Shown: one piece after another, positions 1 through 64,000 of the stretch
Position numbering within the stretch: the stretch's first letter is position 1
How the letters are laid out: each line of letters starts with the position of its first letter
From: Patescibacteria group bacterium
Lineage (GTDB): Bacteria > Patescibacteriota > Minisyncoccia > UBA6257 > 02-FULL-45-10c
Assembly: GCA_018969615.1 (NCBI GenBank)
Contig: JAGWYA010000002.1
Span: 3,070 to 67,069 of the forward strand
Length of the DNA stretch: 64,000 bases
Direction of reading: 5' to 3'
Translations under genes and position numbers: made by a program
Notes under the pieces: generated by a model
Databases searched by the model: none
What the model saw: the letters and a program-made list of their open reading frames with translations, nothing else
Told to the model about the DNA's origin: nothing

Positions 1-969
1 CGCCGCTTCCTTTTGCACTACAACTTCCCGCCGTACTCGGTCGGTGAGATCGGTCCATTCCGCGGCCCGGGTCGCCGCGAGATCGGCCACGGCAACCTTG
101 CGCACAAAGCGCTCCGCGCGCTCATTCCGCCGCAGGAAGAATTCCCGTACACGATCCGCGTGGTATCCGAGATCCTTTCTTCGAACGGTTCATCCTCAAT
201 GGCGACCGTGTGCGCCGGCAGCTTGTCGATGATGGACGCAGGCGTTCCGCTCCGCAAACCGGCAGCCGGTATCGCCATGGGTCTCATCCTCAGCGATGAC
301 GGAAAGGACTTCAAAGTGTTGACCGATATTCAGGGCCCTGAGGACCACCACGGCGACATGGACTTCAAAGCCGCGGGAACCGATGCGGGCGTGACCGCGA
401 TCCAGATGGACGTAAAGATCCAGGGTATCACGATCGAAATGCTCGAAAAGACCCTCGCACAGGCAAAAGAAGCGCGCCTCCACATTTTAAAGACGATCAC
501 CGGCGCATTGCCGGCACCGCGCAAAGAGCTTTCCAAATATGCGCCGAGCATCATCACGATCATGATCGATCCTGAAAGGATCGGTGAACTGATCGGCCCG
601 GGCGGCAAAGTGATCAACGGCATCATTGAGAAGACCGGCGCAACGTCGATCGACATCGAAGATGACGGCCATGTCTTCATCACCGCAAAGGACCAGGAAA
701 CCGGCAAGAGAGCGCTCGCCGAAGTCGAAGGCATCATGAAAGAGTATAAGATCGGCGATGTCGTTGAAGGAACGGTTGTGAAGATCCTCGAATTCGGCGC
801 GATCGTCGAGTTCGCACCCGGCCATGACGGCATGGTCCATGTTTCCGAGCTCAAAGAAGGGTTCGTGAAGCGCGTGGAGGACGTCCTGAAGGTCGGCGAC
901 TTCGTCAAAGCGAAGATCGTCAAAATGGACCACGGGAAGATCGGCCTCTCCATCAAGCAGCTGAAGTAA
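1..969 (+). CDS. pnp: Polynucleotide phosphorylase (PNPase), C-terminal portion; the 5' end lies upstream of the window
   Basis: ORF 13..969 has its frame open to nt 1. The translation shows the second RNase-PH-like domain, a KH motif (GELIGPGGKVINGI) and a C-terminal S1 domain (GDVVEGTVVKILEFGAIVEF...GMVHVSEL). A strong terminator hairpin follows at 994-1038. Confidence 0.9.
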   Translation, partial: RRFLLHYNFPPYSVGEIGPFRGPGRREIGHGNLAHKALRALIPPQEEFPYTIRVVSEILSSNGSSSMATVCAGSLSMMDAGVPLRKPAAGIAMGLILSDDGKDFKVLTDIQGPEDHHGDMDFKAAGTDAGVTAIQMDVKIQGITIEMLEKTLAQAKEARLHILKTITGALPAPRKELSKYAPSIITIMIDPERIGELIGPGGKVINGIIEKTGATSIDIEDDGHVFITAKDQETGKRALAEVEGIMKEYKIGDVVEGTVVKILEFGAIVEFAPGHDGMVHVSELKEGFVKRVEDVLKVGDFVKAKIVKMDHGKIGLSIKQLK

Positions 970-993
970 TAGACTTGATAAGTTTGCGGCCAT

Positions 994-1043
994 AGTTTAT
1001 AAAAGATAAGACTCCACAGTGATGGAGTCTTATCTTTTTCAAA
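994..1043 (+). terminator. Rho-independent terminator of pnp (16-bp perfect stem aaaagataagactcca / tggagtcttatctttt, loop cagtga, then TTTTC)
   Basis: Perfect inverted repeat read directly from the sequence, immediately after the pnp stop codon at 967-969. Confidence 0.7.
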
Positions 1044-1060
1044 GGAGGAAAAGAAAAGAC

Positions 1061-1483
1061 ATGGCATCGTACTCATACAACGATGCGGGCCAGTTCATTG
1101 ACAGGTCAAAGATCCTTATCAGCGGACACGCACGAAGCCAATTCTTCGATCGTGTCAAAGAGGCATATCGCTTTTGCCAAGATCAGGGGGTGCGGGAGAA
1201 AAAAATGCTCAGCGTAATCGGCGCTCCGCGTCTCGCCACCTATGAGGAGGCGGATCAATGGATCCGACGGCTCTTAAACGAGGCGACCGCCCATAACGCC
1301 ATAACAAAAACACGGGGCGTGGATGCGGTCCTCGCATACTTGCGGACGAATGAGCGCGTCTTCTATTTACGCGCCGGTCATTGGCAGTTTGTGATCACGC
1401 CGCACAATGAACGCCGGGGTTTCTACGCCATTAAAACCGTCCTCTGGCTTGATGATCGGATCTATCAGCGCCTGCAGAGCTAA
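1061..1483 (+). CDS. Hypothetical protein (140 aa)
   Basis: ORF track 1019..1483. The track's upstream start (GTG 1019 / ATG 1022) lies inside the pnp terminator hairpin. ATG at 1061 is preceded by SD aaaggagg (1041-1048). No recognisable domain. Confidence 0.5.
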   Translation: MASYSYNDAGQFIDRSKILISGHARSQFFDRVKEAYRFCQDQGVREKKMLSVIGAPRLATYEEADQWIRRLLNEATAHNAITKTRGVDAVLAYLRTNERVFYLRAGHWQFVITPHNERRGFYAIKTVLWLDDRIYQRLQS

Positions 1484-1489
1484 AAGGGT

Positions 1490-1520
1490 ATCCCCAACGA
1501 ATTTGTTGGGGATTTTTGTT
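1490..1520 (+). terminator. Rho-independent terminator (atccccaac gaattt gttggggat + TTTTT)
   Basis: Perfect 9-bp stem followed by a T-run, directly after the stop of the 1061..1483 ORF. Confidence 0.6.
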
Positions 1521-1667
1521 ACTATGCTACAATAAAAGGTATACAACCCTCGGTATGCCGGCTCCGATCTGAGCCGCGTATCGCACGGCATTTAATAAAG
1601 TCGCTTCAACGAAATTAACATAATTAATCTGGTCCGCACGATACCGTCGGATCACCACCTACTACGT

Positions 1668-2825
1668 ATGGATAATAATTCACCTTTGGGCATGAATCAG
1701 CAGCCGGGAGGAATGCCGCCGGTTCCGCCGCAGCGGCCGACGACTCCGCCACCGCCGCCACCGCCGGAGATCACGCTCCGCACGATGCAGTCCGATATGC
1801 AGGATCTTAAGCAAAGCGGCGGAGCCGGATCCGCTCCGAAGCCGTTCACGCCTCCGGAACTGAAATCTGATCTGCGACAGTCAATGACCCCGCCTCCGAT
1901 GCCGAAAATGCCGCAGGGCAGTTTAGGCGAGCCGCGCCCGGCGATGCCGGCAGGTTCAGCAGCGCCGAAGATCGAAGCCGAAGCTCCGAAAGGAGGGAAC
2001 TGGAAAAAGATCGTCCTCTGGGGCGGCATCCTTATCGTGATCGTCGCCGCCGGCGTTGCAGGCTATCTCTTTGTTTACCCGGCGCTCTTCCCGCAGGTTC
2101 CGCCGGCGCCGCCTGCTCCGGTAGTAACCCCGGTCCAAACACCGACCCCGGCTCCATCACCGATGCCAGCCGCCCCGGTGACCGCTCCTGCGACAACGAC
2201 CGCAACCTCAACCGAGGCAACCGCAACGACGACGCTGAGCGCGACGACACCGGCGCCTGCACCGGCCCATGTTTCGCTTCTTGCATCCGTTGCAAACACC
2301 ATCCCGCTGACCATCTCGCCGCTTGACCTTGTGACCCTGAAAGCTGCATTGCAGACCGAAGCGCAAAAACTGGGTGCAACCGATACCCTCACCGAGGTCA
2401 CGCTTCACGATGCGAACGATCAGATGCTGACCGCGGGAAATGTCATGTCCGCGATCCTTCCTGATCTGACCGCAGGCACCGTCACGAATCTCTTCAATGC
2501 CGACATGACGACGGCGCTCTACAAGGACGCGAACGGCGTCTGGCCGGTCTACATCCTGCAGTTAAGCACGACCGCAAGCCAGGTAGCGGCACAGCCAACC
2601 GTGACCGGACTCGAATCATCGCCGAACCTCGCGAACCTCTTTATTTCGGCACCGGGCGCCGCAGCGGCAACCGCCTTCAAGAGCGGTACCGTGAACGGGA
2701 CTGCGACCCGCTATATGCCGTACACGACGACCGGCGCATCGCTGAACATCGCCTGGTCCGGAACGAAACTGGTCATCAGCACGTCATACAACGGCGTGAA
2801 AAAAGTTCTGAGCGACCTGAAATAA
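1668..2825 (+). CDS. Hypothetical membrane-anchored protein with Pro-rich N-terminus, one TM helix and a Thr/Ala-rich low-complexity linker
   Basis: 385-aa ORF; N-terminal PPPPPPPE tract; hydrophobic segment IVLWGGILIVIVAAGVAGYLFVY; TATATST-type low complexity. No enzymatic motif recognised. Confidence 0.5.
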   Translation: MDNNSPLGMNQQPGGMPPVPPQRPTTPPPPPPPEITLRTMQSDMQDLKQSGGAGSAPKPFTPPELKSDLRQSMTPPPMPKMPQGSLGEPRPAMPAGSAAPKIEAEAPKGGNWKKIVLWGGILIVIVAAGVAGYLFVYPALFPQVPPAPPAPVVTPVQTPTPAPSPMPAAPVTAPATTTATSTEATATTTLSATTPAPAPAHVSLLASVANTIPLTISPLDLVTLKAALQTEAQKLGATDTLTEVTLHDANDQMLTAGNVMSAILPDLTAGTVTNLFNADMTTALYKDANGVWPVYILQLSTTASQVAAQPTVTGLESSPNLANLFISAPGAAAATAFKSGTVNGTATRYMPYTTTGASLNIAWSGTKLVISTSYNGVKKVLSDLK

Positions 2826-2881
2826 CGATAGAATGAGATCGTTCAAAAAACCGCTTCGACTTTGGTCGGAGCGGTTTTTTA

Positions 2882-4423
2882 TTACACCTCGTCGCGCAGC
2901 CGGTAATGGAATGCTTCGCTGAGATGCTTCAAGGTCACCTGATCGCTCCGATCAAGGTCCGCGATCGTCCGCGCCGTCTTGAGCGCCCGATAATAGCCGC
3001 GCGCGGATAAGGTTTGTTTTGCATACAGTGTTTTTAAGAACTGTTCGCCTTCGGCATCAAGAGGGACCAGCGTATCGACCATGCGCGAGGTCATCTCGGA
3101 ATTCGTCATGATCGGGACCCCCGCCGCACGGAACCGCTCTTGCTGTCGCAGGCGCGCATCGGCGATCTGTTTTCGCATTGCCGCAGCGCCTTCCGTATCG
3201 CGCGTGCGCGCACGCAATTCATCAAGCTTCACGCGCGGAACTGCGATCTGCAGATCGATGCGGTCAAGCAGCGGACCGGAGATCTTCTTTTGATACCGGA
3301 TCGTCTCATAGGCGGAACAGGTGCATTCCTTTTCGTCATCCCCGTAATATCCGCACGGGCACGGGTTCATCGCCGCAACCAGGATGAATTTCGCCGGAAA
3401 GACCAGATTGTTCTTCACGCGCGAGATCACCACTTTTCCGCTCTCCAGCGGCTGGCGCAGCGCCTCTAAAAGATCACGCCTGAACTCGGGAAGCTCATCA
3501 AGGAACAGAACGCCGCGATGCGCAAGACTGATCTCGCCGGGGCGGGGATTCTGTCCGCCGCCGATGACCGCGACCGGGGATGCGGTCTGATGAGGGGACC
3601 TGAACGGACGCCAGCTGATGAACGCATCGTGCTTCAAAAGGCCCGCAGCGCTATAGATCTGCGTAACCTCAATGATCTCATCGTGCGCCGGCGGCGGGAG
3701 GAGCGATCCGAGCGCCTGAGCCAGCATCGTTTTTCCGGTTCCCGGACTTCCCTGCATCAGCAGATTATGACCGCCTGCCGCGGCGATCATCAGCGCGCGC
3801 TTTGCCGGCAACTGCCCTTTGATGTCCGCGATATCAACAAGATGGTGCGCCGACGAAAGCGATCCCCGGAGATCGGTCCGCGGCTGGAGAACGTTCGACG
3901 CACGTCCTTCAAGCATAAGAATAAGTTCCTGTAATGTGGCCGCGGGGAGCACCGAGACCCCTTCGACGATCGCCGCCTCAGCTGCGTTCGCCTTCGGGAC
4001 CACAACGGTTGTGAAACCGGCACGATGCGCGGCACGGGCGATGTTTAAAACTCCGCTCACGCTCCGGATCGCTCCATCCAAAGCGAGCTCGCCCGCAAAA
4101 AGCATCGCGGAAGCATCGAACGCTTTCATCTGCTTGGTCGCCAGGAGATAGCCGATCGCGATCCCGAGATCATATTGCGATCCGGTCTTCTTCACATCGG
4201 CGGGAGCCAAGTTCACCACGATCTTCCGGTTCTCCCGATTCGGCGGCTTCACGCCGCTGTTCTTCAGCGCCGAGCCGACGCGTTCTTTTGCTTCTGACAA
4301 CGATTTATCCGCAAGCCCGACGATCGCAAAACTATGCAGCCCCGAATGGATATCCGTCTCGATCTCGATCACCTGCGCATCGATCCCGTCAACCGATGCG
4401 GAAAAAACCTTGGAAAGGTTCAT
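2882..4423 (-). CDS. YifB/ComM family Mg-chelatase-like AAA+ ATPase
   Basis: 513-aa ORF. N-terminal Lon-like/ChlI domain, Walker A GSPGTGKT, Walker B VLFLDELPEF, CPCG zinc motif, C-terminal Mg_chelatase_C-like region. Confidence 0.85.
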   Translation of the reverse strand: MNLSKVFSASVDGIDAQVIEIETDIHSGLHSFAIVGLADKSLSEAKERVGSALKNSGVKPPNRENRKIVVNLAPADVKKTGSQYDLGIAIGYLLATKQMKAFDASAMLFAGELALDGAIRSVSGVLNIARAAHRAGFTTVVVPKANAAEAAIVEGVSVLPAATLQELILMLEGRASNVLQPRTDLRGSLSSAHHLVDIADIKGQLPAKRALMIAAAGGHNLLMQGSPGTGKTMLAQALGSLLPPPAHDEIIEVTQIYSAAGLLKHDAFISWRPFRSPHQTASPVAVIGGGQNPRPGEISLAHRGVLFLDELPEFRRDLLEALRQPLESGKVVISRVKNNLVFPAKFILVAAMNPCPCGYYGDDEKECTCSAYETIRYQKKISGPLLDRIDLQIAVPRVKLDELRARTRDTEGAAAMRKQIADARLRQQERFRAAGVPIMTNSEMTSRMVDTLVPLDAEGEQFLKTLYAKQTLSARGYYRALKTARTIADLDRSDQVTLKHLSEAFHYRLRDEV

Positions 4424-4623
4424 GAAATATGAGAAAAACCCGTGCCATGACGGGGTAAATAAAAAAGCCCGGAACCGACGATCCGGAGGAAGGGGTCAGA
4501 AAAACGTATTTTTCTGGTGGGACACATAACGTGGCGTACGGTGTGAAATGATACCTATCGTAATAGGGAAATAAGCTCTATGGCTTATTTCATGCACATG
4601 TTACTTGTAGTGAGCTTGCCGAA

Positions 4624-4965
4624 CTATTTTTTCTGCTTGCAGGCTTTGCAAAGCCGGGATTCGGGATCGATCTTCAAAACCTCAAGCGGGATCGCTTTGC
4701 CGCACTGCTCGCATTTCCCGTACTCTTTGCTGTCGATCTTGCCCAGAGCGTGTTCGATCTCGGCCAAGCGCTCCTTCAATGCGGTCGTGATACCAAGCTC
4801 GTTGCCGGTCTCTTCCGCTTCGTCGGCCTCTTCCGACATATCCTCGCCTTCGACGTCATCGCCGAAATCAGGCGTCTTTGAATGCCGCGCAACTTCCGCG
4901 TCTAATTCTCCCGCTTCTTTTTCCAGCTGCTCTTTCAGAGCTTGCATTTCTTTTTCAGTAAGCAT
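4624..4965 (-). CDS. DksA/TraR family C4-type zinc-finger protein
   Basis: 113 aa; acidic coiled-coil N-terminus then CEQCGKAIPLEVLKIDPESRLCKAC (CxxC-N17-CxxC), typical of DksA/TraR. Confidence 0.7.
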   Translation of the reverse strand: MLTEKEMQALKEQLEKEAGELDAEVARHSKTPDFGDDVEGEDMSEEADEAEETGNELGITTALKERLAEIEHALGKIDSKEYGKCEQCGKAIPLEVLKIDPESRLCKACKQKK

Positions 4966-5035
4966 GCCCTTATTCTAGTACAGCCGGCGGTTTTGTAAAG
5001 CGCCTTCCGGTACGAAAAACGCTATTTGACAGTGC

Positions 5036-5064
5036 AATTTTTTTATGGTACTCTATAAAACAAG
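5036..5064 (+). promoter_or_regulatory. Sigma-70-like promoter: TTGACA (5036-5041), 17-nt spacer, TGgTACTCT extended -10 (5056-5064)
   Basis: Consensus -35 hexamer and TG-extended -10 read from the sequence, about 75 nt upstream of the 5140 ATG. Architecture resembles the promoters at 43332 and 41563. Confidence 0.5.
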
Positions 5065-5139
5065 TTAGCCAGTACCTTGTACAACAGCAGAAGTGTCGTT
5101 AAATCAACCCCCAATACGGGGCAGGAGAGGTGTACGACC

Positions 5140-5907
5140 ATGAAGAACGAGTCGAGAGCGCAGGAGCTGGAAAAGAAGTACGGCCTCGTCTACAAGCTCG
5201 CCTCGAACGTCTCGACGACCGTCGGGACGCTGGAGAACCTGAAGCACAACGGGCAGGCACCGACGTCCGAGCAGGTTTCGGCGAGCGTCGAGGCGAAGAT
5301 GAAACTCCAGAGGGCCGCGATCGAGCTTTCCCCGAGGAAAGTCTCGGAGGTGGCGGAGTACGTCGAGCGGATGGCCTTCGCGTCGGCGATGGTTCCCGAG
5401 GGGAACAGACTCGTCTGGAAGCCCGAAGTGAGCTCGAGCATCGCGAACCGGCTCGTCTCGCTCCGGGAGGCGTTCGTCCTGAAGACGGAGGCTGAGGCGA
5501 AGCAGGACAGCCGCTGGAAGATCTGCTCGTCGCGGATCCTCTTCGTGCGGTCCTTCATCAACCTGGCCAAGGTGACGGGCTACGAGCCGCGCCACGGCAT
5601 GAACCCGCGCGCGGTGCGCGAGGTCCTGGAGATGGCGGACAAGCAGCTGAAGCATCTCGAGACGACGACGCTCGGAGACGCGGACAAGCGGATGAAGATG
5701 TGGGAGTCCGCGAAGCGCCTGCGGAGCGTCGCGCCGAAGCACTGGCTCGTCGAGAAGAAGCCGGAGCCCAAGCAGTACCAGGGCGAGTCCGGGTCGTTCA
5801 AGCTCGGCGCCGCGTGCGGCGTCGAGTCCGACACGACGGCCAATCCGTCCCCGAAGAAGGCGAAGAAGCGCCCGAAGTTCACCTCGGGCGGGGAGCAGAA
5901 GGCGTAA
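5140..5907 (+). CDS. Hypothetical lysine-rich protein (255 aa) with extreme GC-ending codon usage and a KKAKKRPKF C-terminal basic patch
   Basis: ATG 5140 preceded by SD aggagagg; ORF track 5077..5907. In a 37-codon stretch near the 5' end, 35 codons end in G/C. The long antisense ORF 5104..5997 is the usual artefact of GC3-rich coding DNA. A strong terminator lies at 5921-5957. Confidence 0.55.
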   Translation: MKNESRAQELEKKYGLVYKLASNVSTTVGTLENLKHNGQAPTSEQVSASVEAKMKLQRAAIELSPRKVSEVAEYVERMAFASAMVPEGNRLVWKPEVSSSIANRLVSLREAFVLKTEAEAKQDSRWKICSSRILFVRSFINLAKVTGYEPRHGMNPRAVREVLEMADKQLKHLETTTLGDADKRMKMWESAKRLRSVAPKHWLVEKKPEPKQYQGESGSFKLGAACGVESDTTANPSPKKAKKRPKFTSGGEQKA

Positions 5908-5920
5908 GCCGGCGACACAC

Positions 5921-5965
5921 GCCCCACCGATACCGATCAACTCGGTATCGGTGGGGCACCAATTT
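5921..5965 (+). terminator. Rho-independent terminator (16-bp perfect stem gccccaccgataccga / tcggtatcggtggggc)
   Basis: Perfect inverted repeat 14 nt after the stop codon at 5905-5907. Confidence 0.65.
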
Positions 5966-6095
5966 CTTACTGAGTGCACATCTGATGATCGAACCAAAGT
6001 TGGATCATGAAATGTGTTCTTTGACAGCTGGAAAATAGCACAGAGTCAAAACTGACCTGATTTGTTGACGCATACACCGTACCGAAGGAGGTCGT

Positions 6096-7535
6096 ATGAA
6101 CAAAAATGAGACCGGCGGAGCGTACTTCATCGCTCTCGGCGGCGGCAGCAACATCGGCGCAAAGATGCTCGTCCTGGTCTTTCCGCGGGAAAAGATGATC
6201 TTCATCTTCGACTGCGGCATCGGGATGTTGCCGAAGAACGGCAACGCGGATAACATCTACCTTTCAGATCTCGCGAAGTTCGCTGAGCTGATGGCGATGC
6301 ATCCCGGATTCCGGGTCGTGCTCATGCTCACGCATGCGCATATGGATCACATCGGCGGAGTTCCGCTTCTGAAGAAGCTCTACCCGCAGATCGAGATCCG
6401 CAGCACCGAGCCGACGGCCGGGGTCATGGAAGTGATGTGCCGGGATTCGATCAAGATCCGCAAAGGATCCGATCTGCCCGAACACTACACCGAAGATGAC
6501 CTCGTCAGATGTATAGAGTCCATTCATATCGTCCGGTCGGCTGACTGGATCGATCTGAAGCACAGCGGTTTCATGGTTCGGTTCGAACCCGCAGGTCATA
6601 TCTGCGGAGCCTCGACCGTCCTCGTGAAAACCCCGTACGGGATCTTCGCGGATTCCGGGGACATCAGCTTCTACGACACCACGACGGTTCGGGGTGCCTC
6701 CAAGAAGCTCTTCGACCAAGTTCGGTGGCTGTCGATCGAATCCACGAACGGAGATGTTTCGATCGAGGATCCGGAGACTGTCATGAGCGAGCTGGTGAAG
6801 GCGACTCTCGACATCAAGCGCAATAAAGGGAATAGCCTCATACCCGGATTCGCAAATGGCCGCGGACCGGATGTCGCGATCCGCCTCGGGAGAGAACTGC
6901 AGAAATACGGAATCAATGTGTGGTCAGGCGGGCTTCTCCGTCAAGTTACGGAGAGTCAAAGCAAGGCTCATTGGGGTTCCGATCGCCGCTTCCGGTATTC
7001 TTACCATCGGGGAAAGATGGGGAAACCGGTATTCAACCTGGAGCCTGAGAACGTTCGCTGGGTTCACGGATACAACTTCGGCGATATCGTTGATTCCTCG
7101 GGGAACGTCGTCGTCATTCCGAACGGGATGGTCGAGGCGGGGTACGCTCAGGACTTCCTTTCGGAATGGGCCGGGGACAGACGAAACGGCATCTTCATCG
7201 TCGGCTACCAAGCCGAAGGAACGAAAGGAAGGGAGCTTCTCGGCCTCAAGCCGGGCGGGAAGATCACCCTGACAAGTCCCATCAACGGGCACAGCGAGGA
7301 GATCACAGTGAACGCGACCGTGCGGCAGTTCCGTTTCTCAGGACACGCGGACGGCGACCAGCTCGCCGACTGGGTGCACCGGATGAACACGCACGACGGT
7401 CGTTCGCTCGACAAGATGATCCTGGTGCACGGAAATCCGAACGGACAGGAGGGTTTGCGTCAGAAAGCTCTGGCGCTGCCCAACAGTCCGAAAGAGATCC
7501 TCATCGGGAAAAACTGCGAGATCATCAAGCTGTAA
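6096..7535 (+). CDS. Metallo-beta-lactamase fold hydrolase, beta-CASP (RNase J / CPSF-like) family, divergent
   Basis: 479 aa. HxHxDH motif LTHAHMDHIGG; beta-CASP-type motif VGYQAEGTKGRELLG; C-terminal His (VHGNPNG). SD gaaggagg upstream of the ATG at 6096. Confidence 0.65.
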   Translation: MNKNETGGAYFIALGGGSNIGAKMLVLVFPREKMIFIFDCGIGMLPKNGNADNIYLSDLAKFAELMAMHPGFRVVLMLTHAHMDHIGGVPLLKKLYPQIEIRSTEPTAGVMEVMCRDSIKIRKGSDLPEHYTEDDLVRCIESIHIVRSADWIDLKHSGFMVRFEPAGHICGASTVLVKTPYGIFADSGDISFYDTTTVRGASKKLFDQVRWLSIESTNGDVSIEDPETVMSELVKATLDIKRNKGNSLIPGFANGRGPDVAIRLGRELQKYGINVWSGGLLRQVTESQSKAHWGSDRRFRYSYHRGKMGKPVFNLEPENVRWVHGYNFGDIVDSSGNVVVIPNGMVEAGYAQDFLSEWAGDRRNGIFIVGYQAEGTKGRELLGLKPGGKITLTSPINGHSEEITVNATVRQFRFSGHADGDQLADWVHRMNTHDGRSLDKMILVHGNPNGQEGLRQKALALPNSPKEILIGKNCEIIKL

Positions 7536-7540
7536 CGACA

Positions 7541-7578
7541 AGACCCCATGCACAACGTGTGTATGGGGTCTTTTTTTA
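7541..7578 (+). terminator. Rho-independent terminator (agaccccat ...13 nt... atggggtct + TTTTTTT)
   Basis: Perfect 9-bp stem followed by a 7-T run just after the stop codon at 7533-7535. Confidence 0.75.
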
Positions 7579-7599
7579 TTTTTGTATCATGTATTTCTT

Positions 7600-8000
7600 A
7601 AAAAACAAAAGTGTATTTTTTGGAGCATAAGAACCCGAGGATCTAAAAATACACTTTTGTTGCAACTTTAGGCTTATTCCCGCCTACTGCCCACTGCCTA
7701 CGCGCTACTCCCTACTTGGCGAATGGATTCAGAACCCATTTGCGAAATAGTTTCTAGGCGCGTTGCGAGGAAAAATGGAATAGCTCAAGAAGCAACGACG
7801 AGATCGCAGCATGAGCTGCCTCGAGGAGGAGCAACGAAGGGCTATTCCATTTTAACCGCAACCCACAGGGATAGGGTCAATTTTATTTATACCTTCGTTA
7901 CTCGTCAGAAAGGTAGCTACAGCTACGATTTCTTCCTCGCGCCTTACTCTAAATAAAATTGACCACTATCGCGCCAGTAATCTATTTCGCAAATGGGTTC
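7600..8000. repeat. About 400-nt non-coding region with four nested/serial inverted repeats; candidate structured RNA or decayed element
   Basis: Inverted repeats: caaaagtgtatttttt (7606-7621) / aaaaatacacttttg (7645-7659); aaaatggaatagc (7773-7785) / gctattccatttt (7840-7852); gtcaattttattta (7875-7890) / taaataaaattgac (7953-7966); outer pair gaacccatttgcgaaatag (7734-7752) / ctatttcgcaaatgggttc (7982-8000). The last pair overlaps the final codons of the M23 peptidase gene. Confidence 0.5.
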
Positions 8001-8980
8001 TTGGCCCCATAAACTTCAAAATGCAAATTACATCCCGAAGGCCCGTCATTCTGGCCCGTATCTCCCGTCAGCGCGATCTCCTTTCCTTTCGCCACATAAT
8101 CACCGACCGACACTAAGTTCTTTGAGGTATGCGCATACCGGGTCTTGGTGCCGTTCGGATGGTCGATCAAAATATAATTCCCGTATCCTCCGTTCCATCC
8201 CGAACCAACCACTTCAACGACCAATCCTTCGGCGGCCGCATACACCGGCGTACCGCATGCGTTCGTGATATCAACGGCATTATAGGAATACAACCGCCCG
8301 CCGTTCCAACCCGTCGTCGGGATCGAGAAATATCCAGGCAGGCTCGGCAGGCCGGAAAGCGACGCATAGTTCGTCGATCGCACCGGCCGCCCTCCCGGGA
8401 TGATCAGCGATGACGCGGTCGCGATCTGCGAAGGCACGAAGCCGGGGTTCGCATGAAGGATGCTTTGCACGGAAACATCGTACAGAGCGGCAATGCTGTC
8501 CAGTGTTTCACCGTCCTGTATCTGATGAAGCACGCCGTTCACCGGCAAGATCGTCAACTGCTGTCCCGGACGCAGCACTGACCAGTTAACACCCGTGTTC
8601 GCCCAGATCAATGTGTTCAATGAAATACCGAAGTTCGCCGCAATGATCGATGCCGAGTCGCCGGACTGGACCGTATAAAGCAATACGCCGCCGCGCGTCG
8701 GCACGACGTTGCTCAGCGGATTATCGCTGTTCAACAGCGCCGCACCGCCGACCACGTTCATCGGCGCATCAGTATTGACCGCGATCGCCGCCTCGCTGTC
8801 GATCGGACTTCCCGAATAGAGCGCCGCAGTGTCAGCGCTCAATGCGGCATCAACGGACAGCGGCTGCCCCGAAAGATAGAGCTGCGCCTTCAACGCCTGG
8901 TACCCGCCCGGCGCCGCAAAGATATATTGAGAGACCACAAAGTTCCCGATCGCCATGACCGCAATGAACACGACCGTCAT
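7982..8980 (-). CDS. LysM-domain / M23 family metallopeptidase (cell-wall endopeptidase), membrane-anchored
   Basis: N-terminal TM (MTVVFIAVMAIGNFVV); two LysM-like repeats (YTVQSGDSASIIAANFGISLNTLIWAN; HQIQDGETLDSIAALYDVSVQSILHAN); M23 motifs GGYGNYILIDH and HLHFEV. The ORF track extends to 9289, but that 5' extension overlaps uvrD; the start is placed at ATG 8980 (alternative 8956). Confidence 0.75.
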   Translation of the reverse strand: MTVVFIAVMAIGNFVVSQYIFAAPGGYQALKAQLYLSGQPLSVDAALSADTAALYSGSPIDSEAAIAVNTDAPMNVVGGAALLNSDNPLSNVVPTRGGVLLYTVQSGDSASIIAANFGISLNTLIWANTGVNWSVLRPGQQLTILPVNGVLHQIQDGETLDSIAALYDVSVQSILHANPGFVPSQIATASSLIIPGGRPVRSTNYASLSGLPSLPGYFSIPTTGWNGGRLYSYNAVDITNACGTPVYAAAEGLVVEVVGSGWNGGYGNYILIDHPNGTKTRYAHTSKNLVSVGDYVAKGKEIALTGDTGQNDGPSGCNLHFEVYGAKNPFAK

Positions 8981-9098
8981 CGCGGTCGTCCAATCTTTCA
9001 AAAAAGACGCGAGCGTCCTTGCTTTATGGAGTTGTTGACGTAAGATATCAATAATATCGATAGCGTAGCATGTGCCCCGTGCCCGCTCAATACCACCT

Positions 9099-10955
9099 AT
9101 GCCACAGCGCTCCCATCCTTCACCGCTCAATACAACCCAGGAACAAGCGGTCCGCCATTCCGGAGGACCGCTTTTGATCGCCGCCGGCGCCGGATCGGGA
9201 AAAACGAAAACGCTTACGAGCCGGCTTTTGCATCTTTTGGAGACCGGCGTCGCTCCGCAGGCGATCATTGCGATCACGTTCACCAACAAAGCCGCGAAAG
9301 AAATGAGGTCGAGAATAACGAATAATGAATTAGGAATAACGAACGGGGCGACTGATGAAAAAAAGAGCGGCGTAATTCATAATTCGAAATTCATACTTCC
9401 ATTTATAGGAACGTTCCACGCGCTCGGCGTCCGCATCCTGAAAGAAGAAGCGCACTGGGTGGGACGCACATCACACTTCACGATCTTCGACGACGAGGAT
9501 AGCGCGAGCCTGATCAAATCGATCCTGAAAGAACTGCAGCTCTCCAAGGACCGCTTCAGTCCGTACGCCGTCATCGGCCAGATCTCACGGATCAAGAATG
9601 AATTGATCAATGTCGATGAGTACGCGGACGAAGGCCGCTATGAACACACGATCGCGACCGTCTACCGGAAATATAATGAAACACTCCTGCACAGCAACGC
9701 GTTCGATTTTGACGATCTCATCGAGAAGGTCGTCCGCATCTTCCTTGAGCATCCCGAAGTGCTCGCCAAATACCGCGCCCGCTGGCAGTATGTTCTCGTC
9801 GATGAGTTCCAGGACGTGAACACGAACCAGTACCTGTTCGTAAAACTGCTCGCCCAGGAGCACAAGAACATCTTCGTGATCGGCGACGACGCGCAAAGCA
9901 TCTATGCGTTCCGCGGTTCCGATTTCCGGAACTTCCTCAATTTCGAAAAGGACTGGCCGGATGCGAAGGTGATCCTGCTGACCGAGAACTACCGTTCCAC
10001 GAAAAATATCATCAACGCCGCCTCGGCGCTCATCAAACATAATTCGTTCCAAAAGCCGAAGGATCTCTGGACCAGCAACCCGGAAGGGGAGCTGATCAAC
10101 GTTATGGCGTTCCAGAACGCCGAGGAGGAAGCGGTCTCGGTCGCCCAGCGGGTCCGCGAAGCGCTCGGCGGCGGCGAATCTCCGAAAGAGATCGCGGTCC
10201 TGTACCGTACGAACGCGCAATCCCGCGCGCTCGAGCAATCGCTCATCAGGAACAACATTCCGTACGAGATCTACGGCGGGCTGAAGTTCTATGCCCGCAA
10301 GGAGATCAAGGACATTGTCTCCGCGATCCGGTACGCGTTCAATCCGAAGGACCGCTCCGCGATCGACCGCATCACGAAAACGTTCAATAAAGGCCCGCGC
10401 ATCGCGCTTCTGGAAGCGCTTCCGCGTCTTGCCGAAGAAAGGCTGTCGCTCGTTGAACTGATCCAATATTTCCTTGAAGAGACCCGCTACACCGAATTCC
10501 TCGCCCTTCATTTCAAAAATCCCGATGAACGCCTTGAGAACATCAAAGAACTGATCCAATTTGCCGCGAGCTTCAACGATCCGCATGATTTCATCGAGCA
10601 GGTGACGCTGTTATCCTCGCTCGACGGCCGGCCGAAACTGCAGGAGAACGCGGTGAAACTGATGACGATCCATCTGTCCAAGGGCCTTGAGTTCGACCGC
10701 GTCTTCATCGTCGGCGCGAACGAAGGACTGCTTCCGCATGAACGCTCAATGATAAAGAACGATGACCTCGAAGAAGAGCGGCGCCTGATGTATGTCGCCA
10801 TAACCCGCGCCCGGAAACATCTCACGATCAGCTTTTATGATCTGCCGTCGCGGTTCCTCGGCGAACTGCCGCCGGAACTCATCGCATTCACGAAAGTCAG
10901 CAGTTACGGCGCCGAAACCCGCGACTGGGATGATGAAACGATATACTTAGAATAA
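9099..10955 (+). CDS. uvrD: UvrD/PcrA-type superfamily-1 DNA helicase carrying an in-frame AT-rich insertion between motifs Ia and Ib
   Basis: N-terminus PLNTTQEQAV...LIAAGAGSGKTKTLTSR (Walker A); motifs TFTNKAAKEM, GTFHALGVRIL, VLVDEFQDVN, VIGDDAQSIYAFRG, YRS, VTLLSSLDGRPK...LMTIHLSKGLEFDRVFIVG. The ORF track starts at GTG 9072; ATG 9099 matches the canonical N-terminus. Confidence 0.85.
   Translation: MPQRSHPSPLNTTQEQAVRHSGGPLLIAAGAGSGKTKTLTSRLLHLLETGVAPQAIIAITFTNKAAKEMRSRITNNELGITNGATDEKKSGVIHNSKFILPFIGTFHALGVRILKEEAHWVGRTSHFTIFDDEDSASLIKSILKELQLSKDRFSPYAVIGQISRIKNELINVDEYADEGRYEHTIATVYRKYNETLLHSNAFDFDDLIEKVVRIFLEHPEVLAKYRARWQYVLVDEFQDVNTNQYLFVKLLAQEHKNIFVIGDDAQSIYAFRGSDFRNFLNFEKDWPDAKVILLTENYRSTKNIINAASALIKHNSFQKPKDLWTSNPEGELINVMAFQNAEEEAVSVAQRVREALGGGESPKEIAVLYRTNAQSRALEQSLIRNNIPYEIYGGLKFYARKEIKDIVSAIRYAFNPKDRSAIDRITKTFNKGPRIALLEALPRLAEERLSLVELIQYFLEETRYTEFLALHFKNPDERLENIKELIQFAASFNDPHDFIEQVTLLSSLDGRPKLQENAVKLMTIHLSKGLEFDRVFIVGANEGLLPHERSMIKNDDLEEERRLMYVAITRARKHLTISFYDLPSRFLGELPPELIAFTKVSSYGAETRDWDDETIYLE
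9311..9396 (+). mobile_element. Roughly 87-nt AT-rich MITE-like insertion inside uvrD, in frame (encodes about TNNELGITNGATDEKKSGVIHNSKFILPF); the ends are homologous to the ends of the 10946-11365 cassette
   Basis: Left end gagaataacgaataatgaattaggaataacgaac matches ttagaataaggaagtatgaataaggaatcaggg at 10946. Right end ggcgtaattcataattcgaaattcatac matches ggccgtaattcctaattcgaaattcatg at 11331 (15-nt exact core taattcgaaattcat). Left and right ends are imperfect inverted repeats of each other (acgaataatgaattagg vs reverse complement tcgaattatgaattacg). Confidence 0.5.
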
Positions 10956-11365
10956 GGAAGTATGAATAAGGAATCAGGGAAAATAAGAAACTTTCAGGAC
11001 CTCGATGCATGGAGAGAAGGGCATCTCTTGGTTTTAGAGACCTATAAGGTCACAAAAAAATTCCCCAGGGAAGAAATTTTTGGATTGATAAGTCAGATGC
11101 GGCGGTGCGCGGTATCAATTACTTCTAATATTGCTGAAGGATTCAGTAGGCAGTCCTACAAAGAAAAGTTGCAATTTTATTCAATATCGCAAGGATCGGT
11201 CACTGAACTCCAAAATCAACTGCTTATATCAAAAGATGTGGGCTATATGGACGAAAGTGAATTTCAAAAAATTTCCGAACAGTCGATAAAAGTACATAAG
11301 ATCATAAACGGCCTGATCAGGCATTCTAAGGCCGTAATTCCTAATTCCTAATTCGAAATTCATGA
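10946..11365 (+). mobile_element. About 420-bp AT-rich cassette with imperfect terminal inverted repeats (gaat[a/t]aggaa-type) carrying a four-helix-bundle protein gene; it exactly fills the uvrD-rsmA intergenic space
   Basis: Base composition is visibly lower in GC than both neighbours. The left end contains the uvrD stop codon and the right end abuts the rsmA ATG. Homologous miniature copies lie at 9311-9396 and 37253-37340. Confidence 0.5.
10962..11351 (+). CDS. Four-helix-bundle protein (23S rRNA intervening-sequence protein family / Avd-like, PF05635/TIGR02436-like)
   Basis: 129 aa. SD aaggaag then ATG. Sequence (FQDLDAWREGHLLVLETYKVTKKFPREEIFGLISQMRRCAVSITSNIAEGFSRQSYKEKLQFYSISQGSVTELQNQLLIS) matches the conserved core of this family as I recall it. 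The gene is AT-rich relative to the genome. Confidence 0.7.
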   Translation: MNKESGKIRNFQDLDAWREGHLLVLETYKVTKKFPREEIFGLISQMRRCAVSITSNIAEGFSRQSYKEKLQFYSISQGSVTELQNQLLISKDVGYMDESEFQKISEQSIKVHKIINGLIRHSKAVIPNS

Positions 11366-12183
11366 GCCAATACCTGGGGCAACATTTTCTGAAAAATAAA
11401 ACCGCCGCGCGCAAGATCGTGAACGCGCTTGCCATCAAACCGGGCGATACCGTGATCGAGATCGGCCCGGGCAAAGGAGCGCTGACTGGCGATCTTCATC
11501 GCGCCGTGACGAATGCCAAAGGAAAACTTATCCTTGTCGAGATCGACCGGGATATCGCCGTCACACTTCATGAAAAATATTCATCGGATCCGGTCGTGAA
11601 GATCGTGAACGCCGATGCGCTGACCGCACTGCCTGAGGTCATTGCCGGGCTCGAAGATCGGCCCTACGCCATTATCGGCAATATTCCGTATTACATCACC
11701 GGGAAGCTCCTGCGCACCATCGGCGATCTCCCGCATCTTCCGCAACGCACGGTTCTCATGATCCAAAAAGAAGTTGCGGAACGAGTCTCTGCGCGGCCGC
11801 CTCGCATGAATCTGCTTGCCGCCGCCGTACAGCTGTGGGCTGAACCGAAACTGCTCTTCACGCTCTCTCCGGAGGATTTCGATCCGCCGCCGCAGGTCAA
11901 TTCCGCGGTCATCAGTCTTGGAAACCGCCCGGCGCAAGCCGATGAGCACGATCGTGATGCGTATTACCGCCTGCTCCATATCATCTTCAAGCAGCCGCGG
12001 AAAACCCTTCTCAATAACCTCGCCGAAGGGGCTTCCCAGACAAAATCAGAACTTGAAGAGCTCATCGCACCCCTCGGATACGACCAGAAAACACGCCCCC
12101 AGGAGCTTTCCGTCGACCGGATCAGAACTTTGGCATCACTGTTTAAAGAAAAGGGTATTGAGATCCCCTCTCTCCGTTCATAA
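11362..12183 (+). CDS. rsmA: 16S rRNA (adenine1518/1519-N6)-dimethyltransferase
   Basis: 273 aa; LGQHFL start, SAM-binding VIEIGPGKGALT, conserved NIPY motif (IGNIPYYIT). Confidence 0.9.
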   Translation: MSQYLGQHFLKNKTAARKIVNALAIKPGDTVIEIGPGKGALTGDLHRAVTNAKGKLILVEIDRDIAVTLHEKYSSDPVVKIVNADALTALPEVIAGLEDRPYAIIGNIPYYITGKLLRTIGDLPHLPQRTVLMIQKEVAERVSARPPRMNLLAAAVQLWAEPKLLFTLSPEDFDPPPQVNSAVISLGNRPAQADEHDRDAYYRLLHIIFKQPRKTLLNNLAEGASQTKSELEELIAPLGYDQKTRPQELSVDRIRTLASLFKEKGIEIPSLRS

Positions 12184-12250
12184 CCGCTCCCGAACAGCCA
12201 CTTATACACCCTTATTCTATTGTTCTTCACGAAGAAAAGGAGATATAATA

Positions 12251-13084
12251 GTGACAGATGTCGATCTGTGTCAAATCAGCCTTTTTGAGACGCTGATCAC
12301 GTCAATGACAATGGGGAAGGCACTGCTTGCAACAACTATTGTAGGGATCGCCCTCGTCGGCGCAGTCTTTTTGATACAAAAAAACAACGTCCCTACGCCG
12401 GCATCCGATGCGGCACAAACATCAGGAGCGAATAACATCGCCTCTTCTCAACCGTTCGTCGAAAAAGCACCGATCGACCAGCTTGCGGCGCTCACCCCGG
12501 GCACAAACCTGACCCAAGAATTCGGTGACGTTCTTGCGCAAGAGATCAGCAATGGAAATCCGGGTGGGCCTACAAACCTTAATGGACAAAATTCGATCGG
12601 CGTGCCAAACGCAGATACCTTTGCACAAAACCTTATCAGTCAGGCGGTTACAAAGTTCGATCCCTCAAAACTTTCCCCGGTCGTTAATGATTCCGATCTG
12701 CATATTATCCAAGATAACAGCAAGGCTGCGGTTATGAATTATGTCAGCCAACTTCATGCGATTGTCGTCGATGAAGCGCATGCGATTCCTTCTGGAGTTG
12801 TTTCAGATAATCCGACCATTGATCAGGTCACAACGCTCGTGCCGATCTATAAGGATATGCTCACCAAAGTCTTTGCCCTTTCCGTACCAAGTGTCGCTAT
12901 CGACATCCAAAAAAAAGAATTGGAATTGCTTATGAAAAAGGCGTATATTCTTTCGGCGATCGCAAACTATAAGAACGATCCGGTTACCACTATTCTCGTT
13001 TCCCAAGAGCTGGTCACTGTCGATCAAGAATTCAGCGATCTTTCAAATTCCGTAAAGGCGCTTATTCAAAAATATTCAGCATAA
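12251..13084 (+). CDS. Hypothetical membrane-anchored protein (first gene of the T4SS-like cluster)
   Basis: GTG 12251 with SD aaaggag at 12236-12242 (ORF track 11816..13084; the upstream part overlaps rsmA). N-terminal TM (ALLATTIVGIALVGAVFLI), Asn/Gln-rich extracellular region. Confidence 0.5.
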   Translation: MTDVDLCQISLFETLITSMTMGKALLATTIVGIALVGAVFLIQKNNVPTPASDAAQTSGANNIASSQPFVEKAPIDQLAALTPGTNLTQEFGDVLAQEISNGNPGGPTNLNGQNSIGVPNADTFAQNLISQAVTKFDPSKLSPVVNDSDLHIIQDNSKAAVMNYVSQLHAIVVDEAHAIPSGVVSDNPTIDQVTTLVPIYKDMLTKVFALSVPSVAIDIQKKELELLMKKAYILSAIANYKNDPVTTILVSQELVTVDQEFSDLSNSVKALIQKYSA

Positions 13085-13087
13085 AAC

Positions 13088-14665
13088 ATGCGCTATAAGA
13101 ATATACAAAAGATTATTGCGGGAATCCTTATAGGAACACTATTCTTCCCTCAATTAAGCGCTCTTCAGGCGCCGGCACCAAAAGCTCACGCTGTCTTGGG
13201 CGTAGGCGATATTACATTTACTGATGTGATCATGGACCCGACCACGCTTCTCTATTATTCAGATATGGTGACGGCCACTGATCTCAACTCCAGCGCAAAT
13301 ACAGCTTCATGGGCAACAAAAATATTAGAACTTGCAAAACAGGTCGCCTATGCCGCTTTCAAAGCCGCGATCCTCGATCAACTCGTGCAGGCGCTTATTA
13401 ATTGGATAAACAATGACGGCAAAGGACCGATCATCGCCGATTGGAATCAATTCTTCTATAATGCCGAAAATAACGCTGCGGGCGCGTTCATTGACGGACT
13501 TTCCGGAGGTGTCCTTTGTTCGCCATTCAACCTCCAGGTCCAACTTTCACTTGCGCCGGTACAGAATTTTAGCGATGTCACCTGTACGCTTAATCAAGTG
13601 ATCGGCAATATTGATAGCTTTATAAGCGACTTCCGCAATGGAAGCTGGCTTGCCTATCAGCAGATCTGGGACCCTCAAAATAACTTCTATGGTGCGGCCA
13701 TGATCGCCCAAGATGATCTGTTGAAACAAGAGTATAGCGCCGTCAATACATCACAAACCGAAGGAATAGCCGGACAAGGGTTCCTGTCCTTTACAAAATG
13801 CGATTATACGCCAGATCCTAACGGATCATATGTGCAAGTAGGAGGAAATTACATTCTTGCAAGTACTAATAATGCCAGCTCTCGATATTCAAAATCATGT
13901 CACGTTACCACGCCAGCTCAGGTCGCCGTTGAAGCGACAAAACAAGCACTGGTTGATGTCGGGATCGGGAATATTATAAACTCGCAGGATCTTTCCGCAT
14001 ATCTTACGGCGATCTTCAATGCGGCGATCAATCGATTGAAAGTAGCGGCAGCGAACGGTTTAGTTGGCCTTCTTTCGGACGCAACGCAAGGGGTGCATGT
14101 CAATCCGGTCTTCCCCTGTGCCGGAATTACCGGGCAGGCGTTTACCGCATGCATGCAATCGGTCAACTCTGAAAAGAATCTGGCGACAAGCTATCAGGAT
14201 CAGAGCAACACACTGGTTACCAGCGTGCTTGATGTTCGCCAGCAGATCAATGATACGCTTACCCAGGCGATCGCCCTCGAATCGCCGTATGTCGATGCGC
14301 TTACTCAGCTTTCAGCATGCCAGGCAAGCGCTACCGCAACACTCGCGACCGAACAGGGAATTCTCAATTCGCTCCAAGATTCACTGTCAACAAACCAAAC
14401 TTATCTTGATACCCTCAACGGTCTTTCAACGCCGATCGTCACTGCAACCAGTTCAAGCGTAACCGCGGATGATCTGGCAAAGATAAGCGCCATAGCCTCA
14501 GCTGCGACCGCAGCCGCAAATAATATCGGCGACGCTAACGCCGCTCTTCAAGATGCGAAAAACCAGCTCCAAACGATCCAAGCGAACGTCTCGGCGAATC
14601 TCCCGGGGATCCAAGCCCAGCTTCTCTCCTGCCCGGTCATAAGCGCAACAAGTACAACGCCTTAA
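13088..14665 (+). CDS. Large secreted hypothetical protein (signal peptide; Ala/Asn/Gln/Thr-rich)
   Basis: 525 aa; signal peptide MRYKNIQKIIAGILIGTLFFPQLSALQAPAPKAHA; no catalytic motif recognised. Confidence 0.5.
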   Translation: MRYKNIQKIIAGILIGTLFFPQLSALQAPAPKAHAVLGVGDITFTDVIMDPTTLLYYSDMVTATDLNSSANTASWATKILELAKQVAYAAFKAAILDQLVQALINWINNDGKGPIIADWNQFFYNAENNAAGAFIDGLSGGVLCSPFNLQVQLSLAPVQNFSDVTCTLNQVIGNIDSFISDFRNGSWLAYQQIWDPQNNFYGAAMIAQDDLLKQEYSAVNTSQTEGIAGQGFLSFTKCDYTPDPNGSYVQVGGNYILASTNNASSRYSKSCHVTTPAQVAVEATKQALVDVGIGNIINSQDLSAYLTAIFNAAINRLKVAAANGLVGLLSDATQGVHVNPVFPCAGITGQAFTACMQSVNSEKNLATSYQDQSNTLVTSVLDVRQQINDTLTQAIALESPYVDALTQLSACQASATATLATEQGILNSLQDSLSTNQTYLDTLNGLSTPIVTATSSSVTADDLAKISAIASAATAAANNIGDANAALQDAKNQLQTIQANVSANLPGIQAQLLSCPVISATSTTP

Positions 14666-14682
14666 AAGACTAACTTCAACCC

Positions 14683-16707
14683 ATGAATCGCGATCGATCC
14701 TCAAAATATCTTCTTCTCCTTACCGGCGCGCTATTCGTTGGATTAACGCCGTATGCACATGCTGCGAGCGTGGCAACGGCCGTTGGAACCCTGATCGGTG
14801 GAGTTACGTTGGGCGCTGTCCTGCTTCCGATGTCTCTTACGGCGTATCTTTTCGGATACATCGCAAGCTGGTTCGTTACGATCGGCGGCACGCTGACCAA
14901 TTGGTCGCTTGATCTTAACAGCCAGTTATTAAATAGTCCGATCGTTCAAACTGGATGGGTCGCATCCCGCGATCTTGCCAACCTTGGTTTTGTCCTTGCG
15001 ATCATTCTAATTGCTTTCGTTACGATCGTGCGCTATGAATCCTATGATTCAAAGAAAATGCTGGTCCGCCTTATCAGCGCAGCTCTTCTCGTTAATTTCA
15101 GCCTCGTCATTGCTGGCGTCTTCATTGATTTCACCGGTATTACCACAAATTTCTTCCTCAGTAATGCAACAAGTGGAGACCTCACGTCCGTGGGACAAGA
15201 ACTTACCAGCGCCTTTAGAGCACAAACGCTTTTTCAGCAAAACAACAGTGAATCGACGATCCAAAACTATGTGCAGGGCTTGTCGAACGATGTAAATAAA
15301 AAGATTGTCTTCCTTGCAACGGAAACATTCGTCGGCGTCTTTACCAGCCTGACCGCGATCTCTCTTCTTACGATAGCGGCAATGCTTTATATTCGCTATA
15401 TTGCGCTTACGATCCTGCTGATCCTTGCACCGCTTGCGTGGCTGATGTGGATCTGGCCTGATCTTGAGCGGTATTGGCATGAATGGTGGAGCTCATTCAT
15501 GAAATGGGCGTTCTTCGCTCCGGCGGTTTCATTCTTTATCTATCTTGCGATCAAGATAGCAACTGATTATGCCTCTAAAACTCCAAGCGCTATTGCAATT
15601 CCGGTCACAGGAACTGACTCGCTTGTTAACCTTGTTCAAAACTTCGGTTCGATCTTTGGACAAATGCTTGCGGTTCTCGGGATCCTCTATGGCGGACTTT
15701 ATGCCGCGAACCGGATGGGTATCGCCGGAGCCGGATTCGGTATCGCTATGGCAGGGAAAGTAAAGGGATATGTGACCGGAGCGCCTGCAGTTGCCGGGGG
15801 ATATGTCATGGGTGGTCATGGAGTCGGCGGATTAATGAATCGCGCAAGCACCGCAGTGACCGGAAAAACAGTCACTGAAAATCTGAGAGGGGTCACTGGA
15901 AATAGGCTCTTGCAAAGCATCCCGGTCGTTCGAACTGCGATGCAAGAAGCGAACAAGAACCTTGGCGCATTCGATGAGAAACGCATTGATGATCTTATGA
16001 AGCATTACAATTCCCTTGATCGAGAGACTCGGGCAAATTCCGGCGTAGGTGGTTTTGCCGATCCGGTTGAGCGCGCTGCATGGATGGCATCGATGGCGAA
16101 GAATAATCAGTTAAAAGATGCTAAGACGAAACTTGGTGAATCTCGTTATGACAGCATTGCGCAAGAGACTCTAAAAGTGGGCGGGCGGACTATTTCAAAA
16201 GAACTCCTTTCGCGCGATCCAGAACTTGCGCGCTTCAAGGTTGATCCTGGAGCGAGCGAGTGGAAAGGAAAGAGTTCTTCAGAAATTCGCGCTGCTCAAA
16301 AGCTTGAAGTGGCAAAGGCCTATAAAGATATTGCACAGGAAGCGGTTGAAAATATTTCTGCAGCTCAATTCGTAGAAAATCCGGAAAACCTTGCCCAGAT
16401 CCGCACTTCTTTCCTCGTTGCGTTCGGCGAGAAGCGAAGTCATGAAGATAAGGAGCTTATGATGTCCAAGTTAGGCGATCAGATCAAAAACCTTCAATCG
16501 AATGTTACAACTTTGTCGAGCGAACAGCGCGGTCTCTTAAACAATCTTTCGGCAAAATTAAACTTTATGGCAAAGAGCCCCTCATGGACTCCGTATGTAA
16601 CCCAGGATCTTTTACCGTTCCTTAAAAAAGGAGTTCGCAGAACGCTCGAGGGGATCGTAGAAGAGGAGGAAGAGACAAAAAATACTAAAGAAAATACTGA
16701 GAAATAG
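14683..16707 (+). CDS. Polytopic membrane protein, VirB6/TrbL-like (T4SS inner-membrane component) candidate
   Basis: 674 aa; signal peptide followed by at least six hydrophobic helices and a long hydrophilic C-terminal tail; located just upstream of PrgI-like and VirB4 genes, as in Gram-positive T4SS loci. Confidence 0.4.
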   Translation: MNRDRSSKYLLLLTGALFVGLTPYAHAASVATAVGTLIGGVTLGAVLLPMSLTAYLFGYIASWFVTIGGTLTNWSLDLNSQLLNSPIVQTGWVASRDLANLGFVLAIILIAFVTIVRYESYDSKKMLVRLISAALLVNFSLVIAGVFIDFTGITTNFFLSNATSGDLTSVGQELTSAFRAQTLFQQNNSESTIQNYVQGLSNDVNKKIVFLATETFVGVFTSLTAISLLTIAAMLYIRYIALTILLILAPLAWLMWIWPDLERYWHEWWSSFMKWAFFAPAVSFFIYLAIKIATDYASKTPSAIAIPVTGTDSLVNLVQNFGSIFGQMLAVLGILYGGLYAANRMGIAGAGFGIAMAGKVKGYVTGAPAVAGGYVMGGHGVGGLMNRASTAVTGKTVTENLRGVTGNRLLQSIPVVRTAMQEANKNLGAFDEKRIDDLMKHYNSLDRETRANSGVGGFADPVERAAWMASMAKNNQLKDAKTKLGESRYDSIAQETLKVGGRTISKELLSRDPELARFKVDPGASEWKGKSSSEIRAAQKLEVAKAYKDIAQEAVENISAAQFVENPENLAQIRTSFLVAFGEKRSHEDKELMMSKLGDQIKNLQSNVTTLSSEQRGLLNNLSAKLNFMAKSPSWTPYVTQDLLPFLKKGVRRTLEGIVEEEEETKNTKENTEK

Positions 16708-16710
16708 CAT

Positions 16711-17808
16711 ATGAATCCCTCTGAATCAAAAACGTTCCAGGAAAAGTTCTCTTTACTTCCCGATAAGATCAAAGAATGGCTTTCTTCAGAAGAGCTGGTC
16801 TATATCATCGGCGATATTGAGACCAAGCTTGGTTTGAGCGACGAAAAAGTACTTGTCATTCCAAGTCTTATCTTGCGCCTTGTGGTACAAGACATTGAAC
16901 CGCAGGATTTCACCAATACGCTTTCCCAGGAACTTGGCGTTTCTTCATTGATCGCAAAAACGATCGCTGAAGAGGTTGAAAAAAATGCATTGCGTCCGAT
17001 CGAGGGGGAGTTGCGTTCAAAGACCGGAATTGAAACAAAGCTTATCTACCATCCTCGTGCAGCAGAAAAAGAAGAGGCTCCAAGACCATCAGTGGCCACA
17101 GCTAAGACCGCAGAGGGTCCGGCATCACTCCCTCAGGAAACTCCGCGTCCGGCAGTTCAGGCAGCATCTCAGCCGAAGCCAGTCATGCCAGCAACCCCTT
17201 CTCCGCGCCCGATCTCGCCGCTCACCTTCACCGCCGGTCCGCAAAAAGAAATAAAACTTCCGGAACCTCCGAAGATGCCGTCTTCGGGAACTCCACAGAC
17301 AAAACCGGCGGCGCCAAGCCAGCCGATCCCGCCCGTTTCTCCTATACCATCCAGGATGCCGACCGCGGCACCAAAACCACAGCCGATTCAGCGGCCTATG
17401 CCGTCTCCTGCGGTAGAGCCGCAACCCGCAGCAGCGCCATTTATACTCCATCAGGAGGCAAGTCCGACCGTCGCGCCGTCGATCGCTCCGCAGCAACATA
17501 TAACCTCTGCGCCGAAACAAAGCCTGACCATGAAGATACAGAATTACTACCAATCCATGGGAACGGCCGAGCGTCCGATCTCAAAACCTGTCTCGGTCCA
17601 AACAGAGATCCCAATCGCGCCGCGCGCTTCAACGCCCCCTGCCGCACCGGACATAAAGCCGACTCCCCAAACCGAACAGGCGCGCGTCGTTCATTATAGC
17701 TCGTTCCGAACTCCGATAACTCCGGAAGGAACGACAAAGATCGAGCCGAAAGCACCAACGCCAAAAGCACCGAATCAGAACGTAGTTGATCTCAGAAAAT
17801 TCATGTAG
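16711..17808 (+). CDS. Hypothetical Pro-rich protein
   Basis: 365 aa; a structured N-terminal roughly 100 aa followed by a long PxxP-rich low-complexity region. Confidence 0.45.
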   Translation: MNPSESKTFQEKFSLLPDKIKEWLSSEELVYIIGDIETKLGLSDEKVLVIPSLILRLVVQDIEPQDFTNTLSQELGVSSLIAKTIAEEVEKNALRPIEGELRSKTGIETKLIYHPRAAEKEEAPRPSVATAKTAEGPASLPQETPRPAVQAASQPKPVMPATPSPRPISPLTFTAGPQKEIKLPEPPKMPSSGTPQTKPAAPSQPIPPVSPIPSRMPTAAPKPQPIQRPMPSPAVEPQPAAAPFILHQEASPTVAPSIAPQQHITSAPKQSLTMKIQNYYQSMGTAERPISKPVSVQTEIPIAPRASTPPAAPDIKPTPQTEQARVVHYSSFRTPITPEGTTKIEPKAPTPKAPNQNVVDLRKFM

Positions 17809-17817
17809 GCGTTTGCC

Positions 17818-18327
17818 ATGCAATTCCAGGTCCCTCAATTCATTGAAACAGAAGATAAGATCGTCGGACCGCTGACCCTGACCCAATTCCTGTATGTTGC
17901 GGCGGGCGGCGGGGTCTGCTTTATTCTCTTCTTCTTCCTTCAGACCCCGCTCTGGATCTTTTTTGTGCTTCTGATCATGCCGGCATCCGTTTCGCTTGCT
18001 TTCGTGAAGATCAACGGGCGCTCGCTTCCGGTCGTACTCCTTGCGGCGCTCGGCTACTACTGGAAACCGCGGTTTTATATTTGGCAGCGCGAAGAAGAAG
18101 CGGTTCCGACCATGCAGCTTCCTAAAATAGGCACGGGGGGTAGCACGCGTTCATTGCTTGATTCTCTGGTCGATCAGTTAAAAACAAGCAAGAACCCGAT
18201 CCCGAAACGCGAAAAAGCGATCGCACCGGCCATCACCGACCGCGTCAAAAGCAGCAAAGAACGATTTGAAACGCTCCGGAAGATCACAGGGGAGGCTGAA
18301 ACAGCCCGCCGCGTTGATTACCGATAG
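17818..18327 (+). CDS. PrgI/VirB3-like small membrane protein of T4SS
   Basis: 169 aa; N-terminus MQFQVPQFIETEDKIVGPLTLTQFLYVAAGG followed by two TM helices and ...KPRFYIW, resembling the PrgI family; placed immediately upstream of VirB4, as prgI-prgJ. Confidence 0.5.
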   Translation: MQFQVPQFIETEDKIVGPLTLTQFLYVAAGGGVCFILFFFLQTPLWIFFVLLIMPASVSLAFVKINGRSLPVVLLAALGYYWKPRFYIWQREEEAVPTMQLPKIGTGGSTRSLLDSLVDQLKTSKNPIPKREKAIAPAITDRVKSSKERFETLRKITGEAETARRVDYR

Positions 18328-18375
18328 GAATATTTCGTTTCATACTTTTCGCGTTTCCCTTTATACTAATAACGT

Positions 18376-19041
18376 ATGGCAAAGTCCCAAGAATCACTGC
18401 CGACGCAGCAATTCATCGGCATCGAATCGATCGATGCCGGCGTCGTAAAGCTCAAAGGCGGCGCGCTCCGCAAGGTTCTTTTAGTGTCCGGGATCAACTT
18501 TTCCTTGAAATCCGAGGAGGAGCAGGGACTTATCACGTATGCCTTTCAGGGATTCCTGAACTCGCTTAATTTTTCAGTACAGGTCTTTGTTCATTCGCGG
18601 AAATTAAATGTTGAGGAGTATTTGCAGAAGTTCGGCGAGCGCGAACAGCAGGAACCGAACCAGCTTCTGAAAAACCTGATCGTTGAATACCGGGAATTCA
18701 TCAAATCGTTCGTCTCTCAAAATGCGATCATGCAAAAAACGTTCTTCGTGATCGTCCCATATGATCCGGTCGGTCTTTCGAAAACCGGAGCGGGCATCGC
18801 CGATACGGTCCTTGGATTTTTCAAGCCGAAAACAGCCCAAGCCCCCGCAGCAAAACCGGAAGATGCCGCCGAGACCTTAGAACAATTGGATCAGCGCGTT
18901 GACCGTGTCGTCAGCGGCTTGAATCAAGTGGGTTTGCGCGCCGTCCCGCTGGATACCGATGAGCTCCTTGAGCTGTTCTACAATCTCTATAATCCGACCA
19001 CGACCGAGAAAAAAGGCATTGAATTCACCGAAAAGAAATAA
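18376..19041 (+). CDS. VirB4/TraE-family N-terminal domain encoded as a separate ORF (split or frameshifted virB4, part 1)
   Basis: 221 aa. IGIESIDAGVVKLKGGALRKVLLVSGINFSLKSEEEQ resembles the N-terminal domain of Gram-positive VirB4 (PrgJ/TcpF-like). It stops at TAA 19039-19041, two nt before the ATG of the ATPase ORF in the +1 frame. Confidence 0.55.
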   Translation: MAKSQESLPTQQFIGIESIDAGVVKLKGGALRKVLLVSGINFSLKSEEEQGLITYAFQGFLNSLNFSVQVFVHSRKLNVEEYLQKFGEREQQEPNQLLKNLIVEYREFIKSFVSQNAIMQKTFFVIVPYDPVGLSKTGAGIADTVLGFFKPKTAQAPAAKPEDAAETLEQLDQRVDRVVSGLNQVGLRAVPLDTDELLELFYNLYNPTTTEKKGIEFTEKK

Positions 19042-19042
19042 T

Positions 19043-20755
19043 ATGGACAAGAACGTTACGAACATCATCGCCCCGGCGGCGATCCAAGTCGATCCGAACT
19101 ACCTGAAGGTAGGGGATAAATACACGAAAACGATGTTCATCTTTACCTATCCGCGCTATCTGACCACCGGCTGGTTCTCAGGGATCATTGATATGCCTGA
19201 ACTGCTCGATATTTCCATCTTCATTCATCCCGTCGAAACGACTCTCGCGCTCAAAAAACTCCGCCGGAAAGCGGCACAGGTTGAATCCCAGGTGATGGAA
19301 CGCCAGCAAAAGGGGCAAGTGCGCGATCCGATGCTTGAGACCGCCTATCAGGATATCGAATCGCTCCGCGATTCGCTTCAACAGACCCGCGAAAACCTTT
19401 TCAATGTCGGCGTCTATTTGACGATCTATGCGGATACAGTTGAAGCGCTCCATAAAATAGAAGGTAAGATCACTTCGCTCCTCGAAAGCCGCCTTGTCTA
19501 CGTAAAACCGGCGCTCTTCCAGCAGATCGAAGGGTTCGAGTCAACGCTTCCGCTCGGACAGGATAAGCTTGGCGTCTATAATCCGCTCAATTCCGGGCCG
19601 CTCTCTTCGATCTTTCCGTTCACCTCGGCCGATCTTACCTCGAACAGCGGGATTATGTACGGCATCAACCGCCATAATAACACCCTGATCATCTTCGACC
19701 GCTTCTCGCTGGAAAATGCGAATATGGTGATCTTTGCAAAGTCCGGCAGCGGTAAATCCTACGCGACCAAGCTCGAGATCATCCGCCTTCTAATGCTCGG
19801 CACGGATGTCCTGGTGATCGACCCGGAGAACGAATACGAGAACCTCGCCTCGGCGGTCGGCGGAAGCTATTTCCGCATCTCGCTTGCCTCGGAACACCAC
19901 ATTAATCCGTTCGATCTTCCGGTCGTTCCGCCGGACGAAGATCCGTCCGATGTTCTCCGCTCCCATATTGTGAACCTCGCCGGCCTTCTCAAGATCATGC
20001 TTGGGCAGATCACCTCTGAAGAAGACGCGCTTCTTGATCGCGCATTGGGCGAAACCTACGCTTCCCACGATATCGTTGCCGGCAAAGACTTCACGAACGC
20101 AACGCCGCCGCTTTTGGAAGATCTTCAAAAGATCCTTCAAAACATGGAGGGCGGTCGGGGACTCGCGGAGCGCCTCTATAAATTCACCTCGGGAAGTTAC
20201 GCCGGCTTTACGAACCAGCCGACGAACATCGATATTAAGAACCGTCTGATCGTATTCTCGATCCGCGATCTTGAGGACGAGCTCCGGCCGATCGCCATGT
20301 ATATCGTCCTCAACTTCATCTGGAGCCTGATTCGCGCCACGCTCAAAAAACGCGTGCTGGTCATCGATGAGGCATGGGTCATTATGAAACACGACGACGG
20401 CGCGACCTTCCTCTTCGGTCTCGTAAAGCGCTGCCGCAAATATTTCATGGGCGTCACGACGATCACCCAAGACGTTGAAGACTTCTTAAAATCACCGTAC
20501 GGGCGGCCGATCATAACCAACTCATCGCTCCAATTGCTTTTGAAGCAGGCCCCGGCATCCATGGACGTCATCACGAAAACCTTCAACCTGACCGAAGGCG
20601 AAAAAGACCTTCTTCTCCAGGCGAGCGTAGGCGAGGGGCTCTTCTTTGCAGGCCTCAATCATGTTGCGATCCAGATCATCCCGTCCTATTTGGAGGATAA
20701 GATCGTTACTACAAAACCGGAACAGATCCTCGAGCAGAAATCTACGCTCGAATAA
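19043..20755 (+). CDS. virB4: VirB4/TrbE/CagE-family T4SS ATPase, C-terminal ATPase domain (part 2)
   Basis: 570 aa; Walker A AKSGSGKSYATK, Walker B VLVIDEAWVIM, and the typical ITQDVEDF C-terminal region. Confidence 0.8.
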   Translation: MDKNVTNIIAPAAIQVDPNYLKVGDKYTKTMFIFTYPRYLTTGWFSGIIDMPELLDISIFIHPVETTLALKKLRRKAAQVESQVMERQQKGQVRDPMLETAYQDIESLRDSLQQTRENLFNVGVYLTIYADTVEALHKIEGKITSLLESRLVYVKPALFQQIEGFESTLPLGQDKLGVYNPLNSGPLSSIFPFTSADLTSNSGIMYGINRHNNTLIIFDRFSLENANMVIFAKSGSGKSYATKLEIIRLLMLGTDVLVIDPENEYENLASAVGGSYFRISLASEHHINPFDLPVVPPDEDPSDVLRSHIVNLAGLLKIMLGQITSEEDALLDRALGETYASHDIVAGKDFTNATPPLLEDLQKILQNMEGGRGLAERLYKFTSGSYAGFTNQPTNIDIKNRLIVFSIRDLEDELRPIAMYIVLNFIWSLIRATLKKRVLVIDEAWVIMKHDDGATFLFGLVKRCRKYFMGVTTITQDVEDFLKSPYGRPIITNSSLQLLLKQAPASMDVITKTFNLTEGEKDLLLQASVGEGLFFAGLNHVAIQIIPSYLEDKIVTTKPEQILEQKSTLE

Positions 20756-20759
20756 CCCC

Positions 20760-21128
20760 ATGAATAAAAATGCAAAGATAGGCATTATTGATGCGATCAT
20801 TATGACACTGCTTTGCATCAGTGCAGATGCCGCCCAGATCATTGCTGATCTCAGTATCGCTATTCCAGTTGTCGGTGAGGTACTGCCATTAGCTGCATGG
20901 GCGTATGGGCTTGCCATTTCCGGTATTGTACTTTTTTGGCTTATAATGAAAGGAGTGAGCACGAAGTGGTTCCTTGGGGGAGCGGGTATCGATCTTATAC
21001 CTTTTGTAAATATCTTACCGGGAACTACCGCAGCGATCATTGCAACGATCATCGAGGATAATCTTCCTGAGAAGACAAAAGCAGTGACATCCCTTGTATC
21101 AAAAGCGGTCAATCCATTGGAAAAATAA
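20760..21128 (+). CDS. Small hydrophobic membrane protein (122 aa), possible pilin-like/T4SS subunit
   Basis: ATG 20760 directly after virB4; two long hydrophobic stretches; no signal-peptidase motif recognised. Confidence 0.4.
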   Translation: MNKNAKIGIIDAIIMTLLCISADAAQIIADLSIAIPVVGEVLPLAAWAYGLAISGIVLFWLIMKGVSTKWFLGGAGIDLIPFVNILPGTTAAIIATIIEDNLPEKTKAVTSLVSKAVNPLEK

Positions 21129-21877
21129 TGACGATCATGAGAACTCATACTAAAACCGGATCATTCGCCGCCCATCATCGACTGGCATGGTTTTCGGCTA
21201 TTTTACTGCCTACTGCCTACTGCCTCCTTGCTCTGACAGCAAACGCACAAACCGCTCCCGAGTTCATGGTTAGTTGGAAGGCCCTCGACTATGTTCCTGC
21301 GGACTATATCGGAAAAACATTGCCGACTCAAACGACGCAAGTCGAAGCGGCATTTGATGTGATCGATCAAGGAAAGATCGTCGATGTTTCAAAGAATATG
21401 ATAAATTGGTATGACAACAATGCCCTTATCGCCGCAGGGATAGGATTAAAGACGTTCAAGTTAACCCCCAGCAGCACGCAAAGCGACACCATCCGGATTG
21501 CGGTCTCGAATTATAATGCCAATGGGGATATCTCCACCTCATTTTTGGTCCCGATCGTGAAGCCTGAAGTGGCTGTCAGCGTACCGACACCGACCGCAAA
21601 TCTTTATCGGAACCGCACCGCTCTTGCACCTCAGCCCTATCTCCTTGAAGCCCGGCCTTTCTTTTTCAATGCGACCTCACTCTCCGGACTTACATTCTCT
21701 TGGCAGGTAAACAATACATCACCAACAGGGAATCCGGGAAATCCCAATTTTCTAACGCTTGATCTCTCTTCTCAAGGAACCCCTCAAGAAACCGATATTA
21801 CGCTTTCAGCCGGAGTGACTAATACCGGTAACCAACTCGAACTTGGCAGTCGCATGCTTAATCTTATCGTACAATAA
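21128..21877 (+). CDS. Secreted hypothetical protein; the signal-peptide coding region contains a (TACTGCC)x3 heptanucleotide repeat
   Basis: 249 aa; start overlaps the previous stop (taATG); signal peptide AILLPTAYCLLALTANAQT; heptamer tandem repeat at 21205-21228. Confidence 0.5.
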   Translation: MTIMRTHTKTGSFAAHHRLAWFSAILLPTAYCLLALTANAQTAPEFMVSWKALDYVPADYIGKTLPTQTTQVEAAFDVIDQGKIVDVSKNMINWYDNNALIAAGIGLKTFKLTPSSTQSDTIRIAVSNYNANGDISTSFLVPIVKPEVAVSVPTPTANLYRNRTALAPQPYLLEARPFFFNATSLSGLTFSWQVNNTSPTGNPGNPNFLTLDLSSQGTPQETDITLSAGVTNTGNQLELGSRMLNLIVQ

Positions 21878-21885
21878 CCATACAT

Positions 21886-23022
21886 ATGATCCATTATTCC
21901 TTTTCCGGTATCCCTAAAAAAGTCGCGATCTCTTTTTTAGTTGCATTCCTTTCAGTATCACTGGCTGGTCTTGCTGCGGCTCAACAATATGTGCCGCCGA
22001 TCAGTGGAGGGCAATGTCCCGCCGGTTCGATCCCGGCAGGAACATATTCTGATGGCACGCCCCGATGCCAAGTTCAATCGACAACCCCTGCCGCATCCAC
22101 AGCCAATACCTCAACCTCTCAGTCGGGGGACATTGTTCCTACAACACTTGGTCTCACGCCCTCGGGCCTTGTTGGTGTAACTTGTCCAAATGGATATACC
22201 GTGAACTATGACCTATCTGGGAATGGCGGGCAGATCTGCTTGAAGAACGGCGCGCCGACTCCATCAGGTTATCAGGTCCAATCAAGTACCGATACCGTGA
22301 AAGGCACGCCTGTCAGCTCTTCCACTGCAGCAGCCTTTAATCCTTCCTTAGCGCCTACGACTATTTCTCAGCATGTCGATTCTTATGCGGTTAAATACAC
22401 TATCCCATGCCAACCGACTGCCGGAGGAACGTGTCCCGCCGAAAGTAATTCATCGCCTGCAGCGTATATCGTCCGCCTCTATCAATTCGGTCTGATGATC
22501 GTCGGCCTCCTCGCGTTTGGCGCGATCGTCTATGGAGCATTGAAGTATATTCTCTCCGCGGGGAACATGGCCGATCAGTCCGATGCAAAAGATCAGATCA
22601 CCCAGGCGCTCTGGGGCGTTGTCCTCCTTCTTGGCGCCTATACGCTTCTTTATACGATCAATCCGCGGCTCGTCAGTTTAAGTAATCCGGAGATCGTTCC
22701 TCTGAACGTCTCGGCACTTCAATCACCGTCAGGGAATGGAACGCCGGGAAGTCAGATCCCGACCGCTGCCGGTCCAGGAGGCGATCCGCTTTGCAAGTTA
22801 TATGTGAATTCGGGTATTAACATAAACCTCTCAACCTCAGCAGGAAATCTTGGTGGAACTCCTCAAGGCTGCATCCAGTGTGTATCAAACGCATCAGTAT
22901 CAGGCGGCACATGCCAATGTGATACTGGATATACAACCACTGCAGGAACAGATAATAATACTTGTGTTCCGCTTCCGGCTAAAGGACCCAATAGTCCGAA
23001 ATTAACAGCCCCACTTCAATAA
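21886..23022 (+). CDS. Secreted Cys-rich protein with an internal pair of hydrophobic helices (VirB2/TrbC-pilin-like hairpin)
   Basis: 378 aa; signal peptide; many Cys in both N- and C-terminal thirds; central FGLMIVGLLAFGAIVYGALKYIL - loop - LWGVVLLLGAYTLLYTINP. Confidence 0.4.
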   Translation: MIHYSFSGIPKKVAISFLVAFLSVSLAGLAAAQQYVPPISGGQCPAGSIPAGTYSDGTPRCQVQSTTPAASTANTSTSQSGDIVPTTLGLTPSGLVGVTCPNGYTVNYDLSGNGGQICLKNGAPTPSGYQVQSSTDTVKGTPVSSSTAAAFNPSLAPTTISQHVDSYAVKYTIPCQPTAGGTCPAESNSSPAAYIVRLYQFGLMIVGLLAFGAIVYGALKYILSAGNMADQSDAKDQITQALWGVVLLLGAYTLLYTINPRLVSLSNPEIVPLNVSALQSPSGNGTPGSQIPTAAGPGGDPLCKLYVNSGININLSTSAGNLGGTPQGCIQCVSNASVSGGTCQCDTGYTTTAGTDNNTCVPLPAKGPNSPKLTAPLQ

Positions 23023-23065
23023 CAAACCCCCTCTGACATGACTGAGCATTTGAACATAACTCACT

Positions 23066-24148
23066 ATGAACTGGCTTAAACTTATAAAATATCTGGTCAT
23101 TATCCTCATCATTGTGGGGATCGTCTGGTTAGTGCGCTTCTTCTTTTTCTCAACGCCGGCAGGCCAAAATATTTTGAGCGCACTTCTCCCGCAACAGGCG
23201 GCGCAGCCGGTTGCCACTTCGACCGCGCAACAACTCAACGCACTGACCTCGGAACCGATCTTCGATTACTGGGTCAGTACGAGCACGAATGCCGTCTTTT
23301 ATGCGACCGAAACGGGGCAGATCATGAAGCTCGCCAATGCGCAAACAATGCCGGTTACATCCCAGACCATCACGCGGCTTCATTCCATTGCCGGATCATA
23401 TGATGGCGCATACGCCGTTGCCGAGTTCAATTATCCGTCCCTTCCGCTTTTCAGCGTCCTGACCACCGCGAATAAAACCTGGCAGCCACTGCCGGTCGGC
23501 ACGATCGCCGCCGCGTGGTCGCCTGACAAAGATCAGCTGGCCTACCTCAGCAGTACGGCATTGAATATCCTGGATATGGCCACGAATAAGACTACTCAGG
23601 TCATGCCGCTGACCCAGGAAGAACTGGCTATGACATGGGTGACCGATTCGAAGATCGTTTTGAGCACGCTGCCGACCGCCCAACTGAATACCGAGACCTG
23701 GACCATCGATCCGGTGAAGAAAACGATCACGTCGTCCCTGGAGGCCCCGGGGACCGTCACAAACTGGTCGCCGGACGGAACGATGGGCATCATGCTGACC
23801 AACACCAATAATGCTCCGGTTACGAGCCTCATCGATCCGAACCAAAACCAGCTCTCCCAGTTCTCCTTCGTCACGATGCCGGAGAAGTGCGCGTTCGACG
23901 GAACTAAGATCTACTGCGCGATCCCCAAAAACATTCCAACCCAGGCAACGCTTCCGGATGACTTCTACAAAAAATCGGTTTACTTCGATGATGCGATCTA
24001 TCTGATCGATCTTTCCTCGGGCGGATTCACGCAGGCGCAGACCGGCTCGGCAAACCCGATCGATGCGACCCATTTGGAAGTCCAGGGCTCGGCGCTGCTC
24101 TTCATCAACCGCCTCGACAACAAGCTGTACTCGCTGACACTGCAGTAG
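23066..24148 (+). CDS. TolB-like/PD40 beta-propeller repeat protein, membrane-anchored
   Basis: 360 aa; N-terminal TM; repeated WSPDKDQLAY / WSPDGTMGIM motifs typical of PD40 repeats. Confidence 0.5.
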   Translation: MNWLKLIKYLVIILIIVGIVWLVRFFFFSTPAGQNILSALLPQQAAQPVATSTAQQLNALTSEPIFDYWVSTSTNAVFYATETGQIMKLANAQTMPVTSQTITRLHSIAGSYDGAYAVAEFNYPSLPLFSVLTTANKTWQPLPVGTIAAAWSPDKDQLAYLSSTALNILDMATNKTTQVMPLTQEELAMTWVTDSKIVLSTLPTAQLNTETWTIDPVKKTITSSLEAPGTVTNWSPDGTMGIMLTNTNNAPVTSLIDPNQNQLSQFSFVTMPEKCAFDGTKIYCAIPKNIPTQATLPDDFYKKSVYFDDAIYLIDLSSGGFTQAQTGSANPIDATHLEVQGSALLFINRLDNKLYSLTLQ

Positions 24149-24323
24149 AATTTTTCCGCTCGTGAGGGCAGAGGAACTTATTTTGGGAACGTAAGAATTT
24201 CAATGTTCTCAAAAGAAGTTCCTCTGCCTTATAGCCTTTCACATATAAAAGTACCGCATCATTTTCTAAGTATTGAAATACTTACACTTAGAAAGTGATA
24301 CGGTGCTTTTTATAACTACTTAA

Positions 24324-24366
24324 GAAAATACTCTCCGACTTCTATTGGAGAGTATTTTCTTTTTTA
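24324..24366 (+). terminator. Terminator hairpin (gaaaatactctcc / ggagagtattttc + TTTTTT), third of three consecutive hairpins in 24167-24366
   Basis: Perfect 13-bp stem with T-run; the jag stop codon (24364-24366) abuts it. Confidence 0.6.
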
Positions 24367-24795
24367 CAGGTCCAGCGGTTTGACCACCACCTGCCGCGCT
24401 TCGCCTTCGCCGATGCTTTCCGTTTTGATGTCAGGCCGCGTCGCAAGCTCCACATGCACCAACCGGCGTTCATAGGCGTTCATCGCCGGGAGAGAAACCT
24501 CTTTCTTCTCCAGAAGCGCTTTGCGCGCGGCCGCTTTCGCGAGCTCGCCGATCAGACGCTCCCGTTCACGCTTGTAGTTGTTCACGTCAACGATCACGCG
24601 TTCCAGTTGCATCTTCTTCGCCATCAAACGCACGACATGGTCGAGGTCCTGCATCAAACGCGGAAGGAATCGGGCAACCACATCCTCGTCATGGATAAAA
24701 ATGCTCACGCGGCGCCCTTCAGCGTCCACGTCAACCGAGAAGTCCAGCCCGGACGGCCGTAACATCTGTTCGATCGTTTGTTTAAGCGAGTCCAT
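24364..24795 (-). CDS. Jag/KhpB-like RNA-binding protein (Jag_N + KH + R3H)
   Basis: 143 aa; conserved position downstream of yidC in the rnpA-yidC-jag cluster; C-terminal R3H-like ERRLVHVELA motif. Confidence 0.7.
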   Translation of the reverse strand: MDSLKQTIEQMLRPSGLDFSVDVDAEGRRVSIFIHDEDVVARFLPRLMQDLDHVVRLMAKKMQLERVIVDVNNYKRERERLIGELAKAAARKALLEKKEVSLPAMNAYERRLVHVELATRPDIKTESIGEGEARQVVVKPLDL

Positions 24796-25501
24796 GTACT
24801 TTTTCTTCTTCTTTAATATTGATGGTCTTATTGATATAGATCTGCTGACCGGCGGTAAAGACCGAGGTCACCACCCAGTACAAACCGATCGCCGAAGGAA
24901 GAGTTCCCAGGATCACCACCGTGATCACCGGACCGATGAAGATCATCTGCCGCGTCATTTGATCCGCAGTCGAGAGCTCCTGCCCCTTTTCGAGCTTCGG
25001 TAGTGCCAGGCGCCCTTGCACGTATTGTGCCGCTGCCGCCAGGATAACCATAAGAATACTCGGATTTTGGAGATTGAGCAAGTGCAGGAACGTAGCGTTT
25101 ATCTGCTGCGGGACGGCAACAAAGCTATACAGCAGCGTCAGAGACTCCGGAGTGATCTTCTGTAAAAAGACGCGATAAAGTCCGATCAACACCGGAAGCT
25201 GGACCAGCAGCATCAAAAATCCCGAAAAAGGGTTCACATTATGCTGCCGATAGAGCTCCATCATAGCCTGTGCCTGTTTTTCTTTATCATCCTTATGCTG
25301 ATGCTGGATCTTTTTAATATCCGGCTGAAGCTTTTGAATAAGGGTCTGGTTCCGGGCGCCTTTATAGAAAAGCGGCATGAATGCGATACGGATCGCGAGC
25401 GTCAAAAGAATGATCGCAACGCCAAGATCATGAAACGCGATCGTGTTATAGAACACGATGAGCGCATTGAGGAACGGGGTGTAGAAAATGGCTTGGAGCA
25501 T
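24782..25501 (-). CDS. yidC: Membrane protein insertase YidC/Oxa1 (short form)
   Basis: 239 aa; multi-TM; conserved region LAIRIAFMPLFYKGARNQTLIQKLQPDIKKIQHQHKDDKEKQAQAMMELYRQHNVNPFSG; located between rnpA and jag. Confidence 0.8.
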   Translation of the reverse strand: MLQAIFYTPFLNALIVFYNTIAFHDLGVAIILLTLAIRIAFMPLFYKGARNQTLIQKLQPDIKKIQHQHKDDKEKQAQAMMELYRQHNVNPFSGFLMLLVQLPVLIGLYRVFLQKITPESLTLLYSFVAVPQQINATFLHLLNLQNPSILMVILAAAAQYVQGRLALPKLEKGQELSTADQMTRQMIFIGPVITVVILGTLPSAIGLYWVVTSVFTAGQQIYINKTINIKEEEKVHGLA

Positions 25502-25516
25502 AGAAAGATAAATGGC

Positions 25517-25846
25517 TTACCGGGCGATGCCGCGGACCGCTGCTGCGACCGATCGGGTAAGATCGTGCGCATCGGTGCGGGATGCTGCGGCGTTCACAAT
25601 GAAAAGAAGATCGGAACGGGAGAGAAGCTTCGGGGCGTGCATCTCCCGCAAGGCATTAAAGAAGATACGGCGGAGGCGCGTGCGGTCGGATGCTTTTTTC
25701 ACGGTCCCTTTTTTAAGAACAACGCCAAAACGGGCATAGGGGAACGGGCTCGGGAACACTTTAACTGAAAATTCGGGGAAGGGGATCGTGCGGCCTCGCA
25801 TGTCCCGGGTTGACTGGATCGGAAGACGGTATTTCTTTGCCAGCAT
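25517..25846 (-). CDS. rnpA: Ribonuclease P protein component
   Basis: 109 aa basic protein with KKYRL start, RTRLRRIF motif, and position downstream of rpmH. Confidence 0.8.
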   Translation of the reverse strand: MLAKKYRLPIQSTRDMRGRTIPFPEFSVKVFPSPFPYARFGVVLKKGTVKKASDRTRLRRIFFNALREMHAPKLLSRSDLLFIVNAAASRTDAHDLTRSVAAAVRGIAR

Positions 25847-25886
25847 AGATACGCGAATCGCGGGACATGCCCGCGAATTGCTTTAC

Positions 25887-26021
25887 TTAGACCGTCAACC
25901 GATGACGCCCCTTATGACGGCGCGCCGTCAGTACTCGGCGCCCTCCCTTCGTCCTGTTCCGGCGAAGGAAACCATGCGTCCGGGCCCGTTTTCGCTTTTT
26001 AGGTTGATATGTTTGCGACAT
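25887..26021 (-). CDS. rpmH: 50S ribosomal protein L34
   Basis: 44 aa [44 protein letters not shown]; the ORF track extends to 26225, but the canonical L34 starts at the ATG whose complement is CAT at 26019-26021. Confidence 0.9.
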
Positions 26022-26217
26022 GAAACCAGTATATACTATCGTTTCAGGCGAGGCAAGCAAGGAATTCGCTCCGCTGCACGGCCATTTTTTGCGATCCGAC
26101 AGGCATTGCATGGCATACCAGCGCACGTTTGATACAAAATGGCAAATTACTATGGACAAACGATCTGCGTCTCGGTCATACTGATAAAAAATACACCCGT
26201 TGCTGATGCAAAAACAG

Positions 26218-26226
26218 TTATCCACA
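26218..26226 (+). promoter_or_regulatory. Perfect DnaA box TTATCCACA in the rpmH-dnaA intergenic region (candidate oriC/dnaA promoter element)
   Basis: Exact 9-mer consensus; nearby AT-rich tract taaaatgaatatatatttt at about 26280-26300. Confidence 0.6.
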
Positions 26227-26392
26227 AGGCATCAACAGATTATTATCTTTTCACTGTTTCCTTCTGCGGCGCATCCGTTTAAAATGAATATATATTTTCG
26301 GTGTGTTTCTCCGGTACTTCTTAAAAATCATTTTTCAGTCCGTTGAAGTAAGGCAACGGGCGGTGGGAGAGTAATCATTTTATTTTTTTATC

Positions 26393-27760
26393 ATGGAGTT
26401 CGAACAATTGTGGCAAACTGCGCTCGGTGAAATAGAAACTCAGGTTTCTAAGCCGAACTTTGCGACCTGGCTGAAGAACAGTAAGCTCTTGGACAAGCAA
26501 GAAGGCGTGGTCTTGGTCGGACTTCCGAACACTTTTGCAAAAGAATGGGTGGAGAACAAGTATCAGAAGATCATTTTGAACGCGCTGCGCAATCAGGACC
26601 AGGCGACAAAGAAGGTTCAGTTCACGGTGCATAACACGAACATCGCTCCGACGCCGCTCCCGCAGCGAAAACCGAAGCAGGTCAGCGAAGAAGAGTTCAA
26701 GAAACAGCTTGCGTTCGAAGAACTGAAGATCGATCCGGAAACGAACCTCAATCCGCGCTATCGCCTGAGTTCGTTTGTCGTCGGCAAAACGAACGAACTC
26801 GCGTACGCCGCCGCAAGCGCGGTTATTGATGAGATCGGCCGGAAATATAATCCGTTGTTCTTCTACGGCGGCACCGGACTGGGAAAGACCCATCTCATCC
26901 AGGCGATCGGGAACGAGATCAAAGTGCGCTACAAGGATAAAGTACGCGTGAAATATGTGTCGTCCGAAAAATTCACGAACGATGTGATCTACGGGATCCG
27001 GAACAAGCGCATGGAGGACATGAAGGACAAGTACCGGAACGTCGACGTTCTGATCATCGATGATATTCAGTTCATCGGCGGCAAGACCACGACGGAAGAG
27101 GAGTTCTTCCATACCTTCAACGCGCTCTACGAGAACAATAAACAGATCATCATCTCGTCCGACCGCCCGCCGAAGTTCATCCCGACCCTGGAAGACCGCC
27201 TGCGGTCCCGGTTCGAAGGCGGCATGATCGCGGATATCTCCTATCCTGACTACGAACTGCGCCTTGCTATCTTAAAGACTAAGCTCCAGGAGCGCGGAGC
27301 GGCCTTGCCGGAGAACATCGTTGAGTTCATCGCCAATAAGATCCAGAAGAACCTTCGCGAACTGGAGGGGGTGCTGAACCGGATCCTGTTCTACCAGTAC
27401 GCAAAGAAGGAAGTGACCCTGAAGATGGTGGAAGAGATCGTCAGCGGCGTCCTTCAGCAGCCGACCAAGAACATCAATCCGAACCAGGTCATTAAAGCGG
27501 TCGCTGATTACTATGAGATCTCCCAGAACGATCTGACCGGCCGCTGCCGCCAGAAAAGCATCGTAGAACCGCGCCAGATCACCATGTACCTCCTCCGGGA
27601 CATTCTCGGCCTTTCCTACCCGGATATCGGCCAAAAACTGGGCAAGCGCGACCATACCACGGCGATCTATGCGACGAATAAGATCTCCGAAGAGATCAAT
27701 AAAGATCAGGACCTCAATCAGAAGATCCTGGCGATCAAAGATCTGGTTTATAAAGAATAA
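26393..27760 (+). CDS. dnaA: Chromosomal replication initiator protein DnaA
   Basis: 455 aa; N-terminal domain, Walker A GGTGLGKTHL, Walker B VLIIDDIQF, sensor/arginine finger, C-terminal DNA-binding HTH (TTAIYATNKI). Confidence 0.95.
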   Translation: MEFEQLWQTALGEIETQVSKPNFATWLKNSKLLDKQEGVVLVGLPNTFAKEWVENKYQKIILNALRNQDQATKKVQFTVHNTNIAPTPLPQRKPKQVSEEEFKKQLAFEELKIDPETNLNPRYRLSSFVVGKTNELAYAAASAVIDEIGRKYNPLFFYGGTGLGKTHLIQAIGNEIKVRYKDKVRVKYVSSEKFTNDVIYGIRNKRMEDMKDKYRNVDVLIIDDIQFIGGKTTTEEEFFHTFNALYENNKQIIISSDRPPKFIPTLEDRLRSRFEGGMIADISYPDYELRLAILKTKLQERGAALPENIVEFIANKIQKNLRELEGVLNRILFYQYAKKEVTLKMVEEIVSGVLQQPTKNINPNQVIKAVADYYEISQNDLTGRCRQKSIVEPRQITMYLLRDILGLSYPDIGQKLGKRDHTTAIYATNKISEEINKDQDLNQKILAIKDLVYKE

Positions 27761-27762
27761 GG

Positions 27763-27853
27763 TGGGGATAAGGGATAGGATAGTCTCTGTATAAATATGA
27801 ACGTTCACACTGCATATAAAAATTATCCGAAGATCTTCAGAGGGTTATCCACA
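27763..27853 (+). promoter_or_regulatory. Candidate oriC in the dnaA-dnaN spacer: DnaA boxes TGGGGATAA (27763-27771, reverse orientation, 1 mismatch), TTATCCGAA (27823-27831) and perfect TTATCCACA (27845-27853), plus an AT-rich stretch
   Basis: Boxes read directly from the sequence; AT-rich segment tgtataaatatgaacgttcacactgcatataaaaatta between them. Confidence 0.55.
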
Positions 27854-27959
27854 AGAAATCAGCGGAAAGAAAAACTCTTTTTTCGTTATTCCGTCTGGCT
27901 TCTCCGGTTTTCTCCCCTGTATTAACATCCCCTATTACCTCTTCTAATTCTTTATCTAT

Positions 27960-29069
27960 ATGAAATTAGTAATACTCAAAAATAATCTCCGCGAAGGATT
28001 AACGGCGATTGACCGGGCTGCGGGAGAACATGCGAACCTTCCGATCCTGAAAAATGTCCTGGTAAAGACCGCTGATAATAAGATCCGCCTTTCGGCGACG
28101 AACCTTGAGATCGCCGCATCGCGGTCCGTATCGGGAAAGATCGTTGAGGAAGGGAGTATTACGGTTCCGCTTGCGACCTTGCTGACGATCGTGAACAATA
28201 CGGCAAGCGAACGGATCACGCTCGAGACCGACCAGAACACGCTGTTTTTCAAGACGGATAACTATGAAGCGACCATTCAGGGTCTTCCTGAAGAGGAATT
28301 TCCGATCATTCCGAAGATCGAGAATAAGAAGGAATATCTCTCGTTCAGCGCGGATGTTCTGCGCGATGCGGTCCTGAAGATCCTTTCAACGATCCAAGTT
28401 TCAGAGATCCGTCCCGAGATCGGCGGGATGCTTTTTGATTTTGAGATCACGTACCTGAAATTTGCGGGAACGGACAGTTTCCGGCTTGCGGAAAAAACGA
28501 TCACGGAAACGAATTTTACCAGCACGTTTACCCGCGGGTTTAAAGTGATCGTTCCGCTGAAAACGATGCAGGAAGTGCTCAGGATCATGGTTAAAGGCGA
28601 GGTGACGATCTTCATTGATCCGAACCAGATCCTCTTTCAAGGCGAGGATACCGAGATCATTTCCCGGCTTATCGAGGGGACCTATCCCGAGTATGACGCG
28701 ATCACGCCGAAATCATTTGAAACGGAAATGACGATCGAACGCGAGCATCTGATGAATGCGGTCAAATTGGTCAGTACGTTCAGCGGAAAAGTGAACGAGA
28801 TCAAAATGAAACTTCACGACGGAAAGAAGGTGTTGGAGGTCTATTCGATGAATCAGGCGCTGGGTGAAAATAAATATCTGGTGCCGGTCAAAGCGAAAGG
28901 GGAATCGTTCGAGACCGCGTTCAATTGGCGGTATGTCATGGAAGGATTGAAGAACTTTGAAAGCGCCGAAGTGTTCTTCGGTGTGAATGGCAGCCATCGT
29001 GCGGCGCTGCTGAAGAATCCGAGCGACGCATCATATTTTTATATTGTGATGCCGATCAATATGAACTAA
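27960..29069 (+). CDS. dnaN: DNA polymerase III beta sliding clamp
   Basis: 369 aa, immediately downstream of dnaA; typical MKLVILKNNLREGL start and three-domain length. Confidence 0.9.
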   Translation: MKLVILKNNLREGLTAIDRAAGEHANLPILKNVLVKTADNKIRLSATNLEIAASRSVSGKIVEEGSITVPLATLLTIVNNTASERITLETDQNTLFFKTDNYEATIQGLPEEEFPIIPKIENKKEYLSFSADVLRDAVLKILSTIQVSEIRPEIGGMLFDFEITYLKFAGTDSFRLAEKTITETNFTSTFTRGFKVIVPLKTMQEVLRIMVKGEVTIFIDPNQILFQGEDTEIISRLIEGTYPEYDAITPKSFETEMTIEREHLMNAVKLVSTFSGKVNEIKMKLHDGKKVLEVYSMNQALGENKYLVPVKAKGESFETAFNWRYVMEGLKNFESAEVFFGVNGSHRAALLKNPSDASYFYIVMPINMN

Positions 29070-29083
29070 AGATATCTGCCAAT

Positions 29084-29112
29084 AAAAAACCTCCCGGCCG
29101 GGAGGTTTTTTA
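29084..29112. terminator. Bidirectional terminator (AAAAAA cctcccggccgggagg TTTTTT) between dnaN (+) and the PBP gene (-)
   Basis: Perfect palindrome flanked by an A-run and a T-run. Confidence 0.75.
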
Positions 29113-29116
29113 TTGG

Positions 29117-31597
29117 CTACTTGCGATAGATGATCAGTTGCTGCGTCGTTGTGTTGTTTTGCGCATCGGTTACGCGAAGCGCAAGGGAATTTTGCGGAAG
29201 GACCGCGCCGGGGACGAGGGTAAATTGATACGAGAATGATGTCCCGAACGAGCCGGTGCGGTCGTCAACGACCGTATTATTGAAGAGAAGCTGGATATGC
29301 GCGATGGACGCTGCGGCGCTGATCGATGCGGATACCGGGAACGATGAGGCGATGAATGATCCGTTCGTCGGTGCGGAGAAGGTGATCACCGGAGATCCTC
29401 CTGCGGCCATACCCGGGGTCGCGTTCACGACCGGGTTCGATCCGACCGGGATCGGATGGTTGTAGAGAAGCGAGAAGTTTGTGACGTTCTGTTTTGCCCA
29501 GGAAAGCACCGGATCTTCCCAGTTCTTGAATTGCGGGTCGTTCGTCGGATCAAGCGGCTGCGGTCCCAGTATATTGTCTTTATTGATGTAATAGAGAATG
29601 TTATGGATCTGCGGATAATTTTCCGTGCCGACGGTGTAGTTTACGACATAATCCTTATTGAACATCGGTTTCTGGGAGGCGTACGGTTCCGGTTTATTGA
29701 ATGAGACGAGCGGGCGGTCCTTGAGCGTCGCTTTCATAAATTCGCTCCAGATCGGCATTGCCGCAAGAACGCTGTATCCGTGGTTCTGCATCGGTTCATT
29801 ATCGTTATTTCCCACCCAGACGCCGACGACGAGGTCAGGCGTGTAGCCCATCGTCCATGCATCGCGGTAATCGTTCGTGGTGCCGGTCTTGAGCGCGACC
29901 TCATGGCCCGGAAAGATCGTCATCGCAAGACTGACCGGCAGGAAGAGCCCGGCGCGTGCCTGCGTGTCGGAAAGGATGTCATTGATCATCCGCGGATACT
30001 GCGGATCAATGACCTGCTTCGAGTTATCCTGATATTTTTCAAGAAGATTTCCTTTCGAGTCGGAAACGGAAAGGATCATCGATTGATCATGATGCATGCC
30101 GTCCTGCGCGATCGTGGAATAGGCTGCCACCATATCTTTCATGGTCACTTCGGCACCGCCGAGCGTCAAGGAAAGTCCGTAGCGGCTCCGCTCGGTGAAG
30201 GTACTGATCCCGAAATTCGAGGCGAGGTCGATCATATTATTGATCCCGGCGATATAAAGAGCCTTTACGGCAGGAATGTTCAATGACCAGGCTAACGCAT
30301 CGCGGATCGTCACCGGACCTTTCGAATCCGTTTCAAAATCGGTCGGTTTATAGCTGTTCTGGGGGATGCCGGTCGTATCAAACTCGGTTGGAACATCGAA
30401 GAGGACGGTATCCGGCGTCAGGCCTTTCTCAAAGGCGGCCATATACGTGAACGGTTTGATCGCGGATCCCGGCTGGCGCAATGCCTGCGTTGCCGCGTTG
30501 AAATTTCCTTCAAAGAGACAATTCTTTCCCGGTGTGCATCCTGCTGGTTCCGGAGCGCCGAAATAATCCTTGGATCCCACCATGGCGAGGATCTGTCCGG
30601 TCGTCGAATCTTCGGCCATGAGCGCGGCATTGTCTCCGGCATAGAGCTTTGTATTGTTCGCGGCGCCGTCCGCAACCGCTTTTTCAGCTTCCTGCTGCAT
30701 ATTCCAATCAAGCGTCGTGACCACCGTGAGCCCCGCCGTTCGGACATAGGATTCCCCGTATTTGTTATTGAGATAATTTTCTACCGTAAGAACGAAATGC
30801 GGCGCCTTGATGCTGGTCGTTTGCGGAGCGAGCTGGACATTTTCGTTCAGCGCCTGCTGATATTGCGCATCGGTGATATAGCCGTACGCTTTCATATTTT
30901 CGAGGACCTGGGCCTTGCGTTGCATGAGCGCCGAAACATTGCTGCCGTCGGAATAATACGTCGGTGCCTGCGGGAGGCTTGATAAGACCGCCGATTCGGC
31001 AAGATCAAGATCGGAGGCGTGTTTATTGAAATAGGTTTCGGCAGCCGCTTCAATGCCATAGGCATTGTTCCCGTAAGGGATCTGGTTCAGATACATACCC
31101 AGGATCTGGTCCTTGGTATAGTGGCGCTCCAATTCGACCGCGACGATCAGTTCGCGGACCTTCCGGAGGATCGTTTTTTGCGGCGAGAGGAAGGCGTTTT
31201 TGGCGAGCTGTTGGGTGATGGTAGAGCCGCCCTGAACGTAGCCGCCGGCAATGAAATCAGCGAAGACCGAGCGGAGGATCGCCTGCCAGTCGAAGGCCGG
31301 TTCGGAATAGAAGTTATGGTCCTCGATGGAGATCGTTGCGTCTTTGACGTAGGAAGGAATATCGGAGAACGGGATCGTCGTCCGTTTTTCATCGCCGTGG
31401 ATCTCATACAGAAGGACGGTTCCGGTCCGGTCATAGATCTTGGTCGACTGTGCGACCTGGCGGTTCGCAAATTGTTCAGGGCTCGGAAGATCGCTCATGA
31501 CGACCGCCGTGAATGCCAAGCCGCCCGCGATCAGCGCGACGATGACCAAAGTGGCTGTAATACCCTTATTTTCCCGAACAAAACGAGGAAGCTTCAT
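29117..31597 (-). CDS. Class A penicillin-binding protein (glycosyltransferase GT51 + transpeptidase) with a long C-terminal extension
   Basis: 826 aa; N-terminal TM; GT51 motifs EDHNFY, GGSTITQQLAKN, RKVRE; transpeptidase SxxK (GSAIKP), SLN, KTGT. Confidence 0.9.
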   Translation of the reverse strand: MKLPRFVRENKGITATLVIVALIAGGLAFTAVVMSDLPSPEQFANRQVAQSTKIYDRTGTVLLYEIHGDEKRTTIPFSDIPSYVKDATISIEDHNFYSEPAFDWQAILRSVFADFIAGGYVQGGSTITQQLAKNAFLSPQKTILRKVRELIVAVELERHYTKDQILGMYLNQIPYGNNAYGIEAAAETYFNKHASDLDLAESAVLSSLPQAPTYYSDGSNVSALMQRKAQVLENMKAYGYITDAQYQQALNENVQLAPQTTSIKAPHFVLTVENYLNNKYGESYVRTAGLTVVTTLDWNMQQEAEKAVADGAANNTKLYAGDNAALMAEDSTTGQILAMVGSKDYFGAPEPAGCTPGKNCLFEGNFNAATQALRQPGSAIKPFTYMAAFEKGLTPDTVLFDVPTEFDTTGIPQNSYKPTDFETDSKGPVTIRDALAWSLNIPAVKALYIAGINNMIDLASNFGISTFTERSRYGLSLTLGGAEVTMKDMVAAYSTIAQDGMHHDQSMILSVSDSKGNLLEKYQDNSKQVIDPQYPRMINDILSDTQARAGLFLPVSLAMTIFPGHEVALKTGTTNDYRDAWTMGYTPDLVVGVWVGNNDNEPMQNHGYSVLAAMPIWSEFMKATLKDRPLVSFNKPEPYASQKPMFNKDYVVNYTVGTENYPQIHNILYYINKDNILGPQPLDPTNDPQFKNWEDPVLSWAKQNVTNFSLLYNHPIPVGSNPVVNATPGMAAGGSPVITFSAPTNGSFIASSFPVSASISAAASIAHIQLLFNNTVVDDRTGSFGTSFSYQFTLVPGAVLPQNSLALRVTDAQNNTTTQQLIIYRK

Positions 31598-31629
31598 ATA
31601 TCGAGTGATACTATACTATAACTCTTCAT

Positions 31630-31663
31630 CCTTATAAAACAATAACAGCCGGTACCGGCTGTT
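31630..31663 (-). terminator. Terminator for the minus-strand acidic-protein/ruvC/yebC transcript (palindrome aacagccggtaccggctgtt followed on the minus strand by a T-rich tract)
   Basis: Perfect 20-nt palindrome at 31644-31663. Confidence 0.5.
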
Positions 31664-31694
31664 ATGGTCAGATCTGCACGAATCCTAAGACTTT

Positions 31695-31865
31695 TTAGTA
31701 TTCATCGGACGGCGCATCCTTATCGGACCCGTCCGAGTCATCATCGTCGTCTTCATCATCGAACTCGAACAGTTCATCATCATCTCCGTCGTCGAGCCGT
31801 TCTTCTTCCTCAAGCTCTTCGTCGAGGACGTCGTCGTTCGTAGTTTTCTTTTTTTGCTTCGGCAT
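31695..31865 (-). CDS. Small highly acidic protein (56 aa; MPKQKKKTT then a D/E-rich tail)
   Basis: The ORF track 31695..32006 overlaps ruvC at its 5' end; it is trimmed here to the internal ATG (CAT at 31863-31865). Function unknown. Confidence 0.4.
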   Translation of the reverse strand: MPKQKKKTTNDDVLDEELEEEERLDDGDDDELFEFDDEDDDDDSDGSDKDAPSDEY

Positions 31866-31993
31866 TGTTCTTGGTGCGGCGCATCCGCGCCGGTATTTAC
31901 GCCAATACGACCTTTGAAATGATAGTGACCAAAAGAGGTAATGTAACTTACAGGAAAGTATAGCGGAGCCGTGAAGAGTGTCAAGGGGCTGTT

Positions 31994-32500
31994 TTAGGCG
32001 CCCCACTCCCGTTTTTGGGATGCGGCGATCGCGATCGCCAGCGCATCGCTGGCGTCGTCATAGCCTTTGATCGAGGGGAGTCCCAGCAGTTTTGCGGTCA
32101 TGGAAGCAACGCCTTTTTTATCGGCGTTGCCGTATCCGGTCACGGCGCGTTTAACCTCGGAAGGCGTGAACTCTTCGATCGGAATACCGAAGTGTGCAAC
32201 TTCATTAATGAGCGCGCCGCGGGCTTGGGCGACCTCGATACCCGTCTTAACGTTCTTGGTGAAAAAAAGCTTCTCTATCCCGATCTTCTCGGGATGGTGG
32301 GTCGTTATAATGGTTCGAAGTTCTTCCGATGCTTTTTCAAGCAGCGCGGCAAGGATGTTTCCCGAGCCGTGCGCCTGCTCGGCCACTTTTTTGCGGTCGA
32401 TCTCGATCACGCCGTAGGCGATCATTGATAACGTTCGGTCAGTGCGGATCACTCCGTAGCCGATACGGGTGCTGCCTGGGTCGATGCCGAGGATGATCAT
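31994..32500 (-). CDS. ruvC: Crossover junction endodeoxyribonuclease RuvC
   Basis: 168 aa; ILGIDPGSTRIGYGVI N-terminus with catalytic Asp; conserved DASDALAIA C-terminal motif. Confidence 0.9.
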   Translation of the reverse strand: MIILGIDPGSTRIGYGVIRTDRTLSMIAYGVIEIDRKKVAEQAHGSGNILAALLEKASEELRTIITTHHPEKIGIEKLFFTKNVKTGIEVAQARGALINEVAHFGIPIEEFTPSEVKRAVTGYGNADKKGVASMTAKLLGLPSIKGYDDASDALAIAIAASQKREWGA

Positions 32501-32506
32501 ACTGAG

Positions 32507-33034
32507 CTATGCGGCTGCGTTGGTCGTGACGAGTTGGACGTCGTCATGGTCATTCAGAGCTTCTACGAGCTCGGCGATCTGCGCTTTCGCGGTATCGCTG
32601 ATCGCCTGAGGGAATTTTGCCTGCCACACCCCGTCCTTTTTTTCGAATGACCAGAGCACGCTTCCCGGAGTTGCGATCTTGGCGTTATGTTCCGAGAGAA
32701 GATGCTTCACTTCGGCGATCGTCCGATTCGTGTTGTCGGTGATGCCTTCGATGATGAGCGCGACGCCCTCCGGGCCGTAGGCTTCGACGACGACATCCTC
32801 AAGCGGTTTTTCTTCGGATGCTTTCGAGACAGCGCGGTCGATATTATCCTGGGGTACGTTCGCTTTCTTCGCCTGGTCGATCGCGGAGCGGAGGCGGGGA
32901 TTGAACTGCGGATTCGGGTCGGCCTTCGCCGCGATGGCGATCGCCTTGAGGAGTTTGGAGAAAAGAAGTCCGCGTTTCTTATCCGCCGCACCTTTCTGAT
33001 TTTTGATCTGTGACCATTTATTGTGTCCTGACAT
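32507..33034 (-). CDS. YebC/PmpR family DNA-binding transcriptional regulator
   Basis: 175 aa (short form); MSGHNKWSQIKNQKGAADKKRG start is diagnostic of the YebC family. Confidence 0.85.
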   Translation of the reverse strand: MSGHNKWSQIKNQKGAADKKRGLLFSKLLKAIAIAAKADPNPQFNPRLRSAIDQAKKANVPQDNIDRAVSKASEEKPLEDVVVEAYGPEGVALIIEGITDNTNRTIAEVKHLLSEHNAKIATPGSVLWSFEKKDGVWQAKFPQAISDTAKAQIAELVEALNDHDDVQLVTTNAAA

Positions 33035-33137
33035 ATATAGTCAGTATATAAAAAAATAGATTTCACGCCAGGGCAGCCGCATATGCTATCCACAAGATTC
33101 CTTGTGTAATGGCCCATGCGGGAGTATTTTTAAGGTA

Positions 33138-34820
33138 ATGGCTCAGGACCAGGGAGATGCGGGACAATTGAAAAGTATCCTTGCAAAAGCCCGTCATGAA
33201 GCGGAAGAACGGGACGCGCAACGCCGCGCCGGAGCGGCGGGGGCTCTTTATATCGACCTGGCGACCCAGCCGGTGGAAACTGACGCCCTGAACCTTCTGT
33301 CCGAGGAGGAAGCCCGTGCGGCAGGGATCGCCGTGATCGAAAAAAAGGGGGATAAGATCGTAGTGGCCGCGTATGACCCCGGATCACCGAAGACGAAGGA
33401 GTGCATTGCCGATCTTGAGAAAAAAGGACTGAAAACCCGCGTTTTCGGTGCGTCGCAAACAAGCATGGAGCGCGCCTGGGAATTCTATAAATATGTAACG
33501 AAAAAAACCGGGCCGATCACCGGGCGCATTGATGTGGATAAGGAGCGCGTTGAGGGATTGATCAAAAAGCTTTCCACGCTGGACCTGGTCCGCGATGAGA
33601 TCGAACACTTCGATTTCAAGAAATTTTCGACCGCGCAGATCCTCGAGATCGTCTTGGCGGGCGCGCTCAGGAACCGCGCATCCGATATCCATTTTGAGGC
33701 CGGACGGCTGGCGGTCAAATTGCGGTACCGCATTGACGGCGACCTTCATGAAGTGTTGAACGATCTGAAACCGGTGCTGTATTCGCACATCGTCTCACGG
33801 ATCAAGCTGCTTTCGAACTTGAAACTGAACGTCCGCGATGAAGCGCAGGACGGCCGATTCACGATCGGCATCGGGGCAAAGGAGATCGAGATCCGCGTGG
33901 CCGTCGCCCCCTCCGAGTTCGGCGAAGTGATCGTGATGCGCGTGCTCGATCCGGATGCGATCAATCTGAGCCTGCAAGACCTGGGCTTGCGGAGCGACGA
34001 TCTCGTGATCGTCGAAAAGGAACTGAACCGTCCGAACGGCATGATCCTCAATACCGGTCCGACCGGGTCCGGTAAGACGACGACGCTGTACGCGTTCCTG
34101 CGGCATAAGAATTCGGAGGACATTAAGATCATTACCGTTGAAGACCCGATCGAATATCACGTTGAGGGGATCGAGCAGACGCAAGTCGATGTTGAGGCTG
34201 ACTACACGTTCGCGAACGGCTTGAAGTCATTGATGCGCCAGGACCCGGACGTCATCCTGATCGGTGAGATCCGCGACAAGGAAACCGCCGAGATCGCGAT
34301 CCAGGCGGCGCTGACCGGCCATTTGGTTTTCTCGACCGTGCATGCAAATGAAGCGTCGGGTGCGATCCCGCGTTTATTAGACCTCGGCGTGAAAGCGAAC
34401 AGCATCGGTCCGGCGTTGAACCTGATCATTGCGCAGCGTTTGGTGAAGCGGCTGTGCGAACCGTGCAAGGTTGCAGCGGCGCCGTCGAAGGAACTGACCG
34501 CACAGATCGCTGCGCTTGCGAAGGCATTGCCTGAGCGTGTGGACCGTGCTCTTTTGAAAGACGTGAAGATCTTCGCGCCGAAAGGATGCGATGCCTGCGG
34601 CGGAACCGGGTTCCGCGGGCGTATCGGAATCTACGAACTTCTCAGAGTAACAAAAGAGCTTGAAGAGCTCATGGCGAAGGGCGCGGGAGAGATCGCGATC
34701 CAGGAATATGCCGTGAAACAAGGAATGGTGACGATGCAGCAGGACGGGTTGTTGAAGGTCCTTGCGGGCGTCACTACGGTCGATGAAGTGGAAAAAGTAA
34801 CAGGCCCGATCGGAGAATAG
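33138..34820 (+). CDS. pilB: Type II/IV secretion ATPase, GspE/PilB family
   Basis: Walker A GPTGSGKTTTL; Asp/His boxes; tetracysteine CEPC...CDACGGTGFRGRIGIYEL. ATG 33138 (ORF track 33102). Confidence 0.85.
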   Translation: MAQDQGDAGQLKSILAKARHEAEERDAQRRAGAAGALYIDLATQPVETDALNLLSEEEARAAGIAVIEKKGDKIVVAAYDPGSPKTKECIADLEKKGLKTRVFGASQTSMERAWEFYKYVTKKTGPITGRIDVDKERVEGLIKKLSTLDLVRDEIEHFDFKKFSTAQILEIVLAGALRNRASDIHFEAGRLAVKLRYRIDGDLHEVLNDLKPVLYSHIVSRIKLLSNLKLNVRDEAQDGRFTIGIGAKEIEIRVAVAPSEFGEVIVMRVLDPDAINLSLQDLGLRSDDLVIVEKELNRPNGMILNTGPTGSGKTTTLYAFLRHKNSEDIKIITVEDPIEYHVEGIEQTQVDVEADYTFANGLKSLMRQDPDVILIGEIRDKETAEIAIQAALTGHLVFSTVHANEASGAIPRLLDLGVKANSIGPALNLIIAQRLVKRLCEPCKVAAAPSKELTAQIAALAKALPERVDRALLKDVKIFAPKGCDACGGTGFRGRIGIYELLRVTKELEELMAKGAGEIAIQEYAVKQGMVTMQQDGLLKVLAGVTTVDEVEKVTGPIGE

Positions 34821-34832
34821 CTTTAAAATAAA

Positions 34833-34995
34833 AATAGAAGGCTTTGTTCTGTGGGCAAATATCCCGTCAGGGAAAAAGTGGAACTTTCCTAAAATAAATT
34901 TTAGAAAAGGTTAGAATTATTCTGAGGAGTGGCCTCGCCTGAGCCAAGCCATCCGTCTAGAAGTAATTCCCGCCCACAGAACAAAACCTTCTATT
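34833..34995. repeat. About 163-nt non-coding element bounded by a 24-bp inverted repeat (1 mismatch): aatagaaggctttgttctgtgggc ... gcccacagaacaaaaccttctatt
   Basis: Inverted repeat read directly from the sequence. The interior contains the palindrome ctaaaataaattttag; the element sits between pilB and ruvB. Confidence 0.5.
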
Positions 34996-35062
34996 TATCG
35001 GAGAACACCTGCATTGGATTGATAATAATATAGCATAAATAAATACTATTGTCAATACCCTT

Positions 35063-36091
35063 ATGGAATCACAAAACACAAAAAAAAGTATACCAAAAAA
35101 GGACCCGAAAAGGGAAGAGGACGCGCACATTGATCTCGCGCTCCGTCCTTCGAATTGGGAAGACTATATCGGACAGGAAAAGATCAAGAAAAACCTCCGG
35201 GTGATCCTGGACGCGGCGTTGAAGCGCGCGGAATCATCCGATCACCTGCTGTTCTACGGCCAGGCGGGCCTCGGCAAGACGACGCTCGCGCATTTGGTCG
35301 CCAAAGAGATGGGCGCGAACCTGAAAGTGACCTCCGGACCGACGTTGGAAAAGATGGGGGACCTTGCGGCGATCCTTAGTAACCTCGAAAGCGGCGACGT
35401 ACTGTTCATTGATGAGGCGCACCGGTTGAACCATCAGATCGAAGAAGTGCTCTATCCGGCGCTTGAGAGCCGGAAGCTCCACTTGGTGATCGGCAAAGGA
35501 CCGGGCGCACGAACCTTCTCGCTTGATCTTCCGCCGTTCACACTGATCGCGGCGACCACGCGCGCGAACTTGCTGTCCGGCCCGCTTCGTTCCCGATTCG
35601 GTGCATCGTTCAAATTGGATTACTACACCGTTGCCGACATTGAGGCGATCCTGGAGCGTTCGGCGAAGCTTCTCGGCGTGGCCGCGGAACCGGCGGCGCT
35701 GAATGCGATCGCAAAAGCGTCCCGGTTCACGCCGCGCATTGCGAACCGGCTTTTGAAGCGCGCCCGCGATTATGCGGAGGTGAACGATATGCCGACGATC
35801 ACGGAAGAAGCGGCGCGCAACGCGCTTGAAATGCTGGAGATCGACGAGCTCGGCCTTGAGCCGACCGACCGGCAGCTCCTTTCGATCATTATCGAGAAGT
35901 TCAACGGCGGTCCGGTCGGGATCCAGACCCTCGCCGCGGCGTTGAACGATGACCGCGGGATCATTGAGGACGTGTATGAGCCGTATCTGATGAGCATCGG
36001 ACTATTGAACCGTACGCCGGCAGGTCGCCGCGTGACCGCGGAGGGGTACAAGCACCTCGGATACAAGATCTCTAAGGACGGACTGCTTTAA
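35063..36091 (+). CDS. ruvB: Holliday junction branch-migration ATPase RuvB
   Basis: 342 aa; Walker A GQAGLGKTTLA, Walker B VLFIDEAHRL, RuvB_C winged helix. Confidence 0.95.
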   Translation: MESQNTKKSIPKKDPKREEDAHIDLALRPSNWEDYIGQEKIKKNLRVILDAALKRAESSDHLLFYGQAGLGKTTLAHLVAKEMGANLKVTSGPTLEKMGDLAAILSNLESGDVLFIDEAHRLNHQIEEVLYPALESRKLHLVIGKGPGARTFSLDLPPFTLIAATTRANLLSGPLRSRFGASFKLDYYTVADIEAILERSAKLLGVAAEPAALNAIAKASRFTPRIANRLLKRARDYAEVNDMPTITEEAARNALEMLEIDELGLEPTDRQLLSIIIEKFNGGPVGIQTLAAALNDDRGIIEDVYEPYLMSIGLLNRTPAGRRVTAEGYKHLGYKISKDGLL

Positions 36092-36100
36092 AGATCGATT

Positions 36101-36685
36101 ATGGATAATCCATTGGAAAAAATGATGCGGCAGGGGAACAGAGAAAAAATTGAGGAACCCTCAGAGCTTCATGAAGAAGAGCAAAAATCGATCACGACCG
36201 GCAGGCTTGAAGAATTAGCCGCAGATATTAAAAAGATGTCGGTGATCCCTCCGATCAGCGATGAATATTTTTTAAACAAAGAAGCGGTAGAACTTGATGC
36301 GGAATTAAGTGAATTTGTTGCAGCAGAAAACCGACTCGATTCTAATTCGAAGAAAAAATTATATCGGCGGCTCAAACAGGAAGTTCTTGATGAAAAAATA
36401 AAAGAATTTCAAACCCATGCGCATGGAACAGTGAATGAAATAGCGGAAAAAGTGCGGCTCGCCACGCGCCCCGCCCTTTCTTCAGATGAGGAGATGCAAT
36501 TGGAAATATATCTAGGAAAAGCACCGGCATGGCAGCGTTTAAAAGCGGTGGAATCTTTGGAAGAAGTTTTTAAGAAGGTCGGTTTTGTCGACCCTCAACT
36601 GCAAGAGAAGATTAAGGAAATAGAGAAAATGATCGGTAAAGATGACTATAGGACACAGGAAGCAAAATTAGGCGGATATGATTAA
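36101..36685 (+). CDS. Hypothetical charged protein (194 aa)
   Basis: Lower-GC codon usage than its neighbours; no recognisable motif; terminator aagagcccgtatgggctcttttt at 36706-36728. Confidence 0.45.
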   Translation: MDNPLEKMMRQGNREKIEEPSELHEEEQKSITTGRLEELAADIKKMSVIPPISDEYFLNKEAVELDAELSEFVAAENRLDSNSKKKLYRRLKQEVLDEKIKEFQTHAHGTVNEIAEKVRLATRPALSSDEEMQLEIYLGKAPAWQRLKAVESLEEVFKKVGFVDPQLQEKIKEIEKMIGKDDYRTQEAKLGGYD

Positions 36686-36760
36686 GGTAATACCCTAAGA
36701 AGCGCAAGAGCCCGTATGGGCTCTTTTTATTGGCGGCGAGTGAGCGTAAACTAAGAGCAT

Positions 36761-37276
36761 ATGCGCAGTTCATCGATCCATATGACCCGGCGCTTCGCGG
36801 CCCGGCTGGCAAGGCGGATCCTGAAAAAGGGACCGTTGCGTTCCGGTGCGACGATCGTCGCGCTCCGGGGAGATCTTGGCGCGGGAAAGACGACGTTCAC
36901 TCAGGGGTTCGTGAAAGCGCTCGGCGTGAAGGGGCGGGTGACGAGTCCGACCTTTTTGCTGATGCGGCGGTATGCGCTAAAGAGTCGAAAGTCCCGCCAA
37001 AGGCGAGGCTCCCGCTTCGCAGCGAGGCGAGCGCCAAAGGCGGCAAAGGTCAAAGGTCACATGTTTAAAAATGTCTACCATTTCGACCTCTATCGCATCC
37101 AGCGGGCAAGCGATCTGCAGGCGCTTGAGTTCAATAAGATCATTGCGGAACCGGCGAATATCGTGCTGATCGAATGGCCGGAGCGACTGGGAAAAAAGAA
37201 GCATGCGCATACGGTTCATTTCAAGCACGGAAAAAATGAAAAAGAGCGTGAGATTAGAATTAAGAATACTGAATAG
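36761..37276 (+). CDS. tsaE: tRNA threonylcarbamoyladenosine biosynthesis protein TsaE, with an in-frame insertion of about 25 aa of basic low-complexity sequence
   Basis: P-loop GDLGAGKTTFTQG; SPTFLLMRRY and YHFDLYRI motifs. Between them lies SRKSRQRRGSRFAARRAPKAAKVKGHMF, encoded by GC-rich direct repeats (ccaaaggcg x2, caaaggtca x2). The 3' end and stop codon lie in the AT-rich repeat at 37253-37340. Confidence 0.75.
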   Translation: MRSSSIHMTRRFAARLARRILKKGPLRSGATIVALRGDLGAGKTTFTQGFVKALGVKGRVTSPTFLLMRRYALKSRKSRQRRGSRFAARRAPKAAKVKGHMFKNVYHFDLYRIQRASDLQALEFNKIIAEPANIVLIEWPERLGKKKHAHTVHFKHGKNEKEREIRIKNTE

Positions 37277-37340
37277 TGAATCAGGAACAGGTCCGGTAAT
37301 GCCAGCTTCCTTATTCGCAATTCATGCTTCATAATTCATT
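37253..37340 (+). mobile_element. Roughly 88-nt AT-rich MITE-like copy of the cassette ends (gene-less), between tsaE and the polA 5'-3' exonuclease ORF
   Basis: Left end ttagaattaagaatactgaatagtgaatcaggaa matches ttagaataaggaagtatgaataaggaatcaggga at 10946 (26/34 identical). Right end ggtccggtaatgcc...ttccttattcgcaattcatgcttcataattcatta matches ggccgtaattcctaattcgaaattcatg at 11331. Confidence 0.45.
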
Positions 37341-37344
37341 ATAT

Positions 37345-38211
37345 ATGCGTAAATTCCTTCTCATTGATGCGAACTCATTGATCCACCGGTCGTTCCATGC
37401 GCTGCCGCCGCTGACGACGCCGAAAGGCGAGCCGATCAACGCGGTCTACGGGCTTTCCTCGATCCTGTTGAAATTGATCAAAGACCATCAGCCGGATTAT
37501 GTCGCGGCCGCCTTTGACCGCCCGGAAGCGACTTTCCGCAAAGTGATGTATCAGGAATATAAAGCGCATCGGCCGCCGACCGCGAGCGAGCTGGTATCCC
37601 AGCTGGTGGAGGCGCACCGCACGTTCGAAAAGTTCGGCATTCCGGTCATTGAAAAAGCGGGGCTGGAGGCTGATGATATTGTCGGAACGCTGGCGGAGCA
37701 GATGAAAAAAGAGCCCGATGTGAAAGTGGTTATTTTTTCCGGCGATAAAGATAATCTGCAGCTGATCGACGGCGACCGGGTCGTGGTGGAGCTGTTGAAG
37801 ACCGGCGTGAGCAAGACCGTGACCTATAATGAACCGTTGTTTTTGCAGGAATACGGATTCTCGCCGAAGCAGCTGATCGATTTCAAGGCGCTGATTGGCG
37901 ATACCTCGGATAATATTCCCGGCGTGACCGGCATCGGGCCGAAAGGGGCGACCGATCTGATCCGCGAATACGGAAGCATTGAGAAGATCTATGAGGAGGT
38001 GGGATTGATCGCGAAAGAATCGCTCCGGAAAAAATTGGAAGCGGGGCGGGAGAGCGCGCTCCTTTCCAAGACGCTCGCCACGATCAAGCGCGACGCGGAT
38101 CTGGGCGTTTCACTCGCTGATTTCAGCCAGCATCCGCTGGACCGGGACGGGTTGAGAAAATATTTCGAAGAGCTTGGATTCCGCAGCCTGGTGGAGCGGA
38201 TGTCATCATGA
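37345..38211 (+). CDS. polA: DNA polymerase I 5'-3' exonuclease (FEN-like) domain encoded as a separate ORF
   Basis: MRKFLLIDANSLIHRSFHAL start; conserved Asp clusters (AFDRPEATFR, GLEADDIVGTLA, FSGDKD); H3TH region GIGPKGATDLI. The stop TGA (38209-38211) overlaps the ATG of the next ORF (ATGA). Confidence 0.85.
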   Translation: MRKFLLIDANSLIHRSFHALPPLTTPKGEPINAVYGLSSILLKLIKDHQPDYVAAAFDRPEATFRKVMYQEYKAHRPPTASELVSQLVEAHRTFEKFGIPVIEKAGLEADDIVGTLAEQMKKEPDVKVVIFSGDKDNLQLIDGDRVVVELLKTGVSKTVTYNEPLFLQEYGFSPKQLIDFKALIGDTSDNIPGVTGIGPKGATDLIREYGSIEKIYEEVGLIAKESLRKKLEAGRESALLSKTLATIKRDADLGVSLADFSQHPLDRDGLRKYFEELGFRSLVERMSS

Positions 38212-39659
38212 CCGATTTCGATCTGAAAGAAAAATTTAAAACATTGCGCCGGGAGGGCGCGGCGCTGCCGAAAACCTTTTGCGACCTCGGTGTCGCATTT
38301 TGGCTTTTGAATCCCGACGAGGCGAAGCATGAGCCTGAATATTTGAGCGAACGCTATTTGCATACGAAAAGCATTTCGAAAAAAGCATTGGCGGCATATG
38401 CGGAGAAGAGGCTGAAGGAATATAAGCTTGAAGCTTTGTTCCGCGACGTCGAGCTTCCGCTGATCCCTATCCTTGCGGAGATGGAGCTGAGGGGCATTGC
38501 CGTGGACCGGAAAGCGCTCCAGGCGCTGGACGCTGAACTGGGGAAAAAGATCACGGCGCTCGCAAAGGATATCTACCGCACTGCCGGAGGGCCGTTCAAT
38601 ATCAATTCGCCGAAACAGCTGGGGCAGATCCTTTTTGAAAAATTAGCGATCAGCGGAGAGGGGGTCAAAAAGACCAAGGGCGGTGCCGTCTCCACGAACA
38701 TTGATACGCTGATGACGATCAAGGAGCGGCATCCGATCGTGAAGTACATTCTTGAATATCGCGAGTTGTTTAAATTGCAGTCGACGTACGTGAAGCCGCT
38801 CCAGGAACTGGCGGATACGAACGGCCGCGTGCACACGACCTATCTCCAGACCGGAACTTCGACGGGGCGGCTCAGCTCGCAGAACCCGAATCTGCAGAAC
38901 ATCCCTACAGGCGGCGAGTGGGCAAATCGCGTACGAAGCGTCTTTGTCCCTGAGAAAGGGTACGCATTCGTTTCGTTTGATTATTCGCAGATCGAACTGC
39001 GCGTGCTTGCATCGTTATGCGGCGATCCGCAGATGATCAAGGCGTTCACTGAAGGCGCCGACATTCACCGGCTGACCGCGGCAAACGTGTTCAATGTGCC
39101 GATCGCGAACGTGACGCCGGAGATGCGGCGTTTGGCAAAGACCCTGAACTTCGGCGTCGTGTACGGCATGGGGGCGCAGGCGTTCGCGAAAACGAGCGGG
39201 CTGAGCTTTACCGAAGCCAAGAAATTCATCGATGAATATTTCCATGATTTCGCCCAAGTGAAGACCTGGCAGGAAGAGATCAAGGCTTTTGCGCGGACGC
39301 ATGGGTATGTCGTGAACCGGAACGGCCGCCGGCGGCTGCTTTTGCACGCGACCTCGATGTTCCGCGGCGAGGCGGCGGAAGCGGAGCGTGCGGCGATCAA
39401 TATGCCGGTCCAGGGATTGGCGGCGGATATCGTGAAGATCGCCATGGTGAACGTCGCAGCCGAGATCCGCAGGCGAAAATGGGATGATGCGGTGCGGATG
39501 CTGCTGACGATCCACGATGAATTGTTGTTCGAGGTCAGGAAGGATATACTAAAAGAAGCGATCGGCGTCATTCAGCCGATCATGGAGCGTGCGTATACGC
39601 TTGAAGTGCCGTTGACCGTCAATGTAAAGACGGGAACGACCTGGGGTGACCTCGCGTGA
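38208..39659 (+). CDS. polA: DNA polymerase I polymerase (family A palm/fingers) domain; no 3'-5' exonuclease domain evident
   Basis: 483 aa; motif A (VSFDYSQIELRVLA), motif B (RRLAKTLNFGVVYGMGAQAFA), motif C (IHDELLFEV). Confidence 0.85.
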   Translation: MTDFDLKEKFKTLRREGAALPKTFCDLGVAFWLLNPDEAKHEPEYLSERYLHTKSISKKALAAYAEKRLKEYKLEALFRDVELPLIPILAEMELRGIAVDRKALQALDAELGKKITALAKDIYRTAGGPFNINSPKQLGQILFEKLAISGEGVKKTKGGAVSTNIDTLMTIKERHPIVKYILEYRELFKLQSTYVKPLQELADTNGRVHTTYLQTGTSTGRLSSQNPNLQNIPTGGEWANRVRSVFVPEKGYAFVSFDYSQIELRVLASLCGDPQMIKAFTEGADIHRLTAANVFNVPIANVTPEMRRLAKTLNFGVVYGMGAQAFAKTSGLSFTEAKKFIDEYFHDFAQVKTWQEEIKAFARTHGYVVNRNGRRRLLLHATSMFRGEAAEAERAAINMPVQGLAADIVKIAMVNVAAEIRRRKWDDAVRMLLTIHDELLFEVRKDILKEAIGVIQPIMERAYTLEVPLTVNVKTGTTWGDLA

Positions 39660-40993
39660 CCGAACTTATGAAACGCTTTTGGAACAATTTAGGCGATTAT
39701 ATGCGCTTGCCGGAGATGCGGGTCTTTTGGCTGTTCCTTTTTCTGGTTTTGCTGATCCTGGTCGTTGACGTGATCTATCTCACCGCGTTCTGGACGATTG
39801 TCAGCATGGTTATCTTGTTCTCGGTGGGCGTGGTGATGTTCGTGACCAATATCCGTGCGGCGGCGACCAAAGTGCAGCTGATGAACGAAAAGCGCCGCGT
39901 CGATAATATCATTCTCAGCATGGGGGACGGGGTTATGGTATACGACCCTGATTTCAGGATCCAGCTGTTCAATCGGTCGGCGGAGCATATCTTCGGCCTG
40001 GCGACGCAGGATATCATCGGCCAAACGATCACGCCGGAAAGCGTGCGGAACCCGAAATTGGAAACACTGGCAAAAGTGATCTTCCAGTCGCTGGCGCCGC
40101 AGGTGATCCGCCGTTCGCCGGAGGGAGAGTATCCGCAGATCGCCGATCTTTCGTTCGAGGAGCCGCATCTTGAGCTGCGCGTGACGACCGACCGGATCCT
40201 GAAAGAGGACGGTTCGATCGGCGGGTTCCTGAAGATCGTCCGTGACCGGACCCATGAGGTTGAACTGGTGCGCGCCAAGAGCGAGTTCATTACCGTCGCG
40301 GCGCATCAGCTCCGGACGCCGCTGTCGGCGATCAACTGGACCTTCCAGTCGCTCAATGACGAGAAGCTGACGGATTCGCAGAAGGACCTGGTGAACACCG
40401 GTTTGTCCGCATCGACGAACCTGCTGAAGATCGTCGAAGACCTTTTGAACACGGCGAAGATCGAAGAAGGGAAGTTCGGCTATAATTTCCAGAGGACCGA
40501 TATCGTGGCGTTCCTCCAGAACCTGCTCAATCAGGCGATGGTCGTGGCGAAGGAATACAATGTGAAGATCTATATGGAGCGGCCGCCGGAAGCGGCGATG
40601 CCGGCGGAGATCGACGCGGAGCGCATGGGGCTGGTCGTCGCCAATCTCCTTGAGAACGCGATCAAATACAACGTGCAGAACGGCCAGGTTGTGGTGAGCG
40701 TCCAGCGCCGCAACGACGGTCCGTTCATCCAGGTGAATATCGCGGATACCGGGCTCGGTATGTCGCAGGAAACCCAGCAGAAGCTGTTCACGAAGTTCTA
40801 TCGTGGCGACAACGTGGTCACAAAGGAGGCGAACGGTTCCGGTCTCGGTCTCTACATCGCAAAGAACATCATCCGCCGCCATGGCGGGCAGATCTGGGTG
40901 GAATCGGAGCTGAACCGCGGCACCACGTTCCATTTTACGGTCGCGACCGATCCGTCGGTGGTCCCGCAGCGGGAGACCGCGATCGAAGAATAA
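39656..40993 (+). CDS. Sensor histidine kinase (2 TM, PAS, HisKA, HATPase_c)
   Basis: GTG 39656 overlaps the polA stop; H-box FITVAAHQLRTPLSAI; N, G1 and G2 boxes (ENAIKYN, DTGLGM, GSGLGLYIAKNI). The antisense ORF 39689..40933 is rejected. Confidence 0.85.
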   Translation: MTELMKRFWNNLGDYMRLPEMRVFWLFLFLVLLILVVDVIYLTAFWTIVSMVILFSVGVVMFVTNIRAAATKVQLMNEKRRVDNIILSMGDGVMVYDPDFRIQLFNRSAEHIFGLATQDIIGQTITPESVRNPKLETLAKVIFQSLAPQVIRRSPEGEYPQIADLSFEEPHLELRVTTDRILKEDGSIGGFLKIVRDRTHEVELVRAKSEFITVAAHQLRTPLSAINWTFQSLNDEKLTDSQKDLVNTGLSASTNLLKIVEDLLNTAKIEEGKFGYNFQRTDIVAFLQNLLNQAMVVAKEYNVKIYMERPPEAAMPAEIDAERMGLVVANLLENAIKYNVQNGQVVVSVQRRNDGPFIQVNIADTGLGMSQETQQKLFTKFYRGDNVVTKEANGSGLGLYIAKNIIRRHGGQIWVESELNRGTTFHFTVATDPSVVPQRETAIEE

Positions 40994-41059
40994 CCTTCTT
41001 GTTTTTGAAGCGTCACGCTGCTACAGTAAGAGCAGCTATTTTTATTTTGAGGAGGCGGG

Positions 41060-41533
41060 ATGGAACAGACCTTGATGTGGACTGCGGCGTTCATCGTTGC
41101 GGCGATCCTTTTGATCTCACTTGGTCCGTGGCTGTATAAGCGGCATACCGAGCAGAAGAAAAAAGAGTTTAATGATTATAAAGTGGGAGTATATACCCAT
41201 AGCGAAGCCAACGGCTATGTGCTCGGGCAGGAATTTCGCGGCTTAGTTCTTGCGATCGCTCATTATCACGCAGCTATTGCCGGAAAGCTCATGACGACCA
41301 AAGAAGCGGACGCGAATCATGATAATAATGAAAAACTTATCCTTACTGAGGATGAGGAGGATGCGTTTCGTCAGGCGCTCAAGGAGCTCAGCTGTGAGGG
41401 GTCGCGATGCGTTGTTTGCGATAAACTCCCCACTCTCCTTGAGAAGGTTCGTCGGCTACGGAAAGAATATGAAAGGAAGTACGAGCTGGAGAAGCAGAAA
41501 GAACAGGAGCGGCGAAAAAAGAAGCCGCTGTAA
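41060..41533 (+). CDS. Hypothetical membrane-anchored protein (157 aa) with a charged coiled-coil C-terminus
   Basis: SD gaggagg 7 nt upstream; N-terminal TM helix; CVVC motif. Confidence 0.45.
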   Translation: MEQTLMWTAAFIVAAILLISLGPWLYKRHTEQKKKEFNDYKVGVYTHSEANGYVLGQEFRGLVLAIAHYHAAIAGKLMTTKEADANHDNNEKLILTEDEEDAFRQALKELSCEGSRCVVCDKLPTLLEKVRRLRKEYERKYELEKQKEQERRKKKPL

Positions 41534-41562
41534 ACACCCTCACGGGTGTTTTTTATTAAAAA

Positions 41563-41591
41563 TTGACAATACTCTATATTATCAATATACT
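41563..41591 (+). promoter_or_regulatory. Consensus sigma-70 promoter TTGACA-17-TATACT upstream of the 41628 ORF
   Basis: Exact -35 hexamer and TATACT -10 with a 17-nt spacer; preceded by the terminator aacaccctcacgggtgtttttt. Confidence 0.55.
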
Positions 41592-41627
41592 CATTTGAGA
41601 TCGCTAAAAAGCAATAAGAGGAACTGA

Positions 41628-41885
41628 ATGATCTTTTGGGTTTGCTTAGCCGTTTGGATCCTTATTGGTAGGTCGCTTATCTGGCTTTATCGCAGAGAGT
41701 ATCATAATAAATATCCATTCTTGCGAGAGCTTCAGGAACTGGAAGATAAAGAAGTTAATGAATTTCGCGCAGAAGTGTATCCGATCATAAGATGCGCAGC
41801 AGATTTCGCAGTTATTCTTATTACCGGATTGCTGTGGCCATTGGATATCTATATGTATCGCAGGTGGGCAAATAAAAGAATTTAG
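41628..41885 (+). CDS. Small membrane protein (85 aa, two TM)
   Basis: AT-rich ORF; two hydrophobic helices; terminator ggaatcgcctataaaataggcgatttttttt follows. Confidence 0.4.
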   Translation: MIFWVCLAVWILIGRSLIWLYRREYHNKYPFLRELQELEDKEVNEFRAEVYPIIRCAADFAVILITGLLWPLDIYMYRRWANKRI

Positions 41886-41970
41886 TTTTGGAATCGCCTA
41901 TAAAATAGGCGATTTTTTTTGCACACGTTATTCATTTTCATTGGCGAGGTGTCAGTGTACAGTAAAGGTA

Positions 41971-42777
41971 ATGATCATTTCGCTGTACGGGCCGGACAGT
42001 TATCGCCGGCAGAAAAAACAGGATGATATCCTTGCGGGATACCGCGCCAAGCATTCGGGGTTGTCGGTGGAATATTTCGACTTGGAGGACGATAATGCTT
42101 TTGATGCGCTTCGGGAGTTCGTCCGGGCGACATCGCTGTTCGATGCGATGAAATGCGCGGTCGTGCGGCATGCGGACGCGCTGGGAAAGGCGGAGGGAAA
42201 AGAGTTCCGTGCTTTTTTAAAGGACCAGCTGGCGCGCAAGGAGTCGACCCTCGTACTACTCTGGGATAAAAAGCCGACCAAGGAATATGCATTCTTACTG
42301 AAGGCGCCGGCGCTGGCGCAGGAATTCGCCGAGCTGAGCGGATCGGCGCAGCTGGCATTCATCGCGAATGAAGCGAAGGCGCGCGGGATCACGATCGACC
42401 GTGCGGGGATCGACCTGCTGAGCCGTGCGTTCCAGGGGAATACCTGGGGCCTTGTAACCGAGCTTGAGAAGCTGGCGCTACTGGATGAAAAAACTGTAAC
42501 CCTGAAGACGATCAGCGGGCATCTTGAGTTGTTCAATGAACTGAATCTTTTTACCGCGCTCGGAACGATCCGAACCTCTCCCGATCGTGCGGAGCGTCTG
42601 CGGCTTCTCGAGGAGCTATTGAGCCGCCATAATGATCCGGCGATGCTCTTTAATATGATCGCGGTCGCGCCGTACGAAGGAAGGGAATGGAAGACCGCGG
42701 TCGCCGACTATGATGTCGCGGTCAAATCGGGGAAGCTTGAATACGAAGAGGCGCTGCTTGCCTTGGCGCTGCGATAA
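41971..42777 (+). CDS. holA: DNA polymerase III delta subunit (HolA-like), short form
   Basis: 268 aa starting MIISLYGPDSYRRQKK; overall helical AAA+-lid-like organisation typical of HolA. The assignment is by family resemblance only. Confidence 0.45.
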   Translation: MIISLYGPDSYRRQKKQDDILAGYRAKHSGLSVEYFDLEDDNAFDALREFVRATSLFDAMKCAVVRHADALGKAEGKEFRAFLKDQLARKESTLVLLWDKKPTKEYAFLLKAPALAQEFAELSGSAQLAFIANEAKARGITIDRAGIDLLSRAFQGNTWGLVTELEKLALLDEKTVTLKTISGHLELFNELNLFTALGTIRTSPDRAERLRLLEELLSRHNDPAMLFNMIAVAPYEGREWKTAVADYDVAVKSGKLEYEEALLALALR

Positions 42778-42802
42778 ACATCGTTTGAATTATTTTGCGC
42801 GA

Positions 42803-42863
42803 GAAAGCGCCAGTCCCTTTTTCAGTAACGGGTTCTTACACTGAAAAAGGGACTGGCGCTTTC
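42803..42863. repeat. Perfect 24-bp-stem hairpin (gaaagcgccagtccctttttcagt / actgaaaaagggactggcgctttc, 13-nt loop)
   Basis: Inverted repeat read directly from the sequence, 26 nt after the holA stop; it may serve as the holA terminator, although the stem is far longer than typical terminators. Confidence 0.55.
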
Positions 42864-42891
42864 TTCGTATTGCGTATTTTATATAAAAATA

Positions 42892-42950
42892 AGGCAGGAT
42901 ATCTTTGGGGCAGCATAAGACCCCGGCGCTGTTCCAAAGATATCCTGCCT
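42892..42950. repeat. Perfect 17-bp-stem hairpin (aggcaggatatctttgg / ccaaagatatcctgcct, 25-nt loop)
   Basis: Inverted repeat read directly from the sequence. Confidence 0.55.
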
Positions 42951-43022
42951 GTTCTTGTATGGCTGTGTTTTTTAAAAACAGTGCGGCAAAGACGGACAAA
43001 AAAATTCCCCGGAGGGAAATTT

Positions 43023-43283
43023 TTATTTTGCCGTTGCGAGAAGTTTTGCGAGGCGGGACTTGAGGCGGGAGGCGGTGTTCTTTTTGATCGTTCCCACTTT
43101 TGCGGTCTTGTCGAGAACCTTGTAGACCTTCGGAAGTTCCGCTTTTGCTTCGTCGAGCTTCTTTGCTGCGACGAGTTTCTTATAGGCTTTGAGCGCTTTC
43201 TTCATCACTTCCTTCCGCGCTTCGTTCTGTGCGCGGCGGGTGAGGTTCTGGCGGTAGGCCTTTTTTGCTGATTTCGTGATCAT
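43023..43283 (-). CDS. rpsT: 30S ribosomal protein S20
   Basis: 86 aa; MITKSAKKAYRQNLTRRAQNEARKE... is characteristic of S20; a terminator hairpin lies at 43000-43022 on the minus strand. Confidence 0.9.
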   Translation of the reverse strand: MITKSAKKAYRQNLTRRAQNEARKEVMKKALKAYKKLVAAKKLDEAKAELPKVYKVLDKTAKVGTIKKNTASRLKSRLAKLLATAK

Positions 43284-43331
43284 AGGTGATAGCGTATAGT
43301 GTAGACGCTTCCCGGTCCGATGTCAATATAT

Positions 43332-43359
43332 TTGACAAAAGGCAATTTTATGCTATACT
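43332..43359 (+). promoter_or_regulatory. Consensus sigma-70 promoter TTGACA (43332-43337), 16-nt spacer, TATACT (43354-43359)
   Basis: Hexamers read directly; the surrounding sequence (tatttgaca ... gcaatttt ... atg.tact.tat) resembles the promoter at 5036. Confidence 0.55.
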
Positions 43360-43394
43360 ATCTTCCAGAACGTCACATTCTTAGGGAGGGCCAT

Positions 43395-43739
43395 ATGGCC
43401 AAACACCAGAAGGGCGAGAAGAAGAGCAAGAAGCAGCTCAAGGAAGAGAAGAAGGCGCAGCAGGAGGCCGCCAAGTCGCACCGCAAGGCCTTCGTGGGTC
43501 TGCCGGCGCGCGAGCGGCATCCGGCGCAGGTGTTGTGCCGCATCCTCCAGTCGAGCGGCCTGAAGGCGATGGGCGAGTACTCGCAGAAGCACGGCCTGCA
43601 GAGGGTCATCGAGTCCCCGCAGGTCATCGCGGCGGTCGCCCGCTACGAGAAGCGCAAGGAAGACCGGCGCGTCGGCCGCCAGAAGAAGGAGGAGGCCGCG
43701 AAGACCGACGAGTCGGTCGCGCAGCAGACGGAGGCCTGA
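43395..43739 (+). CDS. Hypothetical small basic Lys/Glu-rich protein (114 aa) with extreme GC-ending codon usage
   Basis: SD agggaggg then ATG 43395. 109 of 114 codons end in G/C and AAG is used for 18 of 19 Lys codons, unlike the neighbouring rpsT. A terminator hairpin follows at 43745-43782. Confidence 0.55.
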   Translation: MAKHQKGEKKSKKQLKEEKKAQQEAAKSHRKAFVGLPARERHPAQVLCRILQSSGLKAMGEYSQKHGLQRVIESPQVIAAVARYEKRKEDRRVGRQKKEEAAKTDESVAQQTEA

Positions 43740-43744
43740 CACAA

Positions 43745-43782
43745 GCCCCGTTCCATCGAAAGATGGAGCGGGGCTCTTTTTT
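43745..43782 (+). terminator. Rho-independent terminator (gccccgttccatc gaaa gatggagcggggc + TTTTTT)
   Basis: 13-bp stem (one G-U) followed by a T-run, directly after the stop at 43737-43739. Confidence 0.7.
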
Positions 43783-43894
43783 ATTGTTTGTCCAAATTAA
43801 ATTCTGACTGATAGGTCGGAGTTTAATTTGGGTATAAACAATAAACCCCGCCAAAGGCGGGGTAATATCGAGAGGCGATCCTGATCTTGCTTAC

Positions 43895-45676
43895 TTATTT
43901 CTCTCCGGCGAGTCGCGAGAGGTCGCTTTCGGTAATGGCCTTCTTGATCGCTACCGGCATTTTTCCGCCGCGTTTATTGAACGCTTTTTGGATCTTTTGG
44001 CGGCGATCGGTTTCCTGGATTACTTTTTTCATAGAGTCGGTAAGGCGGTCGGCGTACAAAATAACTTTGCCATTGATGGACCGCGCGGCGCGGCCGGCCA
44101 TCTGCATGAGGCCGCGGAAGTTGCGGAGGAATCCTTCACGGTCCGCATCAAGGATCGCAACGAGGCTGACCTCGGGAAGATCGAGCCCTTCGCGGAGCAG
44201 GTTGATGCCGACAATGACGTCGACGATGCCTTTGCGGAGGTCGTTCAGGATCTCCGGGCGCTTCAGGGTCTTTACTTCGGAATGAAGGTAATGCGCTTTC
44301 ACGCCTTTGGCGAGTAAATATTCGGTCAGGTCTTCGGCGGACCGTTTCGTGAGCGTCAGCGCCAGCACGCGCTCATCGCGGTCGCGGCGGATCTCGATCT
44401 CTTTGAGAAGATCTTCAACCTGCGTAGCGACCGGCCGGATCTCAAGATTCGGATCCAAGATGCCCGTCGGGCGAACGACCTGCTCCGCCACATGGGCGCC
44501 GCTTTTTTCGAGCTCGTACGGACCCGGCGTTGCGGAGACGTAAATGGTCTGGCCGATGCGTTCCTGGAACTCGGGGAATTTCAGCGGGCGATTGTCCAGC
44601 GCCGACGGAAGCCGGAAGCCGTAATTGACGAGGTTCGCTTTGCGGCGGCGGTCGCCTTCATACATGGCGCCGAGCTGCGGAACGCTGATGTGCGATTCGT
44701 CGATGAAGAGCAGGAACGGTTTCGGGAAATAATCGAGCAGCGTCGCCGGCGGTTCGCCTGCATTGCGGAACGCAAGATGGCGCGAATAATTTTCGATGCC
44801 GTTCACATAGCCGTTCTTTTTCAGCATTTCGAGATCGAACAGCGTGCGCTTTTCGATGCGGTCGGCTTCTTCGAAGCGGTTCGAGGACTGGAAATCTTCG
44901 ACGCGCTCTTCCATTTCCGATTTAATGTTTGCTAATGCGAGCTTCAGCTTCTGCTGCGGCGTGACCCAGAACTTCGACGGATAGATGTCGAGTTGCTGCA
45001 CGATCTCTTCGTTGCGGATGATCTGCGCGATCTTTTTCTGATTGAACTCAAGCACGGCCTGTTCGCCGGTGACGAGGCTGATCGTGATACGGTCATTGCT
45101 GACGCGGTATTCGCCCGGGTTCGGATCTTTGGTGGTGCGGAGGTACTGCAAAAAGCTGAGATGCCGCGCGGCGTCGCTTGGGCTGAGGCTTTGTCCTGCG
45201 CGGAGCTCAAGGCGGGTTTTGATGTATTCGGTTGGATCGCCGAGGCCGTAAATGCAGGACACGGACGCGATGACGATCGTATCCCGGCGTGCGAGCACGC
45301 TTTGGATCGCCGAGTGGCGGAGCTTATCGATCTCCTTATTGATGCGCGCATCCTTTTGGATGTACATGTTCGTCCGGGGAAGATACGCTTCCGGCTGGTA
45401 GTAGTCGTAGTACGAAACGAAATAGTGAACGGCGTTCTCCGGGAAGAAGGCTTTGAACTCTTGGTAAAGCTGGGCCGCGAGGGTCTTGTTCGGCGAGATG
45501 ATCAGGGTCGGCAAATTCGCGCGCGCGATGACGGACGCCATGGTAAAGGTCTTTCCGGATCCGGTCACGCCGAGCAGGGTCTGATCCTTGGCGCCGGCAC
45601 TGAGGCCTTGGCTCAGTTTTTCGATTGCCAAAGGTTGGTCTCCGGTGGGTTTAAAATTGGATATGAGCTTGAACAT
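43895..45676 (-). CDS. uvrB: Excinuclease ABC subunit B
   Basis: MFKLISNFKPTGDQPLAI start; Walker A GVTGSGKT; DESH box (LFIDESH); beta-hairpin YYDYYQPEAY; C-terminal helicase domain and UvrB/C interaction motif. The ORF track extends 21 codons upstream to 45739. Confidence 0.95.
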   Translation of the reverse strand: MFKLISNFKPTGDQPLAIEKLSQGLSAGAKDQTLLGVTGSGKTFTMASVIARANLPTLIISPNKTLAAQLYQEFKAFFPENAVHYFVSYYDYYQPEAYLPRTNMYIQKDARINKEIDKLRHSAIQSVLARRDTIVIASVSCIYGLGDPTEYIKTRLELRAGQSLSPSDAARHLSFLQYLRTTKDPNPGEYRVSNDRITISLVTGEQAVLEFNQKKIAQIIRNEEIVQQLDIYPSKFWVTPQQKLKLALANIKSEMEERVEDFQSSNRFEEADRIEKRTLFDLEMLKKNGYVNGIENYSRHLAFRNAGEPPATLLDYFPKPFLLFIDESHISVPQLGAMYEGDRRRKANLVNYGFRLPSALDNRPLKFPEFQERIGQTIYVSATPGPYELEKSGAHVAEQVVRPTGILDPNLEIRPVATQVEDLLKEIEIRRDRDERVLALTLTKRSAEDLTEYLLAKGVKAHYLHSEVKTLKRPEILNDLRKGIVDVIVGINLLREGLDLPEVSLVAILDADREGFLRNFRGLMQMAGRAARSINGKVILYADRLTDSMKKVIQETDRRQKIQKAFNKRGGKMPVAIKKAITESDLSRLAGEK

Positions 45677-45741
45677 AGGTATACTAAAGATACGTATTTC
45701 AATGAAAACGCGCGCGGGCGTACCGCGCATGATCCGCACCT

Positions 45742-46335
45742 ATGATCCATTCCCTTATCGGAACACTAAAAGCAAAGGAAGGAAATCAGTTTGTGGTTGA
45801 GTTGGGCCTTGGCGGCCGGAACGGCATCGCATTTTCGATACGGTCTTCGGTTAATGTTGTGCAGAGTTTGCCACAAATTGGCGAAACTGTCAATGTGCTT
45901 ACCTATCTGCACGTGAAAGAGGATGGGATGGAGCTATACGGTTTTCTCAAAAAAGCCGAGCTTGAGTTCTTCCAGTTATTGATCAGCGTCTCGGGGATCG
46001 GACCGAAATCGGCACTTGGGATCTTGGGAACGGAAAGCGTAGATAAGCTTCAGGCGGCGATCAGTGAGGGGCGTATTGAATTATTGACGAAAGCATCGGG
46101 TATCGGAAAGAAGACCGCCGAGCGGATCATTTTGGAGCTGCGATACAAGCTGGTTCAGCCGGGGTCCGAGAAGATCGTCGGTTTAATGGAGTCCGACCGG
46201 GATATCGTGGATGCGCTGGTGAACCTCGGCTATACCGCAGGGCAGGCGAAAGCCGCGCTTGAGAAGCTTGATCCGAAAGTGACAAAAATGGAAGAACGCA
46301 TTAAGCAGGCGCTCAGCGTCTTAAAACGCTCATGA
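45742..46335 (+). CDS. ruvA: Holliday junction DNA helicase RuvA
   Basis: 197 aa; OB-fold N-terminus; two helix-hairpin-helix motifs (GIGPKSALGIL, GIGKKTAERII); C-terminal domain III. Confidence 0.9.
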   Translation: MIHSLIGTLKAKEGNQFVVELGLGGRNGIAFSIRSSVNVVQSLPQIGETVNVLTYLHVKEDGMELYGFLKKAELEFFQLLISVSGIGPKSALGILGTESVDKLQAAISEGRIELLTKASGIGKKTAERIILELRYKLVQPGSEKIVGLMESDRDIVDALVNLGYTAGQAKAALEKLDPKVTKMEERIKQALSVLKRS

Positions 46336-47555
46336 CGAAAATGGAACACCTTCGGTCGCTCTATCATTACACCCTCGCATGGATCGGGAGCATTTGGTAT
46401 GGCCATCCGTCCAAAAAGCTTTTTGTCGTCGGCGTGACCGGCACGAAAGGAAAATCGACCGTGACCGAACTGATCAATGCGATCTTGGAGGCTGCGGGAA
46501 AGAAAACCGCGATCAGCTCATCGGTGCGGTTCAAGATCGGCAGCGAGAGCGTGCAGAATACCACCGGCATGAGCATGCCGGGCCGCTTTTTTATCCAGCG
46601 GTTCTTGGCTGATGCCGTTGCCGAGCACTGCGACTATGCGGTCATTGAAGTGACCTCACAGGGCATCCTGCAGCACCGGCATCGGTTCGTGCATTTTGAT
46701 GCGGCGGTGATCACGAACCTTGAGCCGGAGCATATTGAGGCGCACGGATCGTTCGAGAACTACCGCGACAGCAAAGTCCGCTTGTTCAGTGATGCCGCAT
46801 TTCATTCGGCAAAACACGAGAAAGCGTTCATTATCAATTCGGACGCACGGGACTATGAATTTTTCGTCGGCGCCGTGGGCGAGAAAGGCGTGGTCACGCT
46901 GTTCAATAAACACGATGTGGCGAAGGTGAAGATCAAAACAAAACTGATCGGTGAGTTTAACCTTGAGAACATCGCCGCGGCGATCGCGTTCGCGCGGTCG
47001 CAGGATATTGATTGGGATACGATCAAGAACGCGATCGAGTCGTTCGACGGCGTACCGGGGCGCCTGGAATTCGTCCAAAAGACGCCGTTCCCGGTCATCA
47101 TTGATTATGCGCATACGCCGGATTCGCTCGAGAAGGTTTATCAGACCGTGAAGCCGAAGCATGACAAGCAGGGCGAGCATAAGCTGATCTGTGTGCTGGG
47201 TGCGGCCGGCGGCGGCCGCGACATGTGGAAGCGTCCGGTCATGGGTGAGATCGCCGGGAAGTATTGCGATCAGATCATTCTGACGAACGAAGATCCGTTT
47301 GATGAGGATCCGCAGGAGATCCTTGATGAGATCGAGGCGGGTATTTTGCATACGGCAAAGAAAAAAGTGCGGATGGTCCTCGACCGCCGCGATGCGATCC
47401 GGACCGCGGTCAGGCTCGCGAAGAAAGGCGACACCGTGATCATTACCGGAAAGGGTTCGGAGAGCTCGATCCGCATGGCCGGAGGCAAAAAGATCCCGTG
47501 GAACGAGAAGGAGATCGTCTCAAAGATCCTCAATAGCGAGCGGATTGAAGCGTAG
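46332..47555 (+). CDS. Mur ligase family protein (MurE/MurF-like central and C-terminal domains; N-terminal domain absent)
   Basis: 407 aa; ATP-binding P-loop VGVTGTKGKST; the Mur ligase middle domain. Confidence 0.7.
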   Translation: MTKMEHLRSLYHYTLAWIGSIWYGHPSKKLFVVGVTGTKGKSTVTELINAILEAAGKKTAISSSVRFKIGSESVQNTTGMSMPGRFFIQRFLADAVAEHCDYAVIEVTSQGILQHRHRFVHFDAAVITNLEPEHIEAHGSFENYRDSKVRLFSDAAFHSAKHEKAFIINSDARDYEFFVGAVGEKGVVTLFNKHDVAKVKIKTKLIGEFNLENIAAAIAFARSQDIDWDTIKNAIESFDGVPGRLEFVQKTPFPVIIDYAHTPDSLEKVYQTVKPKHDKQGEHKLICVLGAAGGGRDMWKRPVMGEIAGKYCDQIILTNEDPFDEDPQEILDEIEAGILHTAKKKVRMVLDRRDAIRTAVRLAKKGDTVIITGKGSESSIRMAGGKKIPWNEKEIVSKILNSERIEA

Positions 47556-47598
47556 GAAGCCCGGTGCTATACTGGCGGCAGAAGCTTGGGAGGGTGTC

Positions 47599-47808
47599 AT
47601 GAAACGCTATCACAAGTCGGGATGTGCCGTCGTGTGGAGCCGCCTGCCCGGCGACCCCGTCGGTCCCGTTATTCGGCCTTTGGATGAGATCCTTGAGGCG
47701 ATCACGTGGGAATTTCCGGGTAAGGCGCCTGCTGAGATGGCGCTCACGCCCTGCGACGACGCGCTGATCATGATTCCGCGCGATATTCCCGTGCCGGCCA
47801 TCGAATAG
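47599..47808 (+). CDS. Small hypothetical protein (69 aa)
   Basis: SD gggaggg 5 nt upstream; TATACT at 47570-47575; terminator ccggccat...atggccgg + TTTTT at 47791-47820. Confidence 0.4.
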   Translation: MKRYHKSGCAVVWSRLPGDPVGPVIRPLDEILEAITWEFPGKAPAEMALTPCDDALIMIPRDIPVPAIE

Positions 47809-47882
47809 ATGGCCGGTTTTTGTTGTCTTTATTGCGGAGTATACTAAAGGTAAGGTCGATACTATTTGTATATACATTACGT

Positions 47883-48089
47883 ATGCTTAAAGATCACAAT
47901 CACGATCTGATCAAGCAGCTTTCTGTCAGCTCTTCCAGCCTCTGGCGTATGGAGGAGTATCGAAAGAATGCGAAAGGGTGCCCGCATTGCGAGAAGCTTT
48001 GGGGCGAGGTGGAAAAACTGCAGGAAAAGATCTCGGCGCTGCTGACCGATGAGGTCACGCGGCACGTGAAAGAAGGGAAATTTGAATAA
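47883..48089 (+). CDS. Small hypothetical protein (68 aa) with a CPHC motif
   Basis: Internal ATG of ORF 47820..48089; followed by a 30-nt perfect palindrome terminator aaggatccgccgatatcggcggatcctt (48097-48126). Confidence 0.35.
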   Translation: MLKDHNHDLIKQLSVSSSSLWRMEEYRKNAKGCPHCEKLWGEVEKLQEKISALLTDEVTRHVKEGKFE

Positions 48090-48137
48090 TGAGCCAAGGA
48101 TCCGCCGATATCGGCGGATCCTTGTTATACTGAGCAT

Positions 48138-49484
48138 ATGAAGATCACGTTTTTCGGCGGGACCGGCGAAGTGACCGGTTCGAACTATTTGGTGGAAAGC
48201 GGCGAGACGAAAGTGCTCGTCGATTGCGGTCTGCATCAGGGGGAACATTTTTCCGCTCGGCATAACTGGGAGGCCTTTCCGTACGATCCGAAAGGGATCG
48301 ATGCGGTTTTTGTTACTCATGCGCATCTGGACCATACCGGACGGTTGCCGAAGCTGGTGAAGGAGGGTTTGCGCGGCCGCGTTCATTCAACGCCGCCGAC
48401 CCGCGATTTTGCGAATCTGCTGCTTTTAGATTCAGAACATGTCCTGTTGGATGAAGCGCAGCGGACGGGGAATCCGCCGCTCTACGGCGTCCGGGAGGTG
48501 GAGGATCTGATGGGACAGTGGGATGTGCTGCCGTACCATCAGCCGCTGAAAGTGGGGCCGATGACTGTGACGCTCTATAACGCCGGGCATATTTTGGGAT
48601 CGAGTATCGTGGTCATTGAAGCCGAAGGGAAACGCATCGCATTTTCCGGCGACCTCGGGAACAGCCCGGCGCCGATCATCGGGCCGTACGAGCTCTTGGG
48701 GGACCTCAATATTGATTGCTGCGTGATCGAATCGGCGTACGGCGACCGCATCCATGATCCGGTCGACGAAAAAGTCCTTGAGGACCTGATCGAAGAAACG
48801 GTAAAGAACGGCGGCGTGCTGATGATCCCGGCGTTCGCGATGGAACGCACGCAAAAATTATTATTTACGATCAATGAATTAGTGAATAAGGGAAAGATCC
48901 CGCGCGTTCCGGTCTATCTGGACAGCCCGCTCGCGATCAAAGTGACTGAGGTCTACAAAAAATATACGAAGTATTTCGATGCGTCGACCAAGGCCCTTAT
49001 GCGCGACGATAGCGCCCTCTTTGAGTTTCCGGGATTACATAAGGCGCTGACCACGGAACAATCGAAGGAGATCAATGATGTTCCTCCGCCGAAGATCGTG
49101 ATCGCCGGATCGGGCATGTCGCACGGCGGCAGGATCCTGCATCATGAGAAGCGTTATTTGCCGGACCCGAAGAGCGCGATCCTGTTCGTCGGGTACCAGG
49201 CCGACAAATCGCTGGGGCGGAAGATCCGCGACGGTGTGTCGCCGGTCCGGATCCTCGGAGACGACATTCCGGTCCGCTGCAAGAAAGTTTCCATTGAGGG
49301 CTATTCCGCGCATGCTGATCAGCGCCAGTTGCTTGCCTGGCTTTCGCCGATGCGGAAAACGCTCATGCGGGTGTTCGTGGTCCAGGGCGAGGAGGAGGGA
49401 AGCGATGTACTTGCGCACAAGATCACTGAGGACCTCGGAGTTGCGGCGGAAGCTCCTCAATTCGGCAGAGTCTTTGAGTGCTAA
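48138..49484 (+). CDS. Metallo-beta-lactamase / beta-CASP family ribonuclease (RNase J / CPSF-like)
   Basis: 448 aa; HxHxDH VTHAHLDHTGRLP; beta-CASP motifs (FSGD, VGYQADKSLGR, final His). Confidence 0.8.
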   Translation: MKITFFGGTGEVTGSNYLVESGETKVLVDCGLHQGEHFSARHNWEAFPYDPKGIDAVFVTHAHLDHTGRLPKLVKEGLRGRVHSTPPTRDFANLLLLDSEHVLLDEAQRTGNPPLYGVREVEDLMGQWDVLPYHQPLKVGPMTVTLYNAGHILGSSIVVIEAEGKRIAFSGDLGNSPAPIIGPYELLGDLNIDCCVIESAYGDRIHDPVDEKVLEDLIEETVKNGGVLMIPAFAMERTQKLLFTINELVNKGKIPRVPVYLDSPLAIKVTEVYKKYTKYFDASTKALMRDDSALFEFPGLHKALTTEQSKEINDVPPPKIVIAGSGMSHGGRILHHEKRYLPDPKSAILFVGYQADKSLGRKIRDGVSPVRILGDDIPVRCKKVSIEGYSAHADQRQLLAWLSPMRKTLMRVFVVQGEEEGSDVLAHKITEDLGVAAEAPQFGRVFEC

Positions 49485-49505
49485 GGGGTGTGGTATACTG
49501 ACACT

Positions 49506-50108
49506 ATGGCAGCGAAACTAAGCACCCGAGACCATCTGAAATATAAGATCTGCATTTCCGGCGCGGCTGATACCGGCCATTGCGCTGCGGATGCTCCGCA
49601 GAAGGCTGAACAGCTGGGCCGCGAGATCGCTAAACGCGGTATGGTGTTGGTGACCGGCGCGACCGTCGGCATTCCGTATTGGGCGGCGAAGGGCGCGAAA
49701 GAAATGGGCGGCATGGTCATCGGATTGTCGCCGGCGGCGTCCGAAGCGGCGCATGTGAAAACGTATCAGCTTCCGACGGACTACCACGATGTGATCGTCT
49801 ATACCGGTTTTGAATATTCGGGGCGCAATCTGTTGCTGACCCGTTCCGCGGATGCGATCATTCACATCTGCGGCCGTATGGGAACCTTGAATGAGTTTAC
49901 GATCGCGTTTGAAGACGAGAAGCCGATCGGCGTGCTGGAGGGGACCGGCGGAACTGCGGATGAGCTGCATGATATCGTGAAGAAAATGCATCGCGGACCG
50001 GGGCGGGTGATCTACGGAAAGAATATTTCCGATCTGCTGGACAAGGTGGTCGCCGAGATCGACAAGGACCGGAAGAACAAGGATCACGACCGGTACGTCC
50101 GCGGATAA
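49506..50108 (+). CDS. TIGR00725/SLOG (LOG-like) Rossmann-fold family protein
   Basis: KICISGAADTG...VLVTGATVGIPY...GRMGTLNEF pattern. ATG 49506 lies 7 nt downstream of TATACT (49494-49499), suggesting a leaderless transcript; the ORF track offers GTG 49488 as an alternative. Confidence 0.5.
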   Translation: MAAKLSTRDHLKYKICISGAADTGHCAADAPQKAEQLGREIAKRGMVLVTGATVGIPYWAAKGAKEMGGMVIGLSPAASEAAHVKTYQLPTDYHDVIVYTGFEYSGRNLLLTRSADAIIHICGRMGTLNEFTIAFEDEKPIGVLEGTGGTADELHDIVKKMHRGPGRVIYGKNISDLLDKVVAEIDKDRKNKDHDRYVRG

Positions 50109-50123
50109 CGATCTTTATTTTTT

Positions 50124-50429
50124 ATGCTGAAGAACATTCTTCGATCACTGGGGAAAAAGAAGCCGAAGGTGCGGACCGATAAACCGGTCGGCACGGTGAC
50201 GCATTATTACGGAGGCTTGGGCGTGGCGATCGTAAAATTCAAAAAGATCATGCCGGCGGGAGCTGATGTGCAGTTCTGCGGCGCAACAACCGATTTTTCT
50301 CAGACGCTCGATTCGATGGAACTGAACCGGAAACCGATCGCGAAGGCGCCGAAGGGGAAGGAAGTGGGCATCAAAGTGAAGAAAAAAGTGCGGGAAGGCG
50401 ACAACGTGTACGAAAATAAGGAAGAGTAA
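50124..50429 (+). CDS. Small basic hypothetical protein (101 aa), beta-barrel-like (EF-Tu domain-2-like pattern)
   Basis: VGTVTHYYGGLGVAIVKF...GADVQF...EVGIKV resembles small translation-factor-like beta-barrels. Weak assignment. Confidence 0.35.
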   Translation: MLKNILRSLGKKKPKVRTDKPVGTVTHYYGGLGVAIVKFKKIMPAGADVQFCGATTDFSQTLDSMELNRKPIAKAPKGKEVGIKVKKKVREGDNVYENKEE

Positions 50430-50441
50430 CCGATCGGACGG

Positions 50442-51578
50442 ATGGACTCCTTTTTGAAAACCGTTCTGCAGCCGGCAAGCATCCTTTCAGGAACGATCAT
50501 CGGCGCCGGCGTGTTCGCGCTTCCGTATATTTTCGCGCAGGTTGGCGTGCGCGCGGGTTTGATCGGCCTGGTCCTGTGCGGAGTGCTCTTCGGCTTCCTT
50601 TATTATGTGTATGGCGATGTGATCGCGCGGACGGCGGGCGAGCACCGTTTTGTCGGATATGCGCGGACCTATCTGGGGAAGCCGGGATTCCTCCTTGCGC
50701 TGTTCGTCGGGTTCTTTGAGCTCATCGTGATCCTGGCGATCTACCTGATCCTGGCGCCGAGCTTTTCTCAATTGATCGTCGGCGGCGCGGCGGGATGGCA
50801 TTTGTTGGCTTTCTGGATCATCGCTTCCGCGGTTGCGCTCAGCAGCAATCGGAAAATGGCGTTTCTGGAGTTCCTGATCGTGGCCGGGATCGTCATGATC
50901 ATGGCGCTGCTGTTCATCCTGGGTATTCCGAAGTTTTCGCCGGCGCTGATCTCGGGCGTTGATTGGAAACACTTGTGGAACTTCGCGATCGTCGGTCCGA
51001 TCCTGTTCTCGCTTTCCGGGAGCCTCGCGGTTCCGGAGATCATCCGTTATTTTCATGATGAAAAAATTCCCGTCGCGTTCTTCCGCCGTACGGTTTGGCT
51101 CGGTATGAGCATCGCGATCGTCGCCTATGCGGCATTTGTGCTCGGCGTGCTCAGCCTCTCTCCGGCGGTCTCGTCTGATGCGGTGAGCGGTTTGCGCGGT
51201 GCGGTGGCGCCTGGAGTCCTTGCGGTGATCGGAGTGCTCGGGATCCTTTCATTGTTAAGTTCGTATATCGTTGCCGGGCTCAATGTGCGCCATATCGTCG
51301 AATACGATCTCGGCCTTCCGCGTCTTGCAGGCGCGGGAACGCTCGTTGCGGCGCCGCTGCTGCTTTATATGGCCGGTCTGCAGAATTTCATGGGCGCGGT
51401 GTCGTTCGCCGGGTCCATTTTTCTTCCGTTGGAGAGCATTCTGATCATCTTTATGTGGATGAAGATGCGGCGCCAAACGACCGCGGAACCGGTATTCTCA
51501 GGGGTATGGACCCTAGTTCCGGCAATCGGAGCGTTGGTTATTTTTGTGACTATCCTGTTTTATGCGATACTAAAGTAG
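50442..51578 (+). CDS. Amino-acid permease-like polytopic membrane transporter (about 11 TM)
   Basis: 378 aa; N-terminal SILSGTIIGAGVFALPYIF typical of aromatic/hydroxy amino-acid permease-type transporters. Confidence 0.55.
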   Translation: MDSFLKTVLQPASILSGTIIGAGVFALPYIFAQVGVRAGLIGLVLCGVLFGFLYYVYGDVIARTAGEHRFVGYARTYLGKPGFLLALFVGFFELIVILAIYLILAPSFSQLIVGGAAGWHLLAFWIIASAVALSSNRKMAFLEFLIVAGIVMIMALLFILGIPKFSPALISGVDWKHLWNFAIVGPILFSLSGSLAVPEIIRYFHDEKIPVAFFRRTVWLGMSIAIVAYAAFVLGVLSLSPAVSSDAVSGLRGAVAPGVLAVIGVLGILSLLSSYIVAGLNVRHIVEYDLGLPRLAGAGTLVAAPLLLYMAGLQNFMGAVSFAGSIFLPLESILIIFMWMKMRRQTTAEPVFSGVWTLVPAIGALVIFVTILFYAILK

Positions 51579-51611
51579 ATAAGGCTCTCGAGTAAAATTA
51601 ATATCTTTTTT

Positions 51612-52133
51612 ATGGCGCAAGCGGAAAAACGAGGGACGGGGAATAGTAAGCTTCCGTCTCCACATCGTCGCATCGAGATGTTCGGCGGAGCGCAGAAGGG
51701 AGTCGTCGTATGCGTAAAGTGCGGCAGTTATTTTTATAAGAAGGCCTGGCATCATGACGCTAAGGCGTTCTTGGCAAAGCGCGAAAATAAAGGTATGCCG
51801 GTTACGCAACGTTTGTGCCCGGTGGATGAACGGCTTGCGCAGGGGAAATACGGCGGGAAATTGGTGATAACCCGGGTTCCGGCGGCAGAACAAAAGGACC
51901 TGCTGAATTTGGTTCGCGGATTTTGTGAACGCGCCGAAGATCGCGATCCGCTTGCTCGCCTTATCGCGCTTACGGTAAAAAGCGGCACGGTCACGGTGAC
52001 CGTGAGCGAAAATAGACTTGCGCAGCATCTCGCAAAAAAGATCTCCGATGCGTTCAAAAAGAAAGCGGTGATCGCATACCTTCGTGAGCCGGATGATATC
52101 GCGCAGATCGCCATTGAGTTTTCCGGAAAATGA
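51612..52133 (+). CDS. Hypothetical protein with an N-terminal CxxC zinc-ribbon-like motif (173 aa)
   Basis: VVVCVKCGSYFYKK...RLCPVDERL; no confident family assignment. Confidence 0.4.
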   Translation: MAQAEKRGTGNSKLPSPHRRIEMFGGAQKGVVVCVKCGSYFYKKAWHHDAKAFLAKRENKGMPVTQRLCPVDERLAQGKYGGKLVITRVPAAEQKDLLNLVRGFCERAEDRDPLARLIALTVKSGTVTVTVSENRLAQHLAKKISDAFKKKAVIAYLREPDDIAQIAIEFSGK

Positions 52134-52155
52134 GCCTATCCTGGGGAAGTAGTTC

Positions 52156-52227
52156 GTCCCCGTGGTTCAATGGATAGAACGTAGCCCTCCGAAGGCTGAG
52201 ATCGAGGTTCGATTCCTCGCGGGGACA
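52156..52227 (+). tRNA. tRNA-Arg (anticodon CCG); CCA not encoded
   Basis: 7-bp acceptor stem GTCCCCG/CGGGGAC; D-stem GTTC/GAAC; anticodon stem-loop with loop CTCCGAA (U33, anticodon CCG, A37); T-stem CGAGG/CCTCG with loop TTCGATT; discriminator A. Confidence 0.8.
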
Positions 52228-52363
52228 CAAAGGAAAACAAAGCCTCTTTCGCGCAGTACTGGGTTCTTATACTGCTTCAAAGAGGTTTTGTTTTTAGGAT
52301 AGTAAAAAGAAAAACCTGCTATGACACGTCATAGCAGGTGTATTTATTTTGGAGATGCGCAGG

Positions 52364-52672
52364 CTATTTTTTCTTGAAGATGAAATCCTTTCGGCGAAAG
52401 CCGCGGCTTATAAAATAAGCAAGATGTTCTTCAAGTTCTGAGGCGATTGAGGGATAGAGTAGCTCGAGTTGATCGATGTCGCATCGTTTTGCCCAGGCGG
52501 CGACCGCATTTTTAAGGAGGTCTTCGCTGTAAGCGCAAATGCCGCATGCTCCGCATACGAAATAAGGAGCATGAAACGCGACAAAGGAATACCCTCTTAA
52601 AAGAAGCTCGTTTTTTTCGGGAACTTTTCCGCAAGAAGGGCAGTAAAAATCATCAGACGACAACTCGCTCAT
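52364..52672 (-). CDS. YgiT-type zinc-finger (MqsA N-domain-like) protein, 102 aa
   Basis: YCPSCG...LRGYSFVAFHAPYFVCGACGICAYSE matches the YgiT/MqsA zinc-ribbon pattern. Terminator cctgctatgacacgtcatagcagg (52313-52336) on the minus strand. Confidence 0.5.
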   Translation of the reverse strand: MSELSSDDFYCPSCGKVPEKNELLLRGYSFVAFHAPYFVCGACGICAYSEDLLKNAVAAWAKRCDIDQLELLYPSIASELEEHLAYFISRGFRRKDFIFKKK

Positions 52673-52959
52673 GAGATCTCCATTTTAAAAAAACTACCAA
52701 CAGGATAGCTTAATTAGAGATCCTCTTGCAATGAGAATACTTAATTTTGCGGCGATCACCGATAATTAGCCCCACTATAATGTGTCATAGCAGGGTATTC
52801 TTTTTCCTCAAGCGAGGAAGTATTTCTGGTTGTTTTTTCATCGTAAGACCCCGGTGATGAAAAAAATAACCCGAAATGTTCTGAGTGTATTTTTCCTTGA
52901 ATTAGCGAATATATTCAGCTACCCTGAGTGTAGTTTCTTGGTACAAGGAAGAGAGAAAA

Positions 52960-54297
52960 ATGAAGACAGCGCTTCACGTACTGGGATGGGTGGCATTCCT
53001 ATTGGGTGCCGCATTCGTCTATATTCTGACGCGGATCTGGTTCATGTGGTTTCCGGTGATGTATTTCCCGAAGCCGACGGAAATGCATCAGCCGATCCCG
53101 CAGTACTCGCTCCGAACTTTCGGCGTTCCGGTGCGGGCTGGATTCGCGAAACGCGATATCACACCGTCCGGCATTCCGTGGCTCGGCGGCTATATGCCGC
53201 CGCATCCCGCGTTTGCCGTCGATAGTCGTCTGTGGGTGAAGAGCCTTGCGCTCGAAGATGCGCATGGCCATACGCTGGTGCTTGTCTCGTGCGAACTGGT
53301 CGGCATGCTGCCGACCGATGTCGCGAAGATCAAGGCGCGGATCACGGGCGTGCCGCCTGATCATATCCTGATCATGGCGACGCATACCCATTCGGGTCCC
53401 GATACGATCGGGTTCTGGCTGGGACGACGGAAGGCGTACATGGAGTTCCTCCGCTCTCAGGTCGCAGCCGCTATTCAAAGATCGATCAACGGGTTGGGGC
53501 CGGCGGCGATCCGATACGGACGCGGAGCGTCTCCGTACGGAGAAAAGAACGTCAGGAACTGGGCGAACGGGAGCGATGATAATCCCCCCGATCCGCAGAT
53601 CGCGGTGATCCAGGTGTTGATGAAGCATTCTCCGCGGAACCGCTTGGTGACGCTGGTGAACTGGTCGTGCCATCCGGATATCGTCGAAGGATTCGCGGTG
53701 ACGGGAGACTTCCCGCACTTTCTGAGCGAGCGTTTGAAACGCCGCTTGGGAAGCGAAACGATGTATGTCCAGGGCGCGATCGGCGCGGTTCAACCGGAAG
53801 CGGGGAACAACGACGACAAGTCTGCGCAGACCTTCCTGGAGCGGAATCTCGGCGAAAAACTCGGCGACAAGGTGGTCTCGATCATGCGGCATCCATTGCC
53901 GATGAAGGGCGCTGACATTTCGGTCATCGGACAGACGGTCCGGGCGCCGTTTGAGAACACGCAGGACATGGCTTTCGCGCTGCATCATCATATGGTTCCG
54001 GACCTTCTTGACTCGCATGGCGATCTCGTCACGCGGGTGGAGCGGGTGACGCTGGGACCGATGACGATCCTGACGGTGCCGGGCGAACTGTTCCCGGATA
54101 TCTGGTGGTCGGTGAAGCGACTGATGCACGGTCAGACGCATATGGTGTTCGGCCTGTGCAATGCCGAGTTCGGTTACATCCTTCTTCCGAGGGATTTCCG
54201 GAACGGACGGCATCGGTATCACACGAGCGTGTCCATCGGGCCGACGTTCGGCGCGCGGATCTCCGAAGCATTGCATTTTCTCGCTGTGCAAAAATAA
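52960..54297 (+). CDS. Neutral/alkaline ceramidase-like hydrolase, membrane-anchored
   Basis: SD aaggaag; N-terminal TM; AGFAKRDITP, GGYM, LVLVSCELVGM and the hallmark IMATHTHSGPD motif of the neutral ceramidase N-terminal domain. Confidence 0.65.
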   Translation: MKTALHVLGWVAFLLGAAFVYILTRIWFMWFPVMYFPKPTEMHQPIPQYSLRTFGVPVRAGFAKRDITPSGIPWLGGYMPPHPAFAVDSRLWVKSLALEDAHGHTLVLVSCELVGMLPTDVAKIKARITGVPPDHILIMATHTHSGPDTIGFWLGRRKAYMEFLRSQVAAAIQRSINGLGPAAIRYGRGASPYGEKNVRNWANGSDDNPPDPQIAVIQVLMKHSPRNRLVTLVNWSCHPDIVEGFAVTGDFPHFLSERLKRRLGSETMYVQGAIGAVQPEAGNNDDKSAQTFLERNLGEKLGDKVVSIMRHPLPMKGADISVIGQTVRAPFENTQDMAFALHHHMVPDLLDSHGDLVTRVERVTLGPMTILTVPGELFPDIWWSVKRLMHGQTHMVFGLCNAEFGYILLPRDFRNGRHRYHTSVSIGPTFGARISEALHFLAVQK

Positions 54298-54303
54298 TTG
54301 CAT

Positions 54304-54333
54304 CGCCCCGACTTCAGTCGGGGCGCTTTTTTA
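54304..54333. terminator. Terminator hairpin cgccccgacttcagtcggggcg + TTTTTT; near-identical to the hairpin at 57968-57989
   Basis: Perfect stem-loop; 20 of 22 nt identical to caccccgacttcggtcggggtg. Confidence 0.7.
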
Positions 54334-54382
54334 TTTGGGCCGTGAAAACGGTATAATAGAACTAAGAAGGCCTTTGCTCTTT

Positions 54383-54739
54383 ATGCGTTTTTCCGACATC
54401 TCATTCGTCTATCTTTTGAACCGGCTCCTGCAGCGTCTGGTGGATTTTGTCCGCCATTGGTATGTGGACGGTTTTTTCCAGGCCGTTGATTGGATGTTGG
54501 ATATTTTGGAGAAGCTCGACCGCAGTTTTGCGCTCCGGATCACGGTCAAATATTGGCTCCAGCCGCTGTATCAGGATTACACGATGATTGGTTATGTCTG
54601 GGGCTTCATCTTCCGGACGGTCAGGATCCTGATCGCGCTTGTCGTCTATCTGCTTTTGATCGCCTGCGCACTGGCGTTGTTCCTTGCCTGGGCGGCGATC
54701 CCGCTGTGGGTGCTCTATAATATTTTCACGAACCTATGA
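54383..54739 (+). CDS. Small polytopic membrane protein (118 aa)
   Basis: Internal ATG of ORF 54161..54739, downstream of the terminator and promoter; its stop overlaps the start of the Clp-like gene (ATGA). Confidence 0.45.
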   Translation: MRFSDISFVYLLNRLLQRLVDFVRHWYVDGFFQAVDWMLDILEKLDRSFALRITVKYWLQPLYQDYTMIGYVWGFIFRTVRILIALVVYLLLIACALALFLAWAAIPLWVLYNIFTNL

Positions 54740-57273
54740 CGCCCGCCGCACCTCAAGCCGTATTTTCAGAACCGCGTTTCCGGATGACGCACGGCGGCCG
54801 CCTGTTGGTCCGGGTCATTTTCTATATCGGATATGCGCTTACGCTGGTCGCTGCGGCGATCTTCTTGCTCTCCGATGTTAAATGGATCTTTTGGACCGGG
54901 GTCTTGCTCGCGCTTTTTATCATCGACCATATCAAACATTACGGCCAGGCGCGCCGGTCGCTCCGTGAAGCGCCCGGACCGAACGCGAACCTTGCGGATT
55001 ATTTGAATCCCGCGAGTTTCGGCGTACTGGAATATTCGTTCGAGCGGAGCCTGCTCGTCGGCGGGAACTTCTATCTGTTCCTGATGAAGAAACTTTTGGA
55101 GCGGAAGAACATCCGCGCCGGCTTGGTGCGCATGGATATCAACGTGCAGGAGGTCGCCGATAAAGTGGAGGCGCTTTTGAAAGAAAGCCTTGCGGATCCG
55201 AAGTTCCGGACGAACAGCGCCGAGCGCAAGCAGAAGCTCTTGGGGGAGATCGAAAAGATCGTCGCGCTCGCCTCGCAGCAGGCGCTTGCCGCGGATAATC
55301 GCTTCATCGAACCGAAAGACATCTTCGCGGCGCTCAGTTATTGCGACAGTACGGCGGTTTTGCGGGTGTTGCAGCTTTTCGGCGTCGATCCGGGCGATCT
55401 GGAAAAAGCCCTGATCTTCGGCCGGTACCGGAAGTCCGGGCTGTTCCGCCAGCTGCCGGGAACGATCGGAGGCTTTGTTTATAAATCGTACAAGGTGCGC
55501 CACCGCGTGATGAACCGGGCATGGAGCGCGCGGCCGACGCCGCTGCTGGACCAGTACAGCGAGGACCTGACCGATTTTGCGCGGCTGGGAGAGGTCGGCT
55601 TTTTGATCGGCCACCGGGAGGAATATGAGCGGATGGTCGACATCTTGTCGCGTCCGTCCAAGCCGAACGTATTACTGGTCGGCGAGCCGGGTGTCGGAAA
55701 AGAAGCGCTCGTGACCCATTTGGCCTATAAGATCTCCAAGGACGAGGTTCCGGCCGAGCTGTTCGATAAGCGGTTGGTCTTGCTCCGCATCGGGAGCCTG
55801 ATGGCGGGCGCGGGGAACGCCGGCGAGATCCAGGCGCGGGTGACGCGGATCGTGGAGGAGATCGTCCAGGCGGGGAATATCATCCTGTATTTCCCGGATA
55901 TCCATAATCTGTTGAAGACCTCCGATAAGTCGGGCGTGAACGCGGCGGATATCTTTTTGCCGGCGTTCTCATCCAGTGCCTTCTCGCTGATCGGCGCGAC
56001 CTATCCGAAAGAGTACAAGCAGACGCTCGAGCCGCAGGCGGATTTTGTCGAGGTGTTCGAGAACATTCCGGTTGAAGAGATCACGATCGATGAAGCGACG
56101 ACGCTCCTGGTGTACGACAGCATTATTTTGGAGCGGCAGTTCGGCATTACGATCACCTTCGGCGCGGCAAAACAGGCGGTCCAGCTCGCTTCGAAATATT
56201 TCCGCGATAAATTATTGCCGTCCAGCGCCGAGGACCTTTTGAAAGAAGCGCTGTCCGATGCGAAAGGGAAGAATGAGAAGATGCTCGACAGCGATGCGGT
56301 CATCGATGTCGCGCAGCGGCGCGTGACGATCCCGTTGCGCCAGGCGAAAGCGGCGGAAGCGGAGAAGCTTCTGCATATGGAGGACATCATCCATGAACGC
56401 CTCGTGGACCAGGAGGAAGCGGTCAAGGCGGTTTCCGAAGCATTGCGGGAATACCGGAGCGGTCTTTCGCGCAAAGGAGGACCGATCGCGACGTTCCTGT
56501 TCGTCGGGCCGACCGGCGTCGGTAAAACGGAGCTTTCCAAGATCCTGGCGAACATCCAGTTCGGATCGGAGGATGCGATGGTCCGCTTCGACATGTCCGA
56601 ATATCAGGACAAGCAGAGCGTGTTCCGCTTTATCGGGTCTCCGGACGGTGCGGTCAGCGGCGAACTGACCGATGCGATCCTGAAGAAGCCGTACTGCCTC
56701 GTGCTGCTCGATGAGTTTGAAAAAGCGCATCCGGATATCCTGAACCTGTTCCTGCAGGTGTTCGACGACGGACGTCTGACCGACAACATGGGCCGGACGG
56801 CTGATTTCCAGAACACGATCATCATCGCGACCAGCAACGCGAACTCGGACTTTATTAAGTCATCCATCGAAGCGGGGAAGACCATGGCGGACATCAGCGA
56901 CGAAGTGAAGAAAAAACTGACCGAGACGTTCCGTCCCGAGCTGGTGAACCGTTTTTCCGGCATCATCGCGTTCAAGGACCTTTCCAAAGATGATACCTTC
57001 GCGATCGCGAAGATCCTATTGAGCGACCTGGCGAACGATGTGAATGAAAAACAGGGGATCCGGATGCAGTTCTCGGACGATGCGGTGCGGCAGATCGCGA
57101 CATGGGGATATGATCCGGTCTTTGGCGCCCGTCCGTTGCGTGAGGTGATCTCGAACAAGGTCCGGAGCGTGCTTGCGGAAAAGATCCTCCGCGGAGAAGT
57201 ACAAAAAGGCGGGAATCTGGTAATATCTATAGAGGGCGGAGAACTGAAGTTCGACTCCCACGATGATTTTTAA
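54736..57273 (+). CDS. Membrane-anchored Clp/Hsp100-family double AAA+ protein (ClpC/ClpA-like) with a degenerate D1 module
   Basis: 845 aa. Two N-terminal TM helices; Clp_N-like repeats. D1 Walker A is GEPGVGKE (Thr to Glu) and Walker B is ILYFPDIH (Glu to Ile). D2 is intact (GPTGVGKTEL, LVLLDEFEKAH, GARPLRE). Both pore loops lack the canonical aromatic residue (AGNAGE; GSPDGAVSG). Confidence 0.75.
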   Translation: MTPAAPQAVFSEPRFRMTHGGRLLVRVIFYIGYALTLVAAAIFLLSDVKWIFWTGVLLALFIIDHIKHYGQARRSLREAPGPNANLADYLNPASFGVLEYSFERSLLVGGNFYLFLMKKLLERKNIRAGLVRMDINVQEVADKVEALLKESLADPKFRTNSAERKQKLLGEIEKIVALASQQALAADNRFIEPKDIFAALSYCDSTAVLRVLQLFGVDPGDLEKALIFGRYRKSGLFRQLPGTIGGFVYKSYKVRHRVMNRAWSARPTPLLDQYSEDLTDFARLGEVGFLIGHREEYERMVDILSRPSKPNVLLVGEPGVGKEALVTHLAYKISKDEVPAELFDKRLVLLRIGSLMAGAGNAGEIQARVTRIVEEIVQAGNIILYFPDIHNLLKTSDKSGVNAADIFLPAFSSSAFSLIGATYPKEYKQTLEPQADFVEVFENIPVEEITIDEATTLLVYDSIILERQFGITITFGAAKQAVQLASKYFRDKLLPSSAEDLLKEALSDAKGKNEKMLDSDAVIDVAQRRVTIPLRQAKAAEAEKLLHMEDIIHERLVDQEEAVKAVSEALREYRSGLSRKGGPIATFLFVGPTGVGKTELSKILANIQFGSEDAMVRFDMSEYQDKQSVFRFIGSPDGAVSGELTDAILKKPYCLVLLDEFEKAHPDILNLFLQVFDDGRLTDNMGRTADFQNTIIIATSNANSDFIKSSIEAGKTMADISDEVKKKLTETFRPELVNRFSGIIAFKDLSKDDTFAIAKILLSDLANDVNEKQGIRMQFSDDAVRQIATWGYDPVFGARPLREVISNKVRSVLAEKILRGEVQKGGNLVISIEGGELKFDSHDDF

Positions 57274-57285
57274 CGAATACGAACT

Positions 57286-57939
57286 ATGAAGATCAAGATC
57301 GATGTCAGTTTAAATGTAGGCAAAGTGGTCAAGACGCTCGTCCTTTCCGATTTCATACTCATGGCGGGATGGGGATTTATCTCGCCGATGTTTTCGGTGT
57401 TCATTGTGAACAAGATCGCCGGCGCGACCCTGGCGACGGTCGGTATCACGACCGCCTTGTATTGGTTGCTCCGCTCGCTCATCCAGCTTCCGATCGCGAA
57501 TTACCTTGATCGCTCTGAGGCGGAAAAAGATGATTTTTATGCGCTTATTTTTGCATTGATCCTGGCGGGCATCTCCGCGTTCGGCTACACCGTCGTCCGC
57601 ACCGTCCCGCAGCTGTATTTCTTCCAGGTGCTTCAGGCGATCGCGTTCGGGATCTACACGCCGTCTTGGTCAGGGATCTTTTCAAGGCATTTGGACGAGA
57701 AGCGCAGGTCTTTCGATTACTCACTGGATAGCACTGCGATTGGGGTCTCTTCCGGTGTCGCGGGACTTCTTGGCGGCCTTATCAGCCAGCGATTCGGATT
57801 TAATGCGATCTTTGTTCTGGGCGGCACCTTATCGCTGTTCGCGGCGTTTGTGGTGATCACGTTCCCGAAATTGATCATTCCGCCAAAGGTATCGAATGTG
57901 ACCGAAATGCGCGATCATCGCCCGCCGGCGACCGGATAG
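57286..57939 (+). CDS. Six-TM membrane protein, MFS-transporter half-like
   Basis: 217 aa; six hydrophobic helices; no full 12-TM MFS repeat. Weak assignment. Confidence 0.4.
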   Translation: MKIKIDVSLNVGKVVKTLVLSDFILMAGWGFISPMFSVFIVNKIAGATLATVGITTALYWLLRSLIQLPIANYLDRSEAEKDDFYALIFALILAGISAFGYTVVRTVPQLYFFQVLQAIAFGIYTPSWSGIFSRHLDEKRRSFDYSLDSTAIGVSSGVAGLLGGLISQRFGFNAIFVLGGTLSLFAAFVVITFPKLIIPPKVSNVTEMRDHRPPATG

Positions 57940-57961
57940 CGTTCATAGCGTATAAAGAAAT

Positions 57962-57996
57962 AAAAAACACCCCGACTTCGGTCGGGGTGTTGTTTC
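57962..57996. terminator. Bidirectional terminator hairpin AAAAAA caccccgacttcggtcggggtg TTGTTT
   Basis: Perfect stem-loop between convergent genes; homologous to the 54304 hairpin. Confidence 0.65.
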
Positions 57997-57997
57997 G

Positions 57998-58639
57998 TTA
58001 AGGGACTTTGATCAACTGGGAAGGATCGAGCTTCGGCGGGCTGATCATATTGCCGAACACGCGGAGGAACGAGCTCTGCCGGTCCGCGGTCTTGATCGGC
58101 GTCCGGTTCAGATCGATGCCGGCGACCTCATCGATGCCGGTCTTATCGTTCTTCCGGAAGATGATCGTCAGTTGAGTGTCGACGCCTCGGCTGCAGGTAT
58201 CGAAGTTATTGACGTAGGCGAGCTCGCGGTCGGTTCTCAGTTGACGCCAATTCGCATGGCATCGGATCGCCGAGTACTGCCGCTTGCTGTCCATTGCCGT
58301 CTGGATGCTCGACTCGGGGATGATGGAGCTTCCCAGAATGAGCTGGGACGCTTCGATCCAGCCGACCGCATCGCACGGATGCGAGACGGAGGTCTCGGTG
58401 GTGAAACCGAGTCCCATGACCGTTTCTTTGGTCATGCCGTCCTTCAGCTTCAGCGCCGCTTCCCCGAACTCCTTGGGGTCGTTATGGAACGCACCCTGGA
58501 CGTCGATGCTCTTCTGGTCGTTCTTCCAGATGGAACGTTTGTTCCACTGATCGGCGGACGGACACCGCAGCGGCGCGGAAGCGCACGCCGAAGCGCCGAT
58601 AGCGTACAGGACGATCGCGAGAGTCTGTCGTATGGACAT
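57998..58639 (-). CDS. Secreted hypothetical protein, possible lipoprotein (213 aa)
   Basis: ATG (CAT 58637-58639) with SD gaaagaggg; signal peptide MSIRQTLAIVLYAIGASACAS. The ORF track extends to 58831, overlapping the polX start. Confidence 0.5.
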   Translation of the reverse strand: MSIRQTLAIVLYAIGASACASAPLRCPSADQWNKRSIWKNDQKSIDVQGAFHNDPKEFGEAALKLKDGMTKETVMGLGFTTETSVSHPCDAVGWIEASQLILGSSIIPESSIQTAMDSKRQYSAIRCHANWRQLRTDRELAYVNNFDTCSRGVDTQLTIIFRKNDKTGIDEVAGIDLNRTPIKTADRQSSFLRVFGNMISPPKLDPSQLIKVP

Positions 58640-58761
58640 TTTCCCTCTTTCGGTATGTAAGTTACTGCATCCACTATAGGGTTTTTTGAGGGGCGGTGTC
58701 AATGAAAAAAAATATGCGCTCTGCATGCGCCTGAGGGGGTGCGGCGGTATACTAAAAGGGT

Positions 58762-60486
58762 ATGGTGAACGACGAAATTGCCCGCCTTTTGCGGGAGATC
58801 GCGATCTATCTCGAGATGGATGATGTTCCATTCCGGCCGCGCGCTTATGAGAAGGCGAGCGAGGGTGTTTTAGGCTCCGATGAGGACATGAAAGAGGTTT
58901 ATGCCCGGGGCGGGCTCAAAGCGCTGGAACAGGTACCGGCGGTGGGTGTTTCGATCGCGGAAAAGATCGAGGAATTTTTGAAGACGGGAAGGATCGCCTA
59001 TCACGACGAGCTGAAGAAAAAGGTCCCGGTGGAGCTTGGCGAGTTTGCGGGCATCGAAGGGATCGGCCCGAAGACCCTGAAGACGCTCTATCAGAAATTG
59101 AAGGTCAGGAACCTTGCCGATCTTGAGAAGGCGGCGCAGCAGGGGAAGATCAAAAAGCTTCCGGGCTTCGGTCCGAAAAGCGAAGAGAATATTCTGCAGG
59201 GGATCGCGTTCGTCCGCCGTTCGGGCGGCCGTTTCGTGCTCGGCCAGGTGATGCCGGAGATCGAACTGATCCGGGAGCGCCTGGGCGTGCTTGCCGGTGT
59301 GGAAAGCGTGACGGTGGCGGGATCGGTGCGCCGAAGAAAGGATACGGTCGGCGATGCGGACCTGTTAGTCATCGCGAAGAAGCCGAAGCCGGTGATGGAC
59401 TATTTTGTTGCGATGCCCGAGGTGGTCCAGGTCCATGCGCACGGCGAGACGAAATCGTCCGTGAAGCTCAAGAACGGGATGGATGTCGATGTGCGGATCG
59501 TGCCGAAGGAATCCTACGGCGCGGCGCTGAACTATTTTACCGGATCGAAGGACCATAACGTCGCGCTCCGCGAGCTTGCGATCAAAAAGGGATGGAAGCT
59601 GAACGAATACGGCCTGTTCGCGGGAACGAAGCGGATCGCGGGCAAGACCGAGGACGAGGTGTACCGGAAGCTGGGATTGCGCTATATCGAGCCGGAACTG
59701 CGGGAAATGACCGGCGAACTGGAGGCGGCGCGGAAGAACGCGCTTCCGGACCTGATCCCGTACGGATCGCTCCGAGGTGATCTCCAGGTGCAGACGGATT
59801 GGACGGACGGCGACGCTTCGATCGAGGAGATGGCGCAGACTGCGATCAAGGCGGGCTTGGACTATATCGTGATCACCGACCACACGAAGCGCCTGGCGAT
59901 GACGCACGGATTGGATGCCAAGCGGATCAAGCAGCAATGGGCCGAGATCGACCGCGTGAACGCGGCGCTCAAGAAGAAAGGAAAGAAGTTCACGATCTTG
60001 AAAGGGACCGAGTGCGATATTTTGAAGGACGGAACGATGGACCTTCCGGACGAGATCCTCGCGCAATGCGATGTGGTCGGCGGATCGGTGCATTCGCTGT
60101 TCAATCTGCCCGAGAAGGAACAGACCGCCCGGATCATGCGGGCAATGAGCAACCCGCACGTGGATATCATCTTCCATCCGACCGGCCGGGTGCTCAACAA
60201 GCGCGAAGCGTATGCCGTGAACATGCCCGAGCTGATCCGTCATGCGAAAAAGACGGGAACGGTCCTGGAGATCGATGCGTACCCGGATCGCGCGGACCTG
60301 AAAGCGGAGCATATCCGCCTGTGCGTGGAAGCTGGCGTGAAGATGTCCATTGATTCCGATGCGCATGCGCCGGCGCATATCCAGTTCCTCGACTACGGCG
60401 TCGCGCAGGCGCGCCGGGGCTGGGCCGGAAAGAAGGATATCATCAACGCGTGGCCGCTCGAAAAGATGCTGAAAATGTTGAAATAG
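58762..60486 (+). CDS. polX: Family X DNA polymerase with C-terminal PHP phosphoesterase domain
   Basis: 574 aa; HhH motifs (GVGVSIAEKI, GIGPKTLKTL); Pol-beta palm with GSVRRRKDTVGDADLLV; PHP His/Asp motifs (ITDHT, HS, HP). Confidence 0.85.
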   Translation: MVNDEIARLLREIAIYLEMDDVPFRPRAYEKASEGVLGSDEDMKEVYARGGLKALEQVPAVGVSIAEKIEEFLKTGRIAYHDELKKKVPVELGEFAGIEGIGPKTLKTLYQKLKVRNLADLEKAAQQGKIKKLPGFGPKSEENILQGIAFVRRSGGRFVLGQVMPEIELIRERLGVLAGVESVTVAGSVRRRKDTVGDADLLVIAKKPKPVMDYFVAMPEVVQVHAHGETKSSVKLKNGMDVDVRIVPKESYGAALNYFTGSKDHNVALRELAIKKGWKLNEYGLFAGTKRIAGKTEDEVYRKLGLRYIEPELREMTGELEAARKNALPDLIPYGSLRGDLQVQTDWTDGDASIEEMAQTAIKAGLDYIVITDHTKRLAMTHGLDAKRIKQQWAEIDRVNAALKKKGKKFTILKGTECDILKDGTMDLPDEILAQCDVVGGSVHSLFNLPEKEQTARIMRAMSNPHVDIIFHPTGRVLNKREAYAVNMPELIRHAKKTGTVLEIDAYPDRADLKAEHIRLCVEAGVKMSIDSDAHAPAHIQFLDYGVAQARRGWAGKKDIINAWPLEKMLKMLK

Positions 60487-60557
60487 AGATCCTGGACAAG
60501 CTTGTTTTAGTTCTGGTATCGTGGGAACAGTTCATCCTATTGGAATACGAGGGTCTT

Positions 60558-60932
60558 ATGAAGAAACGAAAACGTTTTGAACGCCATTTCGAAGCGTTCA
60601 TGACGCTCGCTGAGCAGTGGAAGCTTTCCGAGAAAGAACGTCGGCAGCTCTTGAACATTAAGTCTGAGAGAACCTTCTTGTCGTTCGCGACCGGAAAGGA
60701 AGCTCCACCGGCCGAGGTTCTGACTCGCATGCATTACTGCATGCAGATCTATCGCGCATTGCATATCCTTCTTCCGTCGTATACTTCGGCGAACGATTGG
60801 ATCCATGCGGCGAACAAAGCCCCGCTCTTCCAAAGGACTGGTTATAAGACCGCGCTTGAAGCGATGCTTTCCGATAATATTCGCGATCTGAAGACCGTCC
60901 ACGACTATCTTCTTGCACAGTTGCATGCATGA
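60558..60932 (+). CDS. Possible Xre/MbcA/ParS-type antitoxin-like protein (DUF2384-like C-terminus), with no partner toxin adjacent
   Basis: 124 aa; internal ATG of ORF 60450..60932; WIHAANKAPLFQRTGYKTALEAMLSDNIRDLKTVHDYL loosely fits the DUF2384 consensus. A strong terminator follows at 60937-60972. Confidence 0.35.
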   Translation: MKKRKRFERHFEAFMTLAEQWKLSEKERRQLLNIKSERTFLSFATGKEAPPAEVLTRMHYCMQIYRALHILLPSYTSANDWIHAANKAPLFQRTGYKTALEAMLSDNIRDLKTVHDYLLAQLHA

Positions 60933-60936
60933 GATC

Positions 60937-60972
60937 AAGCCTCTTCACCGTATGGTGAAGAGGCTTTTTTAT
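60937..60972 (+). terminator. Rho-independent terminator (aagcctcttcacc gtat ggtgaagaggctt + TTTTTT)
   Basis: Perfect 13-bp stem with T-run. Confidence 0.75.
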
Positions 60973-61007
60973 TGTCTTTCGCCCTCCCGCGGGAGTAGAA
61001 TACCAAT

Positions 61008-61739
61008 ATGCAAAAGAAGCTTAAGGCGATGCCGGTATCGCGGCGCGCGGCAAAACAAAAGGTGGCGATCTTCGACATCGACGGAACGATCTTCCGCTCG
61101 AGCCTTTTGATCGAGCTGACCGATGCGATGATCCAGGAGGGGATCTTTCCGAAAAAAGCGGGCATGGCCTATGCGAAGTCGTACAAGAACTGGCTGGACC
61201 GGAAGGATATCTATGACAAATATGTCTGGGACGTGATCGTTTCGTTCGAGAAGAACATCCGCGGCGTGCCGGTGAAGGAATTTTTGAGAATGGGAAAGAC
61301 GGTGACCGCGTTTCATCACAATCGCGTGTACCGCTATACCCGGGACCTCGTGAAGGACCTGCGCCGCAGAGGTTATTTCATTTTGGCGATCTCGCATTCG
61401 CCGAAGGTGATGGTGAGCGAGTTCTGCAAGAGTTTGGGCTTTGATAAGGTGTACGGCCGCATCTATGAAGTCGACGTGAAAGGGAAGCTGACCGGCAAGA
61501 CGCTCGAGCCGGAGGTGATCGCGGACAAGGCGAAGGTTTTGAAGCGCGTGATCAAAAAAGAGAATCTGACGCTCCGCGGTTCCATCGGCGTGGGCGATTC
61601 CGAGTCCGATATCCGGTTCCTGCGGATGGTGGACAAGCCGATCTGCTTCAATCCGAACGCGAAGCTGTACAAGCACGCGCACCGCGCCGGCTGGACCGTG
61701 GTCGTCGAGCGCAAGGACGTGATCTATACGCTGGATTAA
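61008..61739 (+). CDS. HAD-superfamily hydrolase (subfamily IB-like)
   Basis: Motif I IFDIDGTI; motif II S/T (ISHSP); motif III K with GDSESD. Confidence 0.75.
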   Translation: MQKKLKAMPVSRRAAKQKVAIFDIDGTIFRSSLLIELTDAMIQEGIFPKKAGMAYAKSYKNWLDRKDIYDKYVWDVIVSFEKNIRGVPVKEFLRMGKTVTAFHHNRVYRYTRDLVKDLRRRGYFILAISHSPKVMVSEFCKSLGFDKVYGRIYEVDVKGKLTGKTLEPEVIADKAKVLKRVIKKENLTLRGSIGVGDSESDIRFLRMVDKPICFNPNAKLYKHAHRAGWTVVVERKDVIYTLD

Positions 61740-61746
61740 TTTTTAT

Positions 61747-63234
61747 ATGCTCGTTTCAAAAACCGATTACATTCTCTACCGGGAATGTCCTAAAAATACA
61801 TGGATGAAGGTCCATCAGCCGGATATTTATTATGCGGAGGAGCTTTCGTCCTTTGAAAAGCACATTATCGAGACCGGAAACGAAGTGGAAGCCGAGGCGC
61901 GGAAGATCTTCGATGACGGCATCCTGATCGAAGGCCGCGGCGAGGAAGCGCAGAAGATGACGGAGAAACTGCTCGCCGAAAAGAAGGCGACCTTGTTCCA
62001 GCCGGTGTTCATCAAGGACGGATTCATGGCCGCCGTCGATATCCTGAAATACGACGCGGACACGGACAGCTACCGCATCTATGAGATCAAAGCGTCCAAT
62101 GAAGCCGATAAGAACCGCCATTATTACGATCTTGCGTTCCAGGTGAACCTTCTGCGCCGCTGCGGGCTGAACGTCGCCGTCGCAAGCATTATGCATTTGA
62201 ACCCGGAGTATGTCCGCTCGGGCGCGCTGGACCTGAACGAGCTTTTTAAGAGCGACGACATCACGGCGGAGATCAATGCCCTCCAGGAAGAGGTTGCGGC
62301 GGAAATGGAGCAGGCGAAAGCGTATCTGGCGGCCGAAGCGGAGCCGGCCGGCCCGTGCTGCTGCATCTATAAGGGCCGTTCCAATCACTGCACGACCTTC
62401 AGCCATTCCAACGGCCATGTGCCGAAGTACGGCGTGCACGACATCACCCGCATCGGGCTCAGCAAGAAGAAGCTCAAAGCGCTCATCGACAGCGAGGTTT
62501 TTCATCTCCATGAAGTGCCGGACGATTTCGAGCTTTCCGACGCTCAGCGGAACCAGGTGGATGCGTATAAGATGGATACGGTCCTGATGCACAAAGGACA
62601 GATCGGCGAAGAGCTCGAGAAGCTGGCCTATCCGCTGTATTTCATCGACTATGAGACCTTCCCGTCCGCGATCCCGCTCTTTGACGGATTCTCGCCGTAC
62701 CAGCAGATCCCGTTCCAGTTCTCGCTCTATACCCAGGACGCGCCGGGCGGCGAATTAAAGCATAGCGAATTTTTGTATGAACAGCAGGCGGACCCGAGCG
62801 GGGCGTTCGCGGCCGCGATGCAGGAGATGATCGGCCCGAAGGGGAGCGTGATCGTCTGGAGCAAGAAGTTCGAATGCACGATCAATAAGCAGATCGCCGA
62901 GCGCGTGCCGGAGGCGAAAGCGTTCCTCGATGACGTCAATGCGCGCGTGTACGATCTGATGGACGCGTTCTCGAAACAGCACTATGTCCACAAGGATTTC
63001 AAAGGAAGCACCTCCATCAAGAAAGTGCTCCCGGTCATGGCGCCGGAACTGTCCTATAAAGAGCTCGCGATCCGCGAAGGCGGCGCCGCGGCGTCCAGCT
63101 GGATCAAGCTCGTCGGCACCGCCCTGACCCCGCCCGAAAAAGAGAAGCTCAAAGAGGATATGCTTGCCTACTGCAAAATGGACACCTGGGCGATGGTCCG
63201 GATCCTGCAAGAATTAGAAAAGGTCATAAAATAA
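61747..63234 (+). CDS. DUF2779-like protein: N-terminal PD-(D/E)xK / Cas4-like nuclease with a Cys cluster fused to a C-terminal DEDD-type 3'-5' exonuclease-like domain
   Basis: 495 aa. EIKAS...QVNLL core; CCCIYKGRSNHC cluster; YFIDYETF (Exo I-like) and YCKMDTWAM (Exo III-like Yx3D) motifs. Confidence 0.5.
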   Translation: MLVSKTDYILYRECPKNTWMKVHQPDIYYAEELSSFEKHIIETGNEVEAEARKIFDDGILIEGRGEEAQKMTEKLLAEKKATLFQPVFIKDGFMAAVDILKYDADTDSYRIYEIKASNEADKNRHYYDLAFQVNLLRRCGLNVAVASIMHLNPEYVRSGALDLNELFKSDDITAEINALQEEVAAEMEQAKAYLAAEAEPAGPCCCIYKGRSNHCTTFSHSNGHVPKYGVHDITRIGLSKKKLKALIDSEVFHLHEVPDDFELSDAQRNQVDAYKMDTVLMHKGQIGEELEKLAYPLYFIDYETFPSAIPLFDGFSPYQQIPFQFSLYTQDAPGGELKHSEFLYEQQADPSGAFAAAMQEMIGPKGSVIVWSKKFECTINKQIAERVPEAKAFLDDVNARVYDLMDAFSKQHYVHKDFKGSTSIKKVLPVMAPELSYKELAIREGGAAASSWIKLVGTALTPPEKEKLKEDMLAYCKMDTWAMVRILQELEKVIK

Positions 63235-63339
63235 ACGAATTGCTTTTCGTTCCGGTTTTGTTAGAATTGATGCATATCCATCGAGATCTACGGCTCTCGC
63301 GGAAGAAGTAATTGTCATGAGCCGTAAGGCTCATTTTTT

Positions 63340-64000
63340 ATGAAAATAAAAGACCTGGCGAAAGTGGACCGACCCCGTGAGAAGCTCGTGAAATACGGTC
63401 CGGGGAAACTGAAAGACGCCGAGCTTCTGGCGATCCTGTTGGGGACGGGAACAAAAGGCGTGAACGTCGTGGAGCTTTCGCAGAAAATAATAAGGCGATT
63501 TGATGAGGGCAAGCTGGCAAACGCCTCAGTGCAAGAATTGCGCGAAGTTTCCGGTCTGGGAACCGCAAAAGCGGCGGAGATTGTCTCTTGTTTTGAACTC
63601 GGGCGTCGTTTTCTTCATGAGAAGCGATCGGCGCTGATCCTTTCGCCGCGAGACGTTTGGGAGGAACTGAAAGATATCCGAAGCGGCAAGAAGGAGCATT
63701 TTATCATTCTCTTTCTTGATACGCGGAATCAGGAGATCCGCCGGGAGACGATCTCCGTCGGATCGTTAAACGCGAGCCTCGTGCATCCGCGGGAGGTGTT
63801 CGAGCCCGCCATCCAGCATCTGGCGGCGCACATTATCGTCGCGCACAACCATCCGTCAGGAAACACCGAACCTTCGGACGAGGACGTCGCCATCACGCGC
63901 CGGCTTGCCGAAGCCGGCGCGCTCCTCGGTATCGAGCTGCTCGACCACGTGATCGTGGCTTCGTCCGGATTTACGAGCCTGAAGGAAAGGGGATTAATAT
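63340..64000 (+). CDS. radC: RadC-like JAB/MPN domain protein (3' end beyond the window or at its edge)
   Basis: HhH-containing N-terminal region (LLAILLGTG), JAMM motif HNHPSG, and the preceding conserved E; preceded by the terminator atgagccgtaaggctcat + TTTTT. Confidence 0.85.
   Translation, partial: MKIKDLAKVDRPREKLVKYGPGKLKDAELLAILLGTGTKGVNVVELSQKIIRRFDEGKLANASVQELREVSGLGTAKAAEIVSCFELGRRFLHEKRSALILSPRDVWEELKDIRSGKKEHFIILFLDTRNQEIRRETISVGSLNASLVHPREVFEPAIQHLAAHIIVAHNHPSGNTEPSDEDVAITRRLAEAGALLGIELLDHVIVASSGFTSLKERGLI

Follow-up and report, generated by a model that had tools for sequence, protein, structure and literature searches.

The window, a stretch of 64,000 nucleotides from a Patescibacteria MAG, carries on its forward strand at positions 43395 to 43739 the gene KGO95_01670, annotated as "hypothetical protein" and called X in the following. 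It runs from ATG to TGA and encodes 114 amino acids with a pI of 10.1. Recounting confirmed that 109 of its 114 codons end in G or C (GC3 0.956), as reported in the original prediction, in which X had been described as a codon-usage outlier. The contrast with the adjoining ribosomal protein gene rpsT (43023-43283, reverse strand) is real: lysine is encoded there by 10 AAA and 11 AAG codons, the balance that had been claimed, and in X by 17 AAG and a single AAA. The strong preference for AAG therefore stands, although the earlier count of 18 in 19 has to be corrected to 17 in 18. Glutamate (GAG 11, GAA 2) and glutamine (CAG 12, CAA 0) are encoded in the same manner. C- and G-ending codons are both favored in all amino acid families, the first two codon positions are also raised in GC, and the gene has a strong 3-periodicity (GC1/2/3 of 0.67/0.39/0.96). 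U and UA dinucleotides are depleted. Overall, the codon usage of X resembles that of a genome with 62-68% GC.

Within the window, 20 long genes have GC3 values of 0.60-0.81 (mean 0.72, sd 0.05), which places X approximately 4.8 sd above their mean. In a phase-specific sliding scan over 50 codons at a time, whole-gene segments at 0.98-1.0 were found only at 43382-43775 and 5103-5943. The excess ends at the boundaries of the open reading frame, with a GC content of 0.67 inside and 0.41 in the 100 nt on each side. Differences between close pairs of X genes accumulate at codon position 3 (omega 0.2-0.6), and a start of the form MA(E/D/N)QKK is kept across orthologous loci together with its Shine-Dalgarno sequence. 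X is thus genuinely protein-coding, and it forms a monocistronic unit.

Expression signals and a second GC3-extreme gene

Upstream of X, a near-consensus promoter (43332-43359, forward strand) was located where it had been predicted, with TTGACA at 43332-43337, a spacer of 16 nt and TATACT at 43354-43359. Additionally, the distal spacer is T-rich and an extended -10 TG is present at 43351-43352. Taken together, these elements make up a candidate extended -10 sigma-70 promoter (TTGACA, 16-18 nt, TGn, TAnnnT, upstream of a Shine-Dalgarno sequence and an ATG). Of eight orthologous loci examined, six keep the promoter core TTGACAA...TTTTATGCTATAMT, while L014 and L008 have variants of it. A divergent rpsT promoter (TTGACA-17-TACACT, 43298-43326, reverse strand) is found next to it, and the two -35 elements form a back-to-back palindrome, TGTCAA-TATAT-TTGACA (43321-43337). 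The arrangement GTCAA-N-TTGACA also occurs in L002, L008, L011 and L014. In the whole window, TTGACA-N15-18-TAnnnT has nine matches at eight sites, compared to 0.74 expected.

From the position of the -10 element, the 5' UTR would be about 29 nt long. The Shine-Dalgarno sequence AGGGAGG, read directly from the sequence, lies at 43383-43389 on the forward strand, 5 nt ahead of the ATG. Just past the stop codon, a G+C-rich hairpin (43744-43775; 14-bp stem with nine G-C pairs) and the T-run CTTTTTTATT form a rho-independent terminator (43744-43785, forward strand). A hairpin of the type AAGCCCC...GGGGCT-T(n) follows X in six of eight loci examined, and L008 and L014 have different hairpins in its place. 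As predicted expression signals, the near-consensus promoter, the strong Shine-Dalgarno sequence and the strong terminator are of high quality and conserved across loci.

A second GC3-extreme unit, Y, is situated at 5026-5907 on the forward strand. Its promoter (TTGACA-17-TACTCT with TG) occupies 5026-5054 and is followed by a conserved leader of some 80 nt, then by a gene (5140-5907) for 255 amino acids with a GC3 of 0.945. Orthologs of Y were found in close relatives only and are GC3-rich as well (0.88-0.96). The proteins X and Y are not homologous (E 0.32). The promoters had been proposed to be alike beyond their hexamers, and TTGACA-N6-11-TTATGnTA indeed occurs only three times in the 64 kb, compared to none expected. 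The positions shared by X and Y are limited to the -35 hexamer, the T-tract, TGn and the -10 hexamer, all of them RNA polymerase contact elements; the 'gcaa' block that had been included in the likeness has not been kept in the promoters of X orthologs, nor in those of Y orthologs. The same extended -10 sigma-70 features (TTGACA, 16-17 nt spacer with T-tract, TGnTAnnnT) were observed at a structured small-RNA candidate on the reverse strand (35055-35027). A stricter form of the motif, searched in metagenomes, yielded 120 matches, of which 80, from diverse bacteria, were retained. The open reading frame downstream of these 80 was essentially never a GC3 outlier, with two weak exceptions, neither of them X-like. 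The promoter architecture of X is generic, strong and found in many bacteria. A regulon common to X and Y, as had been suggested, is putative.

Distribution of the X family and its third-position composition

A search with the single X sequence among 5.77 billion proteins found two, and four true relatives were obtained among 1.84 billion representatives. The profile search (5.8 billion proteins) resulted in approximately 19 homologous clusters. Named members belong to Ca. Harrisonbacteria or Patescibacteria, and three X-carrying GTDB genomes are titled Ca. Harrisonbacteria. Searches of viral contigs, phages and plasmids brought up no relative.

In ten of the ten loci examined, from genomes with 40-55% GC, X adjoins rpsT. 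The slot rpsT(-), X(+), uvrB(-) is present in nine of them, uvrB being missing only in L021, and the typical order is fpg, holA-like, rpsT(-), X(+), uvrB(-), ruvA. Neither mobility genes nor tRNA genes were found in the flanks of X. The intergenic structure around the gene varies: L009, L010 and L013 contain insertions, L011 has an additional open reading frame and L021 has lost uvrB. A GC3-rich 'neighbor' of 259 amino acids in L004 was discarded as the product of a chimeric assembly, in which a Patescibacteria uvrB is joined to a high-GC organism. The X proteins fall into two deep subfamilies, and this grouping agrees with the similarity of holA, uvrB and rpsT. Judged by gene order and sequence similarity, X belongs to a small, uncharacterized, lineage-specific family that is inherited vertically. 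Of the marks of an acquired gene, atypical composition was found; patchy presence, an incongruent phylogeny and mobility signatures were not. The idea of an acquired family comprising X and Y is not supported, given the constant position of X and the missing homology to Y.

In each of the ten loci, X is the gene with the highest GC3 (0.69-0.96, backgrounds of 0.34-0.68), and it lies 3-11 sd above the background wherever five or more background genes are available. Examples are L011 (0.79 vs. 0.36), L020 (0.87 vs. 0.38) and the window (0.96 vs. 0.65-0.72). The excess over the host amounts to +0.13 to +0.49 in a gene of 300-380 bp. In every lineage, the coding sequence as a whole also far exceeds the host genome in G/C content, above all at third positions. 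Summed over the ten loci, the ratio of AAG to AAA is 106:22 in X and 59:143 in the adjacent rpsT, which has no GC3 excess in any of the ten genomes. The 5' UTR and flanks of X are AT-rich, with a GC content of 0.26-0.42 in most loci.

Between the subfamilies, the dS of X is about 1.1 and synonymous sites are saturated, yet GC3 is still 0.3-0.5 higher in X than in the host. With more than one turnover of these sites, a continuing directional force must maintain the GC3 of X. The window and L002, the most GC3-saturated pair, show no synonymous change in the 47-codon core of X, compared to a dS of approximately 0.30 for rpsT and uvrB and 0.16 for ruvA; by our own arithmetic, about eight changes would be expected (P ~3e-4). 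Since every relative has X beside rpsT and with a GC3 excess, the odd composition is inherited and actively maintained rather than a mark of recent foreign origin. On the strength of these sequence comparisons, the GC3 excess is a family trait of X that is kept by an ongoing force. The protein itself changes rapidly: in near-identical strains, the dN of X is 25-40 times that of its neighbors. Highly expressed proteins usually evolve slowly, and in this respect the high dN runs counter to an abundant X.

Core, tails and predicted fold of the X protein

The conserved core of X (codons 42-88, HPAQVLCRILQSSGLKAMGEYSQKHGLQRVIESPQVIAAVARYEKRK; 43518-43658, forward strand) is predicted to be helical with a pLDDT of 93-96, and the model of the entire protein is all-helical. 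Across the family, the core spans approximately 35-50 amino acids with the pattern R..(Q/K)SSG..A..YA..hG, in which R49 and G55 are shared by all members and S53 by nearly all. The proteins are always basic (pI 9.5-11.6). The N-terminal tail (43398-43517, forward strand) is hypervariable and rich in Lys, Glu and Gln. It is largely replaced, with a length difference of 42 nt, in a strain whose neighboring proteins are 98-99% identical. The C-terminal tail (43659-43736, forward strand) is variable and charged; in L002 its linker is replaced, while the last block, AAKTDESVAQQ, is retained. The comparison of X from the window and L002 reveals a mosaic of a nearly identical core with replaced tails and a replaced 5' UTR.

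Nothing significant came from Pfam, PHROGs, NCBIfam or PADLOC, which were scanned with X, with Y or with the 19 members of the family, and no PHROGs profile matched X. The best PADLOC match, Cas11a (E 0.004, two of 19 X-family members), was not significant after multiple testing. A sequence profile search of the PDB had a single match, a protein deposited as 'Chantal' (E 0.077), which was judged meaningless. The fold search returned no match, and neither fold nor sequence tied X to any nucleic-acid-binding family. Ribosomal protein bS21 was considered on account of the motif LRR..(R/Q)S..G and the rpsT neighborhood, but hhalign gave a probability of 0.15% against a manually entered E. coli bS21 sequence, and S21 was not matched in the Pfam and NCBIfam searches of the X family. 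Membership in HU, H-NS, Lsr2, Hc1 or other known families of nucleoid-associated proteins was likewise rejected, as no Pfam, NCBIfam, PDB sequence or fold match was obtained.

A DNA-binding helix pair of the SAP/HeH type had been put forward for the central region. The basic tails and a loose L..L...GL...G pattern in the window's own X sequence speak for it. Against it, neither SAP (PF02037) nor HeH (PF12949) of Pfam was matched at E ≤ 10 for X or E ≤ 1 for the 19 members, the second glycine of the pattern is not conserved in the family, and a two-helix fold with a conserved glycine-containing loop between the helices, superposable on solved SAP/HeH domains, was not found. We regard this assignment as very improbable.

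HupB/MDP1 of mycobacteria, Hc1 of chlamydiae and proteins with H1-like tails are nucleoid-associated, small and basic, and their charged tails are of low complexity. X resembles them in its size of about 100 amino acids, a pI of about 10, tails rich in Lys, Ala and Glu that are quickly remodeled by indels, strong signals for expression and a neighborhood of DNA repair and replication genes. X may accordingly be imagined to work like a nucleoid-associated protein. However, neither its sequence nor its fold is related to HU, H-NS, Lsr2 or Hc1, and its DNA binding is putative. We know of no HupB/MDP1, Hc1 or H1-like gene with a lineage-wide GC3 excess.

Explanations for the codon composition

The composition of X could be the un-ameliorated relic of a recent horizontal acquisition from a high-GC donor. 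Like horizontally acquired atypical genes, X is an orphan with GC and codon usage far from those of its host, and the sharp GC boundaries and the rarity of the family in databases point in the same direction. On the other hand, such genes are not expected beside rpsT in every relative examined, in two deep subfamilies that track holA, uvrB and rpsT, free of mobility genes, flanking tRNA genes and phage, plasmid or viral relatives, and with a conserved promoter and terminator of native type. Moreover, with a dS >1 between the subfamilies, an acquired relic would already have decayed, whereas the composition of X has not been ameliorated. Recent acquisition is largely refuted and, in our estimate, highly unlikely. 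The product might also be something other than the sense protein, namely an antisense or overlapping reading frame or a GC-rich structured RNA. The codon-for-codon antisense frame of X is free of stops in six of eight loci and has one stop in the other two, strong promoter and terminator are reminiscent of noncoding RNAs, and RNA genes typically stand out as GC-rich islands where the genome is AT-rich. The open antisense frames, however, result from the avoidance of TTA, CTA and TCA codons, and the periodicity, the substitutions at position 3 and the conserved Shine-Dalgarno sequence, ATG and N-terminus fit the sense frame. An Rfam scan of the window and four loci detected tRNAs and nothing else. 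The minimum free energy of the mRNA, compared to 150 synonymous-codon shuffles in eight orthologs, was no stronger (z -1.9 to +1.1), so that no specific RNA structure is under selection. An antisense or RNA product is disfavored and has a very small probability.

If the X locus were a recombination hot spot at which strains swap alleles via the conserved rpsT and uvrB flanks, GC-biased repair could lift the GC content independently of selection on the mRNA. The mosaic seen with L002, the variable intergenic structure and a bias that extends to all G/C-ending codons, with GC1 and GC2 also raised, would be in line with gene conversion. In contrast, the excess stops at the ends of the reading frame, the flanks and 5' UTR are AT-rich, rpsT is unaffected in ten of ten genomes at a distance of 110 nt, and the X phylogeny is coarsely congruent with that of the host; we consider this route unlikely. 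Alternatively, G/C-ending codons could act as a regulatory code, by which X and perhaps Y would be translated or spared preferentially whenever stress, toxin nucleases or dormancy impair AU-rich mRNAs or tRNAs with a modified U34 (Lys-UUU, Glu-UUC, Gln-UUG). X has a strong preference for AAG, GAG and CAG in all lineages, contrary to rpsT, U and UA are depleted, and two unrelated GC3-extreme genes in one genome have a rare strong-promoter architecture in common. However, the bias is equal in four-fold families, in which U34 chemistry is irrelevant, the only tRNA gene in the window is tRNA-Arg(CCG), relatives of Y are confined to close strains, and other bacteria have the promoter motif as a generic element. 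Such control therefore appears rather doubtful.

The explanation we favor, at about even chances, sees in X a basic, probably abundant protein that is specific to its lineage and binds nucleic acids, its helical core being conserved and its charged tails hypervariable. Selection on the mRNA or on its decoding would keep the codons of X G/C-ending. X would be a small nucleoid-associated or possibly ribosome-associated protein, in which the core may serve binding or dimerization and the tails non-specific electrostatic contact. Selection might act through a stable, AU-poor message or through reading by C34 tRNAs. X is probably abundant, an estimate taken entirely from the quality of its promoter, Shine-Dalgarno sequence and terminator. 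Expression level alone cannot explain the bias, as rpsT is well expressed and shares the promoter region but has no GC3 excess. We infer that the G/C-ending codons are due neither to tRNA-adapted 'optimal codon' usage nor to foreign origin.

Selection or biased conversion reportedly favors G/C at bacterial synonymous sites as a weak, genome-wide effect. X is similar in that a directional force appears to hold GC above the mutational equilibrium, but here the effect is very large and concerns one gene of 300-380 bp across genomes of 40-55% GC. In mycobacteria, the DosR regulon is said to be a codon-biased stress regulon of 'modification-tunable transcripts'. X shares with these a gene-specific synonymous skew opposite to that of housekeeping genes and differs by a blanket G/C3 bias in all amino acids.

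Genes of outlying composition are routinely attributed to horizontal transfer, and X is GC3-extreme yet vertical. It therefore offers a natural setting in which selection on synonymous GC can be cleanly told apart from biased gene conversion and from codon-based regulation, in uncultivated Patescibacteria with reduced genomes, whose gene expression is almost uncharted. As a basic and probably abundant protein, X could be a chromatin or ribosome accessory specific to this CPR lineage. More speculatively, and with a low probability in our view, Harrisonbacteria-type Patescibacteria may possess a small gene class, made up of X and, in the lineage of the window, also Y, in which the content of G/C-ending codons is itself selected. 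Such a composition 'code' would make the survival or decoding of these mRNAs independent of the AT-leaning transcriptome around them, for instance in dormancy, upon tRNA damage or while attaching to a host. If true, X would be the founding member of the class, a clade-wide gene of vertical inheritance that looks at home in a genome 15-25 GC points richer than its own.

Composition and evolution of X

The gene X (43395–43739, plus strand) encodes 114 amino acids, and by codon count 109 of its 114 codons have G or C in third position, as originally predicted. The same prediction gave 18 AAG among 19 lysine codons, whereas the ORF holds 18 lysine codons, 17 AAG and one AAA. Glutamate is encoded by 11 GAG and two GAA codons, glutamine by 12 CAG and no CAA. 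The lysine codons of the divergent rpsT (43023–43283) are mixed (10 AAA, 11 AAG), as noted earlier. Background GC3, the fraction of codons ending in G or C, ranged from 0.60 to 0.81 in 20 long genes of the window (mean 0.72, SD 0.05), which places X about 4.8 SD out. In a phase-specific 50-codon scan of the window, only X and the comparison gene Y (5140–5907, plus strand, 255 aa) contained whole-gene segments at GC3 0.98–1.0. The GC excess is limited to the X ORF: the content is 67% inside it versus 41% in the 100 nt on either side.

X was the top-GC3 gene in 10/10 loci. Its GC3, with the background mean in brackets, was 0.96 (0.65–0.72) in the window and, in related loci, 0.93 (0.68) in L002, 0.85 (0.52) in L010, 0.69 (0.55) in L009, 0.69 (0.50) in L013, 0.78 (0.39) in L008, 0.79 (0.36) in L011, 0.71 (0.34) in L014, 0.87 (0.38) in L020, and 0.71 (0.42) in L021. 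Summed over the ten loci, AAG:AAA was 106:22 in X versus 59:143 in the adjacent, equally lysine-rich rpsT; in L011 the ratios were 15:1 and 2:20. The bias affects C- and G-ending codons in all amino acid families, with GC1 and GC2 elevated as well. The composition resembles that of a gene from a genome of 62–68% GC; the hosts have 40–55%. The outlier status of X is confirmed, and it is stronger than first described because the excess is a clade-wide trait.

The window and L002 represent close strains, with 93.6% nucleotide identity over uvrB–ruvA and 98–99% identical rpsT, uvrB, and ruvA proteins. X is only 64% identical between them, with a dN of 0.255 versus 0.006–0.011 for its neighbours. 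This divergence is confined to the 5' UTR, the N-terminal Lys/Glu/Gln tail, and the C-terminal linker; the N-terminal tail has essentially been replaced, with a length difference of 42 nt. Codons 42–88 show one non-synonymous and no synonymous base difference. Given a dS of about 0.30 for rpsT and uvrB and 0.16 for ruvA, by our own arithmetic about eight synonymous changes would be expected in this core (P ~3e-4). Their absence fits strong synonymous constraint in the most GC3-saturated lineage, although the same picture would result if strains had recently exchanged the core.

For other X pairs omega was 0.2–0.6, compared to 0.03–0.19 for neighbouring genes. Substitutions between close pairs are concentrated at codon position 3, and the start MA(E/D/N)QKK and its Shine-Dalgarno sequence are conserved, so the frame that codes is the sense frame. 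The antisense frame in codon-for-codon register is free of stops in 6/8 loci, an expected by-product of the avoidance of TTA, CTA, and TCA; that the gene product is an antisense product or an RNA seems very improbable.

Family, locus, and predicted protein

A single-sequence search of 5.77 billion proteins returned X itself (KGO95_01670, 'Patescibacteria group bacterium') and one relative of 105 aa. Exhaustive HMMER searching of 1.84 billion representatives yielded three further genuine relatives, besides a repeat protein that was a spurious match, and a profile built from the relatives led to 19 clusters, one annotated Ca. Harrisonbacteria. Three GTDB genomes with X also carry this title. Two subfamilies were distinguished, group A with the window and group B with the named Harrisonbacteria, in agreement with holA, uvrB, and rpsT similarity. 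X adjoins rpsT in 10/10 loci examined, usually in the order fpg, holA-like, rpsT(−), X(+), uvrB(−), ruvA, Mur ligase. No relatives were found in IMG/VR contigs, GenBank phages, or PLSDB plasmids. From the constant position beside rpsT, the subfamilies tracking the neighbours, and the lack of viral, phage, or plasmid relatives, X is a vertically inherited gene specific to its lineage. The original reading of an acquired family did not hold, and recent transfer is most improbable.

The exception to the usual context is L021 (9884–10160; Ca. Harrisonbacteria RIFCSPHIGHO2_02_FULL_42_16), whose X slot lacks uvrB and where a frameshift splits X into 70 aa and ...VRWIERAEKR in another frame, so that either the copy is decaying or the assembly is wrong. 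A second 'GC3-extreme neighbour' in L004 (2770–3759) proved to be an artefact of a chimeric metagenome contig, in which a Patescibacteria uvrB is fused inside a conserved stretch to the uvrB of a high-GC organism, followed by an enolase-superfamily gene.

All family members are basic (pI 9.5–11.6). R49 and G55 are invariant and S53 nearly so, within R..(Q/K/R)SSG(L/F)..A..YA..(H/F)G. The AlphaFold2 model, based on a 19-sequence alignment, is all-helical (mean pLDDT 81, core 93–96), with short helices at residues 43–54, 56–66, and 69–72 and a long one from residue 75. Pfam, NCBIfam, PHROGs, and PADLOC gave no significant match. The best PDB hit by sequence profile was a protein deposited as 'Chantal' (E 0.077), and a Foldseek search with the model, the check proposed with the original prediction, returned only E>5. 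The suggested SAP/HeH likeness thus found no match by sequence or model; the second glycine of the pattern is not conserved, and such a protein is hardly to be expected. A relationship to bS21 was rejected (hhalign probability 0.15%).

Promoters and neighbouring elements

The TTGACA-16-TATACT promoter sequence of X is as predicted and carries a TG extended −10 element in addition. A Shine-Dalgarno sequence, AGGGAGG, lies 5 nt 5' of the ATG, and the stop codon is directly followed by a 14-bp G+C-rich hairpin and a T-run. The −35 hexamers of X and rpsT stand back to back (TGTCAA-TATAT-TTGACA). The promoter core TTGACAA...TTTTATGCTATAMT is kept in 6/8 orthologous X loci examined, with variants in L014 and L008.

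A likeness beyond the hexamers had been proposed between this promoter and that at 5026. The extended motif is indeed common to both; the 'GCAA' block is not kept in orthologs of X or Y. TTGACA-N6-11-TTATGnTA occurs three times in the window versus none in 100 shuffles, and once each in 17 of 18 related loci, every time ahead of X or Y; L008, with its variant promoter, has no match. The positions common to both promoters are RNA-polymerase contact elements only (−35 hexamer, T-tract, TGn, −10 hexamer). A stricter form gave at least 120 metagenome matches, of which 80 loci from diverse bacteria were retained; the ORF that follows the motif was a GC3 outlier in at most two of these 80, neither X-like. 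Other TTGACA promoters of the window precede genes of ordinary or low GC3 (rpsT, 0.66; an 85-aa gene at 41628, 0.40). Since the common positions are polymerase contacts and the genes downstream mostly lack a GC3 excess, the TTGACA-T-tract-TGn architecture is a generic mark of strong promoters and no evidence for a dedicated regulon.

Y is not homologous to X. Its orthologs (GC3 0.88–0.96; Y, 0.945) occur only in close relatives, where the context is fixed, with a dksA-like gene (−) on one side and beta-CASP on the other. The unit spans 5026–5907 (+) in the window, 6887–7771 in L015, and 912–1727 in L018. In Y and its orthologs, a conserved leader some 80 nt long carries two hairpins, CAAGTTAGCCAGTACCTTG and CCCCCAATACGGGG, and the protein ends in a basic C-terminus, PKKAKKRPKF; Y matched neither Pfam nor PHROG families.

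A non-coding unit, about 190 nt long (34828–35022, minus strand), follows the third window copy of the motif. Its promoter, TTGACAATAGTATTTATTTATGCTATATT, included in 34828–35055, is nearly the same as that of X. The unit has a closing stem ~24 bp long with branches and then a T-run, and its fold is far more stable than those of shuffles (MFE −83 versus −44 kcal/mol, z −9.9). No Rfam family matched even at E≤1. We regard it as a candidate for an abundant, structured small RNA, perhaps 6S- or SRP-like.

In two group-B Harrisonbacteria, a GC-rich leader separates the conserved promoter from X (L008, 9675–10001, ~260 nt; L011, 9484–10001, ~450 nt). Both have the blocks GGGTAAATCC.AG.C and GAAAAA.ATAGT.A..AGGAGG, and that of L011 also encodes a hydrophobic ORF of 59 aa. 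Neither matched Rfam; they may be structured leaders.

Three long, perfect or near-perfect hairpins lie at 42802–42864 and 42892–42950 (25 and 23 bp), where the holA-like gene and rpsT converge, and at 43780–43845, between the X and uvrB terminators. The last is nested (CCAAATTAAATTCTGAC/GTCGGAGTTTAATTTGG within TTTATTGTTT/AAACAATAAA) and missing in L002; L009, L010, and L013 have other palindromic insertions 5' of the X promoter. These palindromes look like small mobile elements. Cumulative GC skew turns at ~25 kb (about 25000–26400), beside dnaA (26393–27760) and dnaN (27960–29069), probably marking the replication origin, with X on the leading strand of the right replichore.

Explanations of the X composition

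X forms a monocistronic unit with clear expression signals, and its basic, helical protein combines a constrained core with charged tails that are volatile. The G/C-rich coding sequence of X is actively maintained: at the dS of about 1.1 between the subfamilies (neighbouring genes are saturated), a historical composition would have decayed, so the excess must be upheld by a continuing force. Lineage-specific tRNA-pool adaptation is unlikely, because host codon preference swings from A/T-ending to G/C-ending among lineages while X stays G/C-ending throughout. Nor can expression level alone be the cause, since rpsT lacks the bias. GC-biased conversion at a recombination-prone locus would agree with the mosaic divergence and structural variation around X, but the excess is bounded sharply by the ORF and rpsT, 110 nt away, is unaffected; we consider it unlikely. 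A regulatory code in the codon composition is similarly doubtful.

We give about even chances to the combined reading of an abundant nucleic-acid-binding protein, accessory to the nucleoid or ribosome, whose G/C-ending codons would be held by selection on the message or its decoding. The fast evolution of the protein is atypical for abundant proteins. Folding of the X mRNA was not stronger than in synonymous shuffles, so that selection on the mRNA, if it acts there, would be for bulk GC or AU-poverty and not for a specific structure. The family of X is new and uncharacterised, and its compositional signature is both unusual and persistent.

Follow-up and report, generated by a model that had tools for sequence, protein, structure and literature searches.

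A membrane-anchored Clp/Hsp100-type ATPase of Patescibacteria with a predicted inactive first ring and non-aromatic pore loops

The open reading frame at positions 54736-57273 of the window, the whole 64-kb stretch of Patescibacteria DNA analyzed here, is a two-ring Clp/Hsp100 ATPase. Its first ring (D1) is predicted to be a conserved but catalytically dead pseudo-ATPase, its second ring (D2) alone is predicted to keep a catalytic site and to be able to hydrolyze ATP, and the pore loops of both have lost their tyrosines. Tentatively, we propose that the protein remodels membranes independently of ClpP and DnaK, with D2 as its only motor and a small protein as its partner, rather than by threading, a reading that falls somewhat short of probable. 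Patescibacteria are ultra-small, uncultured bacteria, and no description of this ATPase unit was found in the literature.

The ATPase gene is the second of three (table), and all three ORFs, including that of the 6-TM protein after the ATPase (57286-57939), were found where the preliminary description had placed them. An intrinsic terminator that closes the upstream 445-aa gene sets the 5' limit of the three-gene unit, and a bidirectional terminator sets its 3' limit. A TATAAT hexamer upstream of the small gene, which the consensus promoter scan did not call, is the putative promoter of the unit; its -35 element is weak. The start of the ATPase gene overlaps the stop of the partner gene (ATGA, 54736-54739), the coupling to a 118-aa membrane protein that had been noticed before, and the half-MFS ORF begins 12 nt past the ATPase stop. 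Conservation identifies the ATG at 54736 as the true start: ahead of the first hydrophobic helix, family members share the motif (L)YFxDPRLxMTxxGR. That the ATPase and two membrane proteins share an operon, as initially suggested, agrees with the terminators on both flanks and with the partner lying upstream everywhere examined and the half-MFS protein mostly downstream; the three genes would form one transcription unit of an Hsp100-derived membrane ATPase, a small partner and, in most lineages, a half-MFS protein.

Table. Features of the three-gene unit and of the ATPase, in window positions.
Feature	Position	Strand	Basis or detail
Intrinsic terminator	54304..54325	+	9-bp stem, 8 GC pairs, then T-run
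TATAAT -10 hexamer, perfect	54352..54357	+	read from sequence, 26 nt before the small gene's ATG
Small partner membrane protein, 118 aa	54383..54739	+	ORF call
Membrane-anchored Clp/Hsp100-type double AAA+ protein, 845 aa	54736..57273	+	ORF, Pfam, alignments, AF2 model
N-terminal membrane hairpin, aa 19-67	54790..54936	+	hydropathy, AF2 model
Probable divergent Clp N (R) domain, two four-helix repeats, aa 85-230	54988..55425	+	model, weak profile matches, repeat
Family-specific basic linker, aa 232-269	55429..55542	+	consensus RPYKIRHRxMNRAWTARPTP
D1 AAA+ module without working catalytic motifs (predicted), aa 270-535	55543..56340	+	alignments, family conservation, model
D1 Walker A GEPGVGKE	55681-55704	+	GEPGVGKT in reference Clps
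D1 pore loop AGAGNAGE	55804-55827	+	compared with AGAKYRGE
D1 Walker B IILYFPDI	55879-55902	+	IILYFPDIH compared with VILFIDELH
D1 Arg-finger positions, EV	56050-56055	+	DFVEVFE compared with ClpB ALERRFQ
D2 AAA+ module and ClpB_D2-small, catalytically intact (predicted), aa 536-845	56341..57270	+	Pfam, alignments, conservation
D2 Walker A GPTGVGKT	56506-56529	+	alignment
D2 pore loop GSPDGAVSG, shortened, non-aromatic	56635-56661	+	alignment
D2 Walker B LLDEFE	56698-56721	+	alignment
D2 sensor 1 N701	56836-56838	+	alignment
ClpP-loop position SSIEAGKT, without [LIV]-G-[FL]	56860-56883	+	alignment
D2 Arg finger R739	56950-56952	+	alignment
D2 sensor 2 GAR797-799	57124-57132	+	alignment
Half-size MFS protein, 217 aa, 6 TM	57286..57939	+	Pfam MFS_1, N-terminal half matched
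Bidirectional intrinsic terminator	57966..57991	.	11-bp stem, 27 nt past the MFS stop

Pfam matches on the ATPase comprise AAA_2 (1.1e-52, aa 583-741), ClpB_D2-small (2.1e-20), AAA_lid_9 (6e-07) and AAA. D1 and D2 each align to ClpB, ClpC and ClpA, giving two tandem AAA+ modules with a C-terminal D2-small domain. By sequence the top match is Thermus thermophilus ClpB (9e-125); by fold, the best Foldseek matches are the ClpC proteins of Staphylococcus aureus and Bacillus subtilis (E about 1e-56 to 1e-45), with ClpB also on top, and the solved structures nearest to the ATPase are ClpB and ClpC by either measure. About 155 relatives at 33-95% identity, 118 close ones and 37 distant representatives (33-52% identity), share the combination of dead D1, intact D2 and altered loops described below. 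As the same substitutions recur in both groups, they are not due to chance. Family members are uniform in length (804-851 aa) and architecture, column conservation indicates evident purifying selection on the whole protein, and the named relatives all come from Parcubacteria-type Patescibacteria.

The register of the motifs was fixed by phmmer alignment to T. thermophilus ClpB and B. subtilis ClpC. In D1, the threonine of Walker A is replaced by glutamate and the pore loop is without its tyrosine (table), both as first noticed. For Walker B, a retained aspartate and a change of the catalytic glutamate to isoleucine had been reported; this register was one residue off, and the motif instead has PD in place of DE (Asp to Pro, catalytic Glu to Asp), so that the predicted inactivity of D1 stands and is now better supported. 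Both arginine fingers of D1 are lost as well. In the 118 close relatives, Glu or Asp mostly stands in for the Walker A threonine and the Walker B pair is Pro-Asp or Pro-Glu; the canonical DE occurs in none of the 37 representatives. The module is still conserved, with a mean column conservation of 0.73. We assign a structural role to D1, as it is conserved but predicted to be dead.

The Walker and sensor motifs of D2 are intact, as had been described, and near-invariant: 117-118 of the 118 close relatives have the same residues in Walker A, Walker B and both sensors, and the arginine finger R739 is invariant among them. Walker A and B are kept in 36 of the 37 distant representatives; the remaining one, P0230, lacks the D2 motifs as well. 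The D2 pore loop, reported before as GSPDGAVSG instead of GYVG, aligns as GSPDGAV----SGE with GAPPGYVGYEEGGQ, i.e. it combines a Tyr to Ala change with a four-residue deletion. Across about 155 sequences, neither pore loop contains an aromatic residue. The tip of the D2 loop is polar or charged and variable in the wider family (e.g. GKTSG, GERTG, GQSRG). The close clade conserves the flanks of this loop (GSPDG...G.LT), and 95 of its 118 sequences have Met, Ile or Val directly after the lost tyrosine position, which may provide a weak hydrophobic grip and make some threading possible.

Two TM helices at the N-terminus of the ATPase, part of the preliminary description, are found both by hydropathy (Kyte-Doolittle, 19-residue maximum 2.43; residues 23-46 and 50-66) and in the AlphaFold2 (AF2) model (helices 19-44 and 49-67, pLDDT about 90). 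They are joined by a loop of 4-5 residues, and the hairpin is kept throughout the family. Since its flanks are rich in Arg and Lys, an N-in/C-in topology is predicted. The following residues 85-230 are probably a divergent member of the Clp_N family. The Clp_N-like repeats described earlier are moderately supported, by an internal repeat (hhalign P = 3.5e-4) and by precomputed PF02861 matches in four homologues; the ATPase itself gives no Pfam Clp_N match at E<=0.01 and shows weak sequence and profile matches to the N-domains of ClpB, ClpC and ClpA (E 0.07 to about 1). UniRef labels relatives as 'Clp R domain-containing protein'. The basic linker that precedes D1, predicted to be disordered over residues 232-264 (pLDDT<50), is among the best-conserved segments of the ATPase and is found even in a 37%-identical Torokbacteria member.

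The ATPase does not fall into the standard classes. It stays far below the NCBIfam cut-offs for ClpB (TIGR03346, 515 vs 1232 bits; NF008118, 441 vs 1417 bits) and for ClpA (TIGR02639, 479 vs 993 bits). ClpV/TssH was rejected (TIGR03345, 408 vs 885 bits), the neighbours being the small partner, the half-MFS protein and PolX, with no T6SS genes, as was FtsH, since the Pfam search gave no Peptidase_M41 match. The alignment to ClpB splits in two stretches that skip roughly ClpB residues 410-505, the M-domain, while ClpA aligns in one stretch without this gap, and the AF2 model shows no coiled coil, the longest helix within aa 451-575 having 19 residues; hence, the ATPase is without an M-domain. 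A ClpP-binding IGF/L loop, the question of which had been raised in the preliminary description, was searched for and is absent: at the KYVGFNVQDET region of ClpC, the ATPase has IEAG and a seven-residue gap, as in ClpB, the [LIV]-G-[FL] signature is missing, and the family consensus at this position is [IL]EAG. The low NCBIfam scores and the missing M-domain, ClpP loop and pore-loop tyrosines bear out the initial view that it departs from the standard ClpB and ClpC. The 64-kb window contains no further AAA+ Clp gene.

The partner matches no Pfam family and has the same sequence (100% identity) as 'hypothetical protein KGO95_01735 [Patescibacteria group bacterium]'. In its AF2 model (pLDDT 87.5) an amphipathic helix at the N-terminus (aa 2-49) is joined through the conserved loop QPLYQDY to a hydrophobic helix at the C-terminus (aa 68-117). 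The latter contains a GxxxG motif, places R78 and R81 at its inner side and carries W103, W109 and Y112 as an aromatic belt; a single pass with N-in/C-out topology is predicted. Neighbourhoods in relatives, covered by windows of up to 10 kb, were compared with that in the 64-kb window. The partner gene lies directly upstream of the ATPase gene, which it often overlaps or abuts, in 21 of 21 species genomes found via the partner and in four further distinct loci found via the ATPase, and its motifs are conserved as far as the Torokbacteria member (37% identity). The half-MFS gene follows the ATPase gene in about 20 of 26 distinct loci, its start overlapping the ATPase stop in several relatives. 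PolX, NUDIX and rplT also accompany the unit; across many species the neighbourhood is one of housekeeping genes (PolX, NUDIX, rplT-rpmI-infC). As gene order is broadly conserved among these genomes, the neighbourhood signal may partly reflect shared ancestry and not function.

The loss of grip, protease-docking and Hsp70 features, with one ATP motor kept, probably points to a different membrane job. The ATPase would be anchored at the cytoplasmic face of the membrane through the N-in/C-in hairpin. As read from the alignments, docking to ClpP should be impossible because there is no [LIV]-G-[FL] loop, neither DnaK nor MecA should be able to drive the ATPase because it has no M-domain, and the aromatic grip of threading unfoldases would be missing. 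By homology with other Hsp100s we infer a hexameric ring, the D1/N-domain face of which would be turned towards the membrane, with 12 TM helices of its own and the partner helices around them. Hydrolysis in D2 may then be converted into conformational work on membrane-embedded partners or clients, engaged via the N-domain, the basic linker with its MNRAW motif and the cytoplasmic helix of the partner, with no processive threading. The client and a direct contact between ATPase and partner are likewise putative. The logic would resemble that of Torsin/LAP1 or Pex1-Pex6/Pex15, not that of a ClpB disaggregase or a ClpA/ClpC protease feeder.

It is unlikely, if conceivable, that the ATPase ring, six or more N-in/C-out partners and the half-MFS protein together form a new membrane machine for transport or remodelling. 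The Hsp100-derived motor, without a polypeptide-gripping pore, would here gate or drive a half-MFS channel or flippase, or else serve protein export or extraction at the host-contact membrane. These bacteria are lipid-auxotrophic epibionts that must scavenge host molecules, and lipids or other host-derived molecules might be the cargo. If true, this would be the first integral-membrane Hsp100 and a prokaryotic counterpart of Torsin-type AAA+ function.

Apart from these readings, the ATPase could work without a protease to extract or unfold membrane proteins processively, comparable to Msp1/ATAD1 or to an FtsH lacking its protease; D2 would thread membrane or secretion substrates out of the bilayer via a loop with an aliphatic or polar residue instead of Tyr, and the partner would be an adaptor or substrate receptor. 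The fully intact D2 motor, an N-terminal anchor that sets the ring entry face towards the membrane, and the Met/Ile/Val residue with its conserved loop flanks in the close clade are all consistent with this. However, mutating the pore-loop tyrosine to alanine abolishes or severely weakens unfolding in ClpX, ClpB and Hsp104, both loops are non-aromatic in about 155 sequences, and the D2 loop is four residues shorter. Its polar, variable tip in the wider family would argue against a classical threading extractor, and we regard this function as possible but doubtful; a specialized extractor, or else a scaffold, had been suggested at first. A passive scaffold or decaying pseudo-enzyme without ATP-driven function would fit the dead D1, the degenerate pore loops and P0230. 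Conservation of the D2 catalytic site, which is unchanged in nearly all of the 118 close relatives (117-118) and keeps Walker A/B in 36 of 37 distant ones, argues against it, as do the uniform length and architecture and the purifying selection over the whole protein, making this most improbable.

That the ATPase is the lineage's general disaggregase, a merely tethered ClpB substitute with its neighbour genes as syntenic passengers, appears quite improbable. Its nearest sequence relatives are ClpB and ClpC, the region without the ClpP loop looks like ClpB, and the genomic block is broadly syntenic. Against this stand the missing M-domain for Hsp70 coupling, the missing tyrosines, the dead D1, a ClpB score of less than half the NCBIfam cut-off (515 vs 1232 bits), and a partner gene with overlapping start codon that is present in every examined locus, down to 37% identity. 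We give hardly any credence to an anti-phage defence or mobile-element module comparable to the ClpB-like ATPases of Dodola or PDC-M37. The PADLOC models DolB and PDC-M37B do hit the ATPase (E 1e-33 to 1e-36), but these matches are limited to the generic D2 module (aa 534-819), PADLOC gives nothing for either of the two membrane proteins, phage or plasmid matches are absent, and in many species the unit is surrounded by a conserved set of housekeeping genes.

Hsp100s are the textbook threading motors, defined by their pore-loop tyrosines. Here, a natural Hsp100 lineage, shaped by purifying selection throughout a class of Patescibacteria, has lost these tyrosines from both rings, silenced one ring, gained an integral membrane anchor and a dedicated membrane partner, and kept the second ATPase site intact. 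The database names 'ATP-dependent Clp protease ATP-binding subunit ClpC/ClpA' would be misleading, as the ClpP-docking loop is missing. The family points to an uncharacterized role at the membrane in bacteria for which little is known about the envelope or the dependence on a host. It could also serve as a model for membrane work by AAA+ proteins without aromatic pore loops, e.g. Torsins, and, being bacterial, would potentially be more tractable.

With ClpB/Hsp104 the ATPase shares the order of N-domain, D1, D2 and D2-small, and the absence of a ClpP loop, the alignment being gap-free there. It differs in having a TM hairpin, in lacking the coiled-coil M-domain and the pore-loop tyrosines, and in a D1 without the Walker A threonine, the Walker B DE and both arginine fingers. 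ClpC is the best structural match and ClpA aligns end to end, yet the VGF/IGL loop, the aromatic pore loops and the MecA-binding M-domain of ClpC are absent, D1 is predicted to be inactive and the protein is membrane-anchored. SMAX1/D53 proteins are likewise Hsp100 descendants with degenerate ATPase motifs that were repurposed away from unfolding, and NBD_SMAX1 gives a faint Pfam match on D1, below threshold (16.7 vs 27 bits); they are soluble plant nuclear regulators, whereas the D2 site here is fully intact. FtsH and Msp1/ATAD1 resemble the ATPase in their N-terminal TM anchor and in the features proposed for it, the ring entry against the membrane and membrane-protein clients. They differ in that their only AAA module is of the classical type and its pore loop is aromatic, to which FtsH adds an M41 protease domain; the ATPase has none of these. 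In Pex1/Pex6, NSF and p97 one ring is structural and catalytically silent while the other is the motor, and Pex1/Pex6 is brought to the membrane by a small tail-anchored protein (Pex15/Pex26). These proteins differ in belonging to the classical AAA clade, in having aromatic loops in their active rings, in threading substrate and in not being anchored by an integral membrane segment themselves.

Torsins, ATPases of the eukaryotic ER and nuclear envelope, descend from Clp/Hsp100, have pore loops without aromatic residues, are bound to the membrane via an N-terminal hydrophobic segment and work with the small transmembrane cofactors LAP1/LULL1 (PMC5425593). They have a single AAA+ module without an arginine finger of its own, which is supplied by the transmembrane cofactor with its degenerate AAA+ fold (PMC5425593). 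Membership in this family was rejected: Torsins have one module in the ER lumen, while the ATPase has two modules, a predicted cytoplasmic location and the invariant R739, and its two-helix partner is modelled as a helical hairpin (AF2), not as the AAA-like fold of LAP1/LULL1. With its D2 arginine finger intact, the ATPase, unlike Torsin, should need no cofactor to complete its active site. The resemblance to Torsins is an analogy in logic, not one of membership or ancestry.

The genes for the 118-aa small membrane protein (the partner), the 845-aa ATPase and the 217-aa protein with six TM helices (the half-MFS protein) lie on the same strand exactly where a preliminary description had placed them, and the ATGA in which the first two overlap, from which translational coupling had been read, is seen in the sequence. 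Terminators on both sides and a perfect TATAAT make the three genes look like a single transcription unit (Table). No CIRCE or CtsR-like heat-shock operator was seen by eye in 54326-54382.

Table. Features of the window and their positions
Feature	Position	Strand	Remark
Run of large proteins (secreted or membrane)	11816-24148	+	without Pfam families
PrgI/VirB3-like protein	17818-18327	+	
VirB4/TraG-P-loop ATPase	18959-20755	+	
T4SS-pilin-like	21886-23022	+	weak match, below Pfam's cut-off
Origin region	24782-29069		
YidC-like	24782-25501	-	by eye from translation
rnpA-like	25517-25846	-	by eye from translation
dnaA	26393-27760	+	by eye from translation
dnaN	27960-29069	+	by eye from translation
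445-aa protein	52960-54297		N-terminal TM helix, HTHSGPD motif, no Pfam match
Strong intrinsic terminator	54304-54325		ends upstream gene
TATAAT, perfect	54352-54357		read from sequence
Partner gene	54383-54739	+	118 aa
ATPase gene	54736-57273	+	845 aa
Half-MFS gene	57286-57939	+	217 aa
Bidirectional terminator	57966-57991		3' of third gene
277-aa ORF	57998-58831	-	between MFS and PolX genes; no Pfam family
Sigma-70-like promoter	58702-58673	-	near-consensus
PolX-PHP DNA polymerase	58762-60486		

Judged by its domain content, the ATPase belongs to the Clp/Hsp100 class I superfamily. Pfam finds AAA_2 (1.1e-52), ClpB_D2-small (2.1e-20), AAA_lid_9 and AAA, and the best phmmer matches among PDB sequences are T. 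thermophilus ClpB (9e-125) and B. subtilis ClpC (2e-123). The NCBIfam scores lie far below the curated cut-offs, for ClpB as the nearest family (515 bits vs 1232) and likewise for ClpA (479 vs 993) and ClpV (408 vs 885). The ATPase differs from ClpB in the defining M-domain, the tyrosines and the family score, from ClpA/ClpC in the ClpP loop and the family score, and it also falls outside ClpV, FtsH and Torsin by the features that define them; that it is not a standard ClpB or ClpC, as first proposed, thus holds. Read in this way, the sequence contradicts the database name, 'ATP-dependent Clp protease ATP-binding subunit'. Our literature searches found neither this ATPase family nor a bacterial Hsp100 with a membrane anchor described, and the survey of CPR protein families by Méheust et al. 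2019 does not mention Clp.

The register of the motifs was fixed by phmmer alignments to the PDB sequences of ClpB and ClpC. In the first AAA+ module, D1, Walker A reads GEPGVGKE (reference GEPGVGKT), with the Thr to Glu exchange already described, and the Arg fingers, ALERRFQ in the reference, are replaced by DFVEVFE. For Walker B, IILYFPDIH compared with VILFIDELH, the preliminary register was one residue off: Pro replaces Asp, and Asp replaces Glu. The conclusion of an inactive D1 is unchanged. In the second module, D2, Walker A, Walker B, sensor 1 (N701), the Arg finger (R739) and sensor 2 (GAR) are canonical, so that the intact motifs reported for it stand, and the catalytic site is predicted to be kept only here. 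The pore loops, AGAGNAGE in D1 (reference AGAKYRGE) and GSPDGAV----SGE in D2 (reference GAPPGYVGYEEGGQ), are both non-aromatic, as had been noticed. ClpA aligned in one stretch, while the alignments of ClpB and ClpC were interrupted at their M-domains; together with the absence of a coiled coil at this position in the AlphaFold2 model (mean pLDDT 82), this shows that an M-domain is absent. Opposite the VGF loop of ClpC, the ATPase has IEAG, is shorter by seven residues and aligns with ClpB without gaps, and as [IL]EAG is the family consensus, the search for a ClpP-docking loop came out negative. The protein is therewith predicted to lack the ClpP loop, the M-domain and the aromatic pore-loop grip.

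The two TM helices proposed ahead of the N-domain are supported by hydropathy (aa 23-46 and 50-66; Kyte-Doolittle maximum 2.43) and by the AlphaFold2 model, which places them at 19-44 and 49-67 with a pLDDT of about 90. They are joined by a loop of 4-5 residues, and the Arg/Lys-rich segments flanking this short hairpin indicate an N-in/C-in topology, so the ATPase is predicted to be integral to the membrane with a cytoplasmic AAA+ body. The hairpin is preceded by the motif (L)YFxDPRLxMTxxGR, whose conservation supports the ATG at 54736 as the true start. In the most divergent family member, from Torokbacteria (L028:4321-6993, 37% identity), an extra Zn-ribbon-like CPVC...CQDC lies N-terminal of the hairpin. 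Residues 85-230 are modelled as two four-helix repeats, and their halves align to one another (hhalign P = 3.5e-4), which agrees with the Clp_N-like repeats first described. Their homology to Clp_N is only moderately supported: single-sequence and profile searches gave weak matches (E 0.07 to about 1), mostly to ClpB/ClpC/ClpA N-domains. Four homologues of the ATPase carry PF02861, and the UniRef name of its relatives is 'Clp R domain-containing protein'. The N-domain is connected to D1 by a basic linker peculiar to the family (aa 232-269). Although predicted to be disordered at aa 232-264 (pLDDT below 50), it ranks among the best-conserved stretches of the ATPase (consensus RPYKIRHRxMNRAWTARPTP, with a mean conservation of 0.77) and is kept even in the Torokbacteria member.

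These features define a conserved family and do not stem from gene decay. The relatives of full length with 54-95% identity number more than 118, and all lineage-named ones among them belong to Parcubacteria-type Patescibacteria (Harrison-, Wolfe-, Zambryski-, Pace-bacteria, Minisyncoccota). Among 118 close relatives, the D1 Walker A Thr is replaced by Glu or Asp in 101, Walker B has Pro followed by Asp or Glu in 116, both pore loops are free of aromatic residues, and the D2 catalytic motifs are invariant or nearly so. The N-terminal 270 residues matched 216 of 1.84 billion cluster representatives searched (157 at E<=1e-10), the full-length ones being uniformly 804-851 aa long. In a wider set of 37 full-length representatives with 33-52% identity, the N-terminus is always hydrophobic (37/37), D1 Walker A is degenerate to varying degrees, no sequence has DE in Walker B of D1 or an aromatic pore-loop residue (0/37 each), and D2 GPTGVGKT and DE are kept in 36/37; the D2 loop tip is polar and variable (GKTSG, GERTG, GQSRG and others). 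The distant members that carry a name are from Colwellbacteria and Liptonbacteria. No matches came from searching with the first 360 residues of the Torokbacteria ATPase; the taxonomic range rests on the three other homologue and locus searches. D1 is conserved as a whole (0.73), which points to a structural role.

A database entry with 100% identity to the partner, 'hypothetical protein KGO95_01735 [Patescibacteria group bacterium]', assigns the window to a metagenome-assembled genome of the Patescibacteria (CPR). The partner has no match among Pfam, NCBIfam and PADLOC families and only 32 database relatives, every one 'hypothetical'. Its motifs are sharply conserved (RHWYVDGF, LExLDxxFA, QPLYQDY, GxxxGFxFRxxR, W...P). 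The model (pLDDT 87.5) consists of two long helices. Hydrophobicity is confined to the second (aa 68-116), which has R78 and R81 at the beginning and an aromatic belt towards the end; this suggests a single-pass N-in/C-out protein with a cytoplasmic part of 80 residues.

Scanning species-representative genomes with a 10-sequence subset of the partner alignment yielded 21 loci (Paceibacter, Harrison-, Jorgensen-, Wolfe-, Torok-bacteria, some labelled Saccharibacteria), all with a Clp-like ATPase immediately downstream, often overlapping or abutting. Conversely, the partner was upstream at four of four further distinct loci reached via the ATPase, once as an uncalled GTG-start ORF. The half-MFS gene follows the ATPase in about 20/26 distinct loci, in several overlapping its stop codon, and is missing in five lineages. 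Comparative genomics therefore upholds an operon with two membrane proteins, in which partner and ATPase form the invariant core and the half-MFS protein is a frequent third member. The latter covers no more than positions 2-174 of the Pfam MFS_1 model, which has 347, and is conserved in length (210-217 aa), and such proteins would have to dimerise; its weak NCBIfam similarities include the lipid flippase LtaA. A wider block (PolX, NUDIX, rplT-rpmI-infC) is also syntenic, which calls for caution beyond the tightly coupled genes. PolX comes after the ATPase or MFS gene in most of the related loci, MFS-less ones among them, which probably reflects conserved synteny and not a functional link.

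Some but not all of the related loci have a relative of the 445-aa protein upstream. Its place in the related locus L001 is taken by a 433-aa gene with Pfam MJ0043_C, to which tblastn with the 445-aa protein gave no match. Within the 277-aa ORF, a lipoprotein-like signal (MSIRQTLAIVLYAIGASACASAP) comes after an internal Met. In one relative, bAvd and a reverse-transcriptase gene (RVT_1) at L003:11656-13033, some kilobases downstream of the ATPase locus, form a pair typical of diversity-generating retroelements. The window also holds dnaA, dnaN and the minimum of the cumulative GC skew (at about 26-28 kb), which mark the chromosomal origin. Adjoining it, the run of large proteins is a Gram-positive-type type IV secretion-like cluster.

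By homology, the ATPase would form a hexamer whose N-domain and D1 face towards the membrane, D1 serving as a structural ring. Rings of this type are NSF-D2, p97-D1 and Pex1/Pex6-D1. The invariance of the D2 site implies that ATP hydrolysis matters, and an inert scaffold, which fits the data poorly, is very improbable. Loss of the pore-loop aromatics and the shortened loop, with a polar, variable tip in the wider family, argue against processive polypeptide threading; Tyr-to-Ala pore-loop mutants of ClpX, ClpB and Hsp104 are severely defective. A threading extractor with a weak grip, the main rival, has support from the Met/Ile/Val that close-clade sequences retain next to the missing Tyr, but appears rather unlikely, and a tethered general disaggregase, also a poor fit, is improbable.

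A defence module also fits poorly and has hardly any likelihood, as the PADLOC matches are generic and confined to D2 and no phage or plasmid matches were found; a phage or plasmid origin was discarded on the same result. A DNA or nucleic-acid translocase was suggested by the polar or basic tip of the loop, by the basic character of the linker and by the conservation of PolX as a neighbour; it was rejected as the leading idea because D637 in the pore loop is nearly invariant (113/118) and PolX belongs to a larger syntenic block.

We tentatively favour an ATP-driven protein that remodels or regulates membrane partners. It may engage these by means of its N-domain and its conserved MNRAW linker, together with the cytoplasmic helix of the 118-aa partner. 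In its logic, such a remodeller would resemble Torsin with LAP1/LULL1: Torsins are Clp/Hsp100-related and membrane-associated, lack aromatic pore loops and depend on transmembrane cofactors (PMC5425593).
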